Shown here one piece after another: positions 1-64,000 of a stretch of DNA of 64,000 bases. The notes beneath the pieces were generated by a model that was not told where the DNA came from, did not search any database, and was given only the letters and a program-made list of their open reading frames with translations. Position 1 is the first letter of the stretch; the number at the start of each line of letters is the position of its first letter. This stretch comes from Clostridia bacterium (lineage in GTDB: Bacteria > Bacillota > Clostridia > Acetivibrionales > UBA4821). Position numbers and translations under genes: made by a program. The stretch spans positions 1,665 to 65,664 of the forward strand of contig JAWLCD010000012.1 in NCBI GenBank assembly GCA_041687355.1, written 5' to 3'.

Positions 1-9658: not shown

Positions 9659-11614
9659 CTATAAGTCATTTTTAAGAGTTCTAGCCTCTTCTATCATCTT
9701 GCTAACTTTATCAGAAACTATTGCTGATATTTCTTCGTTTTCGGTTGATGTATGTGAAATAATCTCGTTAATTTCTTCTGTCATTAAGCTTACGCTCTCA
9801 GTCTCCTTGTTAACTGCTTCAACTTCTTTTCCTATTTCGATTAAAAAGTTTTTTATTTTAGCAGTTCCATCTTCTGATTGTTCTGCTAATTTGCGGACTT
9901 CTTCAGCCACTACTGCAAACCCTTTTCCTGCCTCTCCAGCTTGCGCTGCTTCTATTGCAGCATTTAACGCTAGTAGGTTAGTTTGGCTTGCAATTTGTCT
10001 TATTTCTCCAATAATATTCTGAGATTGTTTTGAATTATCGTATATATTAGTAATTAATTTTCTTAAGTTTAGAATCTTTGAAGTCAAATGATTTATTCTT
10101 TCTGCTGCATTTATAAGTCCCTCGGTTAAATTAGTATTTGCACTACCTAACTCTCTCATACTATCTTCTATTGATTCACTAATACTTATGTTCTTTTCAT
10201 GACTTTTAGTTAGTGTATAATGGTTCTCCTCTAATTCCTTAAGGGTCATAGCAACCTGCTCGTTCTGAGTTGCAATTTCTTTCTTACTTGCTTCAACTTC
10301 CGATATCAAGAAATTATGACAGTTTCTCGGGCTATTGAGACCATTAAAAATTGCTATTGCCATTTTGCGGCACTCACCGTAACCGCAGCTTTGACAATTT
10401 CTATTCTGTTCTTCTTTAGTAAATTTTTTCATTGATTTAAACACATCTTGCAGTTGATTATCGTTTGGTTCCTTAATCGTATTAAGACTACTTTTATTGC
10501 TGTATATCCTAGAAAAATCAATATTCGATTTATCTAACATTTTATATAATTTTTTAATTTCTTTAGGATTACCTTTGTTATTAGACTTATGCACCATCAT
10601 TTGTTTATTTTTTCTTTCTTCCATCAAGCATTCAATCATGTATTGGGATTGATTACAAGTAGATGCGGCACCTTTGTTACAGCCATGGGGGCAGCTTAAT
10701 ATATCTACAAGTACTCCTCTTTTTCCATTGTTAATATCTTTAGCTAAATCCTTTAGGTACTCCTTGAAAACAATGTCAACTCCTTCAACACGTGTTATAT
10801 CTGACGGTCTGATGTCCGGATTAAACCTTTTTAGTGTTTCTGTTAATCCTCCAGGCTTACTATAAACAACTGCTCTTTCAGCTTCTATACCATCAAAGTT
10901 TTGATCTGGTAAAATGTCTATATTTATGCCATTTTTCTTAAAATACTTTTCAAGTGAATAGAAAGTAACATTGTAAGTAATATGATTATTTGTATTATTA
11001 TCTCTGAACTCTCTTCTTTTTGCAAGACATGGTCCTATGAAAGCTATCTTTCTATTTTTATGCTTAGGAATAGAATGAACCCAAATTGCTGTATCCATAG
11101 CAGGAGAATTTGTTGGTGCCAAATGAGGTATTAACTCCGGCATATATGTTTCAATAAAAGTTACTACAGCAGGACATGGCTGAGCTATAATAGGAAGTCT
11201 AGCATTATTTTTGTACGCTTTTAGATATTCATAGGTTGTAATCTCCGCACCAAGACTTACATCAAAAACTGCGCGTACCCCCATCTTTCTTAACGCACTA
11301 ATCATTTTAGGCAGTTTATTAGGAAAGCTTACGGCTGCTCCCGGTGCAATAATTGCAATAATTTCATCATTATTCTTTAAGTCTAATACAAATTGTTGCA
11401 AGTCATCCAGACGTTTACGTGCATTATGTCCAGCTTCTTCACAAGCTAACACACAAGCTCCACAACCAATACACATATTATGGTTTATTTTTATTACCTC
11501 TCCTGATCCATCATTACAATACTTAACAGGACATACTGAAATACATTTCTGGCAGTTGACACATTTATCTTCTTGGATTTCTACAACTGGTACTAAACTA
11601 TTTAAATCTTTCAT
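9659..11614 (-). CDS. Sensory [FeFe]-hydrogenase-like (HydS-type) domain fused to a methyl-accepting chemotaxis signalling domain
   Basis: Two ferredoxin motifs are present ([23 protein letters not shown]). H-cluster-type motifs are [14 protein letters not shown] and SCPHGCNKG. An extra Cx2Cx4Cx16C motif follows ([26 protein letters not shown]). The C-terminus carries the MCP hairpin [37 protein letters not shown]. Confidence 0.85.
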
Positions 11615-11917
11615 ATGCCCCCCTTAATTCTTTAATATGTCAATGATTCTATCTAATATCATTTGCCTTCTGATTCAACGAATGGTTGTTATATAGCGGA
11701 ACAGTATTAAGACATATTTTACTATAAAATACGAATATTAGTAGTGTTTGCCTAAAGTTCTCTAACTTTATTGTTTAACTTTCAACAAAAATGTCATATT
11801 TTCTTACGAGTTCTATTATATTGAATATCTTGATTATTGTAAACATTTTTAACAATTTTAGTTTTATTTGTAACATTTAATACTCTATAGAGACTTAATC
11901 AACTAAGATGGTTCAGT

Positions 11918-11944
11918 AAAAGGACTGCACATAGCAGTCCTTTT
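11918..11944. terminator. Hairpin between the small Cys-rich gene and the hydrogenase-MCP promoter region
   Basis: AAAAGGACTGC / GCAGTCCTTTT stem with a 5-nt loop, flanked by A and T runs. Confidence 0.5.
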
Positions 11945-11999
11945 ACTGTTTTAAAAATCTATTATGAACTTTATAGTTTTACCTCTACCCTTTCAGATA

Positions 12000-12224
12000 C
12001 TATTTTAAAATGCTCTTTTTTATGCTCATTATCTCGTCAGGATCCTCCAGCAGTTGTCCCTTATGTAATCTAAACAGGAGCGGAATAACACCGCAGTCTG
12101 CACATTTGCCCCAGCCACACTTACCATCGTTTTCCCTGTATAGCGTTCTGCATAGAGCCAATTCTCTTTCAAATACTTCTTTGTTAGTTATGTCGGGCTG
12201 CAATTCCGTTTTGTTACTGTCCAC
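12000..12224 (-). CDS. Small Cys-rich protein (74 aa), paralog of 16265..16492
   Basis: The conserved core is ELALCR..GKCGWGKCADCGVIPLL..LHKGQLLE. It is roughly three-quarters identical by eye to the second copy. The function was not recognised. Confidence 0.6.
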   Translation of the reverse strand: MDSNKTELQPDITNKEVFERELALCRTLYRENDGKCGWGKCADCGVIPLLFRLHKGQLLEDPDEIMSIKKSILK

Positions 12225-12238
12225 TAAGTTTCCCCCTC

Positions 12239-12317
12239 TAAATGTTCAAGGATTGGCAGGACGTCAATTCCAGGAATTATTGAGCCACGATGGCAAATTA
12301 ACTCCGGTCTGAAATTT
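12239..12317. repeat. Repeat family A, copy 1 (core only, degenerate)
   Basis: Aligns to 16642-16721 and 50703-50782 (..TTGGCAGGACGTCAATTCCAGGAATTATTGAGCCACGATGGCAAATTAACTCCGGTCTGAAATTT). It is truncated just after the core. Confidence 0.8.
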
Positions 12318-13005
12318 AGTACTTCAATCTTCGCACTTCGTGGCGCGCGGGACGGCAGACTGTGTGAAAAAGTCAATAATAGGGCACGTCCGGTTCTGTG
12401 AGAAGCTAGGTGCAGTGATGCACCTAGCTTACTCGACCAATGTCATCTAACAGATTCTTTTATACCACTTGACGATAATGAAATAGATGATATAAATAAG
12501 AATCTGGAGATATTAAGACTTCTTGAAAACAAGCTTGTACGTTGCAATGGAATTATTCGGTATAGGCCATTCTTCTCTACATTGGCTGATGAAAAATATT
12601 TAACCCCTGATAGTTATCTAAACCTAAATTATAATATAGTACTTGATAAGGATGGATACTTAAATCTTACCTAGAGAAAGTACCTTGATCAATTTGGTTC
12701 GAAAGACTGCAGTAGTCAAGAGAGGTTTTTTGCGTGCTCCAGATTAACAGCTCAGAATAAAGAAGCGAGTGGTTTATGGTTTCAGATATTTCTACAGGAT
12801 ATGGTCATCAGCTAAAAAAATTATAAAACTTATACAAAAACAATACTGATGACAATAAAAAAACTATACTAAGAACCTTAATCGCTGGAATCTTAGAGAA
12901 AGAAACTGAGTATATCAATTGTCCAATAATATAGATGAGAACTTAATTAAACTCATTCCTGGCATAAATACGCCTCAAAGTGTATCACTATTCTTTAACT
13001 GAAGT

Positions 13006-13056
13006 TCTTGTGGATACGTTTTCGGACAGCAGTTCAACTCTGCTTGCCTCCACCAA
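13006..13056 (+). repeat. Second copy of the tmRNA 3' end (att-like direct repeat of 9527-9577)
   Basis: TCTTGTGGATACGTTTTCGGACAGCAGTTCAACTCTGCTTGCCTCCACCAA matches the ssrA 3' end. The T-stem changes from GGGG/CCCC to GCAG/CTGC, which is compensatory. Confidence 0.85.
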
Positions 13057-13084
13057 GTAATCATTCAATTGTATTATAATGCAA

Positions 13085-13115
13085 AACCCTTGATTTCAAG
13101 GGCTTTCGTTTTTTT
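13085..13115 (+). terminator. Terminator following the displaced tmRNA 3' fragment
   Basis: CCCTTGA / TCAAGGG stem followed by CTTTCGTTTTTTT. Confidence 0.6.
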
Positions 13116-13236
13116 GCATGTAAGTAATTATTAAATTGCCTTTATAAAATGAAGAGACAAAGTGGCACTACATTCATGCTGTTCGCTCAGTCACGCTTTA
13201 AACCATTCAGCGTGCAATTGGCATAAAAAGATTTGA

Positions 13237-14493
13237 TTATTTAGAAACATATTTAATTAACTGCTGTTCCCAGCCTGTTTTGGAACGCCAATCCGGTGAT
13301 TCATTCTGCTTTTGATATATAAAACTAAGAAGTACTTTAAGCATTGTACTATCAAGGGCATCGTATAGTTCAATGCAATCTTCGTCCCAGAAGCAGTTAT
13401 CTAAAACCTCAATACAGTCGCGAAGGCTGTGCACTTGCTGTTTGAATATTGCAACTTTATCGGATAAGTAACGGCAGCTGCTGATTTCCTCGATAAGCAC
13501 TCGTAGTTCTTCGTCATCCATCATATCATTGTCAATAAACTGGGCGTCTGAAGCCTCAATTAGTTCTGATTGATAAAGAGACAAAAATATGCCGTCCAGT
13601 TTATTTGTCGGCAGGATTGTCTCGATTCTTGGATACAAGTTTACTACTGCTAATTTCAGGTAGTCTTTTTCAGCATCATCCGTTATTTCTAAGGAGTCAA
13701 GGAGTTTTTCAGATGCCTTGCAGAGTGCTTCAACCGCTTCTTTCTTCGACCATGCTCTGAACAGACTCAGCAGCTGGTTTCTATATGATGCCGTGATGTC
13801 AAGCGAAGCAATGTCACCGTTCAGCAGCGCAAGTCCAACAGCATTTGTGACAACCGGTTCGTATATATTTATAAGAAGCTCTTTGTACTCAGGACAATAG
13901 CTTTTTAGCAACATTTTAATTCTTCCAGTATCAAACCGTCTGCAAAGCTCATTTTCAATGACAAGCCGGCTCAAATACTCATTGATGTACTCAATCCCCT
14001 GTAAATCCTCCGGTACAGCATGGCACAATTGGTAATCGATATTACAAGGTATCTCATGGGCTAGGAATCTATAGTCATATTTCCTAAAAAAACTACTTAT
14101 TCCTTTGAGGGTATCATCCAAAGAAATATTCTCAATCGGAGGGGCATTTGTCTTAGCTTTTTTCAGAAGCTCTTTTCCAGTTGCAATGGCTGTTTCAATT
14201 TCTGCCCACCCCGATTTTAATAATAACTCCATATCCACGTTCTTTAGGAGCGATATGCTGTCACTGCTTGATTTGAGGTGCATGTCAATGGAAAAACAGA
14301 TTGATTTCAGCAATTCCTGTGCGGTTTCTATCGGCACAGAACTGCTATCCCCCATAGTAAAGCGCTCGGTTCTTTTTCCAAGCAGAGCCCAAAGCCTGCC
14401 TTGGATGTCGGTCAGTTCTTCTTCTGACAATATTCCATCTTGCAGGCCTCGCTTCGATATGAGCGATAAATATTCTCCGCTATTTGTATTCAT
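13237..14493 (-). CDS. Conserved hypothetical helical protein (418 aa)
   Basis: Long intact ORF, last gene of a minus-strand operon. From memory it resembles the Clostridia-specific DUF6179 family, but this is unverified. Confidence 0.6.
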   Translation of the reverse strand: MNTNSGEYLSLISKRGLQDGILSEEELTDIQGRLWALLGKRTERFTMGDSSSVPIETAQELLKSICFSIDMHLKSSSDSISLLKNVDMELLLKSGWAEIETAIATGKELLKKAKTNAPPIENISLDDTLKGISSFFRKYDYRFLAHEIPCNIDYQLCHAVPEDLQGIEYINEYLSRLVIENELCRRFDTGRIKMLLKSYCPEYKELLINIYEPVVTNAVGLALLNGDIASLDITASYRNQLLSLFRAWSKKEAVEALCKASEKLLDSLEITDDAEKDYLKLAVVNLYPRIETILPTNKLDGIFLSLYQSELIEASDAQFIDNDMMDDEELRVLIEEISSCRYLSDKVAIFKQQVHSLRDCIEVLDNCFWDEDCIELYDALDSTMLKVLLSFIYQKQNESPDWRSKTGWEQQLIKYVSK

Positions 14494-14502
14494 ATTAACC
14501 CC

Positions 14503-14973
14503 CTAAAAAGGCTTACCATATCTATCGGTATCATCAGTCTCACAGCCATATCGCGTATTGCGGCATAGTTCTTCAAGTGTCATGTCGCTTAAGTATTCCA
14601 ATGACCCTTGACATACTCCATCGAAGTGATGTTTCATAAAACTAATTAATTCTTCATCCGATATCCGGTCATTGGATTCGTTCTTAAAGTAGTAAAAAGA
14701 ATCCTGAAGCTCCAGTATGGTGTCCTCGTAAGTATCCTGTGTTATATATGGAGAATCACAGAATTCTGTAATAAGCACCTTCAAAATGCCCTTCCCAAAC
14801 TCAATGCGGCCAGTATCTTTTAGGGCCTGAAACCGCTTTTCTACAAGGCTTTGTATCTGCTCCTCAGTAAGATATATGCCAAATTTTACTGTCAGTTCAT
14901 TGCACTCACGAAGCTCTTCAGCTGTCTGTAACTTTTGCATATTCACAACAGTCATATCAATTTTCTTGTCCAT
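14503..14973 (-). CDS. Conserved hypothetical protein (156 aa)
   Basis: The start was chosen at the ATG at 14973, which follows AGGGGTG. The motif FCDSPYITQDTYEDTILELQDSFYYFKNES...FDGVCQGSLEYL resembles the DUF6323 family as I recall it, but this is unverified. Confidence 0.6.
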   Translation of the reverse strand: MDKKIDMTVVNMQKLQTAEELRECNELTVKFGIYLTEEQIQSLVEKRFQALKDTGRIEFGKGILKVLITEFCDSPYITQDTYEDTILELQDSFYYFKNESNDRISDEELISFMKHHFDGVCQGSLEYLSDMTLEELCRNTRYGCETDDTDRYGKPF

Positions 14974-15142
14974 GTATATCACCCCTAATCTATAGGATAC
15001 CCATGACATATGTCTATTACAAGACTTGATTTTTAAGCCATTTTGTGGTAATATAAACATGTAAAGAATGAAAGAAATATCAAGTTTTTTTATGCTATAT
15101 CTATTTCCTTTCTTTACTTGCCTTTTCTGTCGCATTAATTAT

Positions 15143-15868
15143 TTAATCATCGCTTGCAGCTAAAAATACTGCCGAAGCATCATCACTCTTCTTTAGCCTT
15201 GGATATATAACGCATTGAGAATCTAAATTTTCTTCGTCTCTAAGAATTTTATACAGATATTCTAATCCCTTACCTTCAGCAACCGTTACCAAGTCATTAT
15301 ATCTGATAAGATTAAATGTATCATAAATTGAATAGAAGCCATCAGACATGAGTAATAACTTTATTGTACTTACTTCTTCTATTTCTCTATAAACAGCATT
15401 ATCAACAGCATTTTTATCAAACTCAAGTGCCCAGTATACTTCAGGAGTATTTCTTAAAAGCCTATTTCTTATTAACCGGTCTTTTACAATCTCTCTAGCT
15501 TCTGAAAAAGTTTTGACTTTAGACATTAACTTACTGATTAACTTTATAACTTCACCATCAAGTTTCTTCAATTTGTCATCCTGAATAATCTGTGACGAAT
15601 CGTCTTTTTTGTATAAAATAGCACAATCCCCCAGTACAAGGTACTCTATTTTATCTTTCCTAAAACGAACAACTGCAATGTAACCGGATGGTATATCAAG
15701 CTTATCAACTTGGACAGCACACGTTTCACAATAGAATTGTTCTTTTATTATATCAATACCGTTAGAAATTATGGTTTTAAGGTCAACATCCATATTTGAA
15801 ATATTTTTTAGTAGATAACTATGCCATTGTTCAACATACCATTTTGCATCACTTTCACTCCGTATCAA
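15143..15868 (-). CDS. PP2C-like phosphatase-fold protein, apparently missing its N-terminus
   Basis: GDCAILY, LLLMSDGFY and DDASAV resemble PP2C motifs. The only start is a TTG. The in-frame upstream codons read ..ILCDGATGQNNRI (a PP2C DGxxG-like motif) but are closed by a TGA 20 codons upstream of the TTG. Confidence 0.5.
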   Translation of the reverse strand: MIRSESDAKWYVEQWHSYLLKNISNMDVDLKTIISNGIDIIKEQFYCETCAVQVDKLDIPSGYIAVVRFRKDKIEYLVLGDCAILYKKDDSSQIIQDDKLKKLDGEVIKLISKLMSKVKTFSEAREIVKDRLIRNRLLRNTPEVYWALEFDKNAVDNAVYREIEEVSTIKLLLMSDGFYSIYDTFNLIRYNDLVTVAEGKGLEYLYKILRDEENLDSQCVIYPRLKKSDDASAVFLAASDD

Positions 15869-15926
15869 TATTCTATTATTTTGCCCGGTTGCACCATCAC
15901 ATAATATTTTTCTCCTAACCTTCTTG

Positions 15927-16229
15927 CTATTTCTTCATTATGCAGGCTGCAAAGTCCTTTATTCTCTGCATCTGTGGACCTTTCTCCTGCAATTTTAAAT
16001 CACTTTGGGCATCATAATCTGCTTCTGCAATTTTAATAAACATTTCAAAATCGCTTAATAATATCCTTGTAATTTCATCTCTGATTATTTCTCTATTATG
16101 TTGATTGATTTCAAGGAATACAGAGTCTTTCTTGATTTCACTTAAAATATCGGCGTTTAGCTCCTGTCCATGCTCCCCAGCTTCTCTCATAATACTCAAC
16201 ATTCTGATTGGATTTTCTCTAAAAGACAC
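15927..16229 (-). CDS. 100-aa protein resembling a fragment of a CCA-adding enzyme / poly(A) polymerase family protein
   Basis: FRENPIRMLSIMREAG...REIIRDEITRILLSD resembles the (F.EDPLRMLRA.RFA ... ERI..E..KIL) segment. A GTG start follows GGGGAGGAG. Confidence 0.4.
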   Translation of the reverse strand: MSFRENPIRMLSIMREAGEHGQELNADILSEIKKDSVFLEINQHNREIIRDEITRILLSDFEMFIKIAEADYDAQSDLKLQEKGPQMQRIKDFAACIMKK

Positions 16230-16264
16230 GACACTACTCCTCCCCTATTTGTCTATAAATGCTG

Positions 16265-16492
16265 CTATCTTAAAACGCCCTCTTTTACATTCCTTATCTC
16301 CTGAGGTTCCTCTAGCAGCTGTCCCTTATGTAATTTATACAGGAGTGGAATAACGCCGCAGTCTGCGCATTTGCCCCATCCACATTTACCGCCGTTTTCC
16401 CCGTACAGCATTCTGCAAAGGGCCAGCTCCCTTTCAAATACTTCCTTGTTAATTATGCCCGACTGTAACTCCGTTTTGTTACTATCCATCAA
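16265..16492 (-). CDS. Small Cys-rich protein (75 aa), paralog of 12000..12224
   Basis: It shares the CGWGKCADCGVIPLL core, and the flanking DNA is also duplicated. Confidence 0.6.
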   Translation of the reverse strand: MMDSNKTELQSGIINKEVFERELALCRMLYGENGGKCGWGKCADCGVIPLLYKLHKGQLLEEPQEIRNVKEGVLR

Positions 16493-16563
16493 GCTTCCCC
16501 CTTTAAATATTTCTGAAAATATTATAATTAAGATTTATGACTTAATGCAAGAATTTACTTGTG

Positions 16564-16859
16564 CAATAATTGTAAGGAAAATAAATTAACCAGTGAATAA
16601 GTTTATGGAGGAATCATAGATAAACTATGCGAAGTTATGCTAAATTTCAGGAAGAATTGACAGGACGTCAATTCTAGGAATTACTGAGCCACGACGGCAA
16701 ATTAATTCCGGTCTGAAATTTTGTATAACAAGCATCTAGTTTATCTTGATTTCGTAATCCTTATGAGCGGTTAATTTGTTTTCCTGTAAGGTAGGGGGAC
16801 GCGACCATTTGCTCCGCTCAAGGAACTTCCCCCTCTGCACAAGTCAAAGTAAGAAATTA
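16564..16859. repeat. Repeat family A, copy 2 (full length; core 16642-16721)
   Basis: About 95% identical by eye to 50577-50909 apart from one indel block. The core folds as P1 AAATTTCAG/CTGAAATTT, P2 AGAATTGAC/GTCAATTCT and P3 GGAATTA/TAATTCC. Confidence 0.9.
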
Positions 16860-16885
16860 AGTTCATATAGTGCAAAAATTACAGG

Positions 16886-16914
16886 TTGACTTCATCCAGA
16901 TGAATGCATAACAT
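16886..16914 (+). promoter_or_regulatory. Candidate sigma-A promoter of the SLH glycosidase-like gene
   Basis: TTGACT, 17-nt spacer, TAACAT, about 35 nt upstream of the ATG at 16948. Confidence 0.4.
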
Positions 16915-16947
16915 TACTATAAATAATAAACTATGTTGGGGGTCAAA

Positions 16948-19128
16948 ATGTCAGTAAAAAAGTATACCAGTATTACCCTTGTTGTCATATTCCTGCTTAC
17001 AGCACTGCCCATTAATGCACTTGCAAGCGTGATGCCGTGGGATTCATACTCCCGATTCATACCAAGTGAGACTCCGACTGCTAAGAGGCACCTCAGGGGA
17101 ATGTGGATTTCCACCGTCATAAACCTTGACTGGCCATCGGCAGAGACCAGGAAAATAGCAAACGATAGTGAGCGTATACGGAAAAGTAAGGCAGAGCTCA
17201 CCGAAATACTTGATAAGGCAGTCGGGATGAACCTTAATGCTGTTTTCTTTCAGGTAAGTCCTGAAGGAGATGCTTTCTATAAGTCCAACGTTGTCCCCTG
17301 GTCGCGTTATCTGACCGGAACCTTCGGTAAGGACCCGGGATTCGACCCGCTGGCTTTTGCTATAGAGGAAGCCCATAAGCGCAACCTTGAGTTTCATGCC
17401 TGGTTTAATCCTTACAGGGTTTCTATGAATACATCAGATTCTACCATAGCATCGCTTAATATTCCAAGGAGCGTTTACAAGGAGCACCCTCAGTGGATTA
17501 AGACATCCAGTGACAGATTTGTAGTCGACCCGGGTATCCCCGAGGCGAGAAATTGGGTAATGGACCGTGTCATGGAGGTTGTACGCAGCTATGATGTAGA
17601 TGGTGTGCACTTTGACGACTATTTCTACTATGAGAAATTCGAAGGCGAATTGAAGGATCAGAGTACCTTCAATAAATATAATAATGGTCAATTTTCAAAC
17701 ATAGGCGACTGGAGGAGAAATAACACCTACCTTCTTGTAAGTGAGCTCTCAAAGAGAATCAGGGCGGCAAAGTCATGGGTAAAATTCGGAATAAGCCCAT
17801 CAGCAGTCTGGGGTAATAAGAAGGATGGGCACCCTGATGGTTCAAATACGAATTCATCATTTACAAACTTTAATAGGTGCTTTGCCGATACAAAAAAGTG
17901 GGTCGAGGAGGAACTAGTGGACTATATTGCTCCACAGGTTTACTTCAGCTATGCAAACTCCTACGTGCCCTATGGAGAGATTGCATCATGGTGGTCCAAT
18001 GTCTGCAGCGGAAAGAAAGTGAGTCTCTATATAGGCCAGGCACTTTATAAGGTTAATGATGACTCAGACCAATACTTCAAAGGCGAAAATGCTGTTCAGG
18101 AGTTTGCCCGACAGCTGAAATTCAACATTTCCAAGCCTCAGATAACGGGCAGTATAATGTTCAGAGCCAAAAACTTTAATGACATAAACAAGCAACAGGT
18201 TGTAAATGCTGTGAGGAACGACCTGTGGTCAGCCAAAGCCCTTGTTCCTCTTATGCCATGGAAAGGTGGTAAGGCTCCCTCCTCCCCTGTTCAAGGAATG
18301 GTTGATGTTGTTTCCAACGGCACCAGGGTTTCCTGGGCTGACAATAGTGCAAATACAACCTATTATGCAATTTACCGGTTCAATAAGGGAGAAATTATCG
18401 ATATCAATTCGGACAGCAGCGCAAAAAAGCTAATAGGCACCGTGCGAAAGAGCAGCAGTTCCAGGCATGAATTTATTGATATCCAGACCAGTAACCCTGA
18501 TAATGTATTTTATGTGATTACATCACTCGACAGACTTCATAATGAAAGCACTGGACTGAAAATAAGCAGAAACCTGTCCCAGTACTTCCCGGATGTAGGC
18601 ATTGAATACTCCTGGGCAGCAGGGTCTATTGACAAGCTTCATGAAATAGGTGTAGTCAAAGGTGACACTCTTGGAAGATTTAACCCTGGTCAGAATACTA
18701 AAAGAGGTGATTTCATCCTCATGGTTGTACGGGCATTAAATCTGAATGCTCACTTTGATGAAAACTTTACTGATGTAAGAGAAAGTTCATATTACTACGA
18801 CGCAATAGGTACAGCCAGAGCGCTCGGTATTGCCAAAGGCTATGGTAACTACTTTAACCCTAACGGCAATATCACCAGAGAGGATATGATGGTTATCATG
18901 GTCAGAGCGCTTGAAATATCGGGTGTTAAGCTTGAAAGAGCCGGAGAAGATTACCTGGAAAGGTATAATGATGCAAGCCTGATAAGTGGATATGCAAGAG
19001 AGTCTGTTGCAGCACTTACAAAAGCCGGGCTGATTCATGGCTCCGGCGGCGGGGTGAACCCCAAACAGATGGCAACCAGGGCCGAGATTGCCGTTGTACT
19101 TTACCGAATTTTGGACAGCATTGATTAG
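16948..19128 (+). CDS. Secreted GHL10/YngK-type glycoside-hydrolase-like protein with C-terminal SLH domains
   Basis: Signal peptide MSVKKYTSITLVVIFLLTALPINALA. GMWISTV..LDWPS and NAVFFQV..GDAFYKS..PWS..LTG are typical of the family. The C-terminus has three SLH-like repeats (FPDV..WAAGSIDKL..GVVKG). Confidence 0.8.
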   Translation: MSVKKYTSITLVVIFLLTALPINALASVMPWDSYSRFIPSETPTAKRHLRGMWISTVINLDWPSAETRKIANDSERIRKSKAELTEILDKAVGMNLNAVFFQVSPEGDAFYKSNVVPWSRYLTGTFGKDPGFDPLAFAIEEAHKRNLEFHAWFNPYRVSMNTSDSTIASLNIPRSVYKEHPQWIKTSSDRFVVDPGIPEARNWVMDRVMEVVRSYDVDGVHFDDYFYYEKFEGELKDQSTFNKYNNGQFSNIGDWRRNNTYLLVSELSKRIRAAKSWVKFGISPSAVWGNKKDGHPDGSNTNSSFTNFNRCFADTKKWVEEELVDYIAPQVYFSYANSYVPYGEIASWWSNVCSGKKVSLYIGQALYKVNDDSDQYFKGENAVQEFARQLKFNISKPQITGSIMFRAKNFNDINKQQVVNAVRNDLWSAKALVPLMPWKGGKAPSSPVQGMVDVVSNGTRVSWADNSANTTYYAIYRFNKGEIIDINSDSSAKKLIGTVRKSSSSRHEFIDIQTSNPDNVFYVITSLDRLHNESTGLKISRNLSQYFPDVGIEYSWAAGSIDKLHEIGVVKGDTLGRFNPGQNTKRGDFILMVVRALNLNAHFDENFTDVRESSYYYDAIGTARALGIAKGYGNYFNPNGNITREDMMVIMVRALEISGVKLERAGEDYLERYNDASLISGYARESVAALTKAGLIHGSGGGVNPKQMATRAEIAVVLYRILDSID

Positions 19129-19158
19129 ACCTACTTTAGCTTGATTTACCTTAAAAGG

Positions 19159-19186
19159 AAGGCGTCATTGATATCAATGACGCCTT
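19159..19186. terminator. Bidirectional hairpin between convergent genes
   Basis: Perfect palindrome AAGGCGTCATTGAT / ATCAATGACGCCTT. Confidence 0.55.
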
Positions 19187-19201
19187 TGCTTGATTCCCTG
19201 G

Positions 19202-20029
19202 CTATGCAATCAGATTTACAAGATATGTTGCCGGCTCAAGGGAGCAGTTGTTGGCACAAACCATGTCAAACTCTTGTCTATAGTCTGGGAGCCTTTCTTC
19301 AACTTCTTTATCTAAAAAACCAACCTTTATTGTTTGTTCCCTTTTTTCTTCAGGAACCATCTTTATATCGTCTACTGAATCCCCAAGCATAATAGCATGC
19401 TCACGGTTGTAAACTATCCTTTGTACTTTTTTCATGGAGCAGATTTGACCTTTGTTTGCAGAATGGATTCTATGCTTGGAGAAACCGGAGATTACTCCAT
19501 TCTCAAAGCCTATAAAGTTTGCGATTATTGTTACATTTTCCAGGCATTCATGGTACCTCAGAAATTCCTCAATGATGTTGCCAATCCCAGCTGAAACAAT
19601 AATCACAGGTATTCCCTTCTTCCTGCATATATGCAGGAAATCCTCTGCCCCATTTCTAAGAAACATTAAGTCCTTCATTCTAGCAACTTCTTTTATTATA
19701 CCTTCGTTTAATCCGTATTTTTCCACAAGCTGAAGCATCCTGCCATACCATTCTTTCATATCTCGCCTTCGTTCGTCCTCCGGTATTTTCGGATTTTTTT
19801 CTTTATCGAAGTAATGATCGTGAAGTACATTTCTTTCATTAACAAATCCTACAGGCATCAATCCGCTTTTAACGAGAACCGACCAGCTGGTTTCCGAGTC
19901 GCGCGGGGTAAACGTCCAGTCAAAATCGCCAATTATGTAAGATTTCTTCCCCTCCCACTTTTTGATATCCTCAAAAATCCTCCAGTTAGAAAGCAGTACT
20001 CTTCCATTATTCAGCTTATCCTTTGTCAT
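19202..20029 (-). CDS. HAD-superfamily hydrolase, pyrimidine 5'-nucleotidase (UMPH-1)-like
   Basis: The DFDWTFT (DxDxT) motif, VSAGIGN and GDSVDD are present. The start was chosen at the ATG at 20029, which follows AGGAGG. Confidence 0.7.
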   Translation of the reverse strand: MTKDKLNNGRVLLSNWRIFEDIKKWEGKKSYIIGDFDWTFTPRDSETSWSVLVKSGLMPVGFVNERNVLHDHYFDKEKNPKIPEDERRRDMKEWYGRMLQLVEKYGLNEGIIKEVARMKDLMFLRNGAEDFLHICRKKGIPVIIVSAGIGNIIEEFLRYHECLENVTIIANFIGFENGVISGFSKHRIHSANKGQICSMKKVQRIVYNREHAIMLGDSVDDIKMVPEEKREQTIKVGFLDKEVEERLPDYRQEFDMVCANNCSLEPATYLVNLIA

Positions 20030-20344
20030 AAACCGTCCTCCTTTCAATGTTCAACATCCTGAATAAGTAACTTAACTTAAACAATTTGAGCAGCGATTTT
20101 CCCAAAAATAGAAATTAAACATCCATACCTTCAACTCTGAAGATAAACAACCCATAACAATTTAAAGCTTCTAACTCTACTATTCTATTTCATTTCCTCA
20201 GGAATTTCAATCCATTTTATAGATAGCAAAACTAAAGACCGCATCATTACACGGCCTCTAGCTCGATATACCCTATTGCAGAAATATTTACTTTTCATTT
20301 TTAAGAACAGGGCCCACAGTTAGGAGTCAGATAAGCAATGTCTT

Positions 20345-20887
20345 TTATATACAGTTCAGTTCCTGTGTCTGGGCACCGGCGACAGGTCCGGGGAAGATAT
20401 CAATTGCCCCTATGTTGTAAAATTCCTGTGGAAGTGCCGGAGCTGAGGCCCTGCCTACCCATAGGCCTGGTATGCCGCTCACCTGTGTCAGGGGAATATC
20501 AAATGTAGTTCTTTCCCATGCCAGGGTTGTTGTGTACCGGTCTGCCCCAAATCTTGCAGGATCAGGAAGGTAGATTCCGGCAGCAAAGATTAATGTCTGG
20601 TCACCTACATTTTTCAGCCAGACCGCTCCTCCTGCGTTGACTGTAGTGTTTTCTACATTCCTTCTTAAAGCCAGAGTGCATGTGCGCGGGATACCAAGTG
20701 GGATGCAAATGACCTGTCCGGCATAAATCAGGTTTGGATTTGTAATCTGCGGATTTATATTAAGAATATCCTGTATTGTTGTGTTAAACCTTCTGGAAAT
20801 CAGATATAAGTTGTCTCCTGGTCTTACCTGATATAATCGCCCCGTACATACGGGCGGAGCTGGAGGCTGCGGCGCTCTGTAAGACAT
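20345..20887 (-). CDS. LysM domain protein
   Basis: An N-terminal LysM domain is present (YQVRPGDNLYLISRRFNTTIQDILNINPQI..IYAGQVICIP). Confidence 0.8.
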   Translation of the reverse strand: MSYRAPQPPAPPVCTGRLYQVRPGDNLYLISRRFNTTIQDILNINPQITNPNLIYAGQVICIPLGIPRTCTLALRRNVENTTVNAGGAVWLKNVGDQTLIFAAGIYLPDPARFGADRYTTTLAWERTTFDIPLTQVSGIPGLWVGRASAPALPQEFYNIGAIDIFPGPVAGAQTQELNCI

Positions 20888-21021
20888 ATAATCACCTCTT
20901 TACATAATATATTTAATGTATACTATGCTGTTTTAAGGCAAAATGTTTAATGTCTTCTCTATACTTAATAACCCCGGACCTATTGGCCCGGGGTTACCAT
21001 GACTTCCAAATGCAGGTTATA

Positions 21022-22314
21022 TCAGTTGGTCAGGATTTCTATGTTTCCATTCTGGTTATCCATGTCAAAGACAACACCGGATGTACCTATTTTTCCCTCC
21101 ATAGTCTGTTCGTTGATTTTTTCATTTACTTCAAGATTCAGCTTGTTTAATATTTTCCCGAGTCTGGTATTTGCCTTAAAATGTCCCTGTTGATTCTTCG
21201 GGATAACCAAGACTATATCCCCGAATCTATTTTCAAGCCGTACGTCCTTTTCTATCAGCTTATCGCTTTCAACCATAATTTTCCCGTTGCTGTTTCTTAT
21301 ATCGATTTTCTTATTTGCATTTTCAAGATAAATATCTCCAAACCTGTTGGAAGATTTGATATCTCCGGCCGCATTTCTGATATCTATCTTACCGTTGTTT
21401 CCGGTAACTTCTATATTGCCGCCGATATTGCGTATGTCAACTTCGCAAAAACTTGTTTCGACTGACAAGGTTCCTGAAATATTCTCAACACTTACATTAG
21501 CATGGCTGTTCTGCAAATCTAAATTTCCTTTCACGCCAGAAGCTCTGATGTTCCCGTGGGAATTATCAACTTCAACGTTTCCTCCCATTTCTCTGAGCCT
21601 TATTTCACCGTGCCTGCAGATTACCTTTGACGGCTTAAGAATACCTTCCATACTGATTTCACCATGGGCATTATCAACTTCAATTTCTATATCCTTAGGA
21701 ACCTTTATGGTATAGTTAATATTTATGCTTTTAATCATAGCCTTATTATCAAGGTAGTCATTTCTTCTCGACCTGATTTTAACCTTATCGGTTACCGTAA
21801 CTTCTATCAGCGAGTCTGAAATATTCTTTGCATACTCCTCGTCGTTATTACGTATGGTTATATTTGCTTCAACCTCAATATTTGCTCCTGTTCCCTTCTC
21901 TATATATACATTGCCATGTGCATTTTCCACAAGCATCTTCGACTTTCCTTCCGGGTCAACTGTCATTTTCTTGACAAAGCTCGATTCATAATTGTAGTGC
22001 ATGAAGGCTGGAAATATTGTATCGATGTTGACACCTTTTAAAAGGCTTGAAACGGCATATGCTCCTACACTGAATATCATAATCAGTGATATAAGTATAA
22101 TGCTGAAGACGTCAAACTTGACTTTGGACTCATCCTGTTTTGATGTAAATACATACACCAGTGTCTCGATTCCCAGTATAACCAGTACTACAGGCCACCA
22201 TTTCAAAATAAATTCAAGTACGGGAATCTGATTAATCTGTGCAAAAAGAAGACCAATTCCCAGGGCAACCAGTAGGATACCCATAGAGACCGTTCCTACT
22301 CTCCATTTCCTCAT
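21022..22314 (-). CDS. Membrane-anchored DUF4097-type beta-strand repeat protein
   Basis: Two N-terminal TM helices are followed by many degenerate repeats of the type NxHGxIxxxxxxGxL / GDIxL. Confidence 0.75.
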   Translation of the reverse strand: MRKWRVGTVSMGILLVALGIGLLFAQINQIPVLEFILKWWPVVLVILGIETLVYVFTSKQDESKVKFDVFSIILISLIMIFSVGAYAVSSLLKGVNIDTIFPAFMHYNYESSFVKKMTVDPEGKSKMLVENAHGNVYIEKGTGANIEVEANITIRNNDEEYAKNISDSLIEVTVTDKVKIRSRRNDYLDNKAMIKSININYTIKVPKDIEIEVDNAHGEISMEGILKPSKVICRHGEIRLREMGGNVEVDNSHGNIRASGVKGNLDLQNSHANVSVENISGTLSVETSFCEVDIRNIGGNIEVTGNNGKIDIRNAAGDIKSSNRFGDIYLENANKKIDIRNSNGKIMVESDKLIEKDVRLENRFGDIVLVIPKNQQGHFKANTRLGKILNKLNLEVNEKINEQTMEGKIGTSGVVFDMDNQNGNIEILTN

Positions 22315-22823
22315 GATTCCACCCCTCCCTTATCCTTGGTACCGTTTTCCCTGCTGCCCAGAGCAAGCTTGACCCCGCCAGCAATAAGAAGCAAAGCCAC
22401 TACTCCAGTTCTGAAATATTCCCTGACCTGCCAGGTCAGTATCCTTTCCAGCTCGGGCAGGACAATTCTCTCAAACAGCAGGAAGCAGCCGAAGAATATC
22501 AGTGAATAGCCTATAATTCTGCCTTTATCCTTCATAAAGGTACCGCTTTTATTGAGCCAGGATATCAGGAGTACGTCGATGTCCTCGTGCTTTTCATCTG
22601 CCGATACCTTGTTCATGGCGTCAAAGAAGCTGTAAAACCAGATTATTGGTATGAAGACAGCAAGCAGTCCTGTATTCAGCCAGCCCGAAAGGAAAATACA
22701 CAGGGTAAATAAGGTTAATAACTGCAGGCCCTGCCTTTGTAGGCCCAGGTACAGATGCCCCGCTCCGGGCACCAGGGTAAAAATGAAGGTTAAAAATTTA
22801 CTCTTCTTTTTCAATCGGTTCAC
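22311..22823 (-). CDS. Integral membrane protein
   Basis: 170 aa with multiple TM helices and a PGAGHLYLG motif. It overlaps the downstream gene by 4 nt. Confidence 0.6.
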   Translation of the reverse strand: MNRLKKKSKFLTFIFTLVPGAGHLYLGLQRQGLQLLTLFTLCIFLSGWLNTGLLAVFIPIIWFYSFFDAMNKVSADEKHEDIDVLLISWLNKSGTFMKDKGRIIGYSLIFFGCFLLFERIVLPELERILTWQVREYFRTGVVALLLIAGGVKLALGSRENGTKDKGGVES

Positions 22824-22829
22824 TCCCCT

Positions 22830-23288
22830 TTATCTCTTTTCAAATTTATTAAACGTGCCGGAAGTCCTTTCCTTAAATGTGTCACTCCATTCGATGTCAA
22901 TAACTTTCTCTACTTGTTTGGATGTACTGGCAATATAGGATACGGCTGAATTAACACCTTTTGACATATAATCAAATCCTCCGGTAAACGTGAGGCACAA
23001 TGTTATACAGGCTGCTGCTGAATAGTAGGCAAGCATTCCTGGTCTTACAACCTTCTTTACATTTTTCTCCGCAGCTGTATCTTCAGCAATGCGGCTTATT
23101 ATTCTGTTAGTCAGGTTCTGACTATCTCCCACTGCGGCTAGTTTCTGCTGTGACTCTTCAACAGCGGATATATATGTCTGGAGGCATTCGTCGCAATGCA
23201 GCAGATGCTGCTCCATTTGTTGTTCCTGACTTTTATCAAGTGACTGTGCCATATAACTTTTCCACTGGTTAATATCAAAATGCCGCAT
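22830..23288 (-). CDS. Anti-sigma factor (zf-HC2 type)
   Basis: HLLHCDECLQTY zinc-finger motif plus one TM helix. It overlaps the ECF sigma gene. Confidence 0.7.
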   Translation of the reverse strand: MRHFDINQWKSYMAQSLDKSQEQQMEQHLLHCDECLQTYISAVEESQQKLAAVGDSQNLTNRIISRIAEDTAAEKNVKKVVRPGMLAYYSAAACITLCLTFTGGFDYMSKGVNSAVSYIASTSKQVEKVIDIEWSDTFKERTSGTFNKFEKR

Positions 23289-23841
23289 TGTGTTCTCCCT
23301 CCTTCCAATACTTCCTGAACATCTTTTTGGCTCTGAAGAGTCTTGACTCGACAGTTCTTGGGCTTATGCCCTCTTCGTCTGATATCTGTTTACAACTTTT
23401 TGACTCTATGTAGTGTTTTATCAGAACACTCCCGTACTTATCAGGAAGCTGACTGCACAATTCCAGAACCTTTCTTGATTCCTCCGCTGCTTCAATCTGT
23501 TCCAGAACATCGTCTGCGTGGCCTAATCCGCACTGTTCTATATCATCAAGGAAAATGATTTTTGACTCTTTCTGAGCCTGCTTCTTTCGTTTTAAATCAA
23601 TAGACTTATTTACGGCAATCCTTGAAACCCATGTTTTAAACCCCTTGAATTCGTAACGGGGAAGAGCTTTATGAACTTGAATGAAGGTCTCCTGAGCAAG
23701 GTTTTCAGCTTCCTGGTGGTCTCTTACAATGTTGTAGCAGATTGAATAGACCAGTGCCTGATATTTTTGAAGCAGTTTCCTGAAACTATCGTTATCCCCT
23801 TCAAGTATTTGTTTTATAAGTATTTCATCCGGCTCCACCAC
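23275..23841 (-). CDS. ECF-type sigma-70 family RNA polymerase sigma factor
   Basis: Region 2 (DHQEAENLAQETFIQV) and region 4 (ISDEEGISPRTVESRLFRA) are recognisable. Confidence 0.9.
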   Translation of the reverse strand: MVEPDEILIKQILEGDNDSFRKLLQKYQALVYSICYNIVRDHQEAENLAQETFIQVHKALPRYEFKGFKTWVSRIAVNKSIDLKRKKQAQKESKIIFLDDIEQCGLGHADDVLEQIEAAEESRKVLELCSQLPDKYGSVLIKHYIESKSCKQISDEEGISPRTVESRLFRAKKMFRKYWKEGEHNAAF

Positions 23842-24042
23842 GCTCCCCCCTTCTTGCCTGTCATATATATAGACGAAGTTGCTTAACTAATCACTGCAAA
23901 TTTTAACATAACTTCGCATAGATTATCTAGGATTTCATAGTAACAATTGACTACAGAAAATGAGTCTTTTGCATTATGTAAACCAGATGCAGTTATGGCT
24001 TATAATTATTATAGGGAAAAATTTTTAGAAGGAGGAATCCCA

Positions 24043-24663
24043 GTGAAAAAAATACTTATTACTATAATTGCTGCAGCTCTGGCCATGTCACTTCCGGTAA
24101 CTACTTCGGCAAAGCCGACTGAAAAAGAGGTAGATGTAACACTAACAAGTTCTGCACTAAGTATTCAGACCGGACAGTCAATTATACTCTCTGCGGTTAC
24201 TAAAAAACACGGCTCTACATATGAGGTTTTCTGGTTTGGCGCACACGACAGAGGCACACAGCTGAGCGAAACAAATGACAGCTATATTTCAACCGCAGTC
24301 TTTAATGCCGATAAACCTGGAATCTACACTATAAGATATTCAATTATTATGGAAGCCGGAAAAAGCGATAGAAAGTTTACCGGCACCGCTATTTGTACGG
24401 TAAATGTATCAGAACCAATTACAGTCACCGGAGCTGAAGTAAGGAATCTTACATTTAGGCCGCTTACAAGGCCAGATGGGAGTATTTATGCTTATTCAGC
24501 CATGGGAGATATATATACGGTCTGGAGTAATAATACCAGCTCGCTTTATGGAAGAACGTTTTTTATCTTCAGTTCAAATGAAACTGTAAAAGATGTTGAT
24601 GTTACATTATATATTGAAGATAAGCATTACAGATTTACCGTGACGGTCTCACGCCAGCAGTAA
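24043..24663 (+). CDS. Secreted hypothetical protein (Ig-like fold likely)
   Basis: GTG at 24043 follows GGAGG. The signal peptide is KKILITIIAAALAMSLPVTTSA. Confidence 0.55.
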   Translation: MKKILITIIAAALAMSLPVTTSAKPTEKEVDVTLTSSALSIQTGQSIILSAVTKKHGSTYEVFWFGAHDRGTQLSETNDSYISTAVFNADKPGIYTIRYSIIMEAGKSDRKFTGTAICTVNVSEPITVTGAEVRNLTFRPLTRPDGSIYAYSAMGDIYTVWSNNTSSLYGRTFFIFSSNETVKDVDVTLYIEDKHYRFTVTVSRQQ

Positions 24664-24742
24664 ACAGTATCTGCAGCTTGCATGTAAATAGAAAGGAGAT
24701 ATTCTAATATTAGAATATCTCCTTTCTATTTACTCAAATTGC

Positions 24743-25348
24743 TTATTTTTTCGGCACAAGGACAATGTCAGCTTGTCTTGAAGCCTCACGTACTATATGT
24801 AAATCATCATGTCTTACCTTGTCATCTATGGTTATGAAGAGCTTTAAGTCACAGTTCTCAACCAGACTATCTATACAAAAGGCAACCACACCTTCAATCC
24901 ATATTACTCCTTCTCTATTTAGCACAATTTCCTTACGTAATCTTTCCATTCCTCTTGTCCTACCGTCATATGCATCAAGGGTAATTGTTTCATCATTAAA
25001 GAGTTTCTGAAAATCAAGATTCATCTTATGGCTTTGGAACAGGTCAAGCACATTCATACCAGGCATTCTCTTGTCTACTCCAAGAATCCACTGATTAAGA
25101 TGAACAATCTGGCTCTTGATTCCGGATTCCTGCAGTTTTGAGTGGCCATAGCTGGCAAGGTCGGATTTACCGCTCCTTGTTGACCCAGCAACAAGAACAA
25201 TAACCCTTTTATACCTTGTCTCATGTTCAATTGCCTCTAAGACAGCATCGAAGTTGTCCACGCTGATGTAAACACTTTCTTTATTCTCGTCTTTATATTT
25301 TTGGTCTGCTGATACTGCTTTTGGTTCCAATTGGCTTATGCTTTCCAT
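24743..25348 (-). CDS. P-loop kinase (uridine kinase / PRK family-like)
   Basis: Walker A motif VAGSTRSGKSDLA. The overall length and layout resemble Udk-type kinases. Confidence 0.5.
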   Translation of the reverse strand: MESISQLEPKAVSADQKYKDENKESVYISVDNFDAVLEAIEHETRYKRVIVLVAGSTRSGKSDLASYGHSKLQESGIKSQIVHLNQWILGVDKRMPGMNVLDLFQSHKMNLDFQKLFNDETITLDAYDGRTRGMERLRKEIVLNREGVIWIEGVVAFCIDSLVENCDLKLFITIDDKVRHDDLHIVREASRQADIVLVPKK

Positions 25349-25727
25349 CCTGTTTCCTCCTCACTCCAGAACTCTTGACACGTAAGGATTATATTAATCT
25401 TCAGCCCGTAGTTGGAAACTGTTTTCCCATACTTATATTATACAATGATTACAGGCTATCCCTCTATTGACAAGGTGCACAAACTTTATATATATAAACT
25501 GTGCAACTTGACGAATAATATTTTTGAAAAATAAAGGACAAATCTGCATATAATATTAACCTGTAATAATCGCAGTAGAAAAGCAATTAAAAGATGGTGC
25601 TTATAATGAGTAATTTAATAACTGCAAAAAAATAAATACGCTGTATATACTTATACAGACCGCTGTAATAGTTGGGTTTCTATATAAAGGGCAAAATCTG
25701 TATGCATTAGGTTCATTTGTTATACTT

Positions 25728-26168
25728 TTGGTTTTTCTATCATTTATTTATCTGGAAAACCGTTTTAACGTACGAATCGAAAACTATATCAGGATTTTGA
25801 TTATGTTCTCCTTGATTCTTCATAGCCTTGTCGGAGAGTTCATGAATGTATACAATACCTCGCCGGTCTTTGATAAGGCTCTCCATTTCTACGGGACTTT
25901 CTCCTTTTCTCTTTTAATATATTCACTTATTAGAGAAACTGTCTTAAAAAGCAGTACCGGTTCAAAACTCTTTATTTTTATTTTAATCACTGCATTGGGA
26001 ACCTCTCTAGGGACATTCTTTGAAATCATTGAGTTTACCGTCGATAACCTGTTCGATGCACACGGGCAGAAGGGCCTGGTTGATACCAACCTGGATATGC
26101 TGTCTAATATTATCGGTTCACTTACTGCTGCTGCCTTCACTACTATGAGAGATAAAATACAAGCTTAA
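25728..26168 (+). CDS. Membrane protein; the 5' end is possibly displaced by a frameshift in an A7 run
   Basis: Four hydrophobic helices. The ORF stays open upstream to 25614 with no ATG. An ATG at 25606 (MSNLITAKK-stop) is one A-insertion away from joining it. Confidence 0.5.
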   Translation: MVFLSFIYLENRFNVRIENYIRILIMFSLILHSLVGEFMNVYNTSPVFDKALHFYGTFSFSLLIYSLIRETVLKSSTGSKLFIFILITALGTSLGTFFEIIEFTVDNLFDAHGQKGLVDTNLDMLSNIIGSLTAAAFTTMRDKIQA

Positions 26169-26307
26169 TCTACATGCTGATGGGTATAATTCCAGGGAAA
26201 TTTTTTCAGATAAAGCACTAAAATTGGGAATAATATTATTATCCAGATATGGAGAACCTATTGTAAATACAGACTTTATTTAAAATGCCATTACGGGGTG
26301 TATCTTA

Positions 26308-26997
26308 ATGAACTCTGTTTATCGTATAAAATGCAGGATAAACCAGGAAGGTTTTAGAGACACTGTGAAGTATTGTTTATGTGTTGGCTGTTCTACTCTC
26401 TATAAATGTTTGCAAAGTTTTATTTTTGACCTGATATACAGTGGAAAATTGTTAAATGGGAATCATAAAACTAGATACAAGCATCTTGGCTCAAATGATG
26501 TATACCATACCGAATACTCTGTAATGCCTTTAATTTTCTCTAACATTGATATAACCGTTAAAGATGTGCTGGTTGATGTCGGCTGTGGCAAAGGGAGGGT
26601 AATTAATTACTGGTTGAGTAAAGGTCTCAAAAATAAGATAGTTGGTCTGGAACTGGACCCGGTTATTGCGTCACAAACGGCAAAGCAGTTCTCAAGATGG
26701 AAAAATGTTAACATTATTGCTGGTGATGCTGTTTATAATCTTCCGGTTGATGGAACCATATTCTACTTCTATAACCCGTTTTGCCGGGAAAAGGTTATAG
26801 AATTTGAAGCACGTATGTATGAACTGTCAAAAGGCAAAGATGTAAGAATTGTATACTATAATCCAAAAAGTATTAATGTATTTGATAACGGTAACTGGAT
26901 TGTACACTACATTAACTTTGAAAATGAACTTGGTCTGAAAAGATGGGGAAGAATAAATAAATACCATGATTTAGCAATAATTACTAGGCCAACCTAA
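26308..26997 (+). CDS. Class I SAM-dependent methyltransferase
   Basis: Motif I VLVDVGCGKGRV is followed by LELD and AGDA. Confidence 0.7.
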   Translation: MNSVYRIKCRINQEGFRDTVKYCLCVGCSTLYKCLQSFIFDLIYSGKLLNGNHKTRYKHLGSNDVYHTEYSVMPLIFSNIDITVKDVLVDVGCGKGRVINYWLSKGLKNKIVGLELDPVIASQTAKQFSRWKNVNIIAGDAVYNLPVDGTIFYFYNPFCREKVIEFEARMYELSKGKDVRIVYYNPKSINVFDNGNWIVHYINFENELGLKRWGRINKYHDLAIITRPT

Positions 26998-27020
26998 TAG
27001 TTACGAATTGTACGGAAACC

Positions 27021-27058
27021 GACAAAAAGTTATACCTGTGCAGATATAACTTTTTGTC
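27021..27058. terminator. Bidirectional terminator
   Basis: 14-bp perfect stem GACAAAAAGTTATA / TATAACTTTTTGTC. Confidence 0.75.
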
Positions 27059-27077
27059 CCAAGCCTGTGGTTCACTG

Positions 27078-28367
27078 TTATACAACGGCTCCGAGGAGCA
27101 TAATTTCCTCATTCCTGTTGTATATTTCATTCAATTGCGTTATGGGCAGGGGATTTACACCCCTTCCTACTTCTACAGTATATCCCGGTCTCCTGTATTC
27201 TTGAACAAACCAGTCCTTGTATCCTGCATAGGCAGCCTCACCCGGATTTTCCGAAATAGCATATCCGCTTGCACGTGAAAACAGTCTGGCTATACGAAGA
27301 GCCTCAGGCGGCGCCAAGTCCTGGAACTGCCAGAAAATCACCTGCCCCTGACTGTGATATGCTATTACCAGTCTGAAGTCATGCTCTCTGGTAAAATCTG
27401 CAACCGCTCTAGTCTCTGGCTCTGATAAAGGTGCCGGGCCAACATATTCTCTTGGGGCCGGCCCTGTGATACCCTGGGCAAGCTGCTGTTCCCTGGCACG
27501 TTCCCATAAAGCCGGATAATTTATATTTAGGTCAACACCCCTGATATTTGCTTTCCAAACCCTTGGCAGAGGCAGGCCTGTATTATTTAATTCAGCTGCC
27601 TGCTGGTATGTGGGATTTGTATAATTTGGCCAAAGCGCTACAAGGTCAACCCCATCCGGATTTACCATAGGCATGATGTATATTGAACTTCTTCTCCATA
27701 TGTCCCTTACATTGTATCCTCTAATGTTTCTCCCCGTGGCAAATGCATCGGCAAAATTCTCTGCAAACTTCATCACCAAGGGTGAAGTTATTGCTTCATT
27801 TGCGTGATGGGCTGCATTGTAGAAAACCTCGTTGGGGCCTCTGCCAAGCCTTATATAGTAAAGATTTTTGCCCATTACGCTTCTTCCTGCAACCCCAACT
27901 TCAACGAACGGATATCTTATCCTGAGTTCTTGAATGTCTCTCTCCATGATATCATAGGTGTACTCAACATCGGTAAATACAACCGGCAAGCCATATGGAA
28001 CTACAATCCTCTGGCCTACCCGCAGTGCTTCGGGTTGTAAGCCCGGGTTAGCGGTCTGAATAGCAATTACTGTTGTAGCATATCTTCTGGCTATGTTAAA
28101 AAGGGTATCTCCTGGACGTATAGTATATACTGCATATCCTCTGAGGTATCTCTCAAGTGCATTCCATGTTGCCGGTCCTACTATTCCGTCAGGCGTAAGT
28201 CCAAAGTCCCTTTGGAATTGTATTACCGCCTGACGGGTCTGCGGTCCGAATACTCCATCAACTGGTCCCGGATTGTATCCCAGCCTGGCAAGCAAGCTCT
28301 GAAGCAGTCTAACATATGGTCCTCTTGAACCTAGAGTTAACGTCTCGATTTTCATCCCTACCTTCAT
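27078..28367 (-). CDS. M14-family gamma-D-glutamyl-(L)-diamino acid endopeptidase with PG-binding and LysM domains
   Basis: PG_binding_1 repeat (LGYNPGPVDGVFGPQTRQAVIQFQ), LysM (YTIRPGDTLFNIARRY), and an M14 zinc motif region (AAHHANEAITS). Confidence 0.85.
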   Translation of the reverse strand: MKVGMKIETLTLGSRGPYVRLLQSLLARLGYNPGPVDGVFGPQTRQAVIQFQRDFGLTPDGIVGPATWNALERYLRGYAVYTIRPGDTLFNIARRYATTVIAIQTANPGLQPEALRVGQRIVVPYGLPVVFTDVEYTYDIMERDIQELRIRYPFVEVGVAGRSVMGKNLYYIRLGRGPNEVFYNAAHHANEAITSPLVMKFAENFADAFATGRNIRGYNVRDIWRRSSIYIMPMVNPDGVDLVALWPNYTNPTYQQAAELNNTGLPLPRVWKANIRGVDLNINYPALWERAREQQLAQGITGPAPREYVGPAPLSEPETRAVADFTREHDFRLVIAYHSQGQVIFWQFQDLAPPEALRIARLFSRASGYAISENPGEAAYAGYKDWFVQEYRRPGYTVEVGRGVNPLPITQLNEIYNRNEEIMLLGAVV

Positions 28368-28501
28368 ATAGTTTTACTATATACTATTCATTTTAAAGGA
28401 AAATGTGGCTATCCAGTGAATCTTTTACAGGCAATCCTGCAATTACATGTCACCCTCAGCTGCCTGCTGAAATAAATTAATACTAATCATTTTATATTGA
28501 G

Positions 28502-29800
28502 GTGATTATTTTGAATATTCATACCGTAACCAGCGGTGAATCCCTCTGGACAATATCGCGAAGATATAATATACCTGTGCAAAGCATTGCTGCATCCAAT
28601 GCCCTAACCTCTCCTTACAGGCTTGTTGTCGGTCAGAGTCTGGTAATTCCACAAGCTGCGCAGAGACACACTGTCAGAGCCGGCGAAACATTATTTACAA
28701 TAGCCCGCCGGTACGATGTTCCATCAGATTATCTTGCGGATGTAAATACAATACCGCCCGGCGGTGTACTTTACCCCGGACAGGTGCTGATAATTCCTGC
28801 CCAGTCCAACCGGTTCGGTACACTGGAGGTTAATGCATACGCCGAGCCAACTGGAAATCCACAGGCTGACCTCAGGGCATTTGAGGAAGCTGCGGGATAC
28901 CTGACCTATTTAAGCCTTTTCAGCTATAGAGTGACCGAGGCTGGAGAGCTGATACCTCCTCCTGATGTTGGACCGCTCCTCACTGCTGCACGTCAGAGAG
29001 GTATTGCTCCACTTATGGTTATTACAAACTTTCGCGATGGTACATTTGATTCAGAATTGGCAGATGTAATACTTAGAAATAACGAAATACAGGAGAACCT
29101 TATAAATAATATACTGGAAACTTTGAGGACTCAGAATTACTATGGGATAAATATTGATTTTGAGAGAGTTCCTCCAAGAGACCGGGACCTTTATACAACA
29201 TTTGTGAGAAGAGTTGGCGATAGGATTAGACCTGAAGGATACAGCCTTTCTGTAGCCCTTGCTCCCAAAATTTCTGCTGAACAGGTAGGTGCCTGGTACG
29301 AGGCACATGACTACGGAGGCCTGGGTACAGTAGCTGATTTCGTTATTTTAATGACCTATGAATGGGGTTGGTCCGGCGGCCCCCCACTGGCTGTTGCACC
29401 AATTAACCAGGTAAGAAGAGTGCTGGACTATGCAGTATCGGTTATTCCAAGAAATAAAATAATAATGGGAATGCCTTTATACGGTTATGACTGGACACTT
29501 CCATACAGACCCGGTGGACCATTTGCCAGAAGGGTAAGCCCGGTACAGGCTGTACAAAGGGCAGTTCAATACAATGCAAGAATTGAATATGACCAAACTG
29601 CACAGTCGCCGTCTTTCACATACTACGATGAAGGTGGCACTCAACATGTTGTCTGGTTTGAGGACCCCAGAAGTGTTTTAGCAAAGTTCAGGCTTGCAGA
29701 TAACTATGGACTTCGTGGAGTAAGCTATTGGGTCCTGGGAAGCCCGTTCCCGCAGAACTGGATAATTCTTGAGGATTTGTTTCAGATAAGAAGGGTGTAG
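28502..29800 (+). CDS. GH18 spore cortex hydrolase-like protein with two LysM domains (SleL/YaaH-like)
   Basis: Two LysM domains at the N-terminus. The GH18 catalytic region is GINIDFE. Confidence 0.85.
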   Translation: MIILNIHTVTSGESLWTISRRYNIPVQSIAASNALTSPYRLVVGQSLVIPQAAQRHTVRAGETLFTIARRYDVPSDYLADVNTIPPGGVLYPGQVLIIPAQSNRFGTLEVNAYAEPTGNPQADLRAFEEAAGYLTYLSLFSYRVTEAGELIPPPDVGPLLTAARQRGIAPLMVITNFRDGTFDSELADVILRNNEIQENLINNILETLRTQNYYGINIDFERVPPRDRDLYTTFVRRVGDRIRPEGYSLSVALAPKISAEQVGAWYEAHDYGGLGTVADFVILMTYEWGWSGGPPLAVAPINQVRRVLDYAVSVIPRNKIIMGMPLYGYDWTLPYRPGGPFARRVSPVQAVQRAVQYNARIEYDQTAQSPSFTYYDEGGTQHVVWFEDPRSVLAKFRLADNYGLRGVSYWVLGSPFPQNWIILEDLFQIRRV

Positions 29801-29822
29801 GAATAATAATACACAAAGTTAT

Positions 29823-29856
29823 GGCCGGGTTTGTCTTATGCAGCCCCGGCCTTTTA
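29823..29856 (+). terminator. Terminator
   Basis: GGCCGGG / CCCGGCC stem followed by TTTT. Confidence 0.65.
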
Positions 29857-29870
29857 ATAGATAACTAATT

Positions 29871-30647
29871 CTAGTATGTGTATACCATTCTGCCTATCCT
29901 TATTGCAATAGGCCTTGACCAAAGCCACTTATTAGTTGCACTGTCATCAAAATAGTATATGGCACCTCGAGTCGGGTCACTGCCGTGAAGCGCATCATAG
30001 GCTGCATTTTTCGCACTTTCAGATGCCGGTCTGTGTATCCATCCGTTTTCAACCGGCGTAAACTGATAGAAGGCGGAAGATTTTTGATATATAACTGAGT
30101 TTAATGTATTTGGAAATATTGAGCTCTTTACCCTGTTTATAACTACCGCTCCTACCCCAACCTTTGCATTGTACGGCTCACTGTCAGCCTCAGCAGTAAT
30201 CAACCTTGCCAGCAAATCAAAGTCGCTGTAATTGTATGGTATAACACCTCGGGTTACATAGTTCCTGGACGTGCTGCTGCTCTGCGATACTACTCCCGGT
30301 AAATTAAGCTTCTGGCCCGGGTAGATACGATTATCCCACTCGTGGTTGGCCCTTTTAAGGGAATAAAGAGAAATCCTGTATCTAGCGGCTATTTTATAAA
30401 GTGCATCACCGCTTTTGACCGTATAAATATCGGCCGGAACCTTGAGAGCTTGTCCGGGATAAATTGAAGTATTGGACATGCCGTTATATTTCATGATGGT
30501 GCTTACGGATGTTTCAAACAGATTTGCAATCTTATAAAGTGTGTCGTTGCGAATTACCTTGTAAGTGCCTGCATGTACGGGATTGGTTAGTATAAGAAGC
30601 AAAGGTATGGAAAACAGAAAAGCCTTTACCTTCTTCAAACATAGCAT
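29871..30647 (-). CDS. SleB/CwlJ-type cell wall hydrolase with two LysM domains
   Basis: Signal peptide, two LysM domains, and a Hydrolase_2-type C-terminus (LLARLITAEADSEPY..KVGVGAVVINR...YQFTPV). Confidence 0.85.
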   Translation of the reverse strand: MLCLKKVKAFLFSIPLLLILTNPVHAGTYKVIRNDTLYKIANLFETSVSTIMKYNGMSNTSIYPGQALKVPADIYTVKSGDALYKIAARYRISLYSLKRANHEWDNRIYPGQKLNLPGVVSQSSSTSRNYVTRGVIPYNYSDFDLLARLITAEADSEPYNAKVGVGAVVINRVKSSIFPNTLNSVIYQKSSAFYQFTPVENGWIHRPASESAKNAAYDALHGSDPTRGAIYYFDDSATNKWLWSRPIAIRIGRMVYTY

Positions 30648-30654
30648 AAAGATA

Positions 30655-30775
30655 CCCCCTTGAGCCTCCGGGGTTAGTTGACGGGTTAGGGTTGAGGTAC
30701 CCCCTCTCGATTCCGAGATTCACCCCTGGAATTTTTATCCCCCGTACTCCGTATGGAGATTCGGCATATCTTTTC
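30655..30775 (-). promoter_or_regulatory. Cyclic-di-AMP riboswitch (ydaO/yuaA motif) in the leader of the SleB-like gene
   Basis: The minus-strand RNA reads GCCGAAUC..ACGGGGGA..CCAGGGGUGAAUC..AGGGGG..CCUAACCCGUCAACUAACCCCGGAGGC. This matches the blocks I recall from the B. subtilis ydaO element (GCGGGGGACCCA, GGGGUGAAUCC, CCGAACCCGUCAGCUAACCUCG). Confidence 0.75.
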
Positions 30776-30934
30776 TTTTATTGTAACAGCCAACTTTACT
30801 TCAGTTCCATACTGAATATTTGGTATAACAGGTATATAAAGCCTTAAATTTTTTTTGTAGACTGTCCATATCTAAAATGGTAGAATTAAAATGAAAATAT
30901 TTACCATGCCAAAATTTCTTTTCCGGAGGTAGTA

Positions 30935-32272
30935 ATGTCTGAGTTTTATCCCAAACTGAAGCTGGTTAAACTTGCATTGGAATGCCTATCGGTCTATAGA
31001 AATCTGATTGATGACAAAGTTGTGGGAAAACTATATGCATTGATTGAGTATCTATGGAGTAATAATATTAATCTTGGCTCTTTCGTCAAGCTTTATAATG
31101 AATTTTACTTCGAACTAGCCTCAAACAATCCTGAACTCTCCCTTAAAAACTATATTATTCAATTTATACTGTATGAGGAAAATCCATTCTCGCTAAGAAC
31201 TGAATCATTAGAGCTTCAAAAAGTCGAGAAATCATTAGTTAAAGCCGTGTCGAACGATTTAAATGGGCTTCAGCTTATTTCCGATACATCTTCAACACTG
31301 ATAAAGCAATCTGCCGGCATGCTCTTTGATATATCCGAGCTTGAATCCGGTATTATTGAAAAGCTTCCTGAATGGGGAACTGATAATGTTTCATCGGTTT
31401 ATACCGGTGCTCAGGATTTTGTAATTCACCTCAGTTCTTGTAAGAATTGGGGCGAATGTGTTCAGCATTTGTCAGAATATCACAAGAACAACGGTTCAGG
31501 AATTTTCGCCCGATATAAGGCTTTTATCTGGAGAAGAGCAGGGGACAATCATGGCTTTATTGAAGGCATTGCTGCCCCTGACCCGGTTACCTTTTCCGAC
31601 CTCATAGGTTATGATGAGGAACAATCTGAAGTAATAGAAAATACACTCAGATTCCTCAAGGGATACCCATCCAACAATATGCTCTTATATGGAGACAGGG
31701 GAACAGGTAAATCTTCTACTGTCAAGGCTCTGCTGAACAAATACCATATGCGGGGTCTGCGTATTGTGGAAGTACCTAAAGCCTGTCTACCCGACTTCCC
31801 TGATATCATTAAGCAGCTCCGAGACCGGAACCTAAAGTTTATCGTCTTCATAGATGACCTTGCATTTGATGACAGCAAGAATTCGTACACATCGTTAAAA
31901 GCTGTTCTGGAAGGAGGTATGGAAGTCAAACCTGAAAATATGCTGATTTATGCAACTTCCAACCGGCGGCATCTAATAAAAGAGAGGTTCAGTGACAGAA
32001 ACGATGAAGTTCATTCCGGAGATGCAATGCAGGAAAAGCTGTCACTGGCTGACAGGTTTGGTATTACCGTTATATTCGCCTCACCCGATAAGAAAAAATA
32101 TCTTGAAATAGTTGAAGGAATTGTTCAAAAAAGAGGATTGAAAATAGACAGGAAGCTTTTGCATGAGGAGGCGCTGAAATGGGAACTCCAGCACAGCGGA
32201 CCTTCTCCCCGAACGGCCCGGCAGTTTGTGGACTGGCTGGTAGGCAGTGTTACGGAAGATATAAAGGAATAG
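30935..32272 (+). CDS. AAA-type ATPase (DUF815 family)
   Basis: Walker A LLYGDRGTGKSS and Walker B FIVFIDDL. The long N-terminal helical region is typical of DUF815. Confidence 0.8.
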   Translation: MSEFYPKLKLVKLALECLSVYRNLIDDKVVGKLYALIEYLWSNNINLGSFVKLYNEFYFELASNNPELSLKNYIIQFILYEENPFSLRTESLELQKVEKSLVKAVSNDLNGLQLISDTSSTLIKQSAGMLFDISELESGIIEKLPEWGTDNVSSVYTGAQDFVIHLSSCKNWGECVQHLSEYHKNNGSGIFARYKAFIWRRAGDNHGFIEGIAAPDPVTFSDLIGYDEEQSEVIENTLRFLKGYPSNNMLLYGDRGTGKSSTVKALLNKYHMRGLRIVEVPKACLPDFPDIIKQLRDRNLKFIVFIDDLAFDDSKNSYTSLKAVLEGGMEVKPENMLIYATSNRRHLIKERFSDRNDEVHSGDAMQEKLSLADRFGITVIFASPDKKKYLEIVEGIVQKRGLKIDRKLLHEEALKWELQHSGPSPRTARQFVDWLVGSVTEDIKE

Positions 32273-32309
32273 CCCATATGTTCAAAAACATATGAGCTAT
32301 TGGTTTTTT
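32271..32309 (+). terminator. Terminator
   Basis: 12-bp stem AGCCCATATGTT / AACATATGAGCT with one mismatch, followed by TTGGTTTTTT. Confidence 0.7.
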
Positions 32310-32691
32310 AGAAGTATCTTTCCGCTTTCAGGACTGCCGAAAGGCTTTCGGTCAGAAAGCACTTTTCAATAAAGTAAGACTTTTCAACCCATACACATCC
32401 ATGAGGTGCTTTTACATGAGCTGCTACTTCCCTCACTATCAGTCTGATATTGCCAGGGTCTTCTATCGAGCTTGCAAACCCTTCATCCAATACCTGTTCT
32501 CTTATGATTCTTACAGGCTGATTCCCAAAATCGGATAGTACAAGTGACGCTATTCTCCCAGGAACATGAAGTTCGGATGCAAGAAGTTCAATCTTACCAT
32601 TAGGTCTGCGGTAAACTACTTCCTTGTTACGCGTAACGGTCTTGCACAGTATTCCATACTTCTTTTGTCTAACAGATTCCGAAGAGTACAT
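32308..32691 (-). CDS. Hypothetical protein (127 aa)
   Basis: Intact ORF with a GGAGG RBS. The family was not recognised. Confidence 0.5.
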   Translation of the reverse strand: MYSSESVRQKKYGILCKTVTRNKEVVYRRPNGKIELLASELHVPGRIASLVLSDFGNQPVRIIREQVLDEGFASSIEDPGNIRLIVREVAAHVKAPHGCVWVEKSYFIEKCFLTESLSAVLKAERYF

Positions 32692-33013
32692 AATTTAAAC
32701 CTCCTTTTTTTCGCCCCCACATGGTGCGGGAAATACGTCCTGACATTTGAAACAGCTTGCGTCAATTACTACTTTTCAGGCCATAAAGACCTTCTAGCTT
32801 TTTCAACTACTAGAGCGGCCAATCAGAGAGCTCAAACAAAAAACAAACACATATATGCTATTCATTATACTAAACTCTATTGTGCTTTTAAAGCATTTTA
32901 TGTAATTTAAATTGAACTTACCCTCTAATCAGCTCAAATTATGTAGAATTAAAAAACCAGCCTGCAGGAGTTTCCCACAGGCCTTTGTCTTAGCTTAGCT
33001 TATCCAGCTGATA

Positions 33014-34240
33014 TTAAATATCGGATTCGACATTCAATTCAGTTATGGGCTGTTCGCTTATAATCTTAAGCTTCTCCAGAATTGTCAGTGTTACGCTGAG
33101 AAGTATTGCAACCACAGTTGCCAGCGCCATTCCCTTAAGCTGAATGGCTCCTACGTTTACTGCCGTACCACTTACTCCTATAATAAACACAACTGCAGTC
33201 AGAATAAGGTTTCTGGATTTGCTGTAGTCAATCTTCGATTCGATAAGCATTCTTATACCTGATGCTGCAATTACTCCGAACAGAAGTATGCATATTCCTC
33301 CCATAACAGGTACGGGTATGCTCGAGATTACAGCCGACAGTTTACCTACAAATGCTAGAATAATTGATATTACAGCTGCACCTCCTATTACCCAGACACT
33401 AAAGACCCGTGTTATAGCCATAACACCCATATTCTCGCCATAAGTTGTGGTCGGAACAGAGCCTGAGAAGCCTGACAGCATGGTTGACATGCCATCTCCC
33501 AGCATTGTCCTGTGCAGACCAGGGTCTTTTACCAGATTCCTTTCAACTATATTGCCGGTAACAACCAGATGGCCTATATGCTCAGCTACAACAACCAGTG
33601 TGGCGGGCAAGATAATCAATATCGCATTGAATTCAAAAACAGGTATAGTGAACTCCGGCAAGCTAAGCCAGGACGCATTTATTATAGGCTGATAATCTAT
33701 TATTCCGGGATTATTAATATTCATTACAGCTGCCAGTCCATATCCAAAAAGCACTGCTATGAAGACCGGAATAATTGCCAGGAAACCTCTAAACACGAGT
33801 GAACCGAAAACCACCACCAGCAGGGTGGATATAGATATTATCAGTGAACTGGTATTATAACCACCATCTTCACCAGGCAGAAACCCGGCCATGCCTGCAG
33901 CTGCACCGCCAAGCTCCAAACCGATAAGTGCCACAATTGCGCCCATTGCAGCAGGCGGAAGAACAACGCCAAGCCATTTGGTTCCAACCTTGCTGATTAG
34001 CAGAGCAAGAAGTATAAATACCAGACCTGATACTATGTAGCCTCCAAAAGCCATTGCGAAGTTTTCCTTGTAGCTTGTTGAACTCACGATTATTGACACC
34101 GTTGGAGAAACAAATGCAAAGCTTGAACCTAAAAACGCGGGTACTTTACCTTTACATAAAAAAAGGAAAAGCAGTGTACCGATTCCATAACTTTGAGCTT
34201 GTTCGCTTGTTAATTCGCCAGTACTGTTTACAGGCAGCAT
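33014..34240 (-). CDS. uraA: Uracil permease (NCS2 family, UraA/PyrP-like), apparently lacking the N-terminal TM1 segment
   Basis: GIGTLLFLFLCKGKVPAFLGSSFAFVSP, AEHIGH and TTTYGENMGVMAITRV closely follow UraA as I recall it. Only 18 residues precede GIGT, against about 50 in UraA. Confidence 0.8.
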   Translation of the reverse strand: MLPVNSTGELTSEQAQSYGIGTLLFLFLCKGKVPAFLGSSFAFVSPTVSIIVSSTSYKENFAMAFGGYIVSGLVFILLALLISKVGTKWLGVVLPPAAMGAIVALIGLELGGAAAGMAGFLPGEDGGYNTSSLIISISTLLVVVFGSLVFRGFLAIIPVFIAVLFGYGLAAVMNINNPGIIDYQPIINASWLSLPEFTIPVFEFNAILIILPATLVVVAEHIGHLVVTGNIVERNLVKDPGLHRTMLGDGMSTMLSGFSGSVPTTTYGENMGVMAITRVFSVWVIGGAAVISIILAFVGKLSAVISSIPVPVMGGICILLFGVIAASGIRMLIESKIDYSKSRNLILTAVVFIIGVSGTAVNVGAIQLKGMALATVVAILLSVTLTILEKLKIISEQPITELNVESDI

Positions 34241-34342
34241 CTTTTATTCTAAAATGGATAAGGGAGTTGGAAAAACTTCTATCAAAGAACTCTTTGACCA
34301 TTTAGGTAAAAAAACATTTCTCAGGAAAGGATATATCTAATC

Positions 34343-34912
34343 ATGCAGGAATTGAAGCAGAGAATCTTGTCGGATGGCAGGGTAATAGGTCAAAATATAC
34401 TTAAAGTGGACAACTTCCTTAACCACCAGATTGACGTTAGTCTATTGAACAGAATCGGAGTAGAGTTTAAGAATATTTTCTCGGGTGAAGATATTACACG
34501 CATCCTGACTGTTGAGGCATCCGGCATTTCTGTTGCCTGCCTTACGGCGTTGCACTTCAATGTTCCGGTTGTATTTGCAAAGAAATCTTCTTCAAAGAAT
34601 CTCAATGATGATACATATGAGAGTGAGGTATATTCATATACAAGAGGTATAAGCTATCGGATGAGGGTATCCAAAAGATATATCAACCACGGTGACAGAG
34701 TTCTGATAATTGATGACTTCCTTGCCAACGGCAATGCTGTGCTGGGATTAAAAAAAATCATTGATGAGGCCGGCTCTGTATTAGTAGGTGCCGGAATAGT
34801 CATTGAAAAAGGGTTTCAGGATGGCGGACGACTCCTGAGAGCTCAAGGAATCCGGGTTGAATCGCTTGCAGTAATCGAATCAATGAAAGAAGGGGAAATT
34901 TTTTTCGCATGA
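34343..34912 (+). CDS. xpt: Xanthine phosphoribosyltransferase
   Basis: MQELKQRILSDG.V....ILKVDNFLNHQID and the PRPP loop VLIIDDFLANG are present. Confidence 0.92.
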   Translation: MQELKQRILSDGRVIGQNILKVDNFLNHQIDVSLLNRIGVEFKNIFSGEDITRILTVEASGISVACLTALHFNVPVVFAKKSSSKNLNDDTYESEVYSYTRGISYRMRVSKRYINHGDRVLIIDDFLANGNAVLGLKKIIDEAGSVLVGAGIVIEKGFQDGGRLLRAQGIRVESLAVIESMKEGEIFFA

Positions 34913-34942
34913 CTCTCTCCCCTTCCTCCATTTTCTTCTACC

Positions 34943-35845
34943 TCAAATCAGTGAGGTACTGAAATACCTTTCCGCCCTGTCGGCAAGTATAGTTGCTACA
35001 GTCTTTTGATCACCGTACTTTTCAACCATTTTCTGCGAAGCCCAGACATTAGCTCCTGATGAAGTTCCAGCAAGCGTACCCATTACCCTGGCAAGATTCC
35101 TTGCTGTTTCAACCGCATCATCATCCGTGACCTCTACAACCTCGTCTATCAGAGAAGTGTCTAGGACCGGTGGAATAAAGCCGTCACCTATGCCCTGAAT
35201 TTTATGCAGTCCGGGTTCATCTCCCAGCAGTGCAGAAACATTCCTGGGTTCAACGGCAGTAACTATACAGTCCGGATTCCTCTCCTTAAGGAATTTCCCG
35301 ACTCCGGCAAGTGTCCCTCCGCTTCCTAGTCCCGATACAAATACATCAACCTTTCGCTCAAGCTGTTCCCAGATCTCCGGGGCTGTAGTCAAGTAATGAA
35401 TTTTAGGGTTATCGGGATTCTCAAACTGTTGAGGTACAAAGATTTCAGGATTCTCTTTCAGCCGCCTCTCTACTTCCTCCACAGTACCTCCTATGCTTTT
35501 TTCTGCCGGAGTAAGTATAAGTTCGGCACCAAGAGCCTTTATGATTTTTTTTCGCTCCTCGCTCATATTCTCCGGCATTACTATAAAAACCTTGTAGCCC
35601 TTCTGTACACCTGCAAGAGCAACCCCTATGCCTGTATTTCCCGATGTAGGTTCCATTATTGTCATGCCAGGCTTTAGCTCCCCTCTTCTCTCTGCTTCTT
35701 CAATCATATATCTTGCGATTCGATCCTTTATGCTTCCACCAGGGTTTAAAAACTCAGCCTTTGCAAATATCTTACTCCCCGTCATTTTTTTAAGTGATAT
35801 GATAGGAGTATTCCCTATCAAATCCAGGACTGTTGAAACTACCAT
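34943..35845 (-). CDS. cysK: Cysteine synthase A (O-acetylserine sulfhydrylase)
   Basis: The PLP-lysine region EFLNPGGSIKDR and the TSGNTGIG loop are present. Length is 300 aa. Confidence 0.9.
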   Translation of the reverse strand: MVVSTVLDLIGNTPIISLKKMTGSKIFAKAEFLNPGGSIKDRIARYMIEEAERRGELKPGMTIMEPTSGNTGIGVALAGVQKGYKVFIVMPENMSEERKKIIKALGAELILTPAEKSIGGTVEEVERRLKENPEIFVPQQFENPDNPKIHYLTTAPEIWEQLERKVDVFVSGLGSGGTLAGVGKFLKERNPDCIVTAVEPRNVSALLGDEPGLHKIQGIGDGFIPPVLDTSLIDEVVEVTDDDAVETARNLARVMGTLAGTSSGANVWASQKMVEKYGDQKTVATILADRAERYFSTSLI

Positions 35846-36114
35846 ATAAACTCCTCTCGCATTTCTTTAATATATTTTTAGTATATCAATAATCAAAATA
35901 TCCCAAACCTCAGTAATTTATTAATCCGAAATAATAAATATATTCGCAAGTTAATTCATTTCCCCTACAACTAGAAGGAGAATAATTTCTTCGAAGAACT
36001 ACTTAATTCAAGTGTCCAGTATCCAGTTGTATGCCCGTTCAAATTATTAAGAAGGACTTCTCACCTATGTTGTAGAATACTTACTCCAATACATACTACA
36101 AAGGAGATGTTGAG

Positions 36115-37290
36115 ATGAAAATCAGACAGTTTATTGGAATCATTCTTCTAACGCTTCTACTATCAGTAAGTACTGCCGCTCTTGCCGAGGATAAAGTCAG
36201 CCAAAAGCACTGGGTATATGAGCAGCTTGTCGGGTTTAAACAATGTATTATTCCCCTGAAGGAAAATATCTCAGACTCTGGTCCAATTACCAGAGAGGAA
36301 TGGGAAGTAATCCATTCGACCGTGCTGAGTGAAGATAACCTTGATAAACCTATACATACTGCCCACTGGGCTATTCTACTAAAAATGATTCTGGACCCCG
36401 ATAAAGGTAAAAGAGACGGTTAGATGCTGGATATGTATGTCTATCAATTATCAGGCAGTTCAGTTATTCTTAGAGAGGATGCAGTTGGAGGACTTGTAAA
36501 ACTATTAACGGCCGGATATATTTCAGCCAGCTGGTCGGCTGAACAACTTGAGCCATCCAGTACCCTTAAGGATATTGAAGATATAAGCGACAGACAGTCT
36601 TCATTGGTTAAGGCAGCTTTCTGCGAAGGTATACTTGACTCTAATACATCCGACTACTTCAGACCAAAGGACCCTCTTACCAATGCTGAGGCTGTTTCGA
36701 TGCTTTACAGGGTTATCCAGAAATATAATATTCAGTTCAACCAGAATATTATATTTCCAAAATCGCATTGGGCATCTTCATCAATTAATAGCTATATCAT
36801 TAATGTCAAGCCTTCTGGCGAAAATTTGACTGTATTGAATAGTATGGTTGATACCTTGACTAAATCTAATATTCTGGACTCTCCGGTTGAAATTCAAAAA
36901 TGGAACGACCTAGTGATTAATACCTTGAAGCTTAAAGACAGCAAATATGAAGCTGATTTTCTGCAGAGTTACACTTACGGTCTCTCCGATGGCAAGCATA
37001 TAACCAGAGACAGAGCCGTTGCCGGACTGGTCAAGCTTCTTCATGTTGCTGAACTGGTAAAAGGCAGGGACGCAACCAATAAAGAACTTCAGGTTACTGC
37101 CCAAAGGTTTGCTGATTTTCAGAAGGTATTTGACAAAAGTAAGCTTGCTATTGCAGATAGTGAAGGGTTGATTTACGGTTATAAGGACAGCCTTTTTCGC
37201 CCTGAAAGAATGCTTACAAACGGTGAAGCAGTGGCACTTATAGACAGAGTTGTAGAAAAGTACCTTATTGAGCATAGTGTCTATCAATGA
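36115..37290 (+). pseudogene. SLH-like cell-surface protein interrupted by a single in-frame TAG (36421-36423); alternatively two adjacent CDS (36115..36423 and 36424..37290)
   Basis: Both ORFs are in the same frame, and the junction reads GGT TAG ATG. Only the first ORF has a signal peptide (ILLTLLLSVSTAALA). Both contain SLH-like segments. Confidence 0.55.
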
Positions 37291-37379
37291 ATGATTGATA
37301 TTTCTATAGTAAAGTAATAGAATTATAGCATAGTGGATAATTATTACCTGGTGAACAATATTTTCTTCTGGAGGAATCT

Positions 37380-38528
37380 ATGCTCTATATCGCACTTGCT
37401 TTAGGAACACTATTTACAGTATATTGGACTGCCCAACTGATATTTGTAAAAAGGCATTTCGAATGGTCGGATAAACTAACATCCCCGCTTGATAACCATA
37501 ACTACCCGGGAGTCAGCATTATACATCCTATTAAAGACCTTGACTTTGAATTTGACAAGAATCTTACAAGCTGGCTTGAGCAGAACTACACCGGAAAGGT
37601 TCAGCATATTTTCAGTTTCCAGGATTCCAATGACCCGGCAATAGATGTAGTGAAAAATGTAATGGCAAATTACCCCAATATAGATATGGACATTACTATC
37701 AACCCAGTAATGGATGGCCTTAACGGCAAGAGTTCCAATATGGTATACGGCGTCAAGCTGGCTAAATACGATTTACTTCTTTTTGGTGACAGTGATGTAA
37801 GGGTACAGAAAGATTATATCCTGAAAATGACTGAGCTTATAAAAGATGAGAAAGCCGGTATTGTGGCGTGCGGCCAGGTAAATATAGGCGGCAGGGATTT
37901 CTGGACCAGATTCTTTACTTTTCTGCAAAACTGTGAAACTGATTTCAATTGGGCCTTTCTTGCCCGCTTGGGTGTAGATATCGGAGCTACGTGTGCTGCT
38001 TTCGCAATAAGGAAAGATGTCCTTGAAAAAGTTGGAGGTTTTGAATCCTTTGGCAGCAGCCTGCTTGAAGATATGCACCTTGGAAATACGCTGTACAGGC
38101 TTGGCTACAGGGTTGTAGTAGGTCCCTTCGTTGAATGTCATGTTAACAAGCTTGCCCGGGAAAAATCCTTCAACTATGCCAAGAGAGTTACCGTGGGAAT
38201 TAAGGCTCATATTTCTTTTGAAATGCCGGCCTTCATACTCATGCTTTTCTGGTACTGGGCATTCTTTATCTATGCTGTAATTGTTAGAGACACCAGCCTA
38301 ATACTGCTGTCAACTGCTTTTATGCTTATCAGAACAGTTCTTGGACTGCTGCAAAGGCCATTGACCAAAAACAGAATTATTCCTGTAGATTTAGTAATGC
38401 CTCTGTTTTTTGACCTGTTTGCTACCTTCTATCTTTTCTACTCTTTCAAACACCCATATATCACCTGGAGAGGAATCAGGTATAAGCTGAAAAAAGGAGG
38501 ATGTATAGAGCAGATGTTCGTTGAATAG
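37380..38528 (+). CDS. Glycosyltransferase (GT2/GT21, ceramide-glucosyltransferase-like)
   Basis: N-terminal TM helix. PGVSIIHPIK...DSNDPAID, NGKSSNM and FGDSDV (DxD) are present, followed by C-terminal TM helices. Confidence 0.8.
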   Translation: MLYIALALGTLFTVYWTAQLIFVKRHFEWSDKLTSPLDNHNYPGVSIIHPIKDLDFEFDKNLTSWLEQNYTGKVQHIFSFQDSNDPAIDVVKNVMANYPNIDMDITINPVMDGLNGKSSNMVYGVKLAKYDLLLFGDSDVRVQKDYILKMTELIKDEKAGIVACGQVNIGGRDFWTRFFTFLQNCETDFNWAFLARLGVDIGATCAAFAIRKDVLEKVGGFESFGSSLLEDMHLGNTLYRLGYRVVVGPFVECHVNKLAREKSFNYAKRVTVGIKAHISFEMPAFILMLFWYWAFFIYAVIVRDTSLILLSTAFMLIRTVLGLLQRPLTKNRIIPVDLVMPLFFDLFATFYLFYSFKHPYITWRGIRYKLKKGGCIEQMFVE

Positions 38529-38541
38529 ACACCGGCTTCCT

Positions 38542-38625
38542 ATAAACAGGATTCTAAGATTCAGATGGAGTTTTTTTATCTGAATCTTAGAAGCCGTTAT
38601 CCAGGGGCGCTAGTCATCGGATAAA
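38542..38625 (-). repeat. Repeat family B, copy 1 (short form, reverse orientation)
   Basis: ATAAACAGGATTCTAAGATTCAGAT..ATCTGAATCTTAGAAGCCGTTATCCAGGGGCGCTAGTCATCGGATAAA. It contains a 15-bp perfect hairpin and lacks the internal variable hairpin. Confidence 0.9.
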
Positions 38626-39749
38626 TCTTTGGAGTATATCCTGTAAGTTTTGTATCTCCGACCGCCAAGGTTCTCTATATCTCTACGCATACTTTTATTT
38701 GGTTCACCTATTGTTGACCCTTCTCCCCATTTATAGCCTTTCTGCATGGCATCCTGAAAGATTTTGTAGTATATTGAGTATGATACTCCCTTCTTTCGGA
38801 ATGACGGTATGACAAACATTGTGGTAAACCTTGCGCAGTTAATCTTCCTCTTATACCATAAAAACTTCAGAATACTAAACAAATTTATCTTTCCGTTCAG
38901 ATGTATCAGTACCTGGTTATAATCGGGCACTGCAAAACCGAACCCAATGGGCTGGTCTCCAGCCCTAGCAATTGCCGCCAGTGCAGGGTCGGCAACGGGC
39001 CTGAGCTTTTTCATTGCAGCCTTAATCTCTTTAAGGGATGGCGGAACCAAATCCGCCCACTCATTCGGCATAGCCCTATCAATAATGTATTTGATATCCC
39101 TTGCTTCTTTATCAATATCCGAAAGGTTTATAGTTTCAACCCTGTAATTATATCTGTTCATAGCATACTCTATCTTCTTTCCCGTATCCTCACTGAAGAT
39201 ACCTTCAGGCTCAACCAGATAGGCGTAAATGTCGAGGTCCTTTTTAAAGCCGTACATCTCCATAAACTCCCTGTAGTATTCCGGATTGTATGATGTGAGC
39301 ACCACCGGCGGTCTGTCAAAGCAATCTACCAGAAGACCTTTATAATCATCACCGTCACCACCCACCGACAGCACCGGCCCTCTTATTGAGCTAATCTTCC
39401 TTACCTTGAGCCAGCTCTGGGCAGTATCAAACAGCAGCTTTGCTGCCTCAAAGTCATGGATGCACTCGAATAGACAAAAGTATCCCCTCCGCAAATTCTT
39501 TTTAATATTCAACTCAGTATCCACACCGACACAAATTCTGCCTGCAGGTTGGCCATCCTTCAATATTAGAAACAACTCCTGCTCTCCTCTTTGTTCCTCA
39601 GGCTTTCTACATATGTTAAGCATGGCCTTGGTCTCACTTACAAGCGGCGGCACCCAATTTCTATCTCCCTCGTATATTTTCCAGGGAAGCTTCAGAAATT
39701 CTTTTAGATTCTTCTTCGACCTTCTTATGGGAATAATATTAAGGCTCAT
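38610..39749 (-). CDS. Hypothetical protein, possibly a GNAT-fold acyltransferase (379 aa)
   Basis: The N-terminal LKLPWKIYEGDRNWVPPL motif and a C-terminal FRKKGVSYSIYY segment are GNAT-like. The last 16 nt, including the stop, lie inside repeat B1. Confidence 0.5.
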   Translation of the reverse strand: MSLNIIPIRRSKKNLKEFLKLPWKIYEGDRNWVPPLVSETKAMLNICRKPEEQRGEQELFLILKDGQPAGRICVGVDTELNIKKNLRRGYFCLFECIHDFEAAKLLFDTAQSWLKVRKISSIRGPVLSVGGDGDDYKGLLVDCFDRPPVVLTSYNPEYYREFMEMYGFKKDLDIYAYLVEPEGIFSEDTGKKIEYAMNRYNYRVETINLSDIDKEARDIKYIIDRAMPNEWADLVPPSLKEIKAAMKKLRPVADPALAAIARAGDQPIGFGFAVPDYNQVLIHLNGKINLFSILKFLWYKRKINCARFTTMFVIPSFRKKGVSYSIYYKIFQDAMQKGYKWGEGSTIGEPNKSMRRDIENLGGRRYKTYRIYSKDLSDD

Positions 39750-39775
39750 TTTATACCCCTTGGATACTTTTGCTA

Positions 39776-39953
39776 TTTATCCGATGACTACCGCCGCTAA
39801 GACTCCCCTCGGGAGCATCAAAGATGGACACTATCGCTAAGATTTCTTTGAAATCAAGCGACTAGTAGTCTAAGCAGCGTTACGTCCCTGGATAACGGCT
39901 TCTAAGATTCAGATGAAGATAAAACTCCACCTGAATCCAAGAATCCTGTTTAT
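39776..39953 (+). repeat. Repeat family B, copy 2 (long form)
   Basis: TTTATCCGATGACTACCGCCGCT...CGTCCCTGGATAACGGCTTCTAAGATTCAG...CTGAATCCAAGAATCCTGTTTAT. It is inverted relative to B1. Confidence 0.9.
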
Positions 39954-40017
39954 TAAACAAGTAAAAAGACTTCCACCAACTATTATATAGAATATCAGTG
40001 TTTGTTACAAATAATTG

Positions 40018-40045
40018 TTAATTTGGTTACTTATTCTTCCGATAA
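40018..40045 (+). promoter_or_regulatory. Possible sigma-D/sigma-28-type promoter
   Basis: TTAA, 17-nt spacer, CCGATAA (the -10 block TCCGATAA lies at 40038-40045), about 85 nt upstream of the ATG at 40131. Confidence 0.3.
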
Positions 40046-40130
40046 ATAATTATAAGTAGGAAATTTAGAATCTTGTCTCTTATGCTAAACATACCATGGA
40101 TGAATCGGATTTAACAGGGAGGTTAATTCT

Positions 40131-41219
40131 ATGCGAATTGATAGTTCTGCAATTTCCATGCATTCAAGTTCAACCTTAATTGAAAAGTATCACAAGAGAG
40201 AATCCCTCCGGTATTGGGTTGGGCCTCGACAGCCCGATTCCAGCCAGCAGGAAGCTTCTAAGGCGCTTTCCCAGATGCAGCCCCCAGATATTCTGGAACT
40301 GACTGATGAGGCAAAAAAATTACTGGCAGATAACTGTTCATCTTTGACCGGTATTGAGGATGATGACTCAGAAATACTGGACATCAGCGACAAGGACAAA
40401 CAGAAGATGCTGATGCTCCAGGCAATGCTAGAATCACTCACCGGAAAAAAAATGAGGTTTCTCGTGCCAAAAAGAATAAAGCTTGATGACTCCCAGAGAC
40501 CCATAAAAATTCAGGAGCTCCGGCCTGAAAATCCGACGAAAAATACGCATGGGTGGGGACTTGAGTACGACTATCATGAATCATACTATGAGCGGCAGAC
40601 CTTATCCTTTTCTTCAAATGGTATTGTGAAGACTGCTGATGGCAGGGAGATAAGCTTTTCGGTCGAATTAAACATGGACAGGCAATTTTACTCAGAGCAG
40701 AATATTCAAATCAGAGCCGGAGATGCTGTAAAGGTTGACCCTCTTGTTATTAACTTCGATACAGCAATTTCAGATTTAACCGACCAAAAGATTGAGTTCG
40801 ACCTGGATAGTAACGGTACACCCGAACAAATTTCATTTGTCACTCAGGGGAGTGGTTTCCTAGCACTCGACCTGAACAGTGACGGCAGGATAAATGATGG
40901 CAGTGAGCTATTCGGGCCAAACAGCGGTAACGGCTTTGACGAACTTGCAGCGCATGATTCAGACGGCAACAACTGGATTGATGAAAATGATCCTATCTTC
41001 GAAAAACTGCGCATCTGGACAAAGGACGAAAACGGGAACGATGTGCTATTTGCCCTTGGCCAGAAAGGTATAGGTGCTATATATCTCGGAAATATTTCAA
41101 CACCTTATGATATCAAGAACAGTGAAAATGAACACCATGGAAGCATCAGCCGTACGGGAGTTTTTCTAAAAGAAGACGGCACACCAGGAACAATTCAGCA
41201 CATTGACCTGGTGCTTTGA
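40131..41219 (+). CDS. Hypothetical protein with Ca-binding-type Dx[DN]xDG loops
   Basis: DLDSNGTPE, DLNSDGRINDGSE and HDSDGNNWIDEND are EF-hand/dockerin-like loops. No signal peptide is evident. Confidence 0.6.
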   Translation: MRIDSSAISMHSSSTLIEKYHKRESLRYWVGPRQPDSSQQEASKALSQMQPPDILELTDEAKKLLADNCSSLTGIEDDDSEILDISDKDKQKMLMLQAMLESLTGKKMRFLVPKRIKLDDSQRPIKIQELRPENPTKNTHGWGLEYDYHESYYERQTLSFSSNGIVKTADGREISFSVELNMDRQFYSEQNIQIRAGDAVKVDPLVINFDTAISDLTDQKIEFDLDSNGTPEQISFVTQGSGFLALDLNSDGRINDGSELFGPNSGNGFDELAAHDSDGNNWIDENDPIFEKLRIWTKDENGNDVLFALGQKGIGAIYLGNISTPYDIKNSENEHHGSISRTGVFLKEDGTPGTIQHIDLVL

Positions 41220-41241
41220 TTAATATAATTTCAAGGTATAC

Positions 41242-41277
41242 CCTTCCCATTATATTATGCAATATGGGAAGGTTTTC
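41242..41277 (+). terminator. Terminator
   Basis: CCTTCCCAT / ATGGGAAGG stem followed by TTTT. Confidence 0.7.
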
Positions 41278-41376
41278 GGAAAAGCTCATCTATGAGCTTT
41301 TCCTCATTTATGTCTTCTCTGTTAACCTGTTTTTGTAGTATAATTATATTTAGATTAGTTTTATCGGAGGAATAGT

Positions 41377-42744
41377 ATGACTGAATACGGAGTTGCACTC
41401 GGGGGCGGAGGAGCCAAGGGCGCTTATCAGATTGGAGTGTGGAAAGCGCTTACAGAGCTTGATATGGATTTTAAAACTGTATCCGGAACTTCTGTCGGCG
41501 GACTGAACGGCGCTTTGATTGCCCAGGGTGACTTTAACCTTGCGTATAAGACGTGGGCCGGAATTTCAGTCGAAAAGATAATTAACTTTAACAGTGTCAA
41601 TGGGCTGGAATCTGGCAAACCCATAAAATCATACGGAGTAGTCAAGTCCATAATCAGGTCACTCTGTGTAGGAAGGCTTGATATATCTCCTCTGCAGACG
41701 TTGATAAAGGAAGCAATAGATGAAGAAAAGGTTCGCAAATCCCATATCAACCTGGGTTTAGTATCATATTCTGTTACTGATTTTCAACCTGTCAGCCTCT
41801 TCATCGACCAGATACCCGAAGGGCAGCTCGTGGATTACCTGATTGCCGCGGCCTGCTTCCCCACCTTCAAGCCCTATAAAGTAAACGGCAAGATACTTGT
41901 TGATGGTGGATTGTATGATAATATTCCAATTTCACTTCTGGTTGAAAAAAATATTAAAAATATTATTGCAGTTGATATTACAGATATGGGCGTAAGGAAA
42001 AAGCTTGATACAAGCAGTCTGAACCTGACGTATATCAAACCATCCCAGGACCTGGGCGGAATACTTGACTTCAACGGCGAGAAGTCTGAGCTTCATATCG
42101 AGCTAGGCTATTGTGATACACTTAAACTTTTCGGAAAACTAAAGGGAAAGAAATATTTTCTGCTTCCATCCGAGGATTACAGGAAAAGTAAAGAAAAATA
42201 CATTGAAAGCCTTATGCCGGATGACTTCAGGAAAATGTACAATTACCTTGGGATAGAATGGAACGAGAAGCCGGTACCTGGTAATACCCTTATATTGTAT
42301 AAGGTGCTTGATACTATTAAGGGTTATACAGATTCTCCTTTAAGCGGTGACACCGTTCTCCCGGCAATGGCTGAAATAACCGCCGAACAGCTTGGAATAA
42401 GCCGTGCTAAAAAATATACATTAAACCAGCTTATTGGTGAAATTCTGAACCAGTATCAGGTCATTACAAGCAGCAGTGAGTTTATCGAGTATACTGAGGA
42501 CTTGTCCAGGATAATCTTCAACAAATCAGGAAAAGGCTTGAACATGGAATTAAGAAAAAGCATTGAAAAGGGTAAGTTTGCAGTCTTTTACAGTCCGGAT
42601 TTAGAAAACGATGATGAAAAGCTAAAGGTATTCCGAAGATTCCTTGCCATCACCTTTCCTAGAATCTCAATAGCAAATATGTTTATTTCCCTTATTATAT
42701 CCAAGCAGGAGCAAAGTCCTTCTGAAGCTGTAAAGTTAATTTGA
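41377..42744 (+). CDS. Patatin-like phospholipase
   Basis: GGGGAKG oxyanion motif, GTSVG nucleophile elbow and a DGG catalytic Asp motif. Confidence 0.9.
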   Translation: MTEYGVALGGGGAKGAYQIGVWKALTELDMDFKTVSGTSVGGLNGALIAQGDFNLAYKTWAGISVEKIINFNSVNGLESGKPIKSYGVVKSIIRSLCVGRLDISPLQTLIKEAIDEEKVRKSHINLGLVSYSVTDFQPVSLFIDQIPEGQLVDYLIAAACFPTFKPYKVNGKILVDGGLYDNIPISLLVEKNIKNIIAVDITDMGVRKKLDTSSLNLTYIKPSQDLGGILDFNGEKSELHIELGYCDTLKLFGKLKGKKYFLLPSEDYRKSKEKYIESLMPDDFRKMYNYLGIEWNEKPVPGNTLILYKVLDTIKGYTDSPLSGDTVLPAMAEITAEQLGISRAKKYTLNQLIGEILNQYQVITSSSEFIEYTEDLSRIIFNKSGKGLNMELRKSIEKGKFAVFYSPDLENDDEKLKVFRRFLAITFPRISIANMFISLIISKQEQSPSEAVKLI

Positions 42745-42856
42745 CTTGTATAGAGGGAGAAGCTCCTTGAGTGAAGGGCAAACAAATTAGCAGCTCATAA
42801 GGACTACGAAAGACAACCAGTACCTAGACACCGGTCGTCTTTCGTAGTTAAAAGCA

Positions 42857-43288
42857 TTACATTTTCATAGGTCTTGATGGGAATGAGATTTCTGTCAGTG
42901 CTTCAGATGCCTCTTCGTTGAACCTGTCGTCCACAGCCAGATCACCAAGGGCTACCATACCCACAAGCATATTATTATCAACAACGGGCAGCCTCCTTAT
43001 CTGGTTCTGAGCCATAATCCTCGATGCTTCTGAAGTATCCATATCAGGAGTTACCATGGTAACCTCACTGGACATAACATCCCTGACCGGTGTAGAATCC
43101 GGTGCCTTGCCATGCGCAATATTCCGCACAACAATGTCTCTGTCGGTAACGATTCCGATTACACCACTCTGGTCACAAACAGGTATTGAACCTACATTGT
43201 GCTTTTGCATCAGCTGAGCTGCCTGTGTAACTGTTGACGATGGATTGACATAAGCAACGTCTCTGGTCATTATCTGTTTTATCTTCAA
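42857..43288 (-). CDS. CBS domain-pair protein
   Basis: TTG start at 43288 follows GAGGTGA. There are two CBS repeats (IMTRDV...VGIVTDRDI; VMSSEV...VGMVALGDL). Confidence 0.85.
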   Translation of the reverse strand: MKIKQIMTRDVAYVNPSSTVTQAAQLMQKHNVGSIPVCDQSGVIGIVTDRDIVVRNIAHGKAPDSTPVRDVMSSEVTMVTPDMDTSEASRIMAQNQIRRLPVVDNNMLVGMVALGDLAVDDRFNEEASEALTEISFPSRPMKM

Positions 43289-43346
43289 TGGTATCACCTC
43301 TTTTAATATATTCATAAATAATATTTCCAACATTCTAGAAAATAAT

Positions 43347-43380
43347 CATAAAAAACAGCCGGATAATTTTTTCCGACTGT
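43347..43380 (-). terminator. Terminator
   Basis: On the minus strand, ACAGTCGG / CCGGCTGT stem followed by UUUUUUU. Confidence 0.6.
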
Positions 43381-43400
43381 CTGATATCATTCTATATATT

Positions 43401-44078
43401 TTATTGGAAGAGATTATATTTTTTGAAGATTGACCTTGCTCTCTTTCTTGTGTATCCATTTAATAGTCTTGGTATGTATGCAAACATTCTATATAACATT
43501 ATTCTCATTTTCTTGTTTTTCAGATAGTTTTGAGGTAGTCTGGAAAAGTGTGAAAACTCATTTCCAAATGTAGGTATGAGACTTTTGCCCGGCTCTACAG
43601 CAGATGCAGCGGTTTCTATCGCTGTCGAAGGTGCTGCCTCCTTTAAGCTGCATGCAGGAGTATCCTGAATTGTCCCTGCCGGAATCTCCGGCGAAACAGT
43701 CTCAGCGGGCATACCCGTTTTGCTGTCACTATAAACAGTGTCAGCAGTCGTGTCAGATGCTGAAGTAGTGTTGGTAGTTTCGCTTCTTGCAACATCATAT
43801 GAGTAATTCTGGTAAGAGTTATTGTCCCAATTGTTCCAGTTGTCCCTAAAGCAAAAATTCAATGTATCAGCTATCTCCAGTGGTATTTGAGTCTCAAAGC
43901 CGTCATCTGTGCGTGTCATTTTAATTTCCCTTAGTCCTTCCCACAGCAGCCCGAAACCAAGATGTACGTAGACATCCTCCGCTCCCTGCTGGTACAAGTA
44001 ACCCTTGTAGGTCAGCTTGGCTTTCTTCCCGTGGACCAGATTGTTCTGGTCAATAAAAACGCCGTTTTCTGAATACAT
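43401..44078 (-). CDS. Hypothetical protein, possibly with an N-terminal carbohydrate-binding module
   Basis: LTYKGYLYQQGAEDVYVHLGFG..W......M.......F...I and FCFRDNWNNWDNN resemble CBM25/53-type modules. This is a weak call. Confidence 0.4.
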   Translation of the reverse strand: MYSENGVFIDQNNLVHGKKAKLTYKGYLYQQGAEDVYVHLGFGLLWEGLREIKMTRTDDGFETQIPLEIADTLNFCFRDNWNNWDNNSYQNYSYDVARSETTNTTSASDTTADTVYSDSKTGMPAETVSPEIPAGTIQDTPACSLKEAAPSTAIETAASAVEPGKSLIPTFGNEFSHFSRLPQNYLKNKKMRIMLYRMFAYIPRLLNGYTRKRARSIFKKYNLFQ

Positions 44079-44333
44079 ACTACATTTCCCCTTTAAAAAA
44101 AATTATATATAAATGTCAGGTTTTTCAGACAACAATCGGAGATAGATTTGTGCTTTCCTGCGGACCATCGATGAATTGACTTTTAACGATATACAATTTA
44201 CAAATTATATAAAATCTTACTTCAATATATATAATATACCAAAATTATCGATATGAAAAGACCGGATTTGATTTTTTTCAATATTTTGTAGCATTTTTTG
44301 AGCATAGACTGAAGATGCCGAGTAATATTTGAT

Positions 44334-44687
44334 TTATTCCAGTTTGAATACTTCCTTGAGAATATTAAGAAAATCAGTGTATACTCTGAATTTAACTGCG
44401 ATTACTATAAACACTTGAAGCGCAATAATAGCCGGTATGCCATACTTGAAAGCCGCATGCCTTGTCTTATGCCGAAACCTGTACATACCGGCAAGAGCAC
44501 CAACTGCTCCTCCTGCCAGCGATATGAGGAGAAGCGTCTTCTCCTTCACCCTCCATAGGCCTTCACGTGCGCGCCTTTTATCGTACCACATAAGAAAAAA
44601 AGCAATGAAATTCACTGCCGTTAGATATAGTAATATATTTTTTGTATTAAAAAGTATAAATACCGGATTATCCATATTTTCTTCCAT
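44334..44687 (-). CDS. DUF1294 membrane protein
   Basis: YDKRRAREGLWRVKEKTLLLISLAGGAVGALAGMYRFRHKTRH is the DUF1294 signature. Confidence 0.8.
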   Translation of the reverse strand: MEENMDNPVFILFNTKNILLYLTAVNFIAFFLMWYDKRRAREGLWRVKEKTLLLISLAGGAVGALAGMYRFRHKTRHAAFKYGIPAIIALQVFIVIAVKFRVYTDFLNILKEVFKLE

Positions 44688-44708
44688 CCATTGACCGTTT
44701 TTTTTATT

Positions 44709-45851
44709 TTACCCGTCAATATTTTCAGTTTTGTTATTTAACTCTCGAACTATATATTCTGCCATCTCAACACAGCCGTTTGGTTTACAAATCTGTTTGG
44801 CACTTTCCTTCATGCAGCTCAGCTTATCCTTGTCTTTCAGAAGTTGTGAAAGTATATCTATAAGCTCAGACAGGTTGTGTGCATGGTGAGAGCACCCGTT
44901 TCTAAGAAGGTATTTAGCATTCTCATTTTCCTGACCTGCCGGACTGCCAAAGACAACCATTGGAACGTTCATATTCAGTACCTCAGTGGTAGTAATTCCT
45001 CCAGGTTTTGAAACTACAATGTCCGACCCCTTCATTAACTCATGAATGTTATCAACAAATCCAAAAACCTTAATTCTATCCCTATAATCAGCCGTCGCCT
45101 TCTCAACCGCTTCCCTCAGAGCTTTATTTTTTCCACAGGCAATAATGAATTGTGCTTCGGGTTTTATTTCATATAACAACTTCCCCGCTTCCCGGAAATT
45201 GCGCAAAACGCCATGAGCTCCGGCAAGAAGAGTAACTACAGGCAAATTATAATTCTCCAGTCCGTACTTGCAAAAGAACCTTTCCTTGTCGATGGTCCCA
45301 CATTCAATACAAACCGGTATTCCTGTAACACTTATTTTTTCCTCATCTATACCCTGGTCAGTGAGTTCCTTCTTCATGCATTCATCGCCGATAAAATACC
45401 TTGACACCCCTTGATCAATCCACTGGCTGTGTACACCATAATCAGTTATTATGGTGTAACAGGGCACCTTTGTCTTTCCTTTTCTGTAGAGCATTGGCAT
45501 AGCAAGTACAGGAAACGTATTGATAACAACACTAGGCTTAAATTCCTCAAGGTATTCCTTTAATTTCTTTCTGCCCATTAGGCCGTTTATAAAATTCAGA
45601 TAAAGGTTGGTTCTGATATCCTTGGTCAGGTAGTAGATGAAACCATAAAACTGTGGCATATGTGAATAGCAATTCAGATATAGTTCCCTTATAATCTTAT
45701 TCAGTAATGGATGAGCTTCAAGAAAAAGGTTTACAACCTTCACTTCTATTGTCTCATCCTGTTTATTTATCTCATTTTTTAGACTTCCTGCTGCTTTGAT
45801 ATGCCCATCTCCATAATTTGTTGTTAATATAAGAACCCTTTTATTGTCCAT
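44709..45851 (-). CDS. MGDG-synthase family (GT28) diacylglycerol glycosyltransferase, UgtP/YpfP-like
   Basis: VLILTTNYGDGHIKAA at the N-terminus and SKPGGITTTE plus the Q.E.EN. motif at the C-terminus. Confidence 0.85.
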   Translation of the reverse strand: MDNKRVLILTTNYGDGHIKAAGSLKNEINKQDETIEVKVVNLFLEAHPLLNKIIRELYLNCYSHMPQFYGFIYYLTKDIRTNLYLNFINGLMGRKKLKEYLEEFKPSVVINTFPVLAMPMLYRKGKTKVPCYTIITDYGVHSQWIDQGVSRYFIGDECMKKELTDQGIDEEKISVTGIPVCIECGTIDKERFFCKYGLENYNLPVVTLLAGAHGVLRNFREAGKLLYEIKPEAQFIIACGKNKALREAVEKATADYRDRIKVFGFVDNIHELMKGSDIVVSKPGGITTTEVLNMNVPMVVFGSPAGQENENAKYLLRNGCSHHAHNLSELIDILSQLLKDKDKLSCMKESAKQICKPNGCVEMAEYIVRELNNKTENIDG

Positions 45852-45938
45852 TTATTTCTCCTTTACTATTGTGATTCTCTCGTCATATCTTTTTAGCATG
45901 CAGCTAGCTATTCTACAGCTTACCTGTCTACCTCGTAT

Positions 45939-47165
45939 TCAGGTAGTAATGCCCTTAAGATGCCCCTTTTTATTTATCAAGTAATAAAGCAGCGATAGTA
46001 CAAGTAATATTATACCACTAAAATAGAATGTGTAGTGTAAACTTGTATAACTTCCAATTAAACCTCCCAGAAGAGGCCCTATTGACCTGCCTATTCCCTC
46101 TATGGTCGAAAACACTCCCCAAATAACACCTTTGCTGCCCTCAGCAACATTACTCGATAATATGGTGTACCAGGCCGGTAGGACAAGAGAATAAGATACT
46201 GCAATAATCAATCCAAAAAATAATACATATATAAAGCTTCTTAAACTGCCCATCCCGAAAATACCGACCGATGCTGACAAAAGTCCAAATACAAAAAGGT
46301 TCTGTGACTTAAAAACCTCTGCAACCTTACCAAAAAACATCATCAATACGACGGTAATACCTCCGATTGCTCCAAGTGTAAGGCCATATTGATTAATTGA
46401 GAGACCTATATAGTCGTTATCAGTCAGAAACTTCGGTATTACAGGAGCTAATGCTGCAATACTGAACGTCTGTAAAAACATTCCCGGTATCAGGTGTCTG
46501 GTTCGGCATATGTCGTTAAATACTCCTTTATGCAAGAGCCCTTTTGGATTATTTTGCCCGGAATTTGAACGTATGCCTTCTCTTATAAATAGAACCAGAA
46601 CCATGCAAAGTATCCAAATACCTGCCATAATGTTCAAGGTAGCGTTATATCCAAGACTGGAAATTAAGAAGTTTACTGAAACTGACCCCAGGCCTAACCC
46701 GACAAGCCATGCTGAGTATATCATGCCCATCCCTGAGGCTCTTTTCCCTTCTTTCATTGACGATACATATCCAAGTACCACCAACCAGACAGGCGCAAAT
46801 CCCAATCCAATCAGTGTGCCTCCTGCAACTAATAAAACCGGCGATGTGATAAACTGGAATGCGTAAAGAGAAAACAGTGATAGAATAAGCCCGGATAGCA
46901 GAATAGCTTTATTATTAAACCTGTCCAACAGCCATCCTATCCCTATCTTGGATACTGTTTCCCCAAAAAAATATGCAAAAATTATTGTACCCACTACAGC
47001 TTCTGAGAGTATAAGAGTACTATAGGAATATAACGGGAGGTAATTCAGAAAAGCCCCCCTCACAAATTCAGTCAGCCCAATCAAGGCTGTAAACTTAATC
47101 AATTCTGCACTACCTGTACGGTTGGTTAAAGCATCAGAAGCATGTCCCATATTTACTTTCCCCAA
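45939..47165 (-). CDS. MFS transporter
   Basis: 408 aa with about 12 TM helices. It lies immediately upstream of the UgtP-like gene. Confidence 0.85.
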   Translation of the reverse strand: MGKVNMGHASDALTNRTGSAELIKFTALIGLTEFVRGAFLNYLPLYSYSTLILSEAVVGTIIFAYFFGETVSKIGIGWLLDRFNNKAILLSGLILSLFSLYAFQFITSPVLLVAGGTLIGLGFAPVWLVVLGYVSSMKEGKRASGMGMIYSAWLVGLGLGSVSVNFLISSLGYNATLNIMAGIWILCMVLVLFIREGIRSNSGQNNPKGLLHKGVFNDICRTRHLIPGMFLQTFSIAALAPVIPKFLTDNDYIGLSINQYGLTLGAIGGITVVLMMFFGKVAEVFKSQNLFVFGLLSASVGIFGMGSLRSFIYVLFFGLIIAVSYSLVLPAWYTILSSNVAEGSKGVIWGVFSTIEGIGRSIGPLLGGLIGSYTSLHYTFYFSGIILLVLSLLYYLINKKGHLKGITT

Positions 47166-47218
47166 AATACGTTCATATTTGTCCTGAGTATTATTTGTAC
47201 CAGATTTGAATTAAATTC

Positions 47219-47353
47219 ATAAACAGGATTCTTGGGATTCAGGTGGAGTATTATCTCCAACTGAATCTTAGAAGCCGTTATCCAGGGGCGTAGCGCCGCT
47301 TGTCTCCTACTTGAAGAAGAGAGGAGTCTTAGCGGCGGTAGTCATCGGATAAA
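47219..47353 (-). repeat. Repeat family B, copy 3 (reverse orientation)
   Basis: Its reverse complement aligns end to end with B4 (50353-50488). Confidence 0.9.
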
Positions 47354-47367
47354 TCCAACCTTCTCCA

Positions 47368-48165
47368 TTAATCCGGTTGGCCCATTATCCGTTCAACGTA
47401 GTCCTTTGTTCTAGGGACAACTGTCTTATTGAATTGGTCAAGCATCCTTAGTGCATTATCCCCTTCCCAATTCGGACCGAGCACTTCAGCTGGAAGCACA
47501 GGGTCTGACTTCATTATCTCGGTAAAGTCATGAATAAAATTGTGGCAAAAAGCTATCAGCTTATCATCTCCTGAGTTCCATGGACTTAAAGCGGGAGGAT
47601 ATTGAATCGTAAACTCCATATACTTTCTCTTTACATCCTCAATATCCCATATTTCCCTGACCACTTCATAAACATTGTGAAAGCTTGCAAGTCTGGATAT
47701 AAAAACTTTTACATATTTCGCAACATTTAATTCCTCAGCTTTCGATTCCACATCCTTTGATAAATCATAAGGATGTATATAACATCCTCTGCCCAACTTT
47801 CCGAACCCGAGCTTCCTAATATATTCAATAAAAATGGTTCTTTCATCAGTATTACTCTGTATATCCTCTATAACAAGACACCAATAGCCGTTCCACCCAC
47901 TTTTTCTGTAGGAAATCTTCTTCCAGAAATTCTGTTTCAATTCTTTCCATTCTTCAATACTTCTCAGACCATTTTCGCGTATCTCATAAAATACGCGGTC
48001 CCCTTCTCTGACATTTTTCAATACTCCAGCTTTTACAGCCCTTGACAGTCCCATTCTTATTGCCGTCTCATTCTTGTCGAAAGATTTCATTAAATGGAAT
48101 AGTTTCTTAAGTGATATACTTGTTATATTCCTCGGAAGTAAAAAAGAACTGAACAGAAATAACAC
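47368..48165 (-). CDS. PaaX-family transcriptional regulator-like protein
   Basis: N-terminal winged-helix region (..ETAIRMGLSRAVKAGVLKNVREGDRVFYEIRENG). The C-terminal PaaX_C-like region ends ..DPVLPAEVLGPNWEG. Confidence 0.65.
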   Translation of the reverse strand: MLFLFSSFLLPRNITSISLKKLFHLMKSFDKNETAIRMGLSRAVKAGVLKNVREGDRVFYEIRENGLRSIEEWKELKQNFWKKISYRKSGWNGYWCLVIEDIQSNTDERTIFIEYIRKLGFGKLGRGCYIHPYDLSKDVESKAEELNVAKYVKVFISRLASFHNVYEVVREIWDIEDVKRKYMEFTIQYPPALSPWNSGDDKLIAFCHNFIHDFTEIMKSDPVLPAEVLGPNWEGDNALRMLDQFNKTVVPRTKDYVERIMGQPD

Positions 48166-48345
48166 AACACTAGAGATTGCGTCACTTTTCCTGATTATTA
48201 ACTTATTAATTGTTATCCCCCCTTTAAAATGTTATAACCCTTATATCATAAGAAGCACATTTTAAAAGTAGATTAATAATGCAGTCTATCACACTGCCTA
48301 TCAATAGAATATTCCGTTATATGTTTCCAATAAGTGAGTAATTCT

Positions 48346-48381
48346 CTATAAAATAATAAAATCCTCTTTTTGGAGGATTTT
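48346..48381 (-). terminator. Terminator after the FAD oxidoreductase gene
   Basis: On the minus strand, AAAATCCTC / GAGGATTTT stem followed by AUUAUUUUAU. Confidence 0.7.
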
Positions 48382-48396
48382 ATTGAATAATATATA

Positions 48397-49854
48397 TTAT
48401 CCCTTCTCCGGCAGTGGAATTCCAAACCTTTTTTCCGGGGATTCTGTTTTGGTTTCATGATATTCTGGCTCGGTGTTTATACTCCATATATCATTTCGTT
48501 CACCATATAGTATGTTCCTGGCAGCATATAGTCCGGTCATTATTGAATGATCCATATTGTTGTATCTGTACGTCCCGTATCTTCCTACCGGCTGCAAATT
48601 GCTAAATCTGCTCAGCGCCTCCCTGATATTCTTCAGGTAGTTCTTATAACCCGTAAAATACACAGGGTAAGCTTTCGGAACTCTCACTACAAAACCATCC
48701 TCAACGAGGCTTTTTTCTGTAAGTCCAACCTTTTCAACTTCGTCAAGTGCAATGCTCATCATTTGTTTATCGGGAAGTGACCAAAATTCATCCCCTTCAG
48801 TACAGAAATATTCAAGTCCAAGCGTTGTTTTTGAGTTATCAGCAACCATATATGAACTCCAATTTTTAAAGTTCTGTACTCTTCCAAGCTTAACTTCAGG
48901 TGAATGGACATATATCCAATTGTCCGGAAAGCACTCTTCTTTATTTACTATAATATCTATGTTTATCAGGCTCCTATAGTTAAGCGCCTGTGCAGAATCA
49001 ATGATATCACTATCAAGACTTGGGGTTATTATCTGTACAAGCTCGGTTATGGGCATACTTGAAATCACATGTTCTGCTTCTACGGTTCTTTCCACACCAT
49101 TCTTATCTGCATAAGTAATACCTTTAACAGTGTATCCGTCTCTCTCAAGCCGTACTATCCGACAGCCTAAGTTGACTCTCCCTCCAACGTTTATAATCTT
49201 CTGTGCCATCTTCTCATACATCATCCCAGGCCCGTATTTCGGATACATGAATTCTTCAATCAGTGTTTTTATGTTTGTCGACTTGGGTTTAAATAATGCG
49301 TTGCATACCGCTGAATAAAGCGACAGCCCCTTTATCCTTTGAGCCGCCCAGTCAGCACCAATACTGCTGCAGGGAATACCCCATACTTTCTCAGTGTAAG
49401 TCTTAAAGAACATAGAATAAAGTTTGTAGCCAAATCTGTTTGTTACCCAATCCTCCAGGGTCTTTTCATCTTCTATGGGAGATAGTTTGGCTTTAATATA
49501 ACTTAAAACCACTGAAGCAGTATCGCCTACACCAATATTTGATAATGCGTTCAAGGGCTTCAAAGGATAATCAAAAAACCTGTTATTATAATATATCCTC
49601 GAAAGCCTTGGGGTCTTAACAAAATCGTCACCGAGTGTGTCCGCCCACATTCTGTTGACTTCGTCGAACTTTGTAAAAAATCTGTGGCCACCCAAATCAA
49701 AATAATAGCCTTTGTAATTAATTGTTTTGCTTATACCACCTACGGTATCTTCAGCTTCAAATACTTCTACATCTGCACCGTTTTTAGCTAATTGAAGTGC
49801 CGCCGCAAGGCCTGCAGGGCCTGCACCAATTACTATGGTCTTAACATTACCCAT
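48397..49854 (-). CDS. FAD-dependent oxidoreductase (amine-oxidase / UDP-galactopyranose-mutase-like fold)
   Basis: N-terminal dinucleotide-binding motif IVIGAGPAGLAAA..L......V.VFEA...VGG. Confidence 0.85.
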   Translation of the reverse strand: MGNVKTIVIGAGPAGLAAALQLAKNGADVEVFEAEDTVGGISKTINYKGYYFDLGGHRFFTKFDEVNRMWADTLGDDFVKTPRLSRIYYNNRFFDYPLKPLNALSNIGVGDTASVVLSYIKAKLSPIEDEKTLEDWVTNRFGYKLYSMFFKTYTEKVWGIPCSSIGADWAAQRIKGLSLYSAVCNALFKPKSTNIKTLIEEFMYPKYGPGMMYEKMAQKIINVGGRVNLGCRIVRLERDGYTVKGITYADKNGVERTVEAEHVISSMPITELVQIITPSLDSDIIDSAQALNYRSLINIDIIVNKEECFPDNWIYVHSPEVKLGRVQNFKNWSSYMVADNSKTTLGLEYFCTEGDEFWSLPDKQMMSIALDEVEKVGLTEKSLVEDGFVVRVPKAYPVYFTGYKNYLKNIREALSRFSNLQPVGRYGTYRYNNMDHSIMTGLYAARNILYGERNDIWSINTEPEYHETKTESPEKRFGIPLPEKG

Positions 49855-49882
49855 GACTTATCTCTTCCCCTTTCGTGCAAAT

Positions 49883-50302
49883 CTACCTGTTGAAGACCAG
49901 GAATTTTCTCGCAGTAAAATTCCATATCAGTGTTACTACCGTTGTTATTATTCTTGCTGCCATTGGAATAAATACCAAAACCTCAACCAAAAACCTCATA
50001 ACCACAACACTAAGTATCAATCCAGCAGCACCTATCAATGTAAAATAGATAAATTCGGGCAGTATTTGCGTTCTGCCGACATTAAATACCCATGCTCTCG
50101 ACAGAATGTAATTTACCAGCGTTCCTAACGAAAAAGATACAACCAATGCAGTGATGTATCCTGTAAACAAGAAACTCATGCTGCAGAAAAATACCGCCCA
50201 GTCCACTACTGTTGCCACTCCACCAACTACTGCATACCTGACAAATTGAACGGTTATCTTATCAGATTTATGAAGAATCAACTGCTTGATTATTCCTTCC
50301 AT
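49883..50302 (-). CDS. GtrA-family membrane protein
   Basis: 139 aa with four TM helices. VRYAVVGGVATVVDWAVFF is the GtrA signature. Confidence 0.85.
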   Translation of the reverse strand: MEGIIKQLILHKSDKITVQFVRYAVVGGVATVVDWAVFFCSMSFLFTGYITALVVSFSLGTLVNYILSRAWVFNVGRTQILPEFIYFTLIGAAGLILSVVVMRFLVEVLVFIPMAARIITTVVTLIWNFTARKFLVFNR

Positions 50303-50352
50303 TCAGACCTCCCCAGGAGATAAACATACTTGATGTTTCTAAGTACATCAGT

Positions 50353-50488
50353 TTTATCCGATGACTACCGCCGCTAAGACTCTCCCTCTTCTTCATGTGG
50401 GGGAGAAGCGGCGCTACGTCCCTGGATAACGGCTTCTAAGATTCAGTTGGAGATAAAAACTCCATTTGAATCCAAGAATCCTGTTTAT
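50353..50488 (+). repeat. Repeat family B, copy 4
   Basis: TTTATCCGATGACTACCGCCGCTAAGACTCTCCC..GGGGGAGAAGCGGCGCTACGTCCCTGGATAACGGCTTCTAAGATTCAG..TTGAATCCAAGAATCCTGTTTAT. It is inverted relative to B3. Confidence 0.9.
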
Positions 50489-50576
50489 ATTATTTCCAGA
50501 TTGAGTACTAATAATCCGCATATATGGAATTTTGAACTACCCGTCAAAAAATGAATAAAACTTGATTTGACTTGTA

Positions 50577-50909
50577 CAATAAATATAAGGAAAATGAATT
50601 AACTGGTGAATAAGTTTATGGAGAAATCCAAATGCTATCGGGTAGCCCAGGGCATACGGCTGGGACTTGTGCCCAGACAAAGCCCGGGCCTACAATTATA
50701 CTCAATTTCAGGAAGAATTGACAGGACGTCAATTCTAGGAATTATTGAGCCACGACGGCGAATTAATTCCGGTCTGAAATTTGGTATAACAAGCATCTAG
50801 TTTATCTTGATTTCGTAGTCCTTATGAGCGGTTAATTTATTTTCCTGTAAGGTAGGGGGACGCGGCCATTCGCTTCGCTCAAGGAACTTTCCCCTCTGCA
50901 CAAGTCAAA
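50577..50909. repeat. Repeat family A, copy 3 (core 50703-50782; contains an extra GC-rich block at about 50640-50690)
   Basis: Near-identical to 16564-16859 on both sides of the indel block. Confidence 0.9.
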
Positions 50910-51011
50910 AAAGCTTGAATAAATATGAAGTGTTCATACCTTTAATGCGTTTAATTATCTCCTGCTGTGGATAAAATACCAGAGTCAATTTTCAGATGAA
51001 GGGAATTAAGT

Positions 51012-52463
51012 ATGGTACAGCAGGGAAACAACATTTTAAGAATCTGGTCCTCAACTGCTTATCTTGATTGGACCCTCATAGCTTTTGCATTGCTACTGGG
51101 TTTGATAGTCCGGGCGTTATACTATATCATCCTTGGCCAGGATATAGTCATGGTCAGTGACTCCTGGACTTATCTGAACGCAGCCAAAGCACTGGAAAAG
51201 TCCTTTTATCTGGACGTTTACAGGCCGCCAGTATATATCGTTCCAGTACTGGTATCAGGGATTATATTTTCCTGGGAGAAGTTTTATATTGGAGTAATTA
51301 TTTTTCAGTCACTACTCTCAATGTTAAGTACCATACTTATCTATAAAATATCCCTGCTAATCATGGCTGGACGGTTAACAGGCTTTTTTACCGCACTTGT
51401 GGTTAACCTGAGTATTGCAGCCTATGGATGGGACTTCATGGTAATGACCGAAAGTCTGTCAATCTTCTTTGTTACACTCATTACCTACCTTATCCTTGCA
51501 TACTTCAAAGAAGAAAAAAAAATACTGCTGTACTACTTGCTTGGAGCAGTAATCCTTGCAATCTTTACAAAACCATTTTTCATTTTTCTTCCACCGGTAA
51601 TACTGGCTATCTTTGTTCTTAATTATTTGTTGGGGCACAGCAGGAAACTTAGAGTCAATCTTAAGACAATTGCTGTCGGATGTATAATAATATATACACT
51701 GGTTTTCGGTTACTCCGTTCTCAATTTTAAGGTCAATGGCTTTTTAGGGATGACCTCTGTCAGCAACGTCAATATTTTCGGTAAAATTCTTCAATACAAG
51801 ATGGAATACCTAGGAAATAATCAAGACTTGAAGAGTGATATATCTTGTGCATATACGACCACAACCAAGGATAACCTCGTAGGTGGAACGTTTCTTGAAC
51901 CCTGGGGGTTTCTATCGCAGTACGGCTGGGGAAAAGATAACTATGGCTCACTTGGAAAGTTTTCAAAATCAATAATACTTGAGCATCCTTTTACATACAT
52001 AAAGGAAAGCATTATACTTTCAGCAGGGCTTCTTAAAAATCAATGCCCTTTTAACGACTATATTGCGCTTAAGGCAATTGAAAAGCGTTCCAACATACCT
52101 TTCTTCAATGTTATCGATTCAATCAATAGAAGTGTGGATAAGGTTAACAGCCTTTACCTTCTGATTCTTTTAAGCTTGATTGAACTGCTAATATATCTTG
52201 CGTACAAGGGTTGGTCAACAATTCAACTAAGACTAAATTCAACACCAGAGAAAGAAAATCATTCCTCGAGGTTAAATAAAATTGGAATAATAACTGTTGT
52301 AGTTATAATTTTATACCACTACCTCACTAGTGCATTCTTCTCATATGGCGATTACTGCAGACTTCTAGCCCCAAGCTACTATTTAATATACTTCTTGATT
52401 GTCTATAATATTTTTAGAATTCTAGGACTGTTAAGGAGCCTCTTTCAAGTAAAAGCAATATGA
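51012..52463 (+). CDS. Polytopic membrane protein, GT39/ArnT-like glycosyltransferase fold likely
   Basis: 483 aa with at least 10 TM helices. The early loop (DSWTYLNAAKAL..YRPPVY) resembles the GT-C family DxD/E loop region. This is a moderate call. Confidence 0.55.
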   Translation: MVQQGNNILRIWSSTAYLDWTLIAFALLLGLIVRALYYIILGQDIVMVSDSWTYLNAAKALEKSFYLDVYRPPVYIVPVLVSGIIFSWEKFYIGVIIFQSLLSMLSTILIYKISLLIMAGRLTGFFTALVVNLSIAAYGWDFMVMTESLSIFFVTLITYLILAYFKEEKKILLYYLLGAVILAIFTKPFFIFLPPVILAIFVLNYLLGHSRKLRVNLKTIAVGCIIIYTLVFGYSVLNFKVNGFLGMTSVSNVNIFGKILQYKMEYLGNNQDLKSDISCAYTTTTKDNLVGGTFLEPWGFLSQYGWGKDNYGSLGKFSKSIILEHPFTYIKESIILSAGLLKNQCPFNDYIALKAIEKRSNIPFFNVIDSINRSVDKVNSLYLLILLSLIELLIYLAYKGWSTIQLRLNSTPEKENHSSRLNKIGIITVVVIILYHYLTSAFFSYGDYCRLLAPSYYLIYFLIVYNIFRILGLLRSLFQVKAI

Positions 52464-52631
52464 CAGATTTTGTTGCTTTCTCCATTTATATTGTTTTATT
52501 TACATTATTTGAAAATAATTCTTGATTTAAGGCAGACAATCAATTAATATAATAGGGTGTAAATATAAATTATGGAAATATAAGTAATTGTTATATTCGA
52601 ACTATATATTCCACAACCTAGTTAGGGGGCT

Positions 52632-54506
52632 ATGATGTTACCGCGACTTAAGATTAGTTCGTACGCAAAGGTAATATTTACTTTTGTATTTATCCTTATT
52701 TTACTTTCAGTTATTAGTATAATACTTTCAGTTATAAATACACTCAACATAATAAGGACGAGTGACCTTAAAAACCTAGAAATAATTAAAAGCAACGTAG
52801 AGGTATTTCTTGACAGCCGGGTCAAGGAAGCTGTTCTTCTTTCCTCTGTATTGTCTAACAATACAGATACTGTCTCAGAGGAGGTTTTTGAGCAGTATCT
52901 CAAAAACAATACCGGCTTTTACAGTTTTACATTGGTGGACACCGGCAAGTATGATTCAATCTCCCCAATAATCTCCCCGATTCAGGTTATGGATGACGGT
53001 ACATACGGTTTGAGTATCACTGTACCGGTGTTCATAGGTGGCACAGACACATTATCCGGCATACTCGTAGGCAGAATCCGGTATGATTATATTAGAGATA
53101 CATTTATTACCAGCAACCTTGTAAATTCCAATTCTACCGCCTTTATCGTTTCCAGGTCGGGGGAACTTCTCTTTTCCCATGACAGGAATTACACTGGAAC
53201 CAGCTTTAGGGACCTGACTGATGAGTCTCTGGCACTTAATTATAACCTTGAGACTTTTTCAAATATGGCCAGTGGATTATCAGGCTCCGGCTTCTTTAAG
53301 TCAAAATTTCATAATACGCCCAAGTACTCCGGCCTTAACAGAATGATATATAAAATTATTTGCTATAAGCCCTTAGAGTTTAACAACCAATTCCTGTTCT
53401 CAATTGCCGTCACCACCCCCCTGGAGGAAATAGGTTTCTTCATATACAGCCTCCTCTTGCAAGGAATATTGATAGTAATAATCGGCGTTCTGGTTCTATT
53501 AACTGTTAAGCGGATTCATGGAAAATCACTCAGGCAGGAAGTAGATAAAGCGCGGGTTATGGCTGAACTTGCTGTTGCAAATGATATCATCAGTAAAGAC
53601 CAGACCATACTGGAACAGAATGAAAGAATTGAGTTTCAGAACAAAAAAATTCGTCAGCAGAAAACCCTGGTTGATAAGCTGTACAAAGATGCGTTGGAAC
53701 AAAATAAAAACAGAACTGAGTTCTTTTCAAACATTGCTCATGAGTTAAAGACACCAGTCTCAGTAATTATCAGTACTGTACAGCTAATGGGCCTCAAAGG
53801 AAGCCGCACTGAGACTCAAAATATTAATAAAAGTGATTTTACACGGTGCCTGAATATAATTAAGCAGAATTCTCTAAGAATAGTCAAACTAATCAATAGT
53901 CTGCTGCAGATAACCAAGATGGAGGCAGGTTTTAAGGAGTTAAATCTTCAAAATACTGATATTATTAAGGTTACTCGAGAAATATGTTTTTCTGTTTCTG
54001 AGTATTTGAACCAGAAAAACATCATATTTGAGTTCAAAAGCAATATAGATAACAAGGTTATTGCTGTTGATACTGATAAAATCGAGAGAATTATGCTGAA
54101 CCTTCTATCAAATGCTGTCAAATTCACTTCACCTGGAGGCAAAATTACCGTTAATATAAATGCAGATAAACAAAACGTAACTATTAAGGTCAGCGATACC
54201 GGCAGCGGTATCCCAAAAGAAAAGCTTGATACCATCTTTGAGAGATTTGGTCAGGCACGTACTGCGGGGAACAAGCACCACGAAGGAGTAGGTATAGGTC
54301 TTTCGTTAGTCAAGATGCTTGTTGAACTGCATGACGGAAAAATTGACGTCCAGAGCCAGCTAGGTAAGGGGACAGAGTTTATTGTAAGTTTACCTGCCTA
54401 TACGGTAGCCGAGGTTGAAACTGAAAAGAACCCTGCCTGTTTAAATTCCGGCAGGATTCTTGAGTCTGTTGATATTGAGTTTTCCGAGATTTATCCGCTA
54501 AATTAG
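52632..54506 (+). CDS. Sensor histidine kinase with an extracytoplasmic (Cache-like) domain
   Basis: Two TM helices flank a periplasmic-type domain of about 240 aa. The H-box is FFSNIAHELKTP. N, G1 and G2 boxes are present (LLSNAVKFT, DTGSGI, GVGIGL). No response regulator lies adjacent. Confidence 0.9.
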   Translation: MMLPRLKISSYAKVIFTFVFILILLSVISIILSVINTLNIIRTSDLKNLEIIKSNVEVFLDSRVKEAVLLSSVLSNNTDTVSEEVFEQYLKNNTGFYSFTLVDTGKYDSISPIISPIQVMDDGTYGLSITVPVFIGGTDTLSGILVGRIRYDYIRDTFITSNLVNSNSTAFIVSRSGELLFSHDRNYTGTSFRDLTDESLALNYNLETFSNMASGLSGSGFFKSKFHNTPKYSGLNRMIYKIICYKPLEFNNQFLFSIAVTTPLEEIGFFIYSLLLQGILIVIIGVLVLLTVKRIHGKSLRQEVDKARVMAELAVANDIISKDQTILEQNERIEFQNKKIRQQKTLVDKLYKDALEQNKNRTEFFSNIAHELKTPVSVIISTVQLMGLKGSRTETQNINKSDFTRCLNIIKQNSLRIVKLINSLLQITKMEAGFKELNLQNTDIIKVTREICFSVSEYLNQKNIIFEFKSNIDNKVIAVDTDKIERIMLNLLSNAVKFTSPGGKITVNINADKQNVTIKVSDTGSGIPKEKLDTIFERFGQARTAGNKHHEGVGIGLSLVKMLVELHDGKIDVQSQLGKGTEFIVSLPAYTVAEVETEKNPACLNSGRILESVDIEFSEIYPLN

Positions 54507-54512
54507 GTAAAG

Positions 54513-55430
54513 TTAGTTTAACTCAAGCTTGCCGATAAGCTGCTCGAGGCTTGTAAACCCATATTTCCACATATAGTCTTCGATGCCGTCAATAATATTC
54601 ACTGCGGCTTCCGGCTCCATAAAATTCGCTGTACCCACCGAAACAGCAGAAGCTCCTGCAAGAAGGAATTCTACTGCATCTTCTCCGGTCACTATTCCTC
54701 CCATTCCGATAACCGGAATATTAACTGCCATTGCAGCCTGCCATACCATTCTTACTGCAACAGGCTTTACACATGGCCCTGACAGGCCTCCTGTATTATT
54801 TGCAAGTACCGGCTTACGTGAATGAACATCAATTGACATTGCCAACAGTGTATTAATCAGGGAAATAGCGTCTGCGCCGGCATCCTCAGCTCCCTTTGCA
54901 GGCTCTTCAATACTTGTCACATTCGGGGTAAGCTTAACTATCAGTGGCTTGCTGCATACTTCCCTTACCCTCTGTGTTACCTCCTTTACACCCGCGTATG
55001 ATGTGCCAAATGCCACACATCCGGCTTTAACATTAGGACATGAAAGGTTAAGCTCAATTCCGTCGATATCCGCATCCCTGAGTTCCGAAGCAACAGCAAC
55101 ATATTCCTCAATAGTCTTTCCAACAATGTTTACAATAACTCGGGTATCAAAAGTTCTCAGCCACGGCAAATCATTAACAATAAATGATTTGATACCGGGG
55201 TTTTGGAGCCCAATGGCATTCATCATACCCCCAGGTGTCTCACAGGTTCTGGGTGGTTTGTTACCAGACCAGGGCTCTGCTGACGTTCCTTTTGTTACGA
55301 TAGCTCCAAGTCTGCCGATATCTATGTAATCTGCATACTCTCTCCCATAACCGAAGGTTCCTGAAGAAACCATAACCGGATTCTTCATTCTAATTCCTGC
55401 AATGTTTACTTCAGTATTGATTACTGACAT
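54513..55430 (-). CDS. pyrD: Dihydroorotate dehydrogenase B, catalytic subunit
   Basis: Class 1B signature (NPVMVSSGTFGYG, NAIGLQNPG, LSCPN). Confidence 0.93.
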   Translation of the reverse strand: MSVINTEVNIAGIRMKNPVMVSSGTFGYGREYADYIDIGRLGAIVTKGTSAEPWSGNKPPRTCETPGGMMNAIGLQNPGIKSFIVNDLPWLRTFDTRVIVNIVGKTIEEYVAVASELRDADIDGIELNLSCPNVKAGCVAFGTSYAGVKEVTQRVREVCSKPLIVKLTPNVTSIEEPAKGAEDAGADAISLINTLLAMSIDVHSRKPVLANNTGGLSGPCVKPVAVRMVWQAAMAVNIPVIGMGGIVTGEDAVEFLLAGASAVSVGTANFMEPEAAVNIIDGIEDYMWKYGFTSLEQLIGKLELN

Positions 55431-55467
55431 CCGTATTCCTCCGTTTACATAAGTTTATTATTGTCCA

Positions 55468-56250
55468 CTATTCCAATTCCACATTCCTGGTATTGAAAAC
55501 AGGACCATCCTTGCAGACATGACCATATTTCCACTGCTCTCCATCTATTAGCTTTATTGCACATCCCAGACACGCTCCGACGCCACATGCCATCCTCTCT
55601 TCAACCGAAATTTCACAAGGGATTTGCAAGCTGCACGCAGCCTCTTTTACCTTTCTCAGCATTGGCTGAGGCCCGCAGGCAAAAATCATATCGTAACCGG
55701 ATTCCATGGCTTTTTTTTCTAGAATATCGGTTATAACACCGTGGTGTCCCATACTACCATCATCAGTTGATACTATCAGGTTCTGTGCCCTTTCTCTGAA
55801 TTCATCTATAAGTAATGCATTTTCTAGTGTCCTGAAGCCTAAGAAAACATCCAGATTGGGTTTATTCAGCTCACTTCCCAGAAAGAGCAAAGGGAAAATT
55901 CCTATTCCCCCCCCGACAATAGCTGCCTTGGCACTGCGGTCTGGGATAGTAAAGCCTTTACCCAGTGGTCCCAGTATATCAAGCTTACTTCCTTCTCCCT
56001 TTTCAGCCAGCTGTCTGGTGGCTTTTCCGCGGGCTTGAAAAATAAACTCAACCGTTCCATTTTCCCTATCCACTCCAGATATACTGATAGGCCTTCTCAA
56101 TATTGTATCAATGCAGTCACTGCATTTTATCTCCAGAAATTGACCCGGCAAAGCTGTCTGAGAAATGTCCCGGGATTTAATTTCAAAGCGGAATATACCA
56201 GGAAGCAGCATCTGCTTTCCAATCACTTCAACAATATAGTGTTTCGACAT
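55468..56250 (-). CDS. pyrK: Dihydroorotate dehydrogenase B, electron-transfer subunit
   Basis: RRPISIS FAD motif and a C-terminal CxxGxCxxC...C 2Fe-2S motif. The start was chosen at the ATG at 56250, which follows AGAGGT. Confidence 0.9.
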   Translation of the reverse strand: MSKHYIVEVIGKQMLLPGIFRFEIKSRDISQTALPGQFLEIKCSDCIDTILRRPISISGVDRENGTVEFIFQARGKATRQLAEKGEGSKLDILGPLGKGFTIPDRSAKAAIVGGGIGIFPLLFLGSELNKPNLDVFLGFRTLENALLIDEFRERAQNLIVSTDDGSMGHHGVITDILEKKAMESGYDMIFACGPQPMLRKVKEAACSLQIPCEISVEERMACGVGACLGCAIKLIDGEQWKYGHVCKDGPVFNTRNVELE

Positions 56251-56264
56251 GAACATTACCTCTT

Positions 56265-59200
56265 TCAAATATTTTTTTCGGGAGGGGTCACAGGGCACAA
56301 TTCACCGAGCTCAACCATGTCCAATTCACCCAATTCCTTGCCCAGCTTCAAGCTGTCGGCAACCGCTCTCGCAGTATCCAGTGAGGTGAGGCAAGGTAAT
56401 GATTGTTCAATAGACATTCTTCTAATCTTAAAACCATCCCTTTCAGGCTTTCTTCCCTTTGTAGGCGTATTTATAACCAGGTCAATCCTTCCTGACTCAA
56501 TCAGGTCCAGAATATTTGGCGAACCCTCTCCGATTTTTCTAACATGGTTTGTAGCTACATTATAACTGTTTAGTATGTGAGCTGTCTTACCTGTTGCATA
56601 TAGCTCAAATCCCAGTTCTTCAAGTTCTTCGGCTATTGGTATCAGTTCAACCTTATCGCTGTCCCTTACCGTCATCAATACATTCCCTTTACTTGGTATT
56701 CTTATTCCCGATGCTGTTAGACCTTTGTACAGTGCTTCAGGGAAGCTTTTTGATATGCCCAACACCTCTCCGGTGGATTTCATCTCCGGCCCAAGGCTAA
56801 TATCTACATCCGGAAGCTTTTCAAAGGAAAACACCGGAACCTTTACCGCGACATACTCTGACTCAGGATACAAGCCGGTACCGTAGCCCATATCTCTCAA
56901 CCTACACCCCAGCATTGCCCTGGTGGCCAGATCAACCATGGGTATACCTGTTACCTTGCTTATATAGGGAACCGTTCGGCTTGAACGTGGGTTTACTTCA
57001 ATAACATACACCTCATTATCGTATGCTATAAATTGAATATTTATAAGCCCAATCACTTTTAATGCCTTGGCAAGTTTCATTGTACACTCAACAACCATAT
57101 CCTTTATCTCTTCAGATATGGTCTGTGTAGGATAGACCGATATACTGTCCCCAGAATGAACCCCGGCCCTTTCAAGGTGCTCCATGATTCCAGGTATCAG
57201 AACATCCTCTCCGTCACATATGGCATCAACCTCTATTTCCTTGCCCAGAAGATACTTATCAATAAGAATCGGATGCTCCTGTTTTACCCTATTGATGATA
57301 TTCATAAACTCCTCAACATCACTATCCGAGTATGCAATCTCCATCCCCTGGCCTCCCAGGACATACGAAGGTCTTACCAACACGGGGTACCCGAGAGAAT
57401 TTGCAGTTTCCAATGCTTCCTCAAGGGTAAAAACAGTCTTACCTTTAGGTCTTGAAATATTAAGGTCTTCCAGCAGTCTGTCAAACTTTTCCCTGTCTTC
57501 TGCAATATCTACATTGGTGGAGTCTGTACCAAAGATTTTTACTCCCATTTCATTGAGAGCGCCGGTAAGCTTGATTGCTGTCTGTCCTCCGAACTGTACT
57601 ATTGCCCCCAAAGGCTTCTCTTTCTCTACTATGTTCTCTACATCTTCCCTGGTCAAAGGCTCAAAGTAAAGCCTGTCCGAGGTATCGAAGTCTGTGCTGA
57701 CCGTTTCAGGATTATTGTTTACAATTATTGCTTCATAGCCTGACTTCTTAAGCGCCCAGACCGAGTGAACCGAGCAGTAGTCAAACTCTATTCCCTGCCC
57801 TATTCTGATGGGGCCTGACCCAATAACCAGAATTTTCTTACCGCTGCTTTCCTTTGATTCACATACCTTATCATACGTTGAGTAGAAGTATGGAGTAACA
57901 GCCTCAAACTCTGCCGCACATGTATCTACCATTTTGAATGAAGGCCTGATTGAGTACTGCAGGCGTTTCTGCTTCACATCCTTCTCCATACAACCGATAT
58001 ACCCGGCTATCACAGCATCGGTAAAACCCAGCTTCTTAACTTTTAACAGAAATTCTTCATTCAGTGTTTCCAGCGTCGAAGTTTTTAACTTCTCCTCGGT
58101 TGCTACAATCTCTTCCAGCTTGTGAATGAAAAAGCTGTCTATCATTGTAATTTCATTTATTTCCGATATGGTTACGCCTCTTCTCAGTGCTTCAGCAATT
58201 ATGAATATCCTCTCGTCATTCACGTGTCCAATTCTACCCCTTATTTCATCATCAGAAAGCTTCTTGCAGTACGGCTGCTCCAGGGTAAACAGCCCTAGCT
58301 CCAGGGAACGGATAGCCTTCATAAGGGCACCTTCAAAAGACGAACTTATAGCCATAACTTCTCCTGTAGCCTTCATTTGAGTACCTAGCGTACGGTTGGC
58401 CCTGACAAACTTGTCAAACGGCCATTTTGGTATTTTGACCACCACATAGTCCAGAGTTGGCTCAAAACATGCATAGGTTTTTCCGGTAACAGCATTTAAT
58501 ATCTCATCCAGCCCGTACCCGATAGCTATCTTGGTTGCAACCTTGGCAATAGGATACCCGGTTGCCTTGGAGGCAAGCGCACTCGACCTGCTCACCCTTG
58601 GATTAACCTCAATTACTGCATATTCAAAGCTGCCGGGATTTAATGCGAACTGGACATTGCAGCCGCCTTCTATACCCAGAGCAGAGATTATTTTTAACGA
58701 CGCAGTCCTGAGCATCTGATACTCCCTATCCGACAAGGTCTGCGATGGGGCAACAACAATGCTGTCTCCGGTGTGGACACCGACAGGGTCAATATTTTCC
58801 ATATTGCATACTGTAATGACGTTACCTTTGCTGTCACGCATAACTTCATACTCGATTTCCTTCCAACCCGAGATACATTTCTCAATCAACACCTGTGACA
58901 CCCTGCTCAGCCTTATGCCATTGGTCGCAATCTCCTTTAACTGTTCAGGATTATAAGCTATACCTCCGCCTGTTCCTCCAAGTGTATATGCCGGCCTCAC
59001 TATAACCGGATACCCAATCTCTATTGAGAAATCAAGCGCATCTTCAATACACCCAACCACTTTGCTTGCAATTATAGGCTCATTTATCCTTTCCATGGTA
59101 TCCTTGAATGACTGCCTGTCTTCAGCCATTTTAATTGCCTCAACAGCCGTGCCGAGCAGCCGGACGCCATGCTCCTCCAGGAACCCGCTCTCGGCCAGCT

Positions 59201-59501
59201 CCATTGCCAGGTTAAGTCCGGTCTGCCCTCCAAGCGTAGGCAGAATACTGTCGGGCTTCTCCTCAAGTATTATCTTCTTTATAACCTCGGGCACCAGAGG
59301 CTCAATATATATTTTCCCGGCTACATTTCTGTCGGTCATTATTGTTGCAGGATTACTATTGATGAGTACTACTTCAATTCCTTCCTCAGCCAGTGCCCTG
59401 CAGGCTTGTGTTCCGGCATAGTCAAACTCTGCAGCCTGTCCTATAATTATCGGCCCTGAGCCAATTACCAGTACTTTTTTAATCTCATTTCTTTTTGGCA
59501 C
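56265..59501 (-). CDS. carB: Carbamoyl-phosphate synthase large subunit
   Basis: 1078 aa with duplicated ATP-grasp halves and an MGS-like C-terminal domain. Confidence 0.97.
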
Positions 59502-59541
59502 TTACCTAACCCCCTGTTATTTACTGATTAATTTCTCTTAT

Positions 59542-60642
59542 TTAACTGCTGGCTTCGGCTTCCCTGAGTTTTCCTATCATTTCCATAAACTCGTCAAAAA
59601 GGTATCCGGTATCAGTTGGTCCCGGAGAAGCTTCAGGGTGAAACTGGACTGTAAAAGCCGGTACTCCTAGATACCGCACTCCTTCAATTGTCTGGTCATT
59701 CATATTCCTGTGGCTGACTACAGCCTTACTCGTATCCACGGAAGATTCTACTATCGTATACCCATGATTCTGCGATGTAATATATGTCATATCCTTGTCA
59801 AGGTCCTTCACCGGATGGTTGCAGCCCCTGTGTCCATACTTGAGCCTTTCAGTATCCGCACCGGCCGCAAGAGCCATAATCTGATGTCCAAGGCATATTC
59901 CGAACATCGGAACCTTACCAAACAGGTCCTTTATTGTTTTGATTGTATCCACACAGTCCTTGGGGTCACCGGGGCCATTTGAGAAAACAATGCCGTCAGG
60001 CTCAACCTCCATAATCTCCTCTGCTGTGGCACTTGCAGGGAAAACATAGACCTTGCAGTCTCTTTTCAAAAGAGAGCGGACTATATTATTTTTCACACCC
60101 AGGTCAACAAGTGCTATCTTATAACCATTTCCATCATAAACCTTCAATTCGGTTGTAGTAACCTCACTTACCGGGTCCCTGATTTCAAACGCTCTAATAT
60201 TATCCAACTGCTGGTTAATATTAAAATCCTCCCTGGTAGATATCATCCCCTTCATTGTTCCCTTTTCTCTCAGGATTCTGGTAAGTGCGCGTGTATCAAT
60301 ACCTTCTATTCCAATTATTCCGGAACGCTGAAGATACTCATTCAGGTTCTCTACCGACCTCCAGTTACTTGGCGTCCGGCAGACCTCCCTTACAACAAAG
60401 CCTCTAACCTGGGGTTTTACTGACTCAATGTCTTCAGGATTTACTCCGTAGTTACCAATCAGTGGATAGGTCATGGTTACAATCTGACCGCAGTATGATG
60501 GGTCGGTCAGAACCTCCTGATACCCTGTCATACCAGTATTAAAAACAACCTCTCCAAATACTTCTCCCTCGGCTCCAAAGCTCGAACCTTCAAAAACTGT
60601 TCCGTCTTCCAATGCGAGTACAGCCTTCTTCAAGATATTCAA
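59542..60642 (-). CDS. carA: Carbamoyl-phosphate synthase small subunit (glutaminase)
   Basis: GICLGHQ catalytic Cys motif and HPE near the C-terminus. Confidence 0.96.
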   Translation of the reverse strand: MNILKKAVLALEDGTVFEGSSFGAEGEVFGEVVFNTGMTGYQEVLTDPSYCGQIVTMTYPLIGNYGVNPEDIESVKPQVRGFVVREVCRTPSNWRSVENLNEYLQRSGIIGIEGIDTRALTRILREKGTMKGMISTREDFNINQQLDNIRAFEIRDPVSEVTTTELKVYDGNGYKIALVDLGVKNNIVRSLLKRDCKVYVFPASATAEEIMEVEPDGIVFSNGPGDPKDCVDTIKTIKDLFGKVPMFGICLGHQIMALAAGADTERLKYGHRGCNHPVKDLDKDMTYITSQNHGYTIVESSVDTSKAVVSHRNMNDQTIEGVRYLGVPAFTVQFHPEASPGPTDTGYLFDEFMEMIGKLREAEASS

Positions 60643-61607
60643 CCCTCCATATTCTGATTTTTTGCCGTCATTGCGGCAATCTCGTTGTTTAATTCATCTC
60701 TCATGTGAATAACCTCTGCCCTGGCCGCCTGGTCAAATTCACGGGCACTGTAGTCAGCCTTCCATCGTTGTGATGCATATGCCGAAGAAATGCTTCTGGA
60801 GGCATTAACAATCGCTCCCAGCCCATCTTCCTTAAATGCGCAGGCAGCATCCGCAGCAGTACCCCCCTGGGTGCCATACCCCGGCACCAGTATATATGCA
60901 TGCGTTAGAGTATTTCTCAGCTTAATCAACTGGTCAGGGTATGTAGCTCCGATCACTGCTCCAACCGAACTGTAGCCGTTAGCTCCGATAAGCCGTTCTC
61001 CCCACTTGTTGACATGCTCAGCCACAAGTTCGAATATGTATCTACCTTCGGATGTAGTTATATCCTGAAGGTCACCCGAGGTTTTATTCGAGGTTTTAAC
61101 CAGCAGGAAGATTCCTTTCCCGTACCTTTCACAGTCCTTAATGAAAGGCTCAACACTATCCCCGCCTAGATAGGGATTCACGGTAATAAAGTCTATATCA
61201 AACACTTCTTGAAGCTCTCCATAAATCGCGGTTTTTCCAAGGTATGCGCTTGAATAAGCTTCTGCAGTAGAACCTATGTCCCCTCTCTTAACATCGCCTA
61301 TTACCAGGAGTTTCTTTGACCTGGCATATTCACAGGTCTCTTTAAATACCCTCATGCCTTCAACTCCAAGCATTTCATAAAATGCTATCTGAGGCTTGAC
61401 GGCAGGAATAAGGTCATATACCGCATCAATTAACCTTGTATTAAATTCAAGCACCGCTTCTGCAGCAGCCTTTAACCCTTGACCATGCCTTGAAAATGCT
61501 GACTCCTTAATAAATTCGGGAACAGCTTCAAGTCTGGGGTCAAGTCCCACAACCGTTGGGTTGTTCTTATTTTTTATTTGTTCTATCAATCTGTCAATTG
61601 CAATCAT
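60639..61607 (-). CDS. pyrF: Orotidine 5'-phosphate decarboxylase (long, type 2)
   Basis: VGLDP, DVKRGDIGST and PGYGTQGG motifs. It overlaps carA by 4 nt. Confidence 0.9.
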   Translation of the reverse strand: MIAIDRLIEQIKNKNNPTVVGLDPRLEAVPEFIKESAFSRHGQGLKAAAEAVLEFNTRLIDAVYDLIPAVKPQIAFYEMLGVEGMRVFKETCEYARSKKLLVIGDVKRGDIGSTAEAYSSAYLGKTAIYGELQEVFDIDFITVNPYLGGDSVEPFIKDCERYGKGIFLLVKTSNKTSGDLQDITTSEGRYIFELVAEHVNKWGERLIGANGYSSVGAVIGATYPDQLIKLRNTLTHAYILVPGYGTQGGTAADAACAFKEDGLGAIVNASRSISSAYASQRWKADYSAREFDQAARAEVIHMRDELNNEIAAMTAKNQNMEG

Positions 61608-61635
61608 AAAGCCACTTTACCTCCAATCAGGTTAT

Positions 61636-62901
61636 TCAGATTATCTTGCCGTTAACAATTGTGTAGTACACTCTGCCTTTAAGGTTCATGCCGTTGAACG
61701 GTGAATTTCTCCCCTTTGTCTTGAAACTATTAACATCTATAACCACTTCTTCATTTGGATTAAATATTGTTATATCTGCAGTTTTCCCCACGGTTATGGT
61801 TCCGCGGTTCAGCCCGAGTATCCTGGACGGATTGTAACACATCTTTTGGACCAGCTGTTTGTAGGTTATATGCCCCGGATGTACCAGATGGGTTAATACC
61901 AGGGGTAGGGCAGTTTCAAAGCCAACCATACCAAAGGCAGCAATATTGAATTCAACATTCTTATCATCAACATGATGAGGAGCGTGGTCTGTTGCTATCA
62001 CGTCGATTGTTCCATCCGCAAGCCCCTGGATGACTGCATCAATATCTCCCTTTGTTCTAAGCGGCGGGTTAACCTTTGCCGAAGTATTGAAGCCCAGAGA
62101 TGCCTCGTCGGTAAGGCTGAAGTAATGCGGACAGGTTTCGGCTGTGACACTGACATTTCTTTTTTTAGCATCCCTGATTATCTGGACTGAACCCTTTGTA
62201 CTTACATGAGCTATGTGTACAGGGCATTTCGTATGTTCGGCGAGAATAACGTCACGAGCTACCATTACTTCTTCTGCTTCTCGCGGTATCCCCTTCAATC
62301 CAAGGGAAGTAGAGATGAAACCTTCATTCATCACTCCATCATCAACCAGGGCATAGTCTTCACAGTGGGATATAACAGTCATTTCGAACATCTTTGCGTA
62401 TTGAAGTGCCCTCCTCATAACCTGAGCATTACTTACCGGCTTTCCATCATCCGATATGGCTACTGCTCCTGCGAATTTTAGCTCGCCAATCTCAGCAAGC
62501 TCGGTACCGTTCTGTCCTTTTGTAATACACCCTATGGGAAACACATTAACCATACCTAAAGAATCAGCCTTACCCTTGATGTATCTTACAACCGACTGAT
62601 TATCAATAACCGGGTTTGTATTAGGCATACATGCTATGGATGTAAAGCCTCCTGCTGCTGCACTGAGAACGCCTGTTTCAATTGTTTCCTTATGTTCGAA
62701 TCCCGGCTCCCTCAGGTGGCAGTGCATGTCAACCATTCCCGGTATAATATAAAGGCCTTTGCAGTCTAAAATCTCATTACACTCGTAATCCAACTTTTTT
62801 CCTATATCCTTTATAATGCCGTCTTCAATATAAATGTCACAAACTGCCTCTATGTCTGATGCAGTATCGATTACCGTCCCATTCCTAATCAATATTCTCA
62901 A
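61636..62901 (-). CDS. pyrC: Dihydroorotase
   Basis: DMHCHLREPG metal-binding motif and TDHAPH. Confidence 0.93.
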   Translation of the reverse strand: MRILIRNGTVIDTASDIEAVCDIYIEDGIIKDIGKKLDYECNEILDCKGLYIIPGMVDMHCHLREPGFEHKETIETGVLSAAAGGFTSIACMPNTNPVIDNQSVVRYIKGKADSLGMVNVFPIGCITKGQNGTELAEIGELKFAGAVAISDDGKPVSNAQVMRRALQYAKMFEMTVISHCEDYALVDDGVMNEGFISTSLGLKGIPREAEEVMVARDVILAEHTKCPVHIAHVSTKGSVQIIRDAKKRNVSVTAETCPHYFSLTDEASLGFNTSAKVNPPLRTKGDIDAVIQGLADGTIDVIATDHAPHHVDDKNVEFNIAAFGMVGFETALPLVLTHLVHPGHITYKQLVQKMCYNPSRILGLNRGTITVGKTADITIFNPNEEVVIDVNSFKTKGRNSPFNGMNLKGRVYYTIVNGKII

Positions 62902-63826
62902 TTTCCCTATTCCTCCTTGTGAGTAAATATAGGATTGCCATCCTCACCGCCAGACCGTTGGTCACTTGCTGGTTTATGACTGAATGACTGCCGTCAATTA
63001 CCGGCGATGACAATTCCACTCCTCTGTTAACAGGTCCTGGATGCAGTACCAGTACATCTTCACGTGCCAACCTGAGTCTGTTGTCGTCTATTCCAAAAAA
63101 TTTTGCATACTCCCTTATTGTGGGAAATAAGCCTTGTTTTTGCCTCTCCATTTGAATTCTAAGTGCAATAATTACATCTGCATCCAGTATAGCTTCATGA
63201 ACACTGCCGAATACTTTTACTCCCATTTTTTCAATTTCCGGCGGCATCAGGGTCTCAGGGCCGGCAACACTTACTTCGGCTCCAAGCTTAAGCAAGGCAT
63301 AGGTATCACTTCGCGCAACCCTGCTGTGGTATATATCCCCAACGATAGCAACCTTAAGCCCCTCAATTTCTCCCTTTTTCTCCTTAATGGTAAGCATGTC
63401 CAGAAGTGCCTGTGTAGGGTGCTCGTTCATTCCATCCCCCGCATTTACAATAGAAGCCTTGACATTCCTAGCCATGAGGTGAGGGGCGCCTGACATGGGA
63501 TGCCTGATTACTATAACATCAGTACCCATTGCTTCAATGGTTTTTCCAGTGTCTATCAGTGATTCACCCTTTGCTACACTGCTTGAAGGTGCAGCAACAT
63601 GGGCGGCATTGGCTCCCATGTATTTTGCAGCAAGCTCGAATGACAGCCTGGTCCTGGTACTATTCTCATAGAAAAGTGTAACAACTGATTTTCCGGTCAA
63701 ATGCGGCGTTTTCTTGTTATTGGACCCGATTATGAATTTCATGGTTTCAGCAGTTTTTAAAATCAGATTGATTTCTTCCTTGGTCAGGTCCTTAATACCC
63801 AGCAGGTCTTTTGACTTAAGCTTCAT
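62885..63826 (-). CDS. pyrB: Aspartate carbamoyltransferase catalytic subunit
   Basis: STRTR, HPTQ and HPGP motifs. The start was chosen at the ATG at 63826, which follows AAGGTG. Confidence 0.95.
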   Translation of the reverse strand: MKLKSKDLLGIKDLTKEEINLILKTAETMKFIIGSNNKKTPHLTGKSVVTLFYENSTRTRLSFELAAKYMGANAAHVAAPSSSVAKGESLIDTGKTIEAMGTDVIVIRHPMSGAPHLMARNVKASIVNAGDGMNEHPTQALLDMLTIKEKKGEIEGLKVAIVGDIYHSRVARSDTYALLKLGAEVSVAGPETLMPPEIEKMGVKVFGSVHEAILDADVIIALRIQMERQKQGLFPTIREYAKFFGIDDNRLRLAREDVLVLHPGPVNRGVELSSPVIDGSHSVINQQVTNGLAVRMAILYLLTRRNREIENID

Positions 63827-63905
63827 TACACACCTTACCCCCATAACGGTTTATTCATTGTCTTTACTCAGAAAAATCTGATTCTCTGTTCAATAACGCT
63901 TCAAC

Positions 63906-63933
63906 ATAAAAATAGTAAGGCTCAAACCTTACT
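63906..63933 (-). terminator. Leader terminator (attenuator) upstream of pyrB
   Basis: The minus-strand RNA has AGUAAGG-uuugag-CCUUACU followed by AUUUUUAU, about 80 nt before the pyrB ATG. Confidence 0.55.
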
Positions 63934-64000
63934 AAAATTCTAAACTATCTTCAGAAAAATCTGTTATACTGCCCGACTCCAATAGCCCGGTCGAAATGTA

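What the first reader, a model, noticed from the sequence alone, without database searches (positions are those of the whole stretch)
38542..50488. Repeat family B: four copies of an 84-178-nt structured element arranged as two inverted pairs that bracket whole genes
Seen in sequence: copies lie at 38542-38625 (-), 39776-39953 (+), 47219-47353 (-) and 50353-50488 (+). All share sharp ends, TTTATCCGATGAC... and ...GAATCCTGTTTAT, so TTTAT is present at both ends. All share a possible closing helix TTATCC/GGATAA. All carry a 13-15-bp hairpin (TTCTAAGATTCAG...CTGAATC(C/T)(A/T)AGAA) that is perfect in the short copy. A variable internal hairpin (CCGCCGCT...AGCGGCG) is absent from copy 1 and enlarged in copy 2. 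Pair 1 flanks the GNAT-like gene, whose last codons ..DLSDD-stop are supplied by the repeat. Pair 2 flanks the GtrA, FAD-oxidoreductase and PaaX-like genes. In both cases the enclosed genes are on the minus strand, so a transcript starting upstream of the distal copy would carry complementary 5' and 3' ends of 85-135 nt. Inference (alternatives): (i) inverted repeats mediating DNA inversion or cassette exchange in an envelope-glycosylation locus; (ii) mRNA panhandle or RNase III processing signals; (iii) non-autonomous mobile elements or an orphan structured RNA, for example derived from IS200/IS605-type ends. I cannot decide among these from sequence alone.
Basis: partly seen in the sequence, partly recalled or inferred. 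Interest (0 to 1): 0.65.

Follow-up and report, generated by a model that had tools for sequence, protein, structure and literature searches.

The report
Small TTTAT-targeting mobile hairpin repeat
The four repeats are copies of a small, gene-less mobile DNA element that inserts just after the sequence TTTAT and is widespread in Clostridia; their apparent pairing around genes is incidental, so this is an ordinary but undescribed family of selfish repeats.

Summary
Four sharply bounded copies (84, 178, 135 and 136 nt) lie exactly where stated, and a covariance model finds no others in the window. The significance given to "inverted pairs bracketing genes" is not supported.

The element is a dispersed multi-copy repeat:
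- At least 36 core matches occur in one related Clostridia MAG, several as head-to-tail arrays that share one TTTAT.
- More than 150 further copies occur in metagenomes and Clostridium prophages, and one lies on a C. tetani plasmid; 133 distinct insertion sites in all.

An orthologous locus (about 80% identical) lacks copies 2 and 3. It carries a three-copy array where the window has only TTTAT after a terminator.

The element has no terminal inverted repeats and makes no target-site duplication. The left pentamer is TTTAT-like and varies from copy to copy. The right pentamer (TTTAT, TTGAT or TTAAT) is specific to each subfamily. Two hairpin domains are conserved, with 30 of 37 pairs showing compensatory changes.

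This anatomy matches a non-autonomous IS200/IS605-type element (PATE-like), and it resembles B. cereus bcr1. No transposase partner was found, so the mechanism is inferred. I found no evidence of inversion, and no RNA data were available.

The parts
38542..38625 (-). Copy 1, short form (84 nt). It has the closing helix P1 and hairpin 2 but lacks the inner hairpin of domain 1. Its first 16 nt supply the last codons (..LSDD) and the stop of ORF 38610-39749.
   Evidence: 77.4 bits, E 1.3e-14
39776..39953 (+). Copy 2, long form (178 nt), with a ~60-nt extra hairpin module at the tip of domain 1. It lies between divergent genes. The orthologous site in L011 is empty (GGTTAT^CTCAC).
47219..47353 (-). 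Copy 3, standard form (135 nt). It lies between the PaaX-like gene (47368-48165) and the MFS transporter gene (45939-47165) and is co-oriented with both. The orthologous spacer in L011 holds unrelated sequence and no element.
50353..50488 (+). Copy 4, standard form (136 nt). It lies between the GtrA gene (-) and a TwoAYGGAY RNA plus a PMT_2-family gene (+).
43348..43352 (-). Unoccupied target. TTTAT (minus strand) lies in the T-tail of the terminator hairpin 43353-43382. The orthologous position in L011 (2807-3239) carries three tandem copies, and the right junction is identical (TTTAT|GATTATTTTC).
16615..16629 (-). Unoccupied target. The hairpin CATAG-ATAAA-CTATG lies at the 5' end of a TwoAYGGAY RNA. 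The loop reads TTTAT on the minus strand. In 11 TwoAYGGAY copies of related MAGs the element sits exactly here.

Best explanation
The four repeats are copies of a non-autonomous, gene-less mobile DNA element of 84-234 nt (median 134). It has the anatomy of an IS200/IS605-type element, that is, a PATE-like 'miniature' element.

Shown:
- The unit is CCGATGAC...CTGTT(T/G/A)AT.
- It sits immediately 3' of a TTTAT-like pentamer, always in the same orientation relative to that pentamer.
- It has no terminal inverted repeats and makes no target-site duplication.
- A new copy can land on the TTTAT that ends a resident copy. This gives head-to-tail arrays that share a single pentamer.
- The element folds into two conserved hairpin domains.
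- An internal GGATAA is complementary to the flanking TTAT plus the element's first two bases, CC.

Inferred:
- A Y1 HUH transposase (TnpA) encoded elsewhere mobilises the element in trans.
- The transposase excises one strand as a circle (junction CTGTTTAT|CCGATGAC) and pastes it 3' of TTTAT in single-stranded DNA.
- The hairpins serve as protein-binding sites.
- The GGATAA/TTATCC pairing acts as a DNA guide that specifies the cleavage and target site.

The positions around the GNAT-like gene and around the GtrA, oxidoreductase and PaaX-like genes are by-products of independent insertions into intergenic TTTAT sites.
For: Copy number and spread:
- 31 loci with 36+ copies were found, almost all in one Clostridia MAG. 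One further copy lies in a Lutispora MAG and one in a Clostridiaceae MAG.
- 9 viral and at least 120 metagenome loci match a degenerate core.
- The covariance model gives 107 + 53 further hits.
- One copy at 72% identity lies on C. tetani plasmid NC_022778.1.
- In metagenome contigs the element's depth is 100-166 against about 3 for its flanks.

Mobility:
- L011 is syntenic with window 39211-48164 at about 80% identity.
- The copy 2 site is empty there.
- A triple array in L011 corresponds to a bare TTTAT in the window, with an exact right junction.
- TwoAYGGAY hairpin loops exist both filled and empty.
- A ~50-nt mini-copy with a different right end (TTAAT) is nested inside a prophage copy.

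End anatomy:
- There are 133 distinct sites.
- The left pentamer is TTTAT in 67% of them, with copy-specific variants.
- The right pentamer is subfamily-specific.
- In the TTGAT (13) and TTAAT (6) subfamilies, left never equals right, so there is no TSD.
- Nothing is conserved outside the pentamers.
- Tandem junctions share one pentamer.

Structure:
- 94.1% of cells are paired.
- 30 of 37 pairs show changes on both sides.
- The covariation score is 0.246, against 0.087 for shuffled and about 0.035 for slid controls.

Precedent:
- ISGst2 (IS605 family) has TAM TTTAT and a TEM that differs at positions 3 and 5. It also has PATE derivatives and guide/TAM pairing (bioRxiv 10.1101/2023.03.14.532601).
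- Group A IStrons insert 3' of TTGAT, ATTAT or TTTAT without a TSD or TIRs (PMC4227781).
Against: - No transposase was found. A recalled IS200 TnpA query gave no tblastn hit in 1.06 Mb of flanking DNA (the query is a lead only). No recurrent transposase-like gene cluster lies near copies. Scans of viral contigs for the left end alone or the right end alone gave only more gene-less copies and chance hits.
- The left-end structure is unusual for IS200/IS605. In the shortest copies the only left-end 'hairpin' is formed by the target pentamer pairing with GGATAA.
- The two hairpins share only a motif (YTCTAA...AAGAR with an A-rich internal loop) and not overall sequence.
- No position could be shown to covary with the third base of the right pentamer independently of subfamily.
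- Variation in GGATAA could not be assessed, because the search pattern required it.
- Orientation relative to replication is 2:2 within one replichore of the window.
- The expected preference for hairpin-adjacent targets is not general (p = 0.5).
Confidence: 0.6

Rival explanations
1. The element moves by site-specific recombination at a TTTAT core. A tyrosine or serine recombinase would act on a folded or duplex site, as was proposed for the B. cereus bcr repeats. This would replace HUH single-strand transposition.
For: - The literature on bcr1-bcr3 links their mobility to a 'site-specific recombination-like mechanism' with TTTAT motifs (PMC6542083).
- A pentamer sits at both junctions, and arrays share one pentamer.
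- The C. tetani plasmid that carries a copy encodes a tyrosine recombinase, although about 9 kb away.
Against: - Left and right pentamers differ systematically in whole subfamilies. Simple core-for-core recombination does not predict this.
- No recombinase recurs near copies.
- The ends are asymmetric, with no inverted core-binding arms.
Confidence: 0.13
2. The element is primarily a functional structured RNA whose spread is secondary to its RNA function. It could be a cis-acting stabiliser or processing site, or an omega-RNA-like guide scaffold for a TnpB encoded elsewhere (a PATE-borne guide RNA with TAM TTTAT).
For: - The fold is strongly conserved with compensatory changes.
- Hairpin tips carry modular expansions.
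- Between same-strand genes, 11 copies are co-oriented with them and 2 are not.
- PATEs often encode omega RNAs, and TnpB2 of ISGst2 uses TAM TTTAT.
- bcr1 is transcribed (PMC3184786).
Against: - No Rfam family matches, even at E <= 10.
- Mismatches in stems show no RNA-type bias (G.T 94, A.C 84).
- 11 copies lie antisense inside TwoAYGGAY RNAs.
- The minimal copies (84 nt, and about 50 nt for the nested one) are shorter than known TnpB scaffolds. This comparison rests on established knowledge and was not tested here.
- No RNA-seq runs were available.
- Co-orientation with genes is equally predicted by lagging-strand targeting.
Confidence: 0.12
3. The inverted copies act as recombination sites for programmed inversion or cassette exchange of the enclosed envelope-glycosylation genes.
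For: Inverted copies about 90% identical flank 1.15 kb and 3.0 kb segments. Homologous recombination between them is physically possible.
Against: - The pairs are not conserved in the orthologous locus.
- No invertase is encoded nearby.
- Most copies elsewhere are solo or in direct tandem.
- No strand-changing joints appear in four metagenome runs, although this test is weak.
Confidence: 0.03
4. The inverted pairs create mRNA panhandles or RNase III sites that regulate the enclosed genes.
For: A minus-strand transcript that began beyond the distal copy would carry complementary ends of 85-135 nt.
Against: - Copy 2 and copy 3 are absent at the orthologous genes.
- No transcript data were available.
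- The arrangement is not seen as a recurring pattern among 133 sites.
Confidence: 0.03

Closest known systems
IS200/IS605-family non-autonomous derivatives (PATEs), e.g. the ISGst1/ISGst5-related PATEs of Geobacillus stearothermophilus, and ISGst2 (TAM TTTAT)
   Same: - Both have no terminal inverted repeats and make no target-site duplication.
- Both insert in a fixed orientation 3' of a T-rich pentamer (TTTAT).
- In both, the right end carries an element-encoded motif that resembles the target but differs at position 3.
- Both have subterminal hairpins on one strand.
- Both have an internal sequence complementary to the cleavage or target site.
- Both are gene-less, multi-copy and presumably mobilised in trans.
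   Different: - No cognate tnpA or tnpB was found.
- There is no detectable sequence similarity to anything in the plasmid or phage collections except one C. tetani copy.
- The left end of minimal copies has no hairpin of its own. The target pentamer itself pairs with GGATAA.
- The unit can be as small as about 50 nt.
- The right-end motif can be identical to the target, which produces tandem arrays.
bcr1 (and bcr2, bcr3) repeats of the Bacillus cereus group
   Same: Taken from the literature: bcr1 is about 155 bp and present in tens of copies at non-conserved positions. It has TTTAT at both ends and a predicted fold of two independent stem-loops kept by compensatory changes. It is often found in UTRs and operon spacers and is considered a special class of non-autonomous mobile element (PMC3184786, PMC6542083, PMC3446304).
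   Different: - bcr1 occurs in a different phylogenetic group (Bacillus rather than Clostridia).
- blastn of the element against 72,556 plasmids gave no Bacillus hit. bcr1 copies are reported on B. cereus group plasmids, so no sequence similarity is detectable.
- The bcr1 sequence itself was not available to me, so homology at the structure level was not tested.
- bcr1's TTTATs are described as 5-bp direct repeats, whereas a duplication is excluded here.
Group A IStrons (CdISt1-like)
   Same: They insert 3' of TTGAT, ATTAT or TTTAT, with specificity at the 5' side only. They make no duplication, have no terminal inverted repeats, and occur in Clostridia (PMC4227781).
   Different: IStrons carry a group I intron and IS200/IS605 ORFs and end in TCAG. 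No intron or ORF is present here, and Rfam finds no group I intron.
Classical bacterial MITEs (Correia/NEMIS, RUP, BOX, ERIC)
   Same: They are small, multi-copy, intergenic, structured repeats without genes. They can fuse to ORF ends and be co-transcribed.
   Different: Classical MITEs have terminal inverted repeats and target-site duplications made by DDE transposases. Both features were tested here and are absent.

Membership tests
IS200/IS605-type non-autonomous element (PATE-like) | No terminal inverted repeats | tested here: met
   The left end CCGATGACTA and the reverse complement of the right end, ATAAACAGGA, are unrelated.
IS200/IS605-type non-autonomous element (PATE-like) | No target-site duplication | tested here: met
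   In 19 solo copies whose right pentamer is TTGAT or TTAAT, the left pentamer is never the same. Overall 51 of 117 solo copies have left different from right.
IS200/IS605-type non-autonomous element (PATE-like) | Orientation-specific insertion 3' of a conserved tetra- or pentanucleotide that pre-exists at the empty site | tested here: met
   The left pentamer is TTTAT in 83 of 123 sites, and the rest are one-base variants. Three kinds of empty site each carry one (T/G)TTAT at the insertion point.
IS200/IS605-type non-autonomous element (PATE-like) | Subterminal imperfect hairpins at both ends, on the same strand, conserved in structure | tested here: met
   Two hairpin domains are present, with 30 of 37 pairs changed on both sides. 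Both carry a YTCTAA...AAGAR motif with an A-rich internal loop (consensus). Caveat: the shortest copies lack the left inner hairpin.
IS200/IS605-type non-autonomous element (PATE-like) | Internal DNA guide that pairs with the cleavage sites and covaries with them | tested here: inconclusive
   GGATAA is complementary to TTATCC (target TTAT plus CC), with a few compensatory changes at the CC/GG positions. The search pattern fixed GGATAA, and no column covaries cleanly with the right-end motif.
IS200/IS605-type non-autonomous element (PATE-like) | A cognate Y1 (HUH) TnpA in the same genomes, ideally in an autonomous element with the same ends | tested here: not met
   None was found in 1.06 Mb of held flanks or in viral-contig scans. 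The MAGs are incomplete and whole genomes could not be rescanned, so absence is not shown.
IS200/IS605-type non-autonomous element (PATE-like) | Strand bias towards the lagging-strand template | tested here: inconclusive
   The window is one replichore by GC skew and holds 2 copies on each strand. Copies are co-oriented with flanking same-strand genes 11 times against 2, but replication direction is unknown for those contigs.
Classical MITE (DDE-transposase derived) | Terminal inverted repeats plus a target-site duplication | tested here: not met
bcr1-type repeat (B. cereus group) | Sequence or structural homology to the bcr1 consensus | not tested
   The bcr1 sequence is not held. The only indirect result is that blastn found no hit on Bacillus plasmids. 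The shared features (TTTAT ends, two stem-loops, about 150 nt, multi-copy) are taken from the literature.
Known RNA family (Rfam 15), including IS605-associated and omega-RNA motifs | A match to a curated covariance model | tested here: not met
   There is no hit at gathering thresholds in the window and only chance-level hits at E <= 10 around copies 1 and 2.
Invertible DNA segment | Inverted repeats conserved as a pair around the segment, a nearby invertase, and both orientations present in reads | tested here: not met
   The pairs are not conserved in the ortholog. No recombinase lies among the neighbouring genes. No strand-change joints were seen, though the short contigs make this test weak.
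Integron attC site | R''/R' core sites RYYYAAC / GTTRRRY, with co-oriented sites separated by cassettes | tested here: not met
   The ends read GGATAAC and GTTTAT(C), which do not fit the consensus. Copies occur in both orientations and as direct tandems without cassettes.

The most novel reading that the evidence does not exclude
The family may be a minimal, guide-programmed single-strand transposon. A unit of about 50 nt would be enough to move: the first bases CC, the guide GGATAAC, one hairpin and a terminal TTNAT. Its left-end 'hairpin' would be created only by pairing of the internal guide with the target TTTAT. Alternatively or in addition, its transcript running into the right flank could serve as a compact omega-RNA-like guide for a TnpB with TAM TTTAT encoded elsewhere. 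That would make each copy an RNA-guided homing device.
Probability: 0.15. Interest if true: 0.6.

Novelty: new member of a known kind. Interest (0 to 1): 0.33.

Why it matters
- For annotation: the element explains sharply bounded, structured intergenic repeats in many Clostridia, their prophages and a C. tetani toxin plasmid. It should be masked or modelled before anyone proposes riboswitches, terminators or inversion switches there.
- It breaks short-read assemblies at its copies.
- It alters gene ends. In this window it supplies the last four codons and the stop of a gene.
- It splits TwoAYGGAY RNAs.
- For transposon biology: the family has several unusual features. Its right-end motif can equal its target, it builds tandem arrays, and copies of about 50-84 nt lack a left hairpin. 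If a cognate TnpA is found, it would be a compact natural system for studying guide-DNA-directed target choice.
- It also suggests that the long-unexplained TTTAT-flanked bcr1 repeats of the B. cereus group may move in the same way.

Tried and rejected
- Rfam at gathering and at E <= 10: nothing relevant.
- blastn against phage genomes: no match. Against plasmids: a single C. tetani copy.
- Transposase search: tblastn with a recalled IS200 TnpA found nothing. All-against-all clustering of 1,271 flanking ORFs gave only histidine kinases and phage replication genes as recurrent families.
- A regex search for left and right ends far apart was too noisy.
- Scans of viral contigs for the left end alone or the right end alone found only more gene-less copies and chance hits in coding DNA.
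- L030, a copy without a left end next to a 183-aa ORF, is just a 5'-truncated copy.
- Idea that targets are hairpin-adjacent (terminator tails, TwoAYGGAY loop): true for many copies in one MAG. It is not general, since the upstream 45-nt fold energy equals the downstream one (p = 0.5).
- Idea that the sense strand folds as RNA: no excess of G.T over A.C mismatches.
- Search for a guide position covarying with the right-end motif: confounded by subfamily.
- Inversion or empty-site joints in metagenome contigs: none, but the contigs are 150-800 nt and break at the repeat.
- RNA runs: none listed.
- Promoter and terminator scan: the elements are not called as terminators, and only one weak promoter-like match spans the end of copy 4.
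- Literature search for the element's sequence strings: only chance primer matches.

Full report
**1.
Aligned in one orientation they share the ends TTTATCCGATGAC... and ...GAATCCTGTTTAT, and homology stops at those points. An invariant 25-mer occurs four times against none expected. Each copy folds into two domains (z about -5.4 to -6.7 on either strand).
- Domain 1 is closed by UUAUCCG/UGGAUAA. It encloses a GAC/GUC helix and a variable inner hairpin. That hairpin is missing in copy 1, and in copy 2 it carries a ~60-nt extra module.
- Domain 2 is a long hairpin, followed by UCCUGUUUAU.

No Rfam family matches, even permissively. A covariance model built later from the family recovers just these four copies in the window. 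The ORF 38610-39749 ends ...KDLSDD* inside copy 1. The 'GNAT' label for it is borderline. The GtrA, flavin oxidoreductase and PaaX-like assignments are sound.

**2. It is a dispersed, multi-copy family, not a local device.**
- An exact 23-mer from the core hits 31 stretches in the species-representative genome set. Nearly all belong to one MAG ('Clostridia bacterium 30dZY2.bin.108'). One lies in a Lutispora MAG and one in a Clostridiaceae MAG.
- With mismatches allowed there are 48 core hits in the window plus these loci.
- Several loci carry two or three copies head to tail. Successive copies share a single pentamer (junction ...CCTGTTTAT|CCGATGAC...).
The model confirms 107 + 53 members among them.
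- blastn finds one diverged copy (72% identity, full length) on C. tetani plasmid p12124569, about 3.5 kb from tetX.
- The viral copies sit in prophages distantly related to C. tetani phages.
- In sediment and landfill metagenomes that contain the window's organism at depth about 3, the element's word depth is 100-166. Many different sequences abut it at exactly 39775/39776 and 39953.

**3. Orthologous filled and empty sites show that it moves.**
Locus L011 from the MAG is collinear with window 39211-48164 at about 80% identity. Four comparisons follow.
- At copy 2, L011 reads ...GCTTTCGCTGGTTAT|CTCACAATTAAA.... The window reads ...ACTTTTGCTATTTAT[173 nt]TAAACAAGTAAA....
- L011 carries three tandem copies (2807-3239, minus strand). 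The window has only the terminator hairpin 43353-43382 followed by TTTTTTAT|GATTATTTTC. The right junction in L011...CCTGTTTAT|GATTATTTTC, is exact. The left junction has 10 extra bases that I cannot explain.
- At copy 3, L011 has about 125 nt of unrelated spacer and no element.
- Within the MAG lineage, 11 copies sit in the loop of the hairpin CATAG-ATAAA-CTATG at the 5' end of TwoAYGGAY RNAs, antisense to that RNA. The window's own TwoAYGGAY at 16604-16760 and three MAG copies have the loop uninterrupted.

The two 'pairs' of the finding are therefore independent insertions. The genes they bracket are conserved without them.

**4. Anatomy of the ends.**
Across 133 distinct insertion sites, nothing is conserved outside the two pentamers.
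- The left pentamer is TTTAT in 83 of 123 sites. Otherwise it is a one-base variant (TTTGT, TTCAT, TTTAC and others) that differs from copy to copy, even among close relatives.
- The right pentamer is fixed within subfamilies: TTTAT (97), TTGAT (13) or TTAAT (7).
- In the TTGAT and TTAAT subfamilies the left pentamer is never the same as the right one.

This excludes a target-site duplication. It identifies the left pentamer as the pre-existing target and the right one as part of the element. There are no terminal inverted repeats. An element whose own end is TTTAT recreates its target, which explains the arrays that share one pentamer.

**5. The fold is under selection, but not demonstrably as RNA.**
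On the 107-member alignment, 94.1% of cells pair and 30 of 37 pairs show changes on both sides. The covariation score is 0.246, against 0.087 for shuffles and about 0.035 for slid controls. One caveat is that this alignment was fitted to the model. The 35-member MAFFT alignment gives the same direction of result with less diversity.

The C. tetani copy replaces CCGCCGCT/AGCGGCG by AAGCTCT/AGAGCTT and GATTCAG/CTGAATC by GTTTTA/TAAAGC. Mismatches in stems are as often A.C as G.T (84 against 94). There is thus no sign that one strand is selected as RNA. That is what one expects of a DNA element whose copies decay, or of hairpins needed in DNA.

Both hairpins, and the optional ~60-nt modules at their tips, are of one type. 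Each has an outer stem YTCT/AGAR, an A-rich internal loop and an inner stem (sequences). I read these as repeated binding sites for one protein; this is inference.

**6. Mechanism.**
The following features together are the signature of IS200/IS605-family elements and their gene-less PATE derivatives:
- no inverted repeats;
- no duplication;
- orientation-specific insertion 3' of a T-rich pentamer;
- an element-encoded right-end motif that resembles the target but can differ at position 3;
- subterminal hairpins;
- an internal sequence (GGATAA) complementary to the target TTAT plus the first two element bases.

Published precedents fit this reading.
- G. stearothermophilus ISGst2 has TAM TTTAT and TEM TTCAC ('minor differences at positions 3 and 5'). 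It also shows guide-TAM pairing, PATE relatives and trans-mobilisation by one TnpA.
- Group A IStrons of Clostridia insert after TTGAT, ATTAT or TTTAT without a duplication.

I therefore propose peel-and-paste transposition by a Y1 HUH transposase supplied in trans. The transposase itself was not found. The held DNA is only about 1 Mb of flanks from incomplete MAGs and metagenome contigs, so this is missing evidence and does not count against the proposal.

Three points do not fit the canonical family.
- The shortest copies have no left hairpin except the one made by the target pairing with GGATAA. These are the 84-nt copy 1 and a ~50-nt copy with TEM TTAAT nested inside a prophage copy.
- The strand distribution in the window is 2:2 within one replichore.
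- Guide covariation could not be shown.

**7. Comparison with known elements.**
In behaviour, the closest described analogue is bcr1 of the B. cereus group. bcr1 is about 155 bp with TTTAT at both ends and two independent stem-loops kept by compensatory changes. It is present in tens of copies at non-conserved sites and is often in UTRs. I could not obtain its sequence. blastn shows no similarity to Bacillus plasmids. bcr1's TTTATs are described as direct repeats and its movement as 'site-specific recombination-like'. The present family shows that such a pattern can arise without duplication, which may be worth re-testing for bcr1. Classical MITEs, attC sites, invertible segments and Rfam RNAs each fail a defining feature (see the membership table).

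**8. Consequences in this window.**
- Copy 1 replaced the 3' end of a gene.
- Copy 3 makes up nearly the whole spacer of a PaaX-like/MFS operon and would be co-transcribed.
- Copies 2 and 4 lie in divergent promoter regions.
- Between same-strand genes, copies are co-oriented with them 11 times against 2. This fits either lagging-strand targeting or selection against antisense structures.
- Recombination between the inverted copies could in principle invert 1.15 kb or 3.0 kb, but nothing indicates that it does.

**9. Verdict.**
This is a real, sharply defined repeat. It is an apparently undescribed family of a known kind of selfish element, widespread in Clostridia and their prophages. The gene-bracketing arrangement is incidental. 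I put the claim that it is a mobile non-autonomous element at about 0.9. For the IS200/IS605-type mechanism specifically I put it at about 0.55.

Noticed in passing
window 16604-16760 (+), 50689-50796 (+), partial 12248-12332 (+), 23899-23934 (inverted 5' piece); L003:3133-3516: TwoAYGGAY RNAs (Rfam RF01731) are multi-copy here and in the same metagenomes (depth about 50-60 against 3). In L003 a whole TwoAYGGAY unit sits between two orthologous genes where the window has only 8 nt (54506-54514). The unit carries the terminal inverted repeats AGGGGAAATAAATTAAC / GTTAATTTATTTCCCCT and has the hairpin element nested inside it. TwoAYGGAY therefore itself behaves like an insertion or mobile unit. 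Its 5' hairpin loop is a hot spot for the element.
   Followed up: partly
window 9222-9576 (+) and 13001-13056 (+): A complete tmRNA gene (tag ADKSELALAA) is present. A second copy of its last 56 nt, 84% identical, lies 3.4 kb downstream, like the att duplication left by an island integrated into ssrA. The interval encodes no integrase. It holds a 651-aa Fe-hydrogenase-like/MCP-signalling protein and part of a TwoAYGGAY-related repeat.
   Followed up: partly
window 30648-30776 (-): A c-di-AMP riboswitch (ydaO/yuaA type) scores 73 bits.
   Followed up: no
window 40131-41219 (+); L011:572-702: A 362-aa ORF with no family match lies just downstream of copy 2. It is absent from the orthologous locus L011, where about 130 nt join the same flanks. 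This is a 1.1-kb gene-sized indel next to the element.
   Followed up: partly
L032:4001-4138 (NC_022778.1 46702-46839): A diverged full-length copy of the element lies on the C. tetani plasmid p12124569. It sits in an intergenic region about 3.5 kb from tetX and is unannotated in the record.
   Followed up: partly
L164:9774-9975, L166, L168, L170-L172, L174; L034:5963-6097; L036:4384-4499: The element occupies the same site in a group of Clostridium prophages, next to a weak RinA-like regulator gene, and takes three forms there. The first is a simple 135-nt copy. The second is that copy with a ~50-nt miniature copy (right end TTAAT) nested in the 5' arm of hairpin 2. The third is a 116-nt derivative made by deletion between the two GGATAACGA repeats.
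   Followed up: yes
window 39811-39871; L011:2825-2885; L019, L022, L023, L027: Optional ~60-nt modules sit at the tip of hairpin 1 (GAGCATCAAAGATGGACAC...) or hairpin 2 (CACAAGGTGGACAATGATTTC...). They resemble each other and the core hairpins (CUAAG...AAG internal loop). It is not clear whether they are expansions, nested insertions or remnants of a longer ancestor.
   Followed up: no
L011:3229-3252 (minus strand): At the left junction of the triple array, ten extra bases (GTTGTTTTTT) lie between the original TTTAT and the first CCGATAAC. A precise insertion does not explain them.
   Followed up: no
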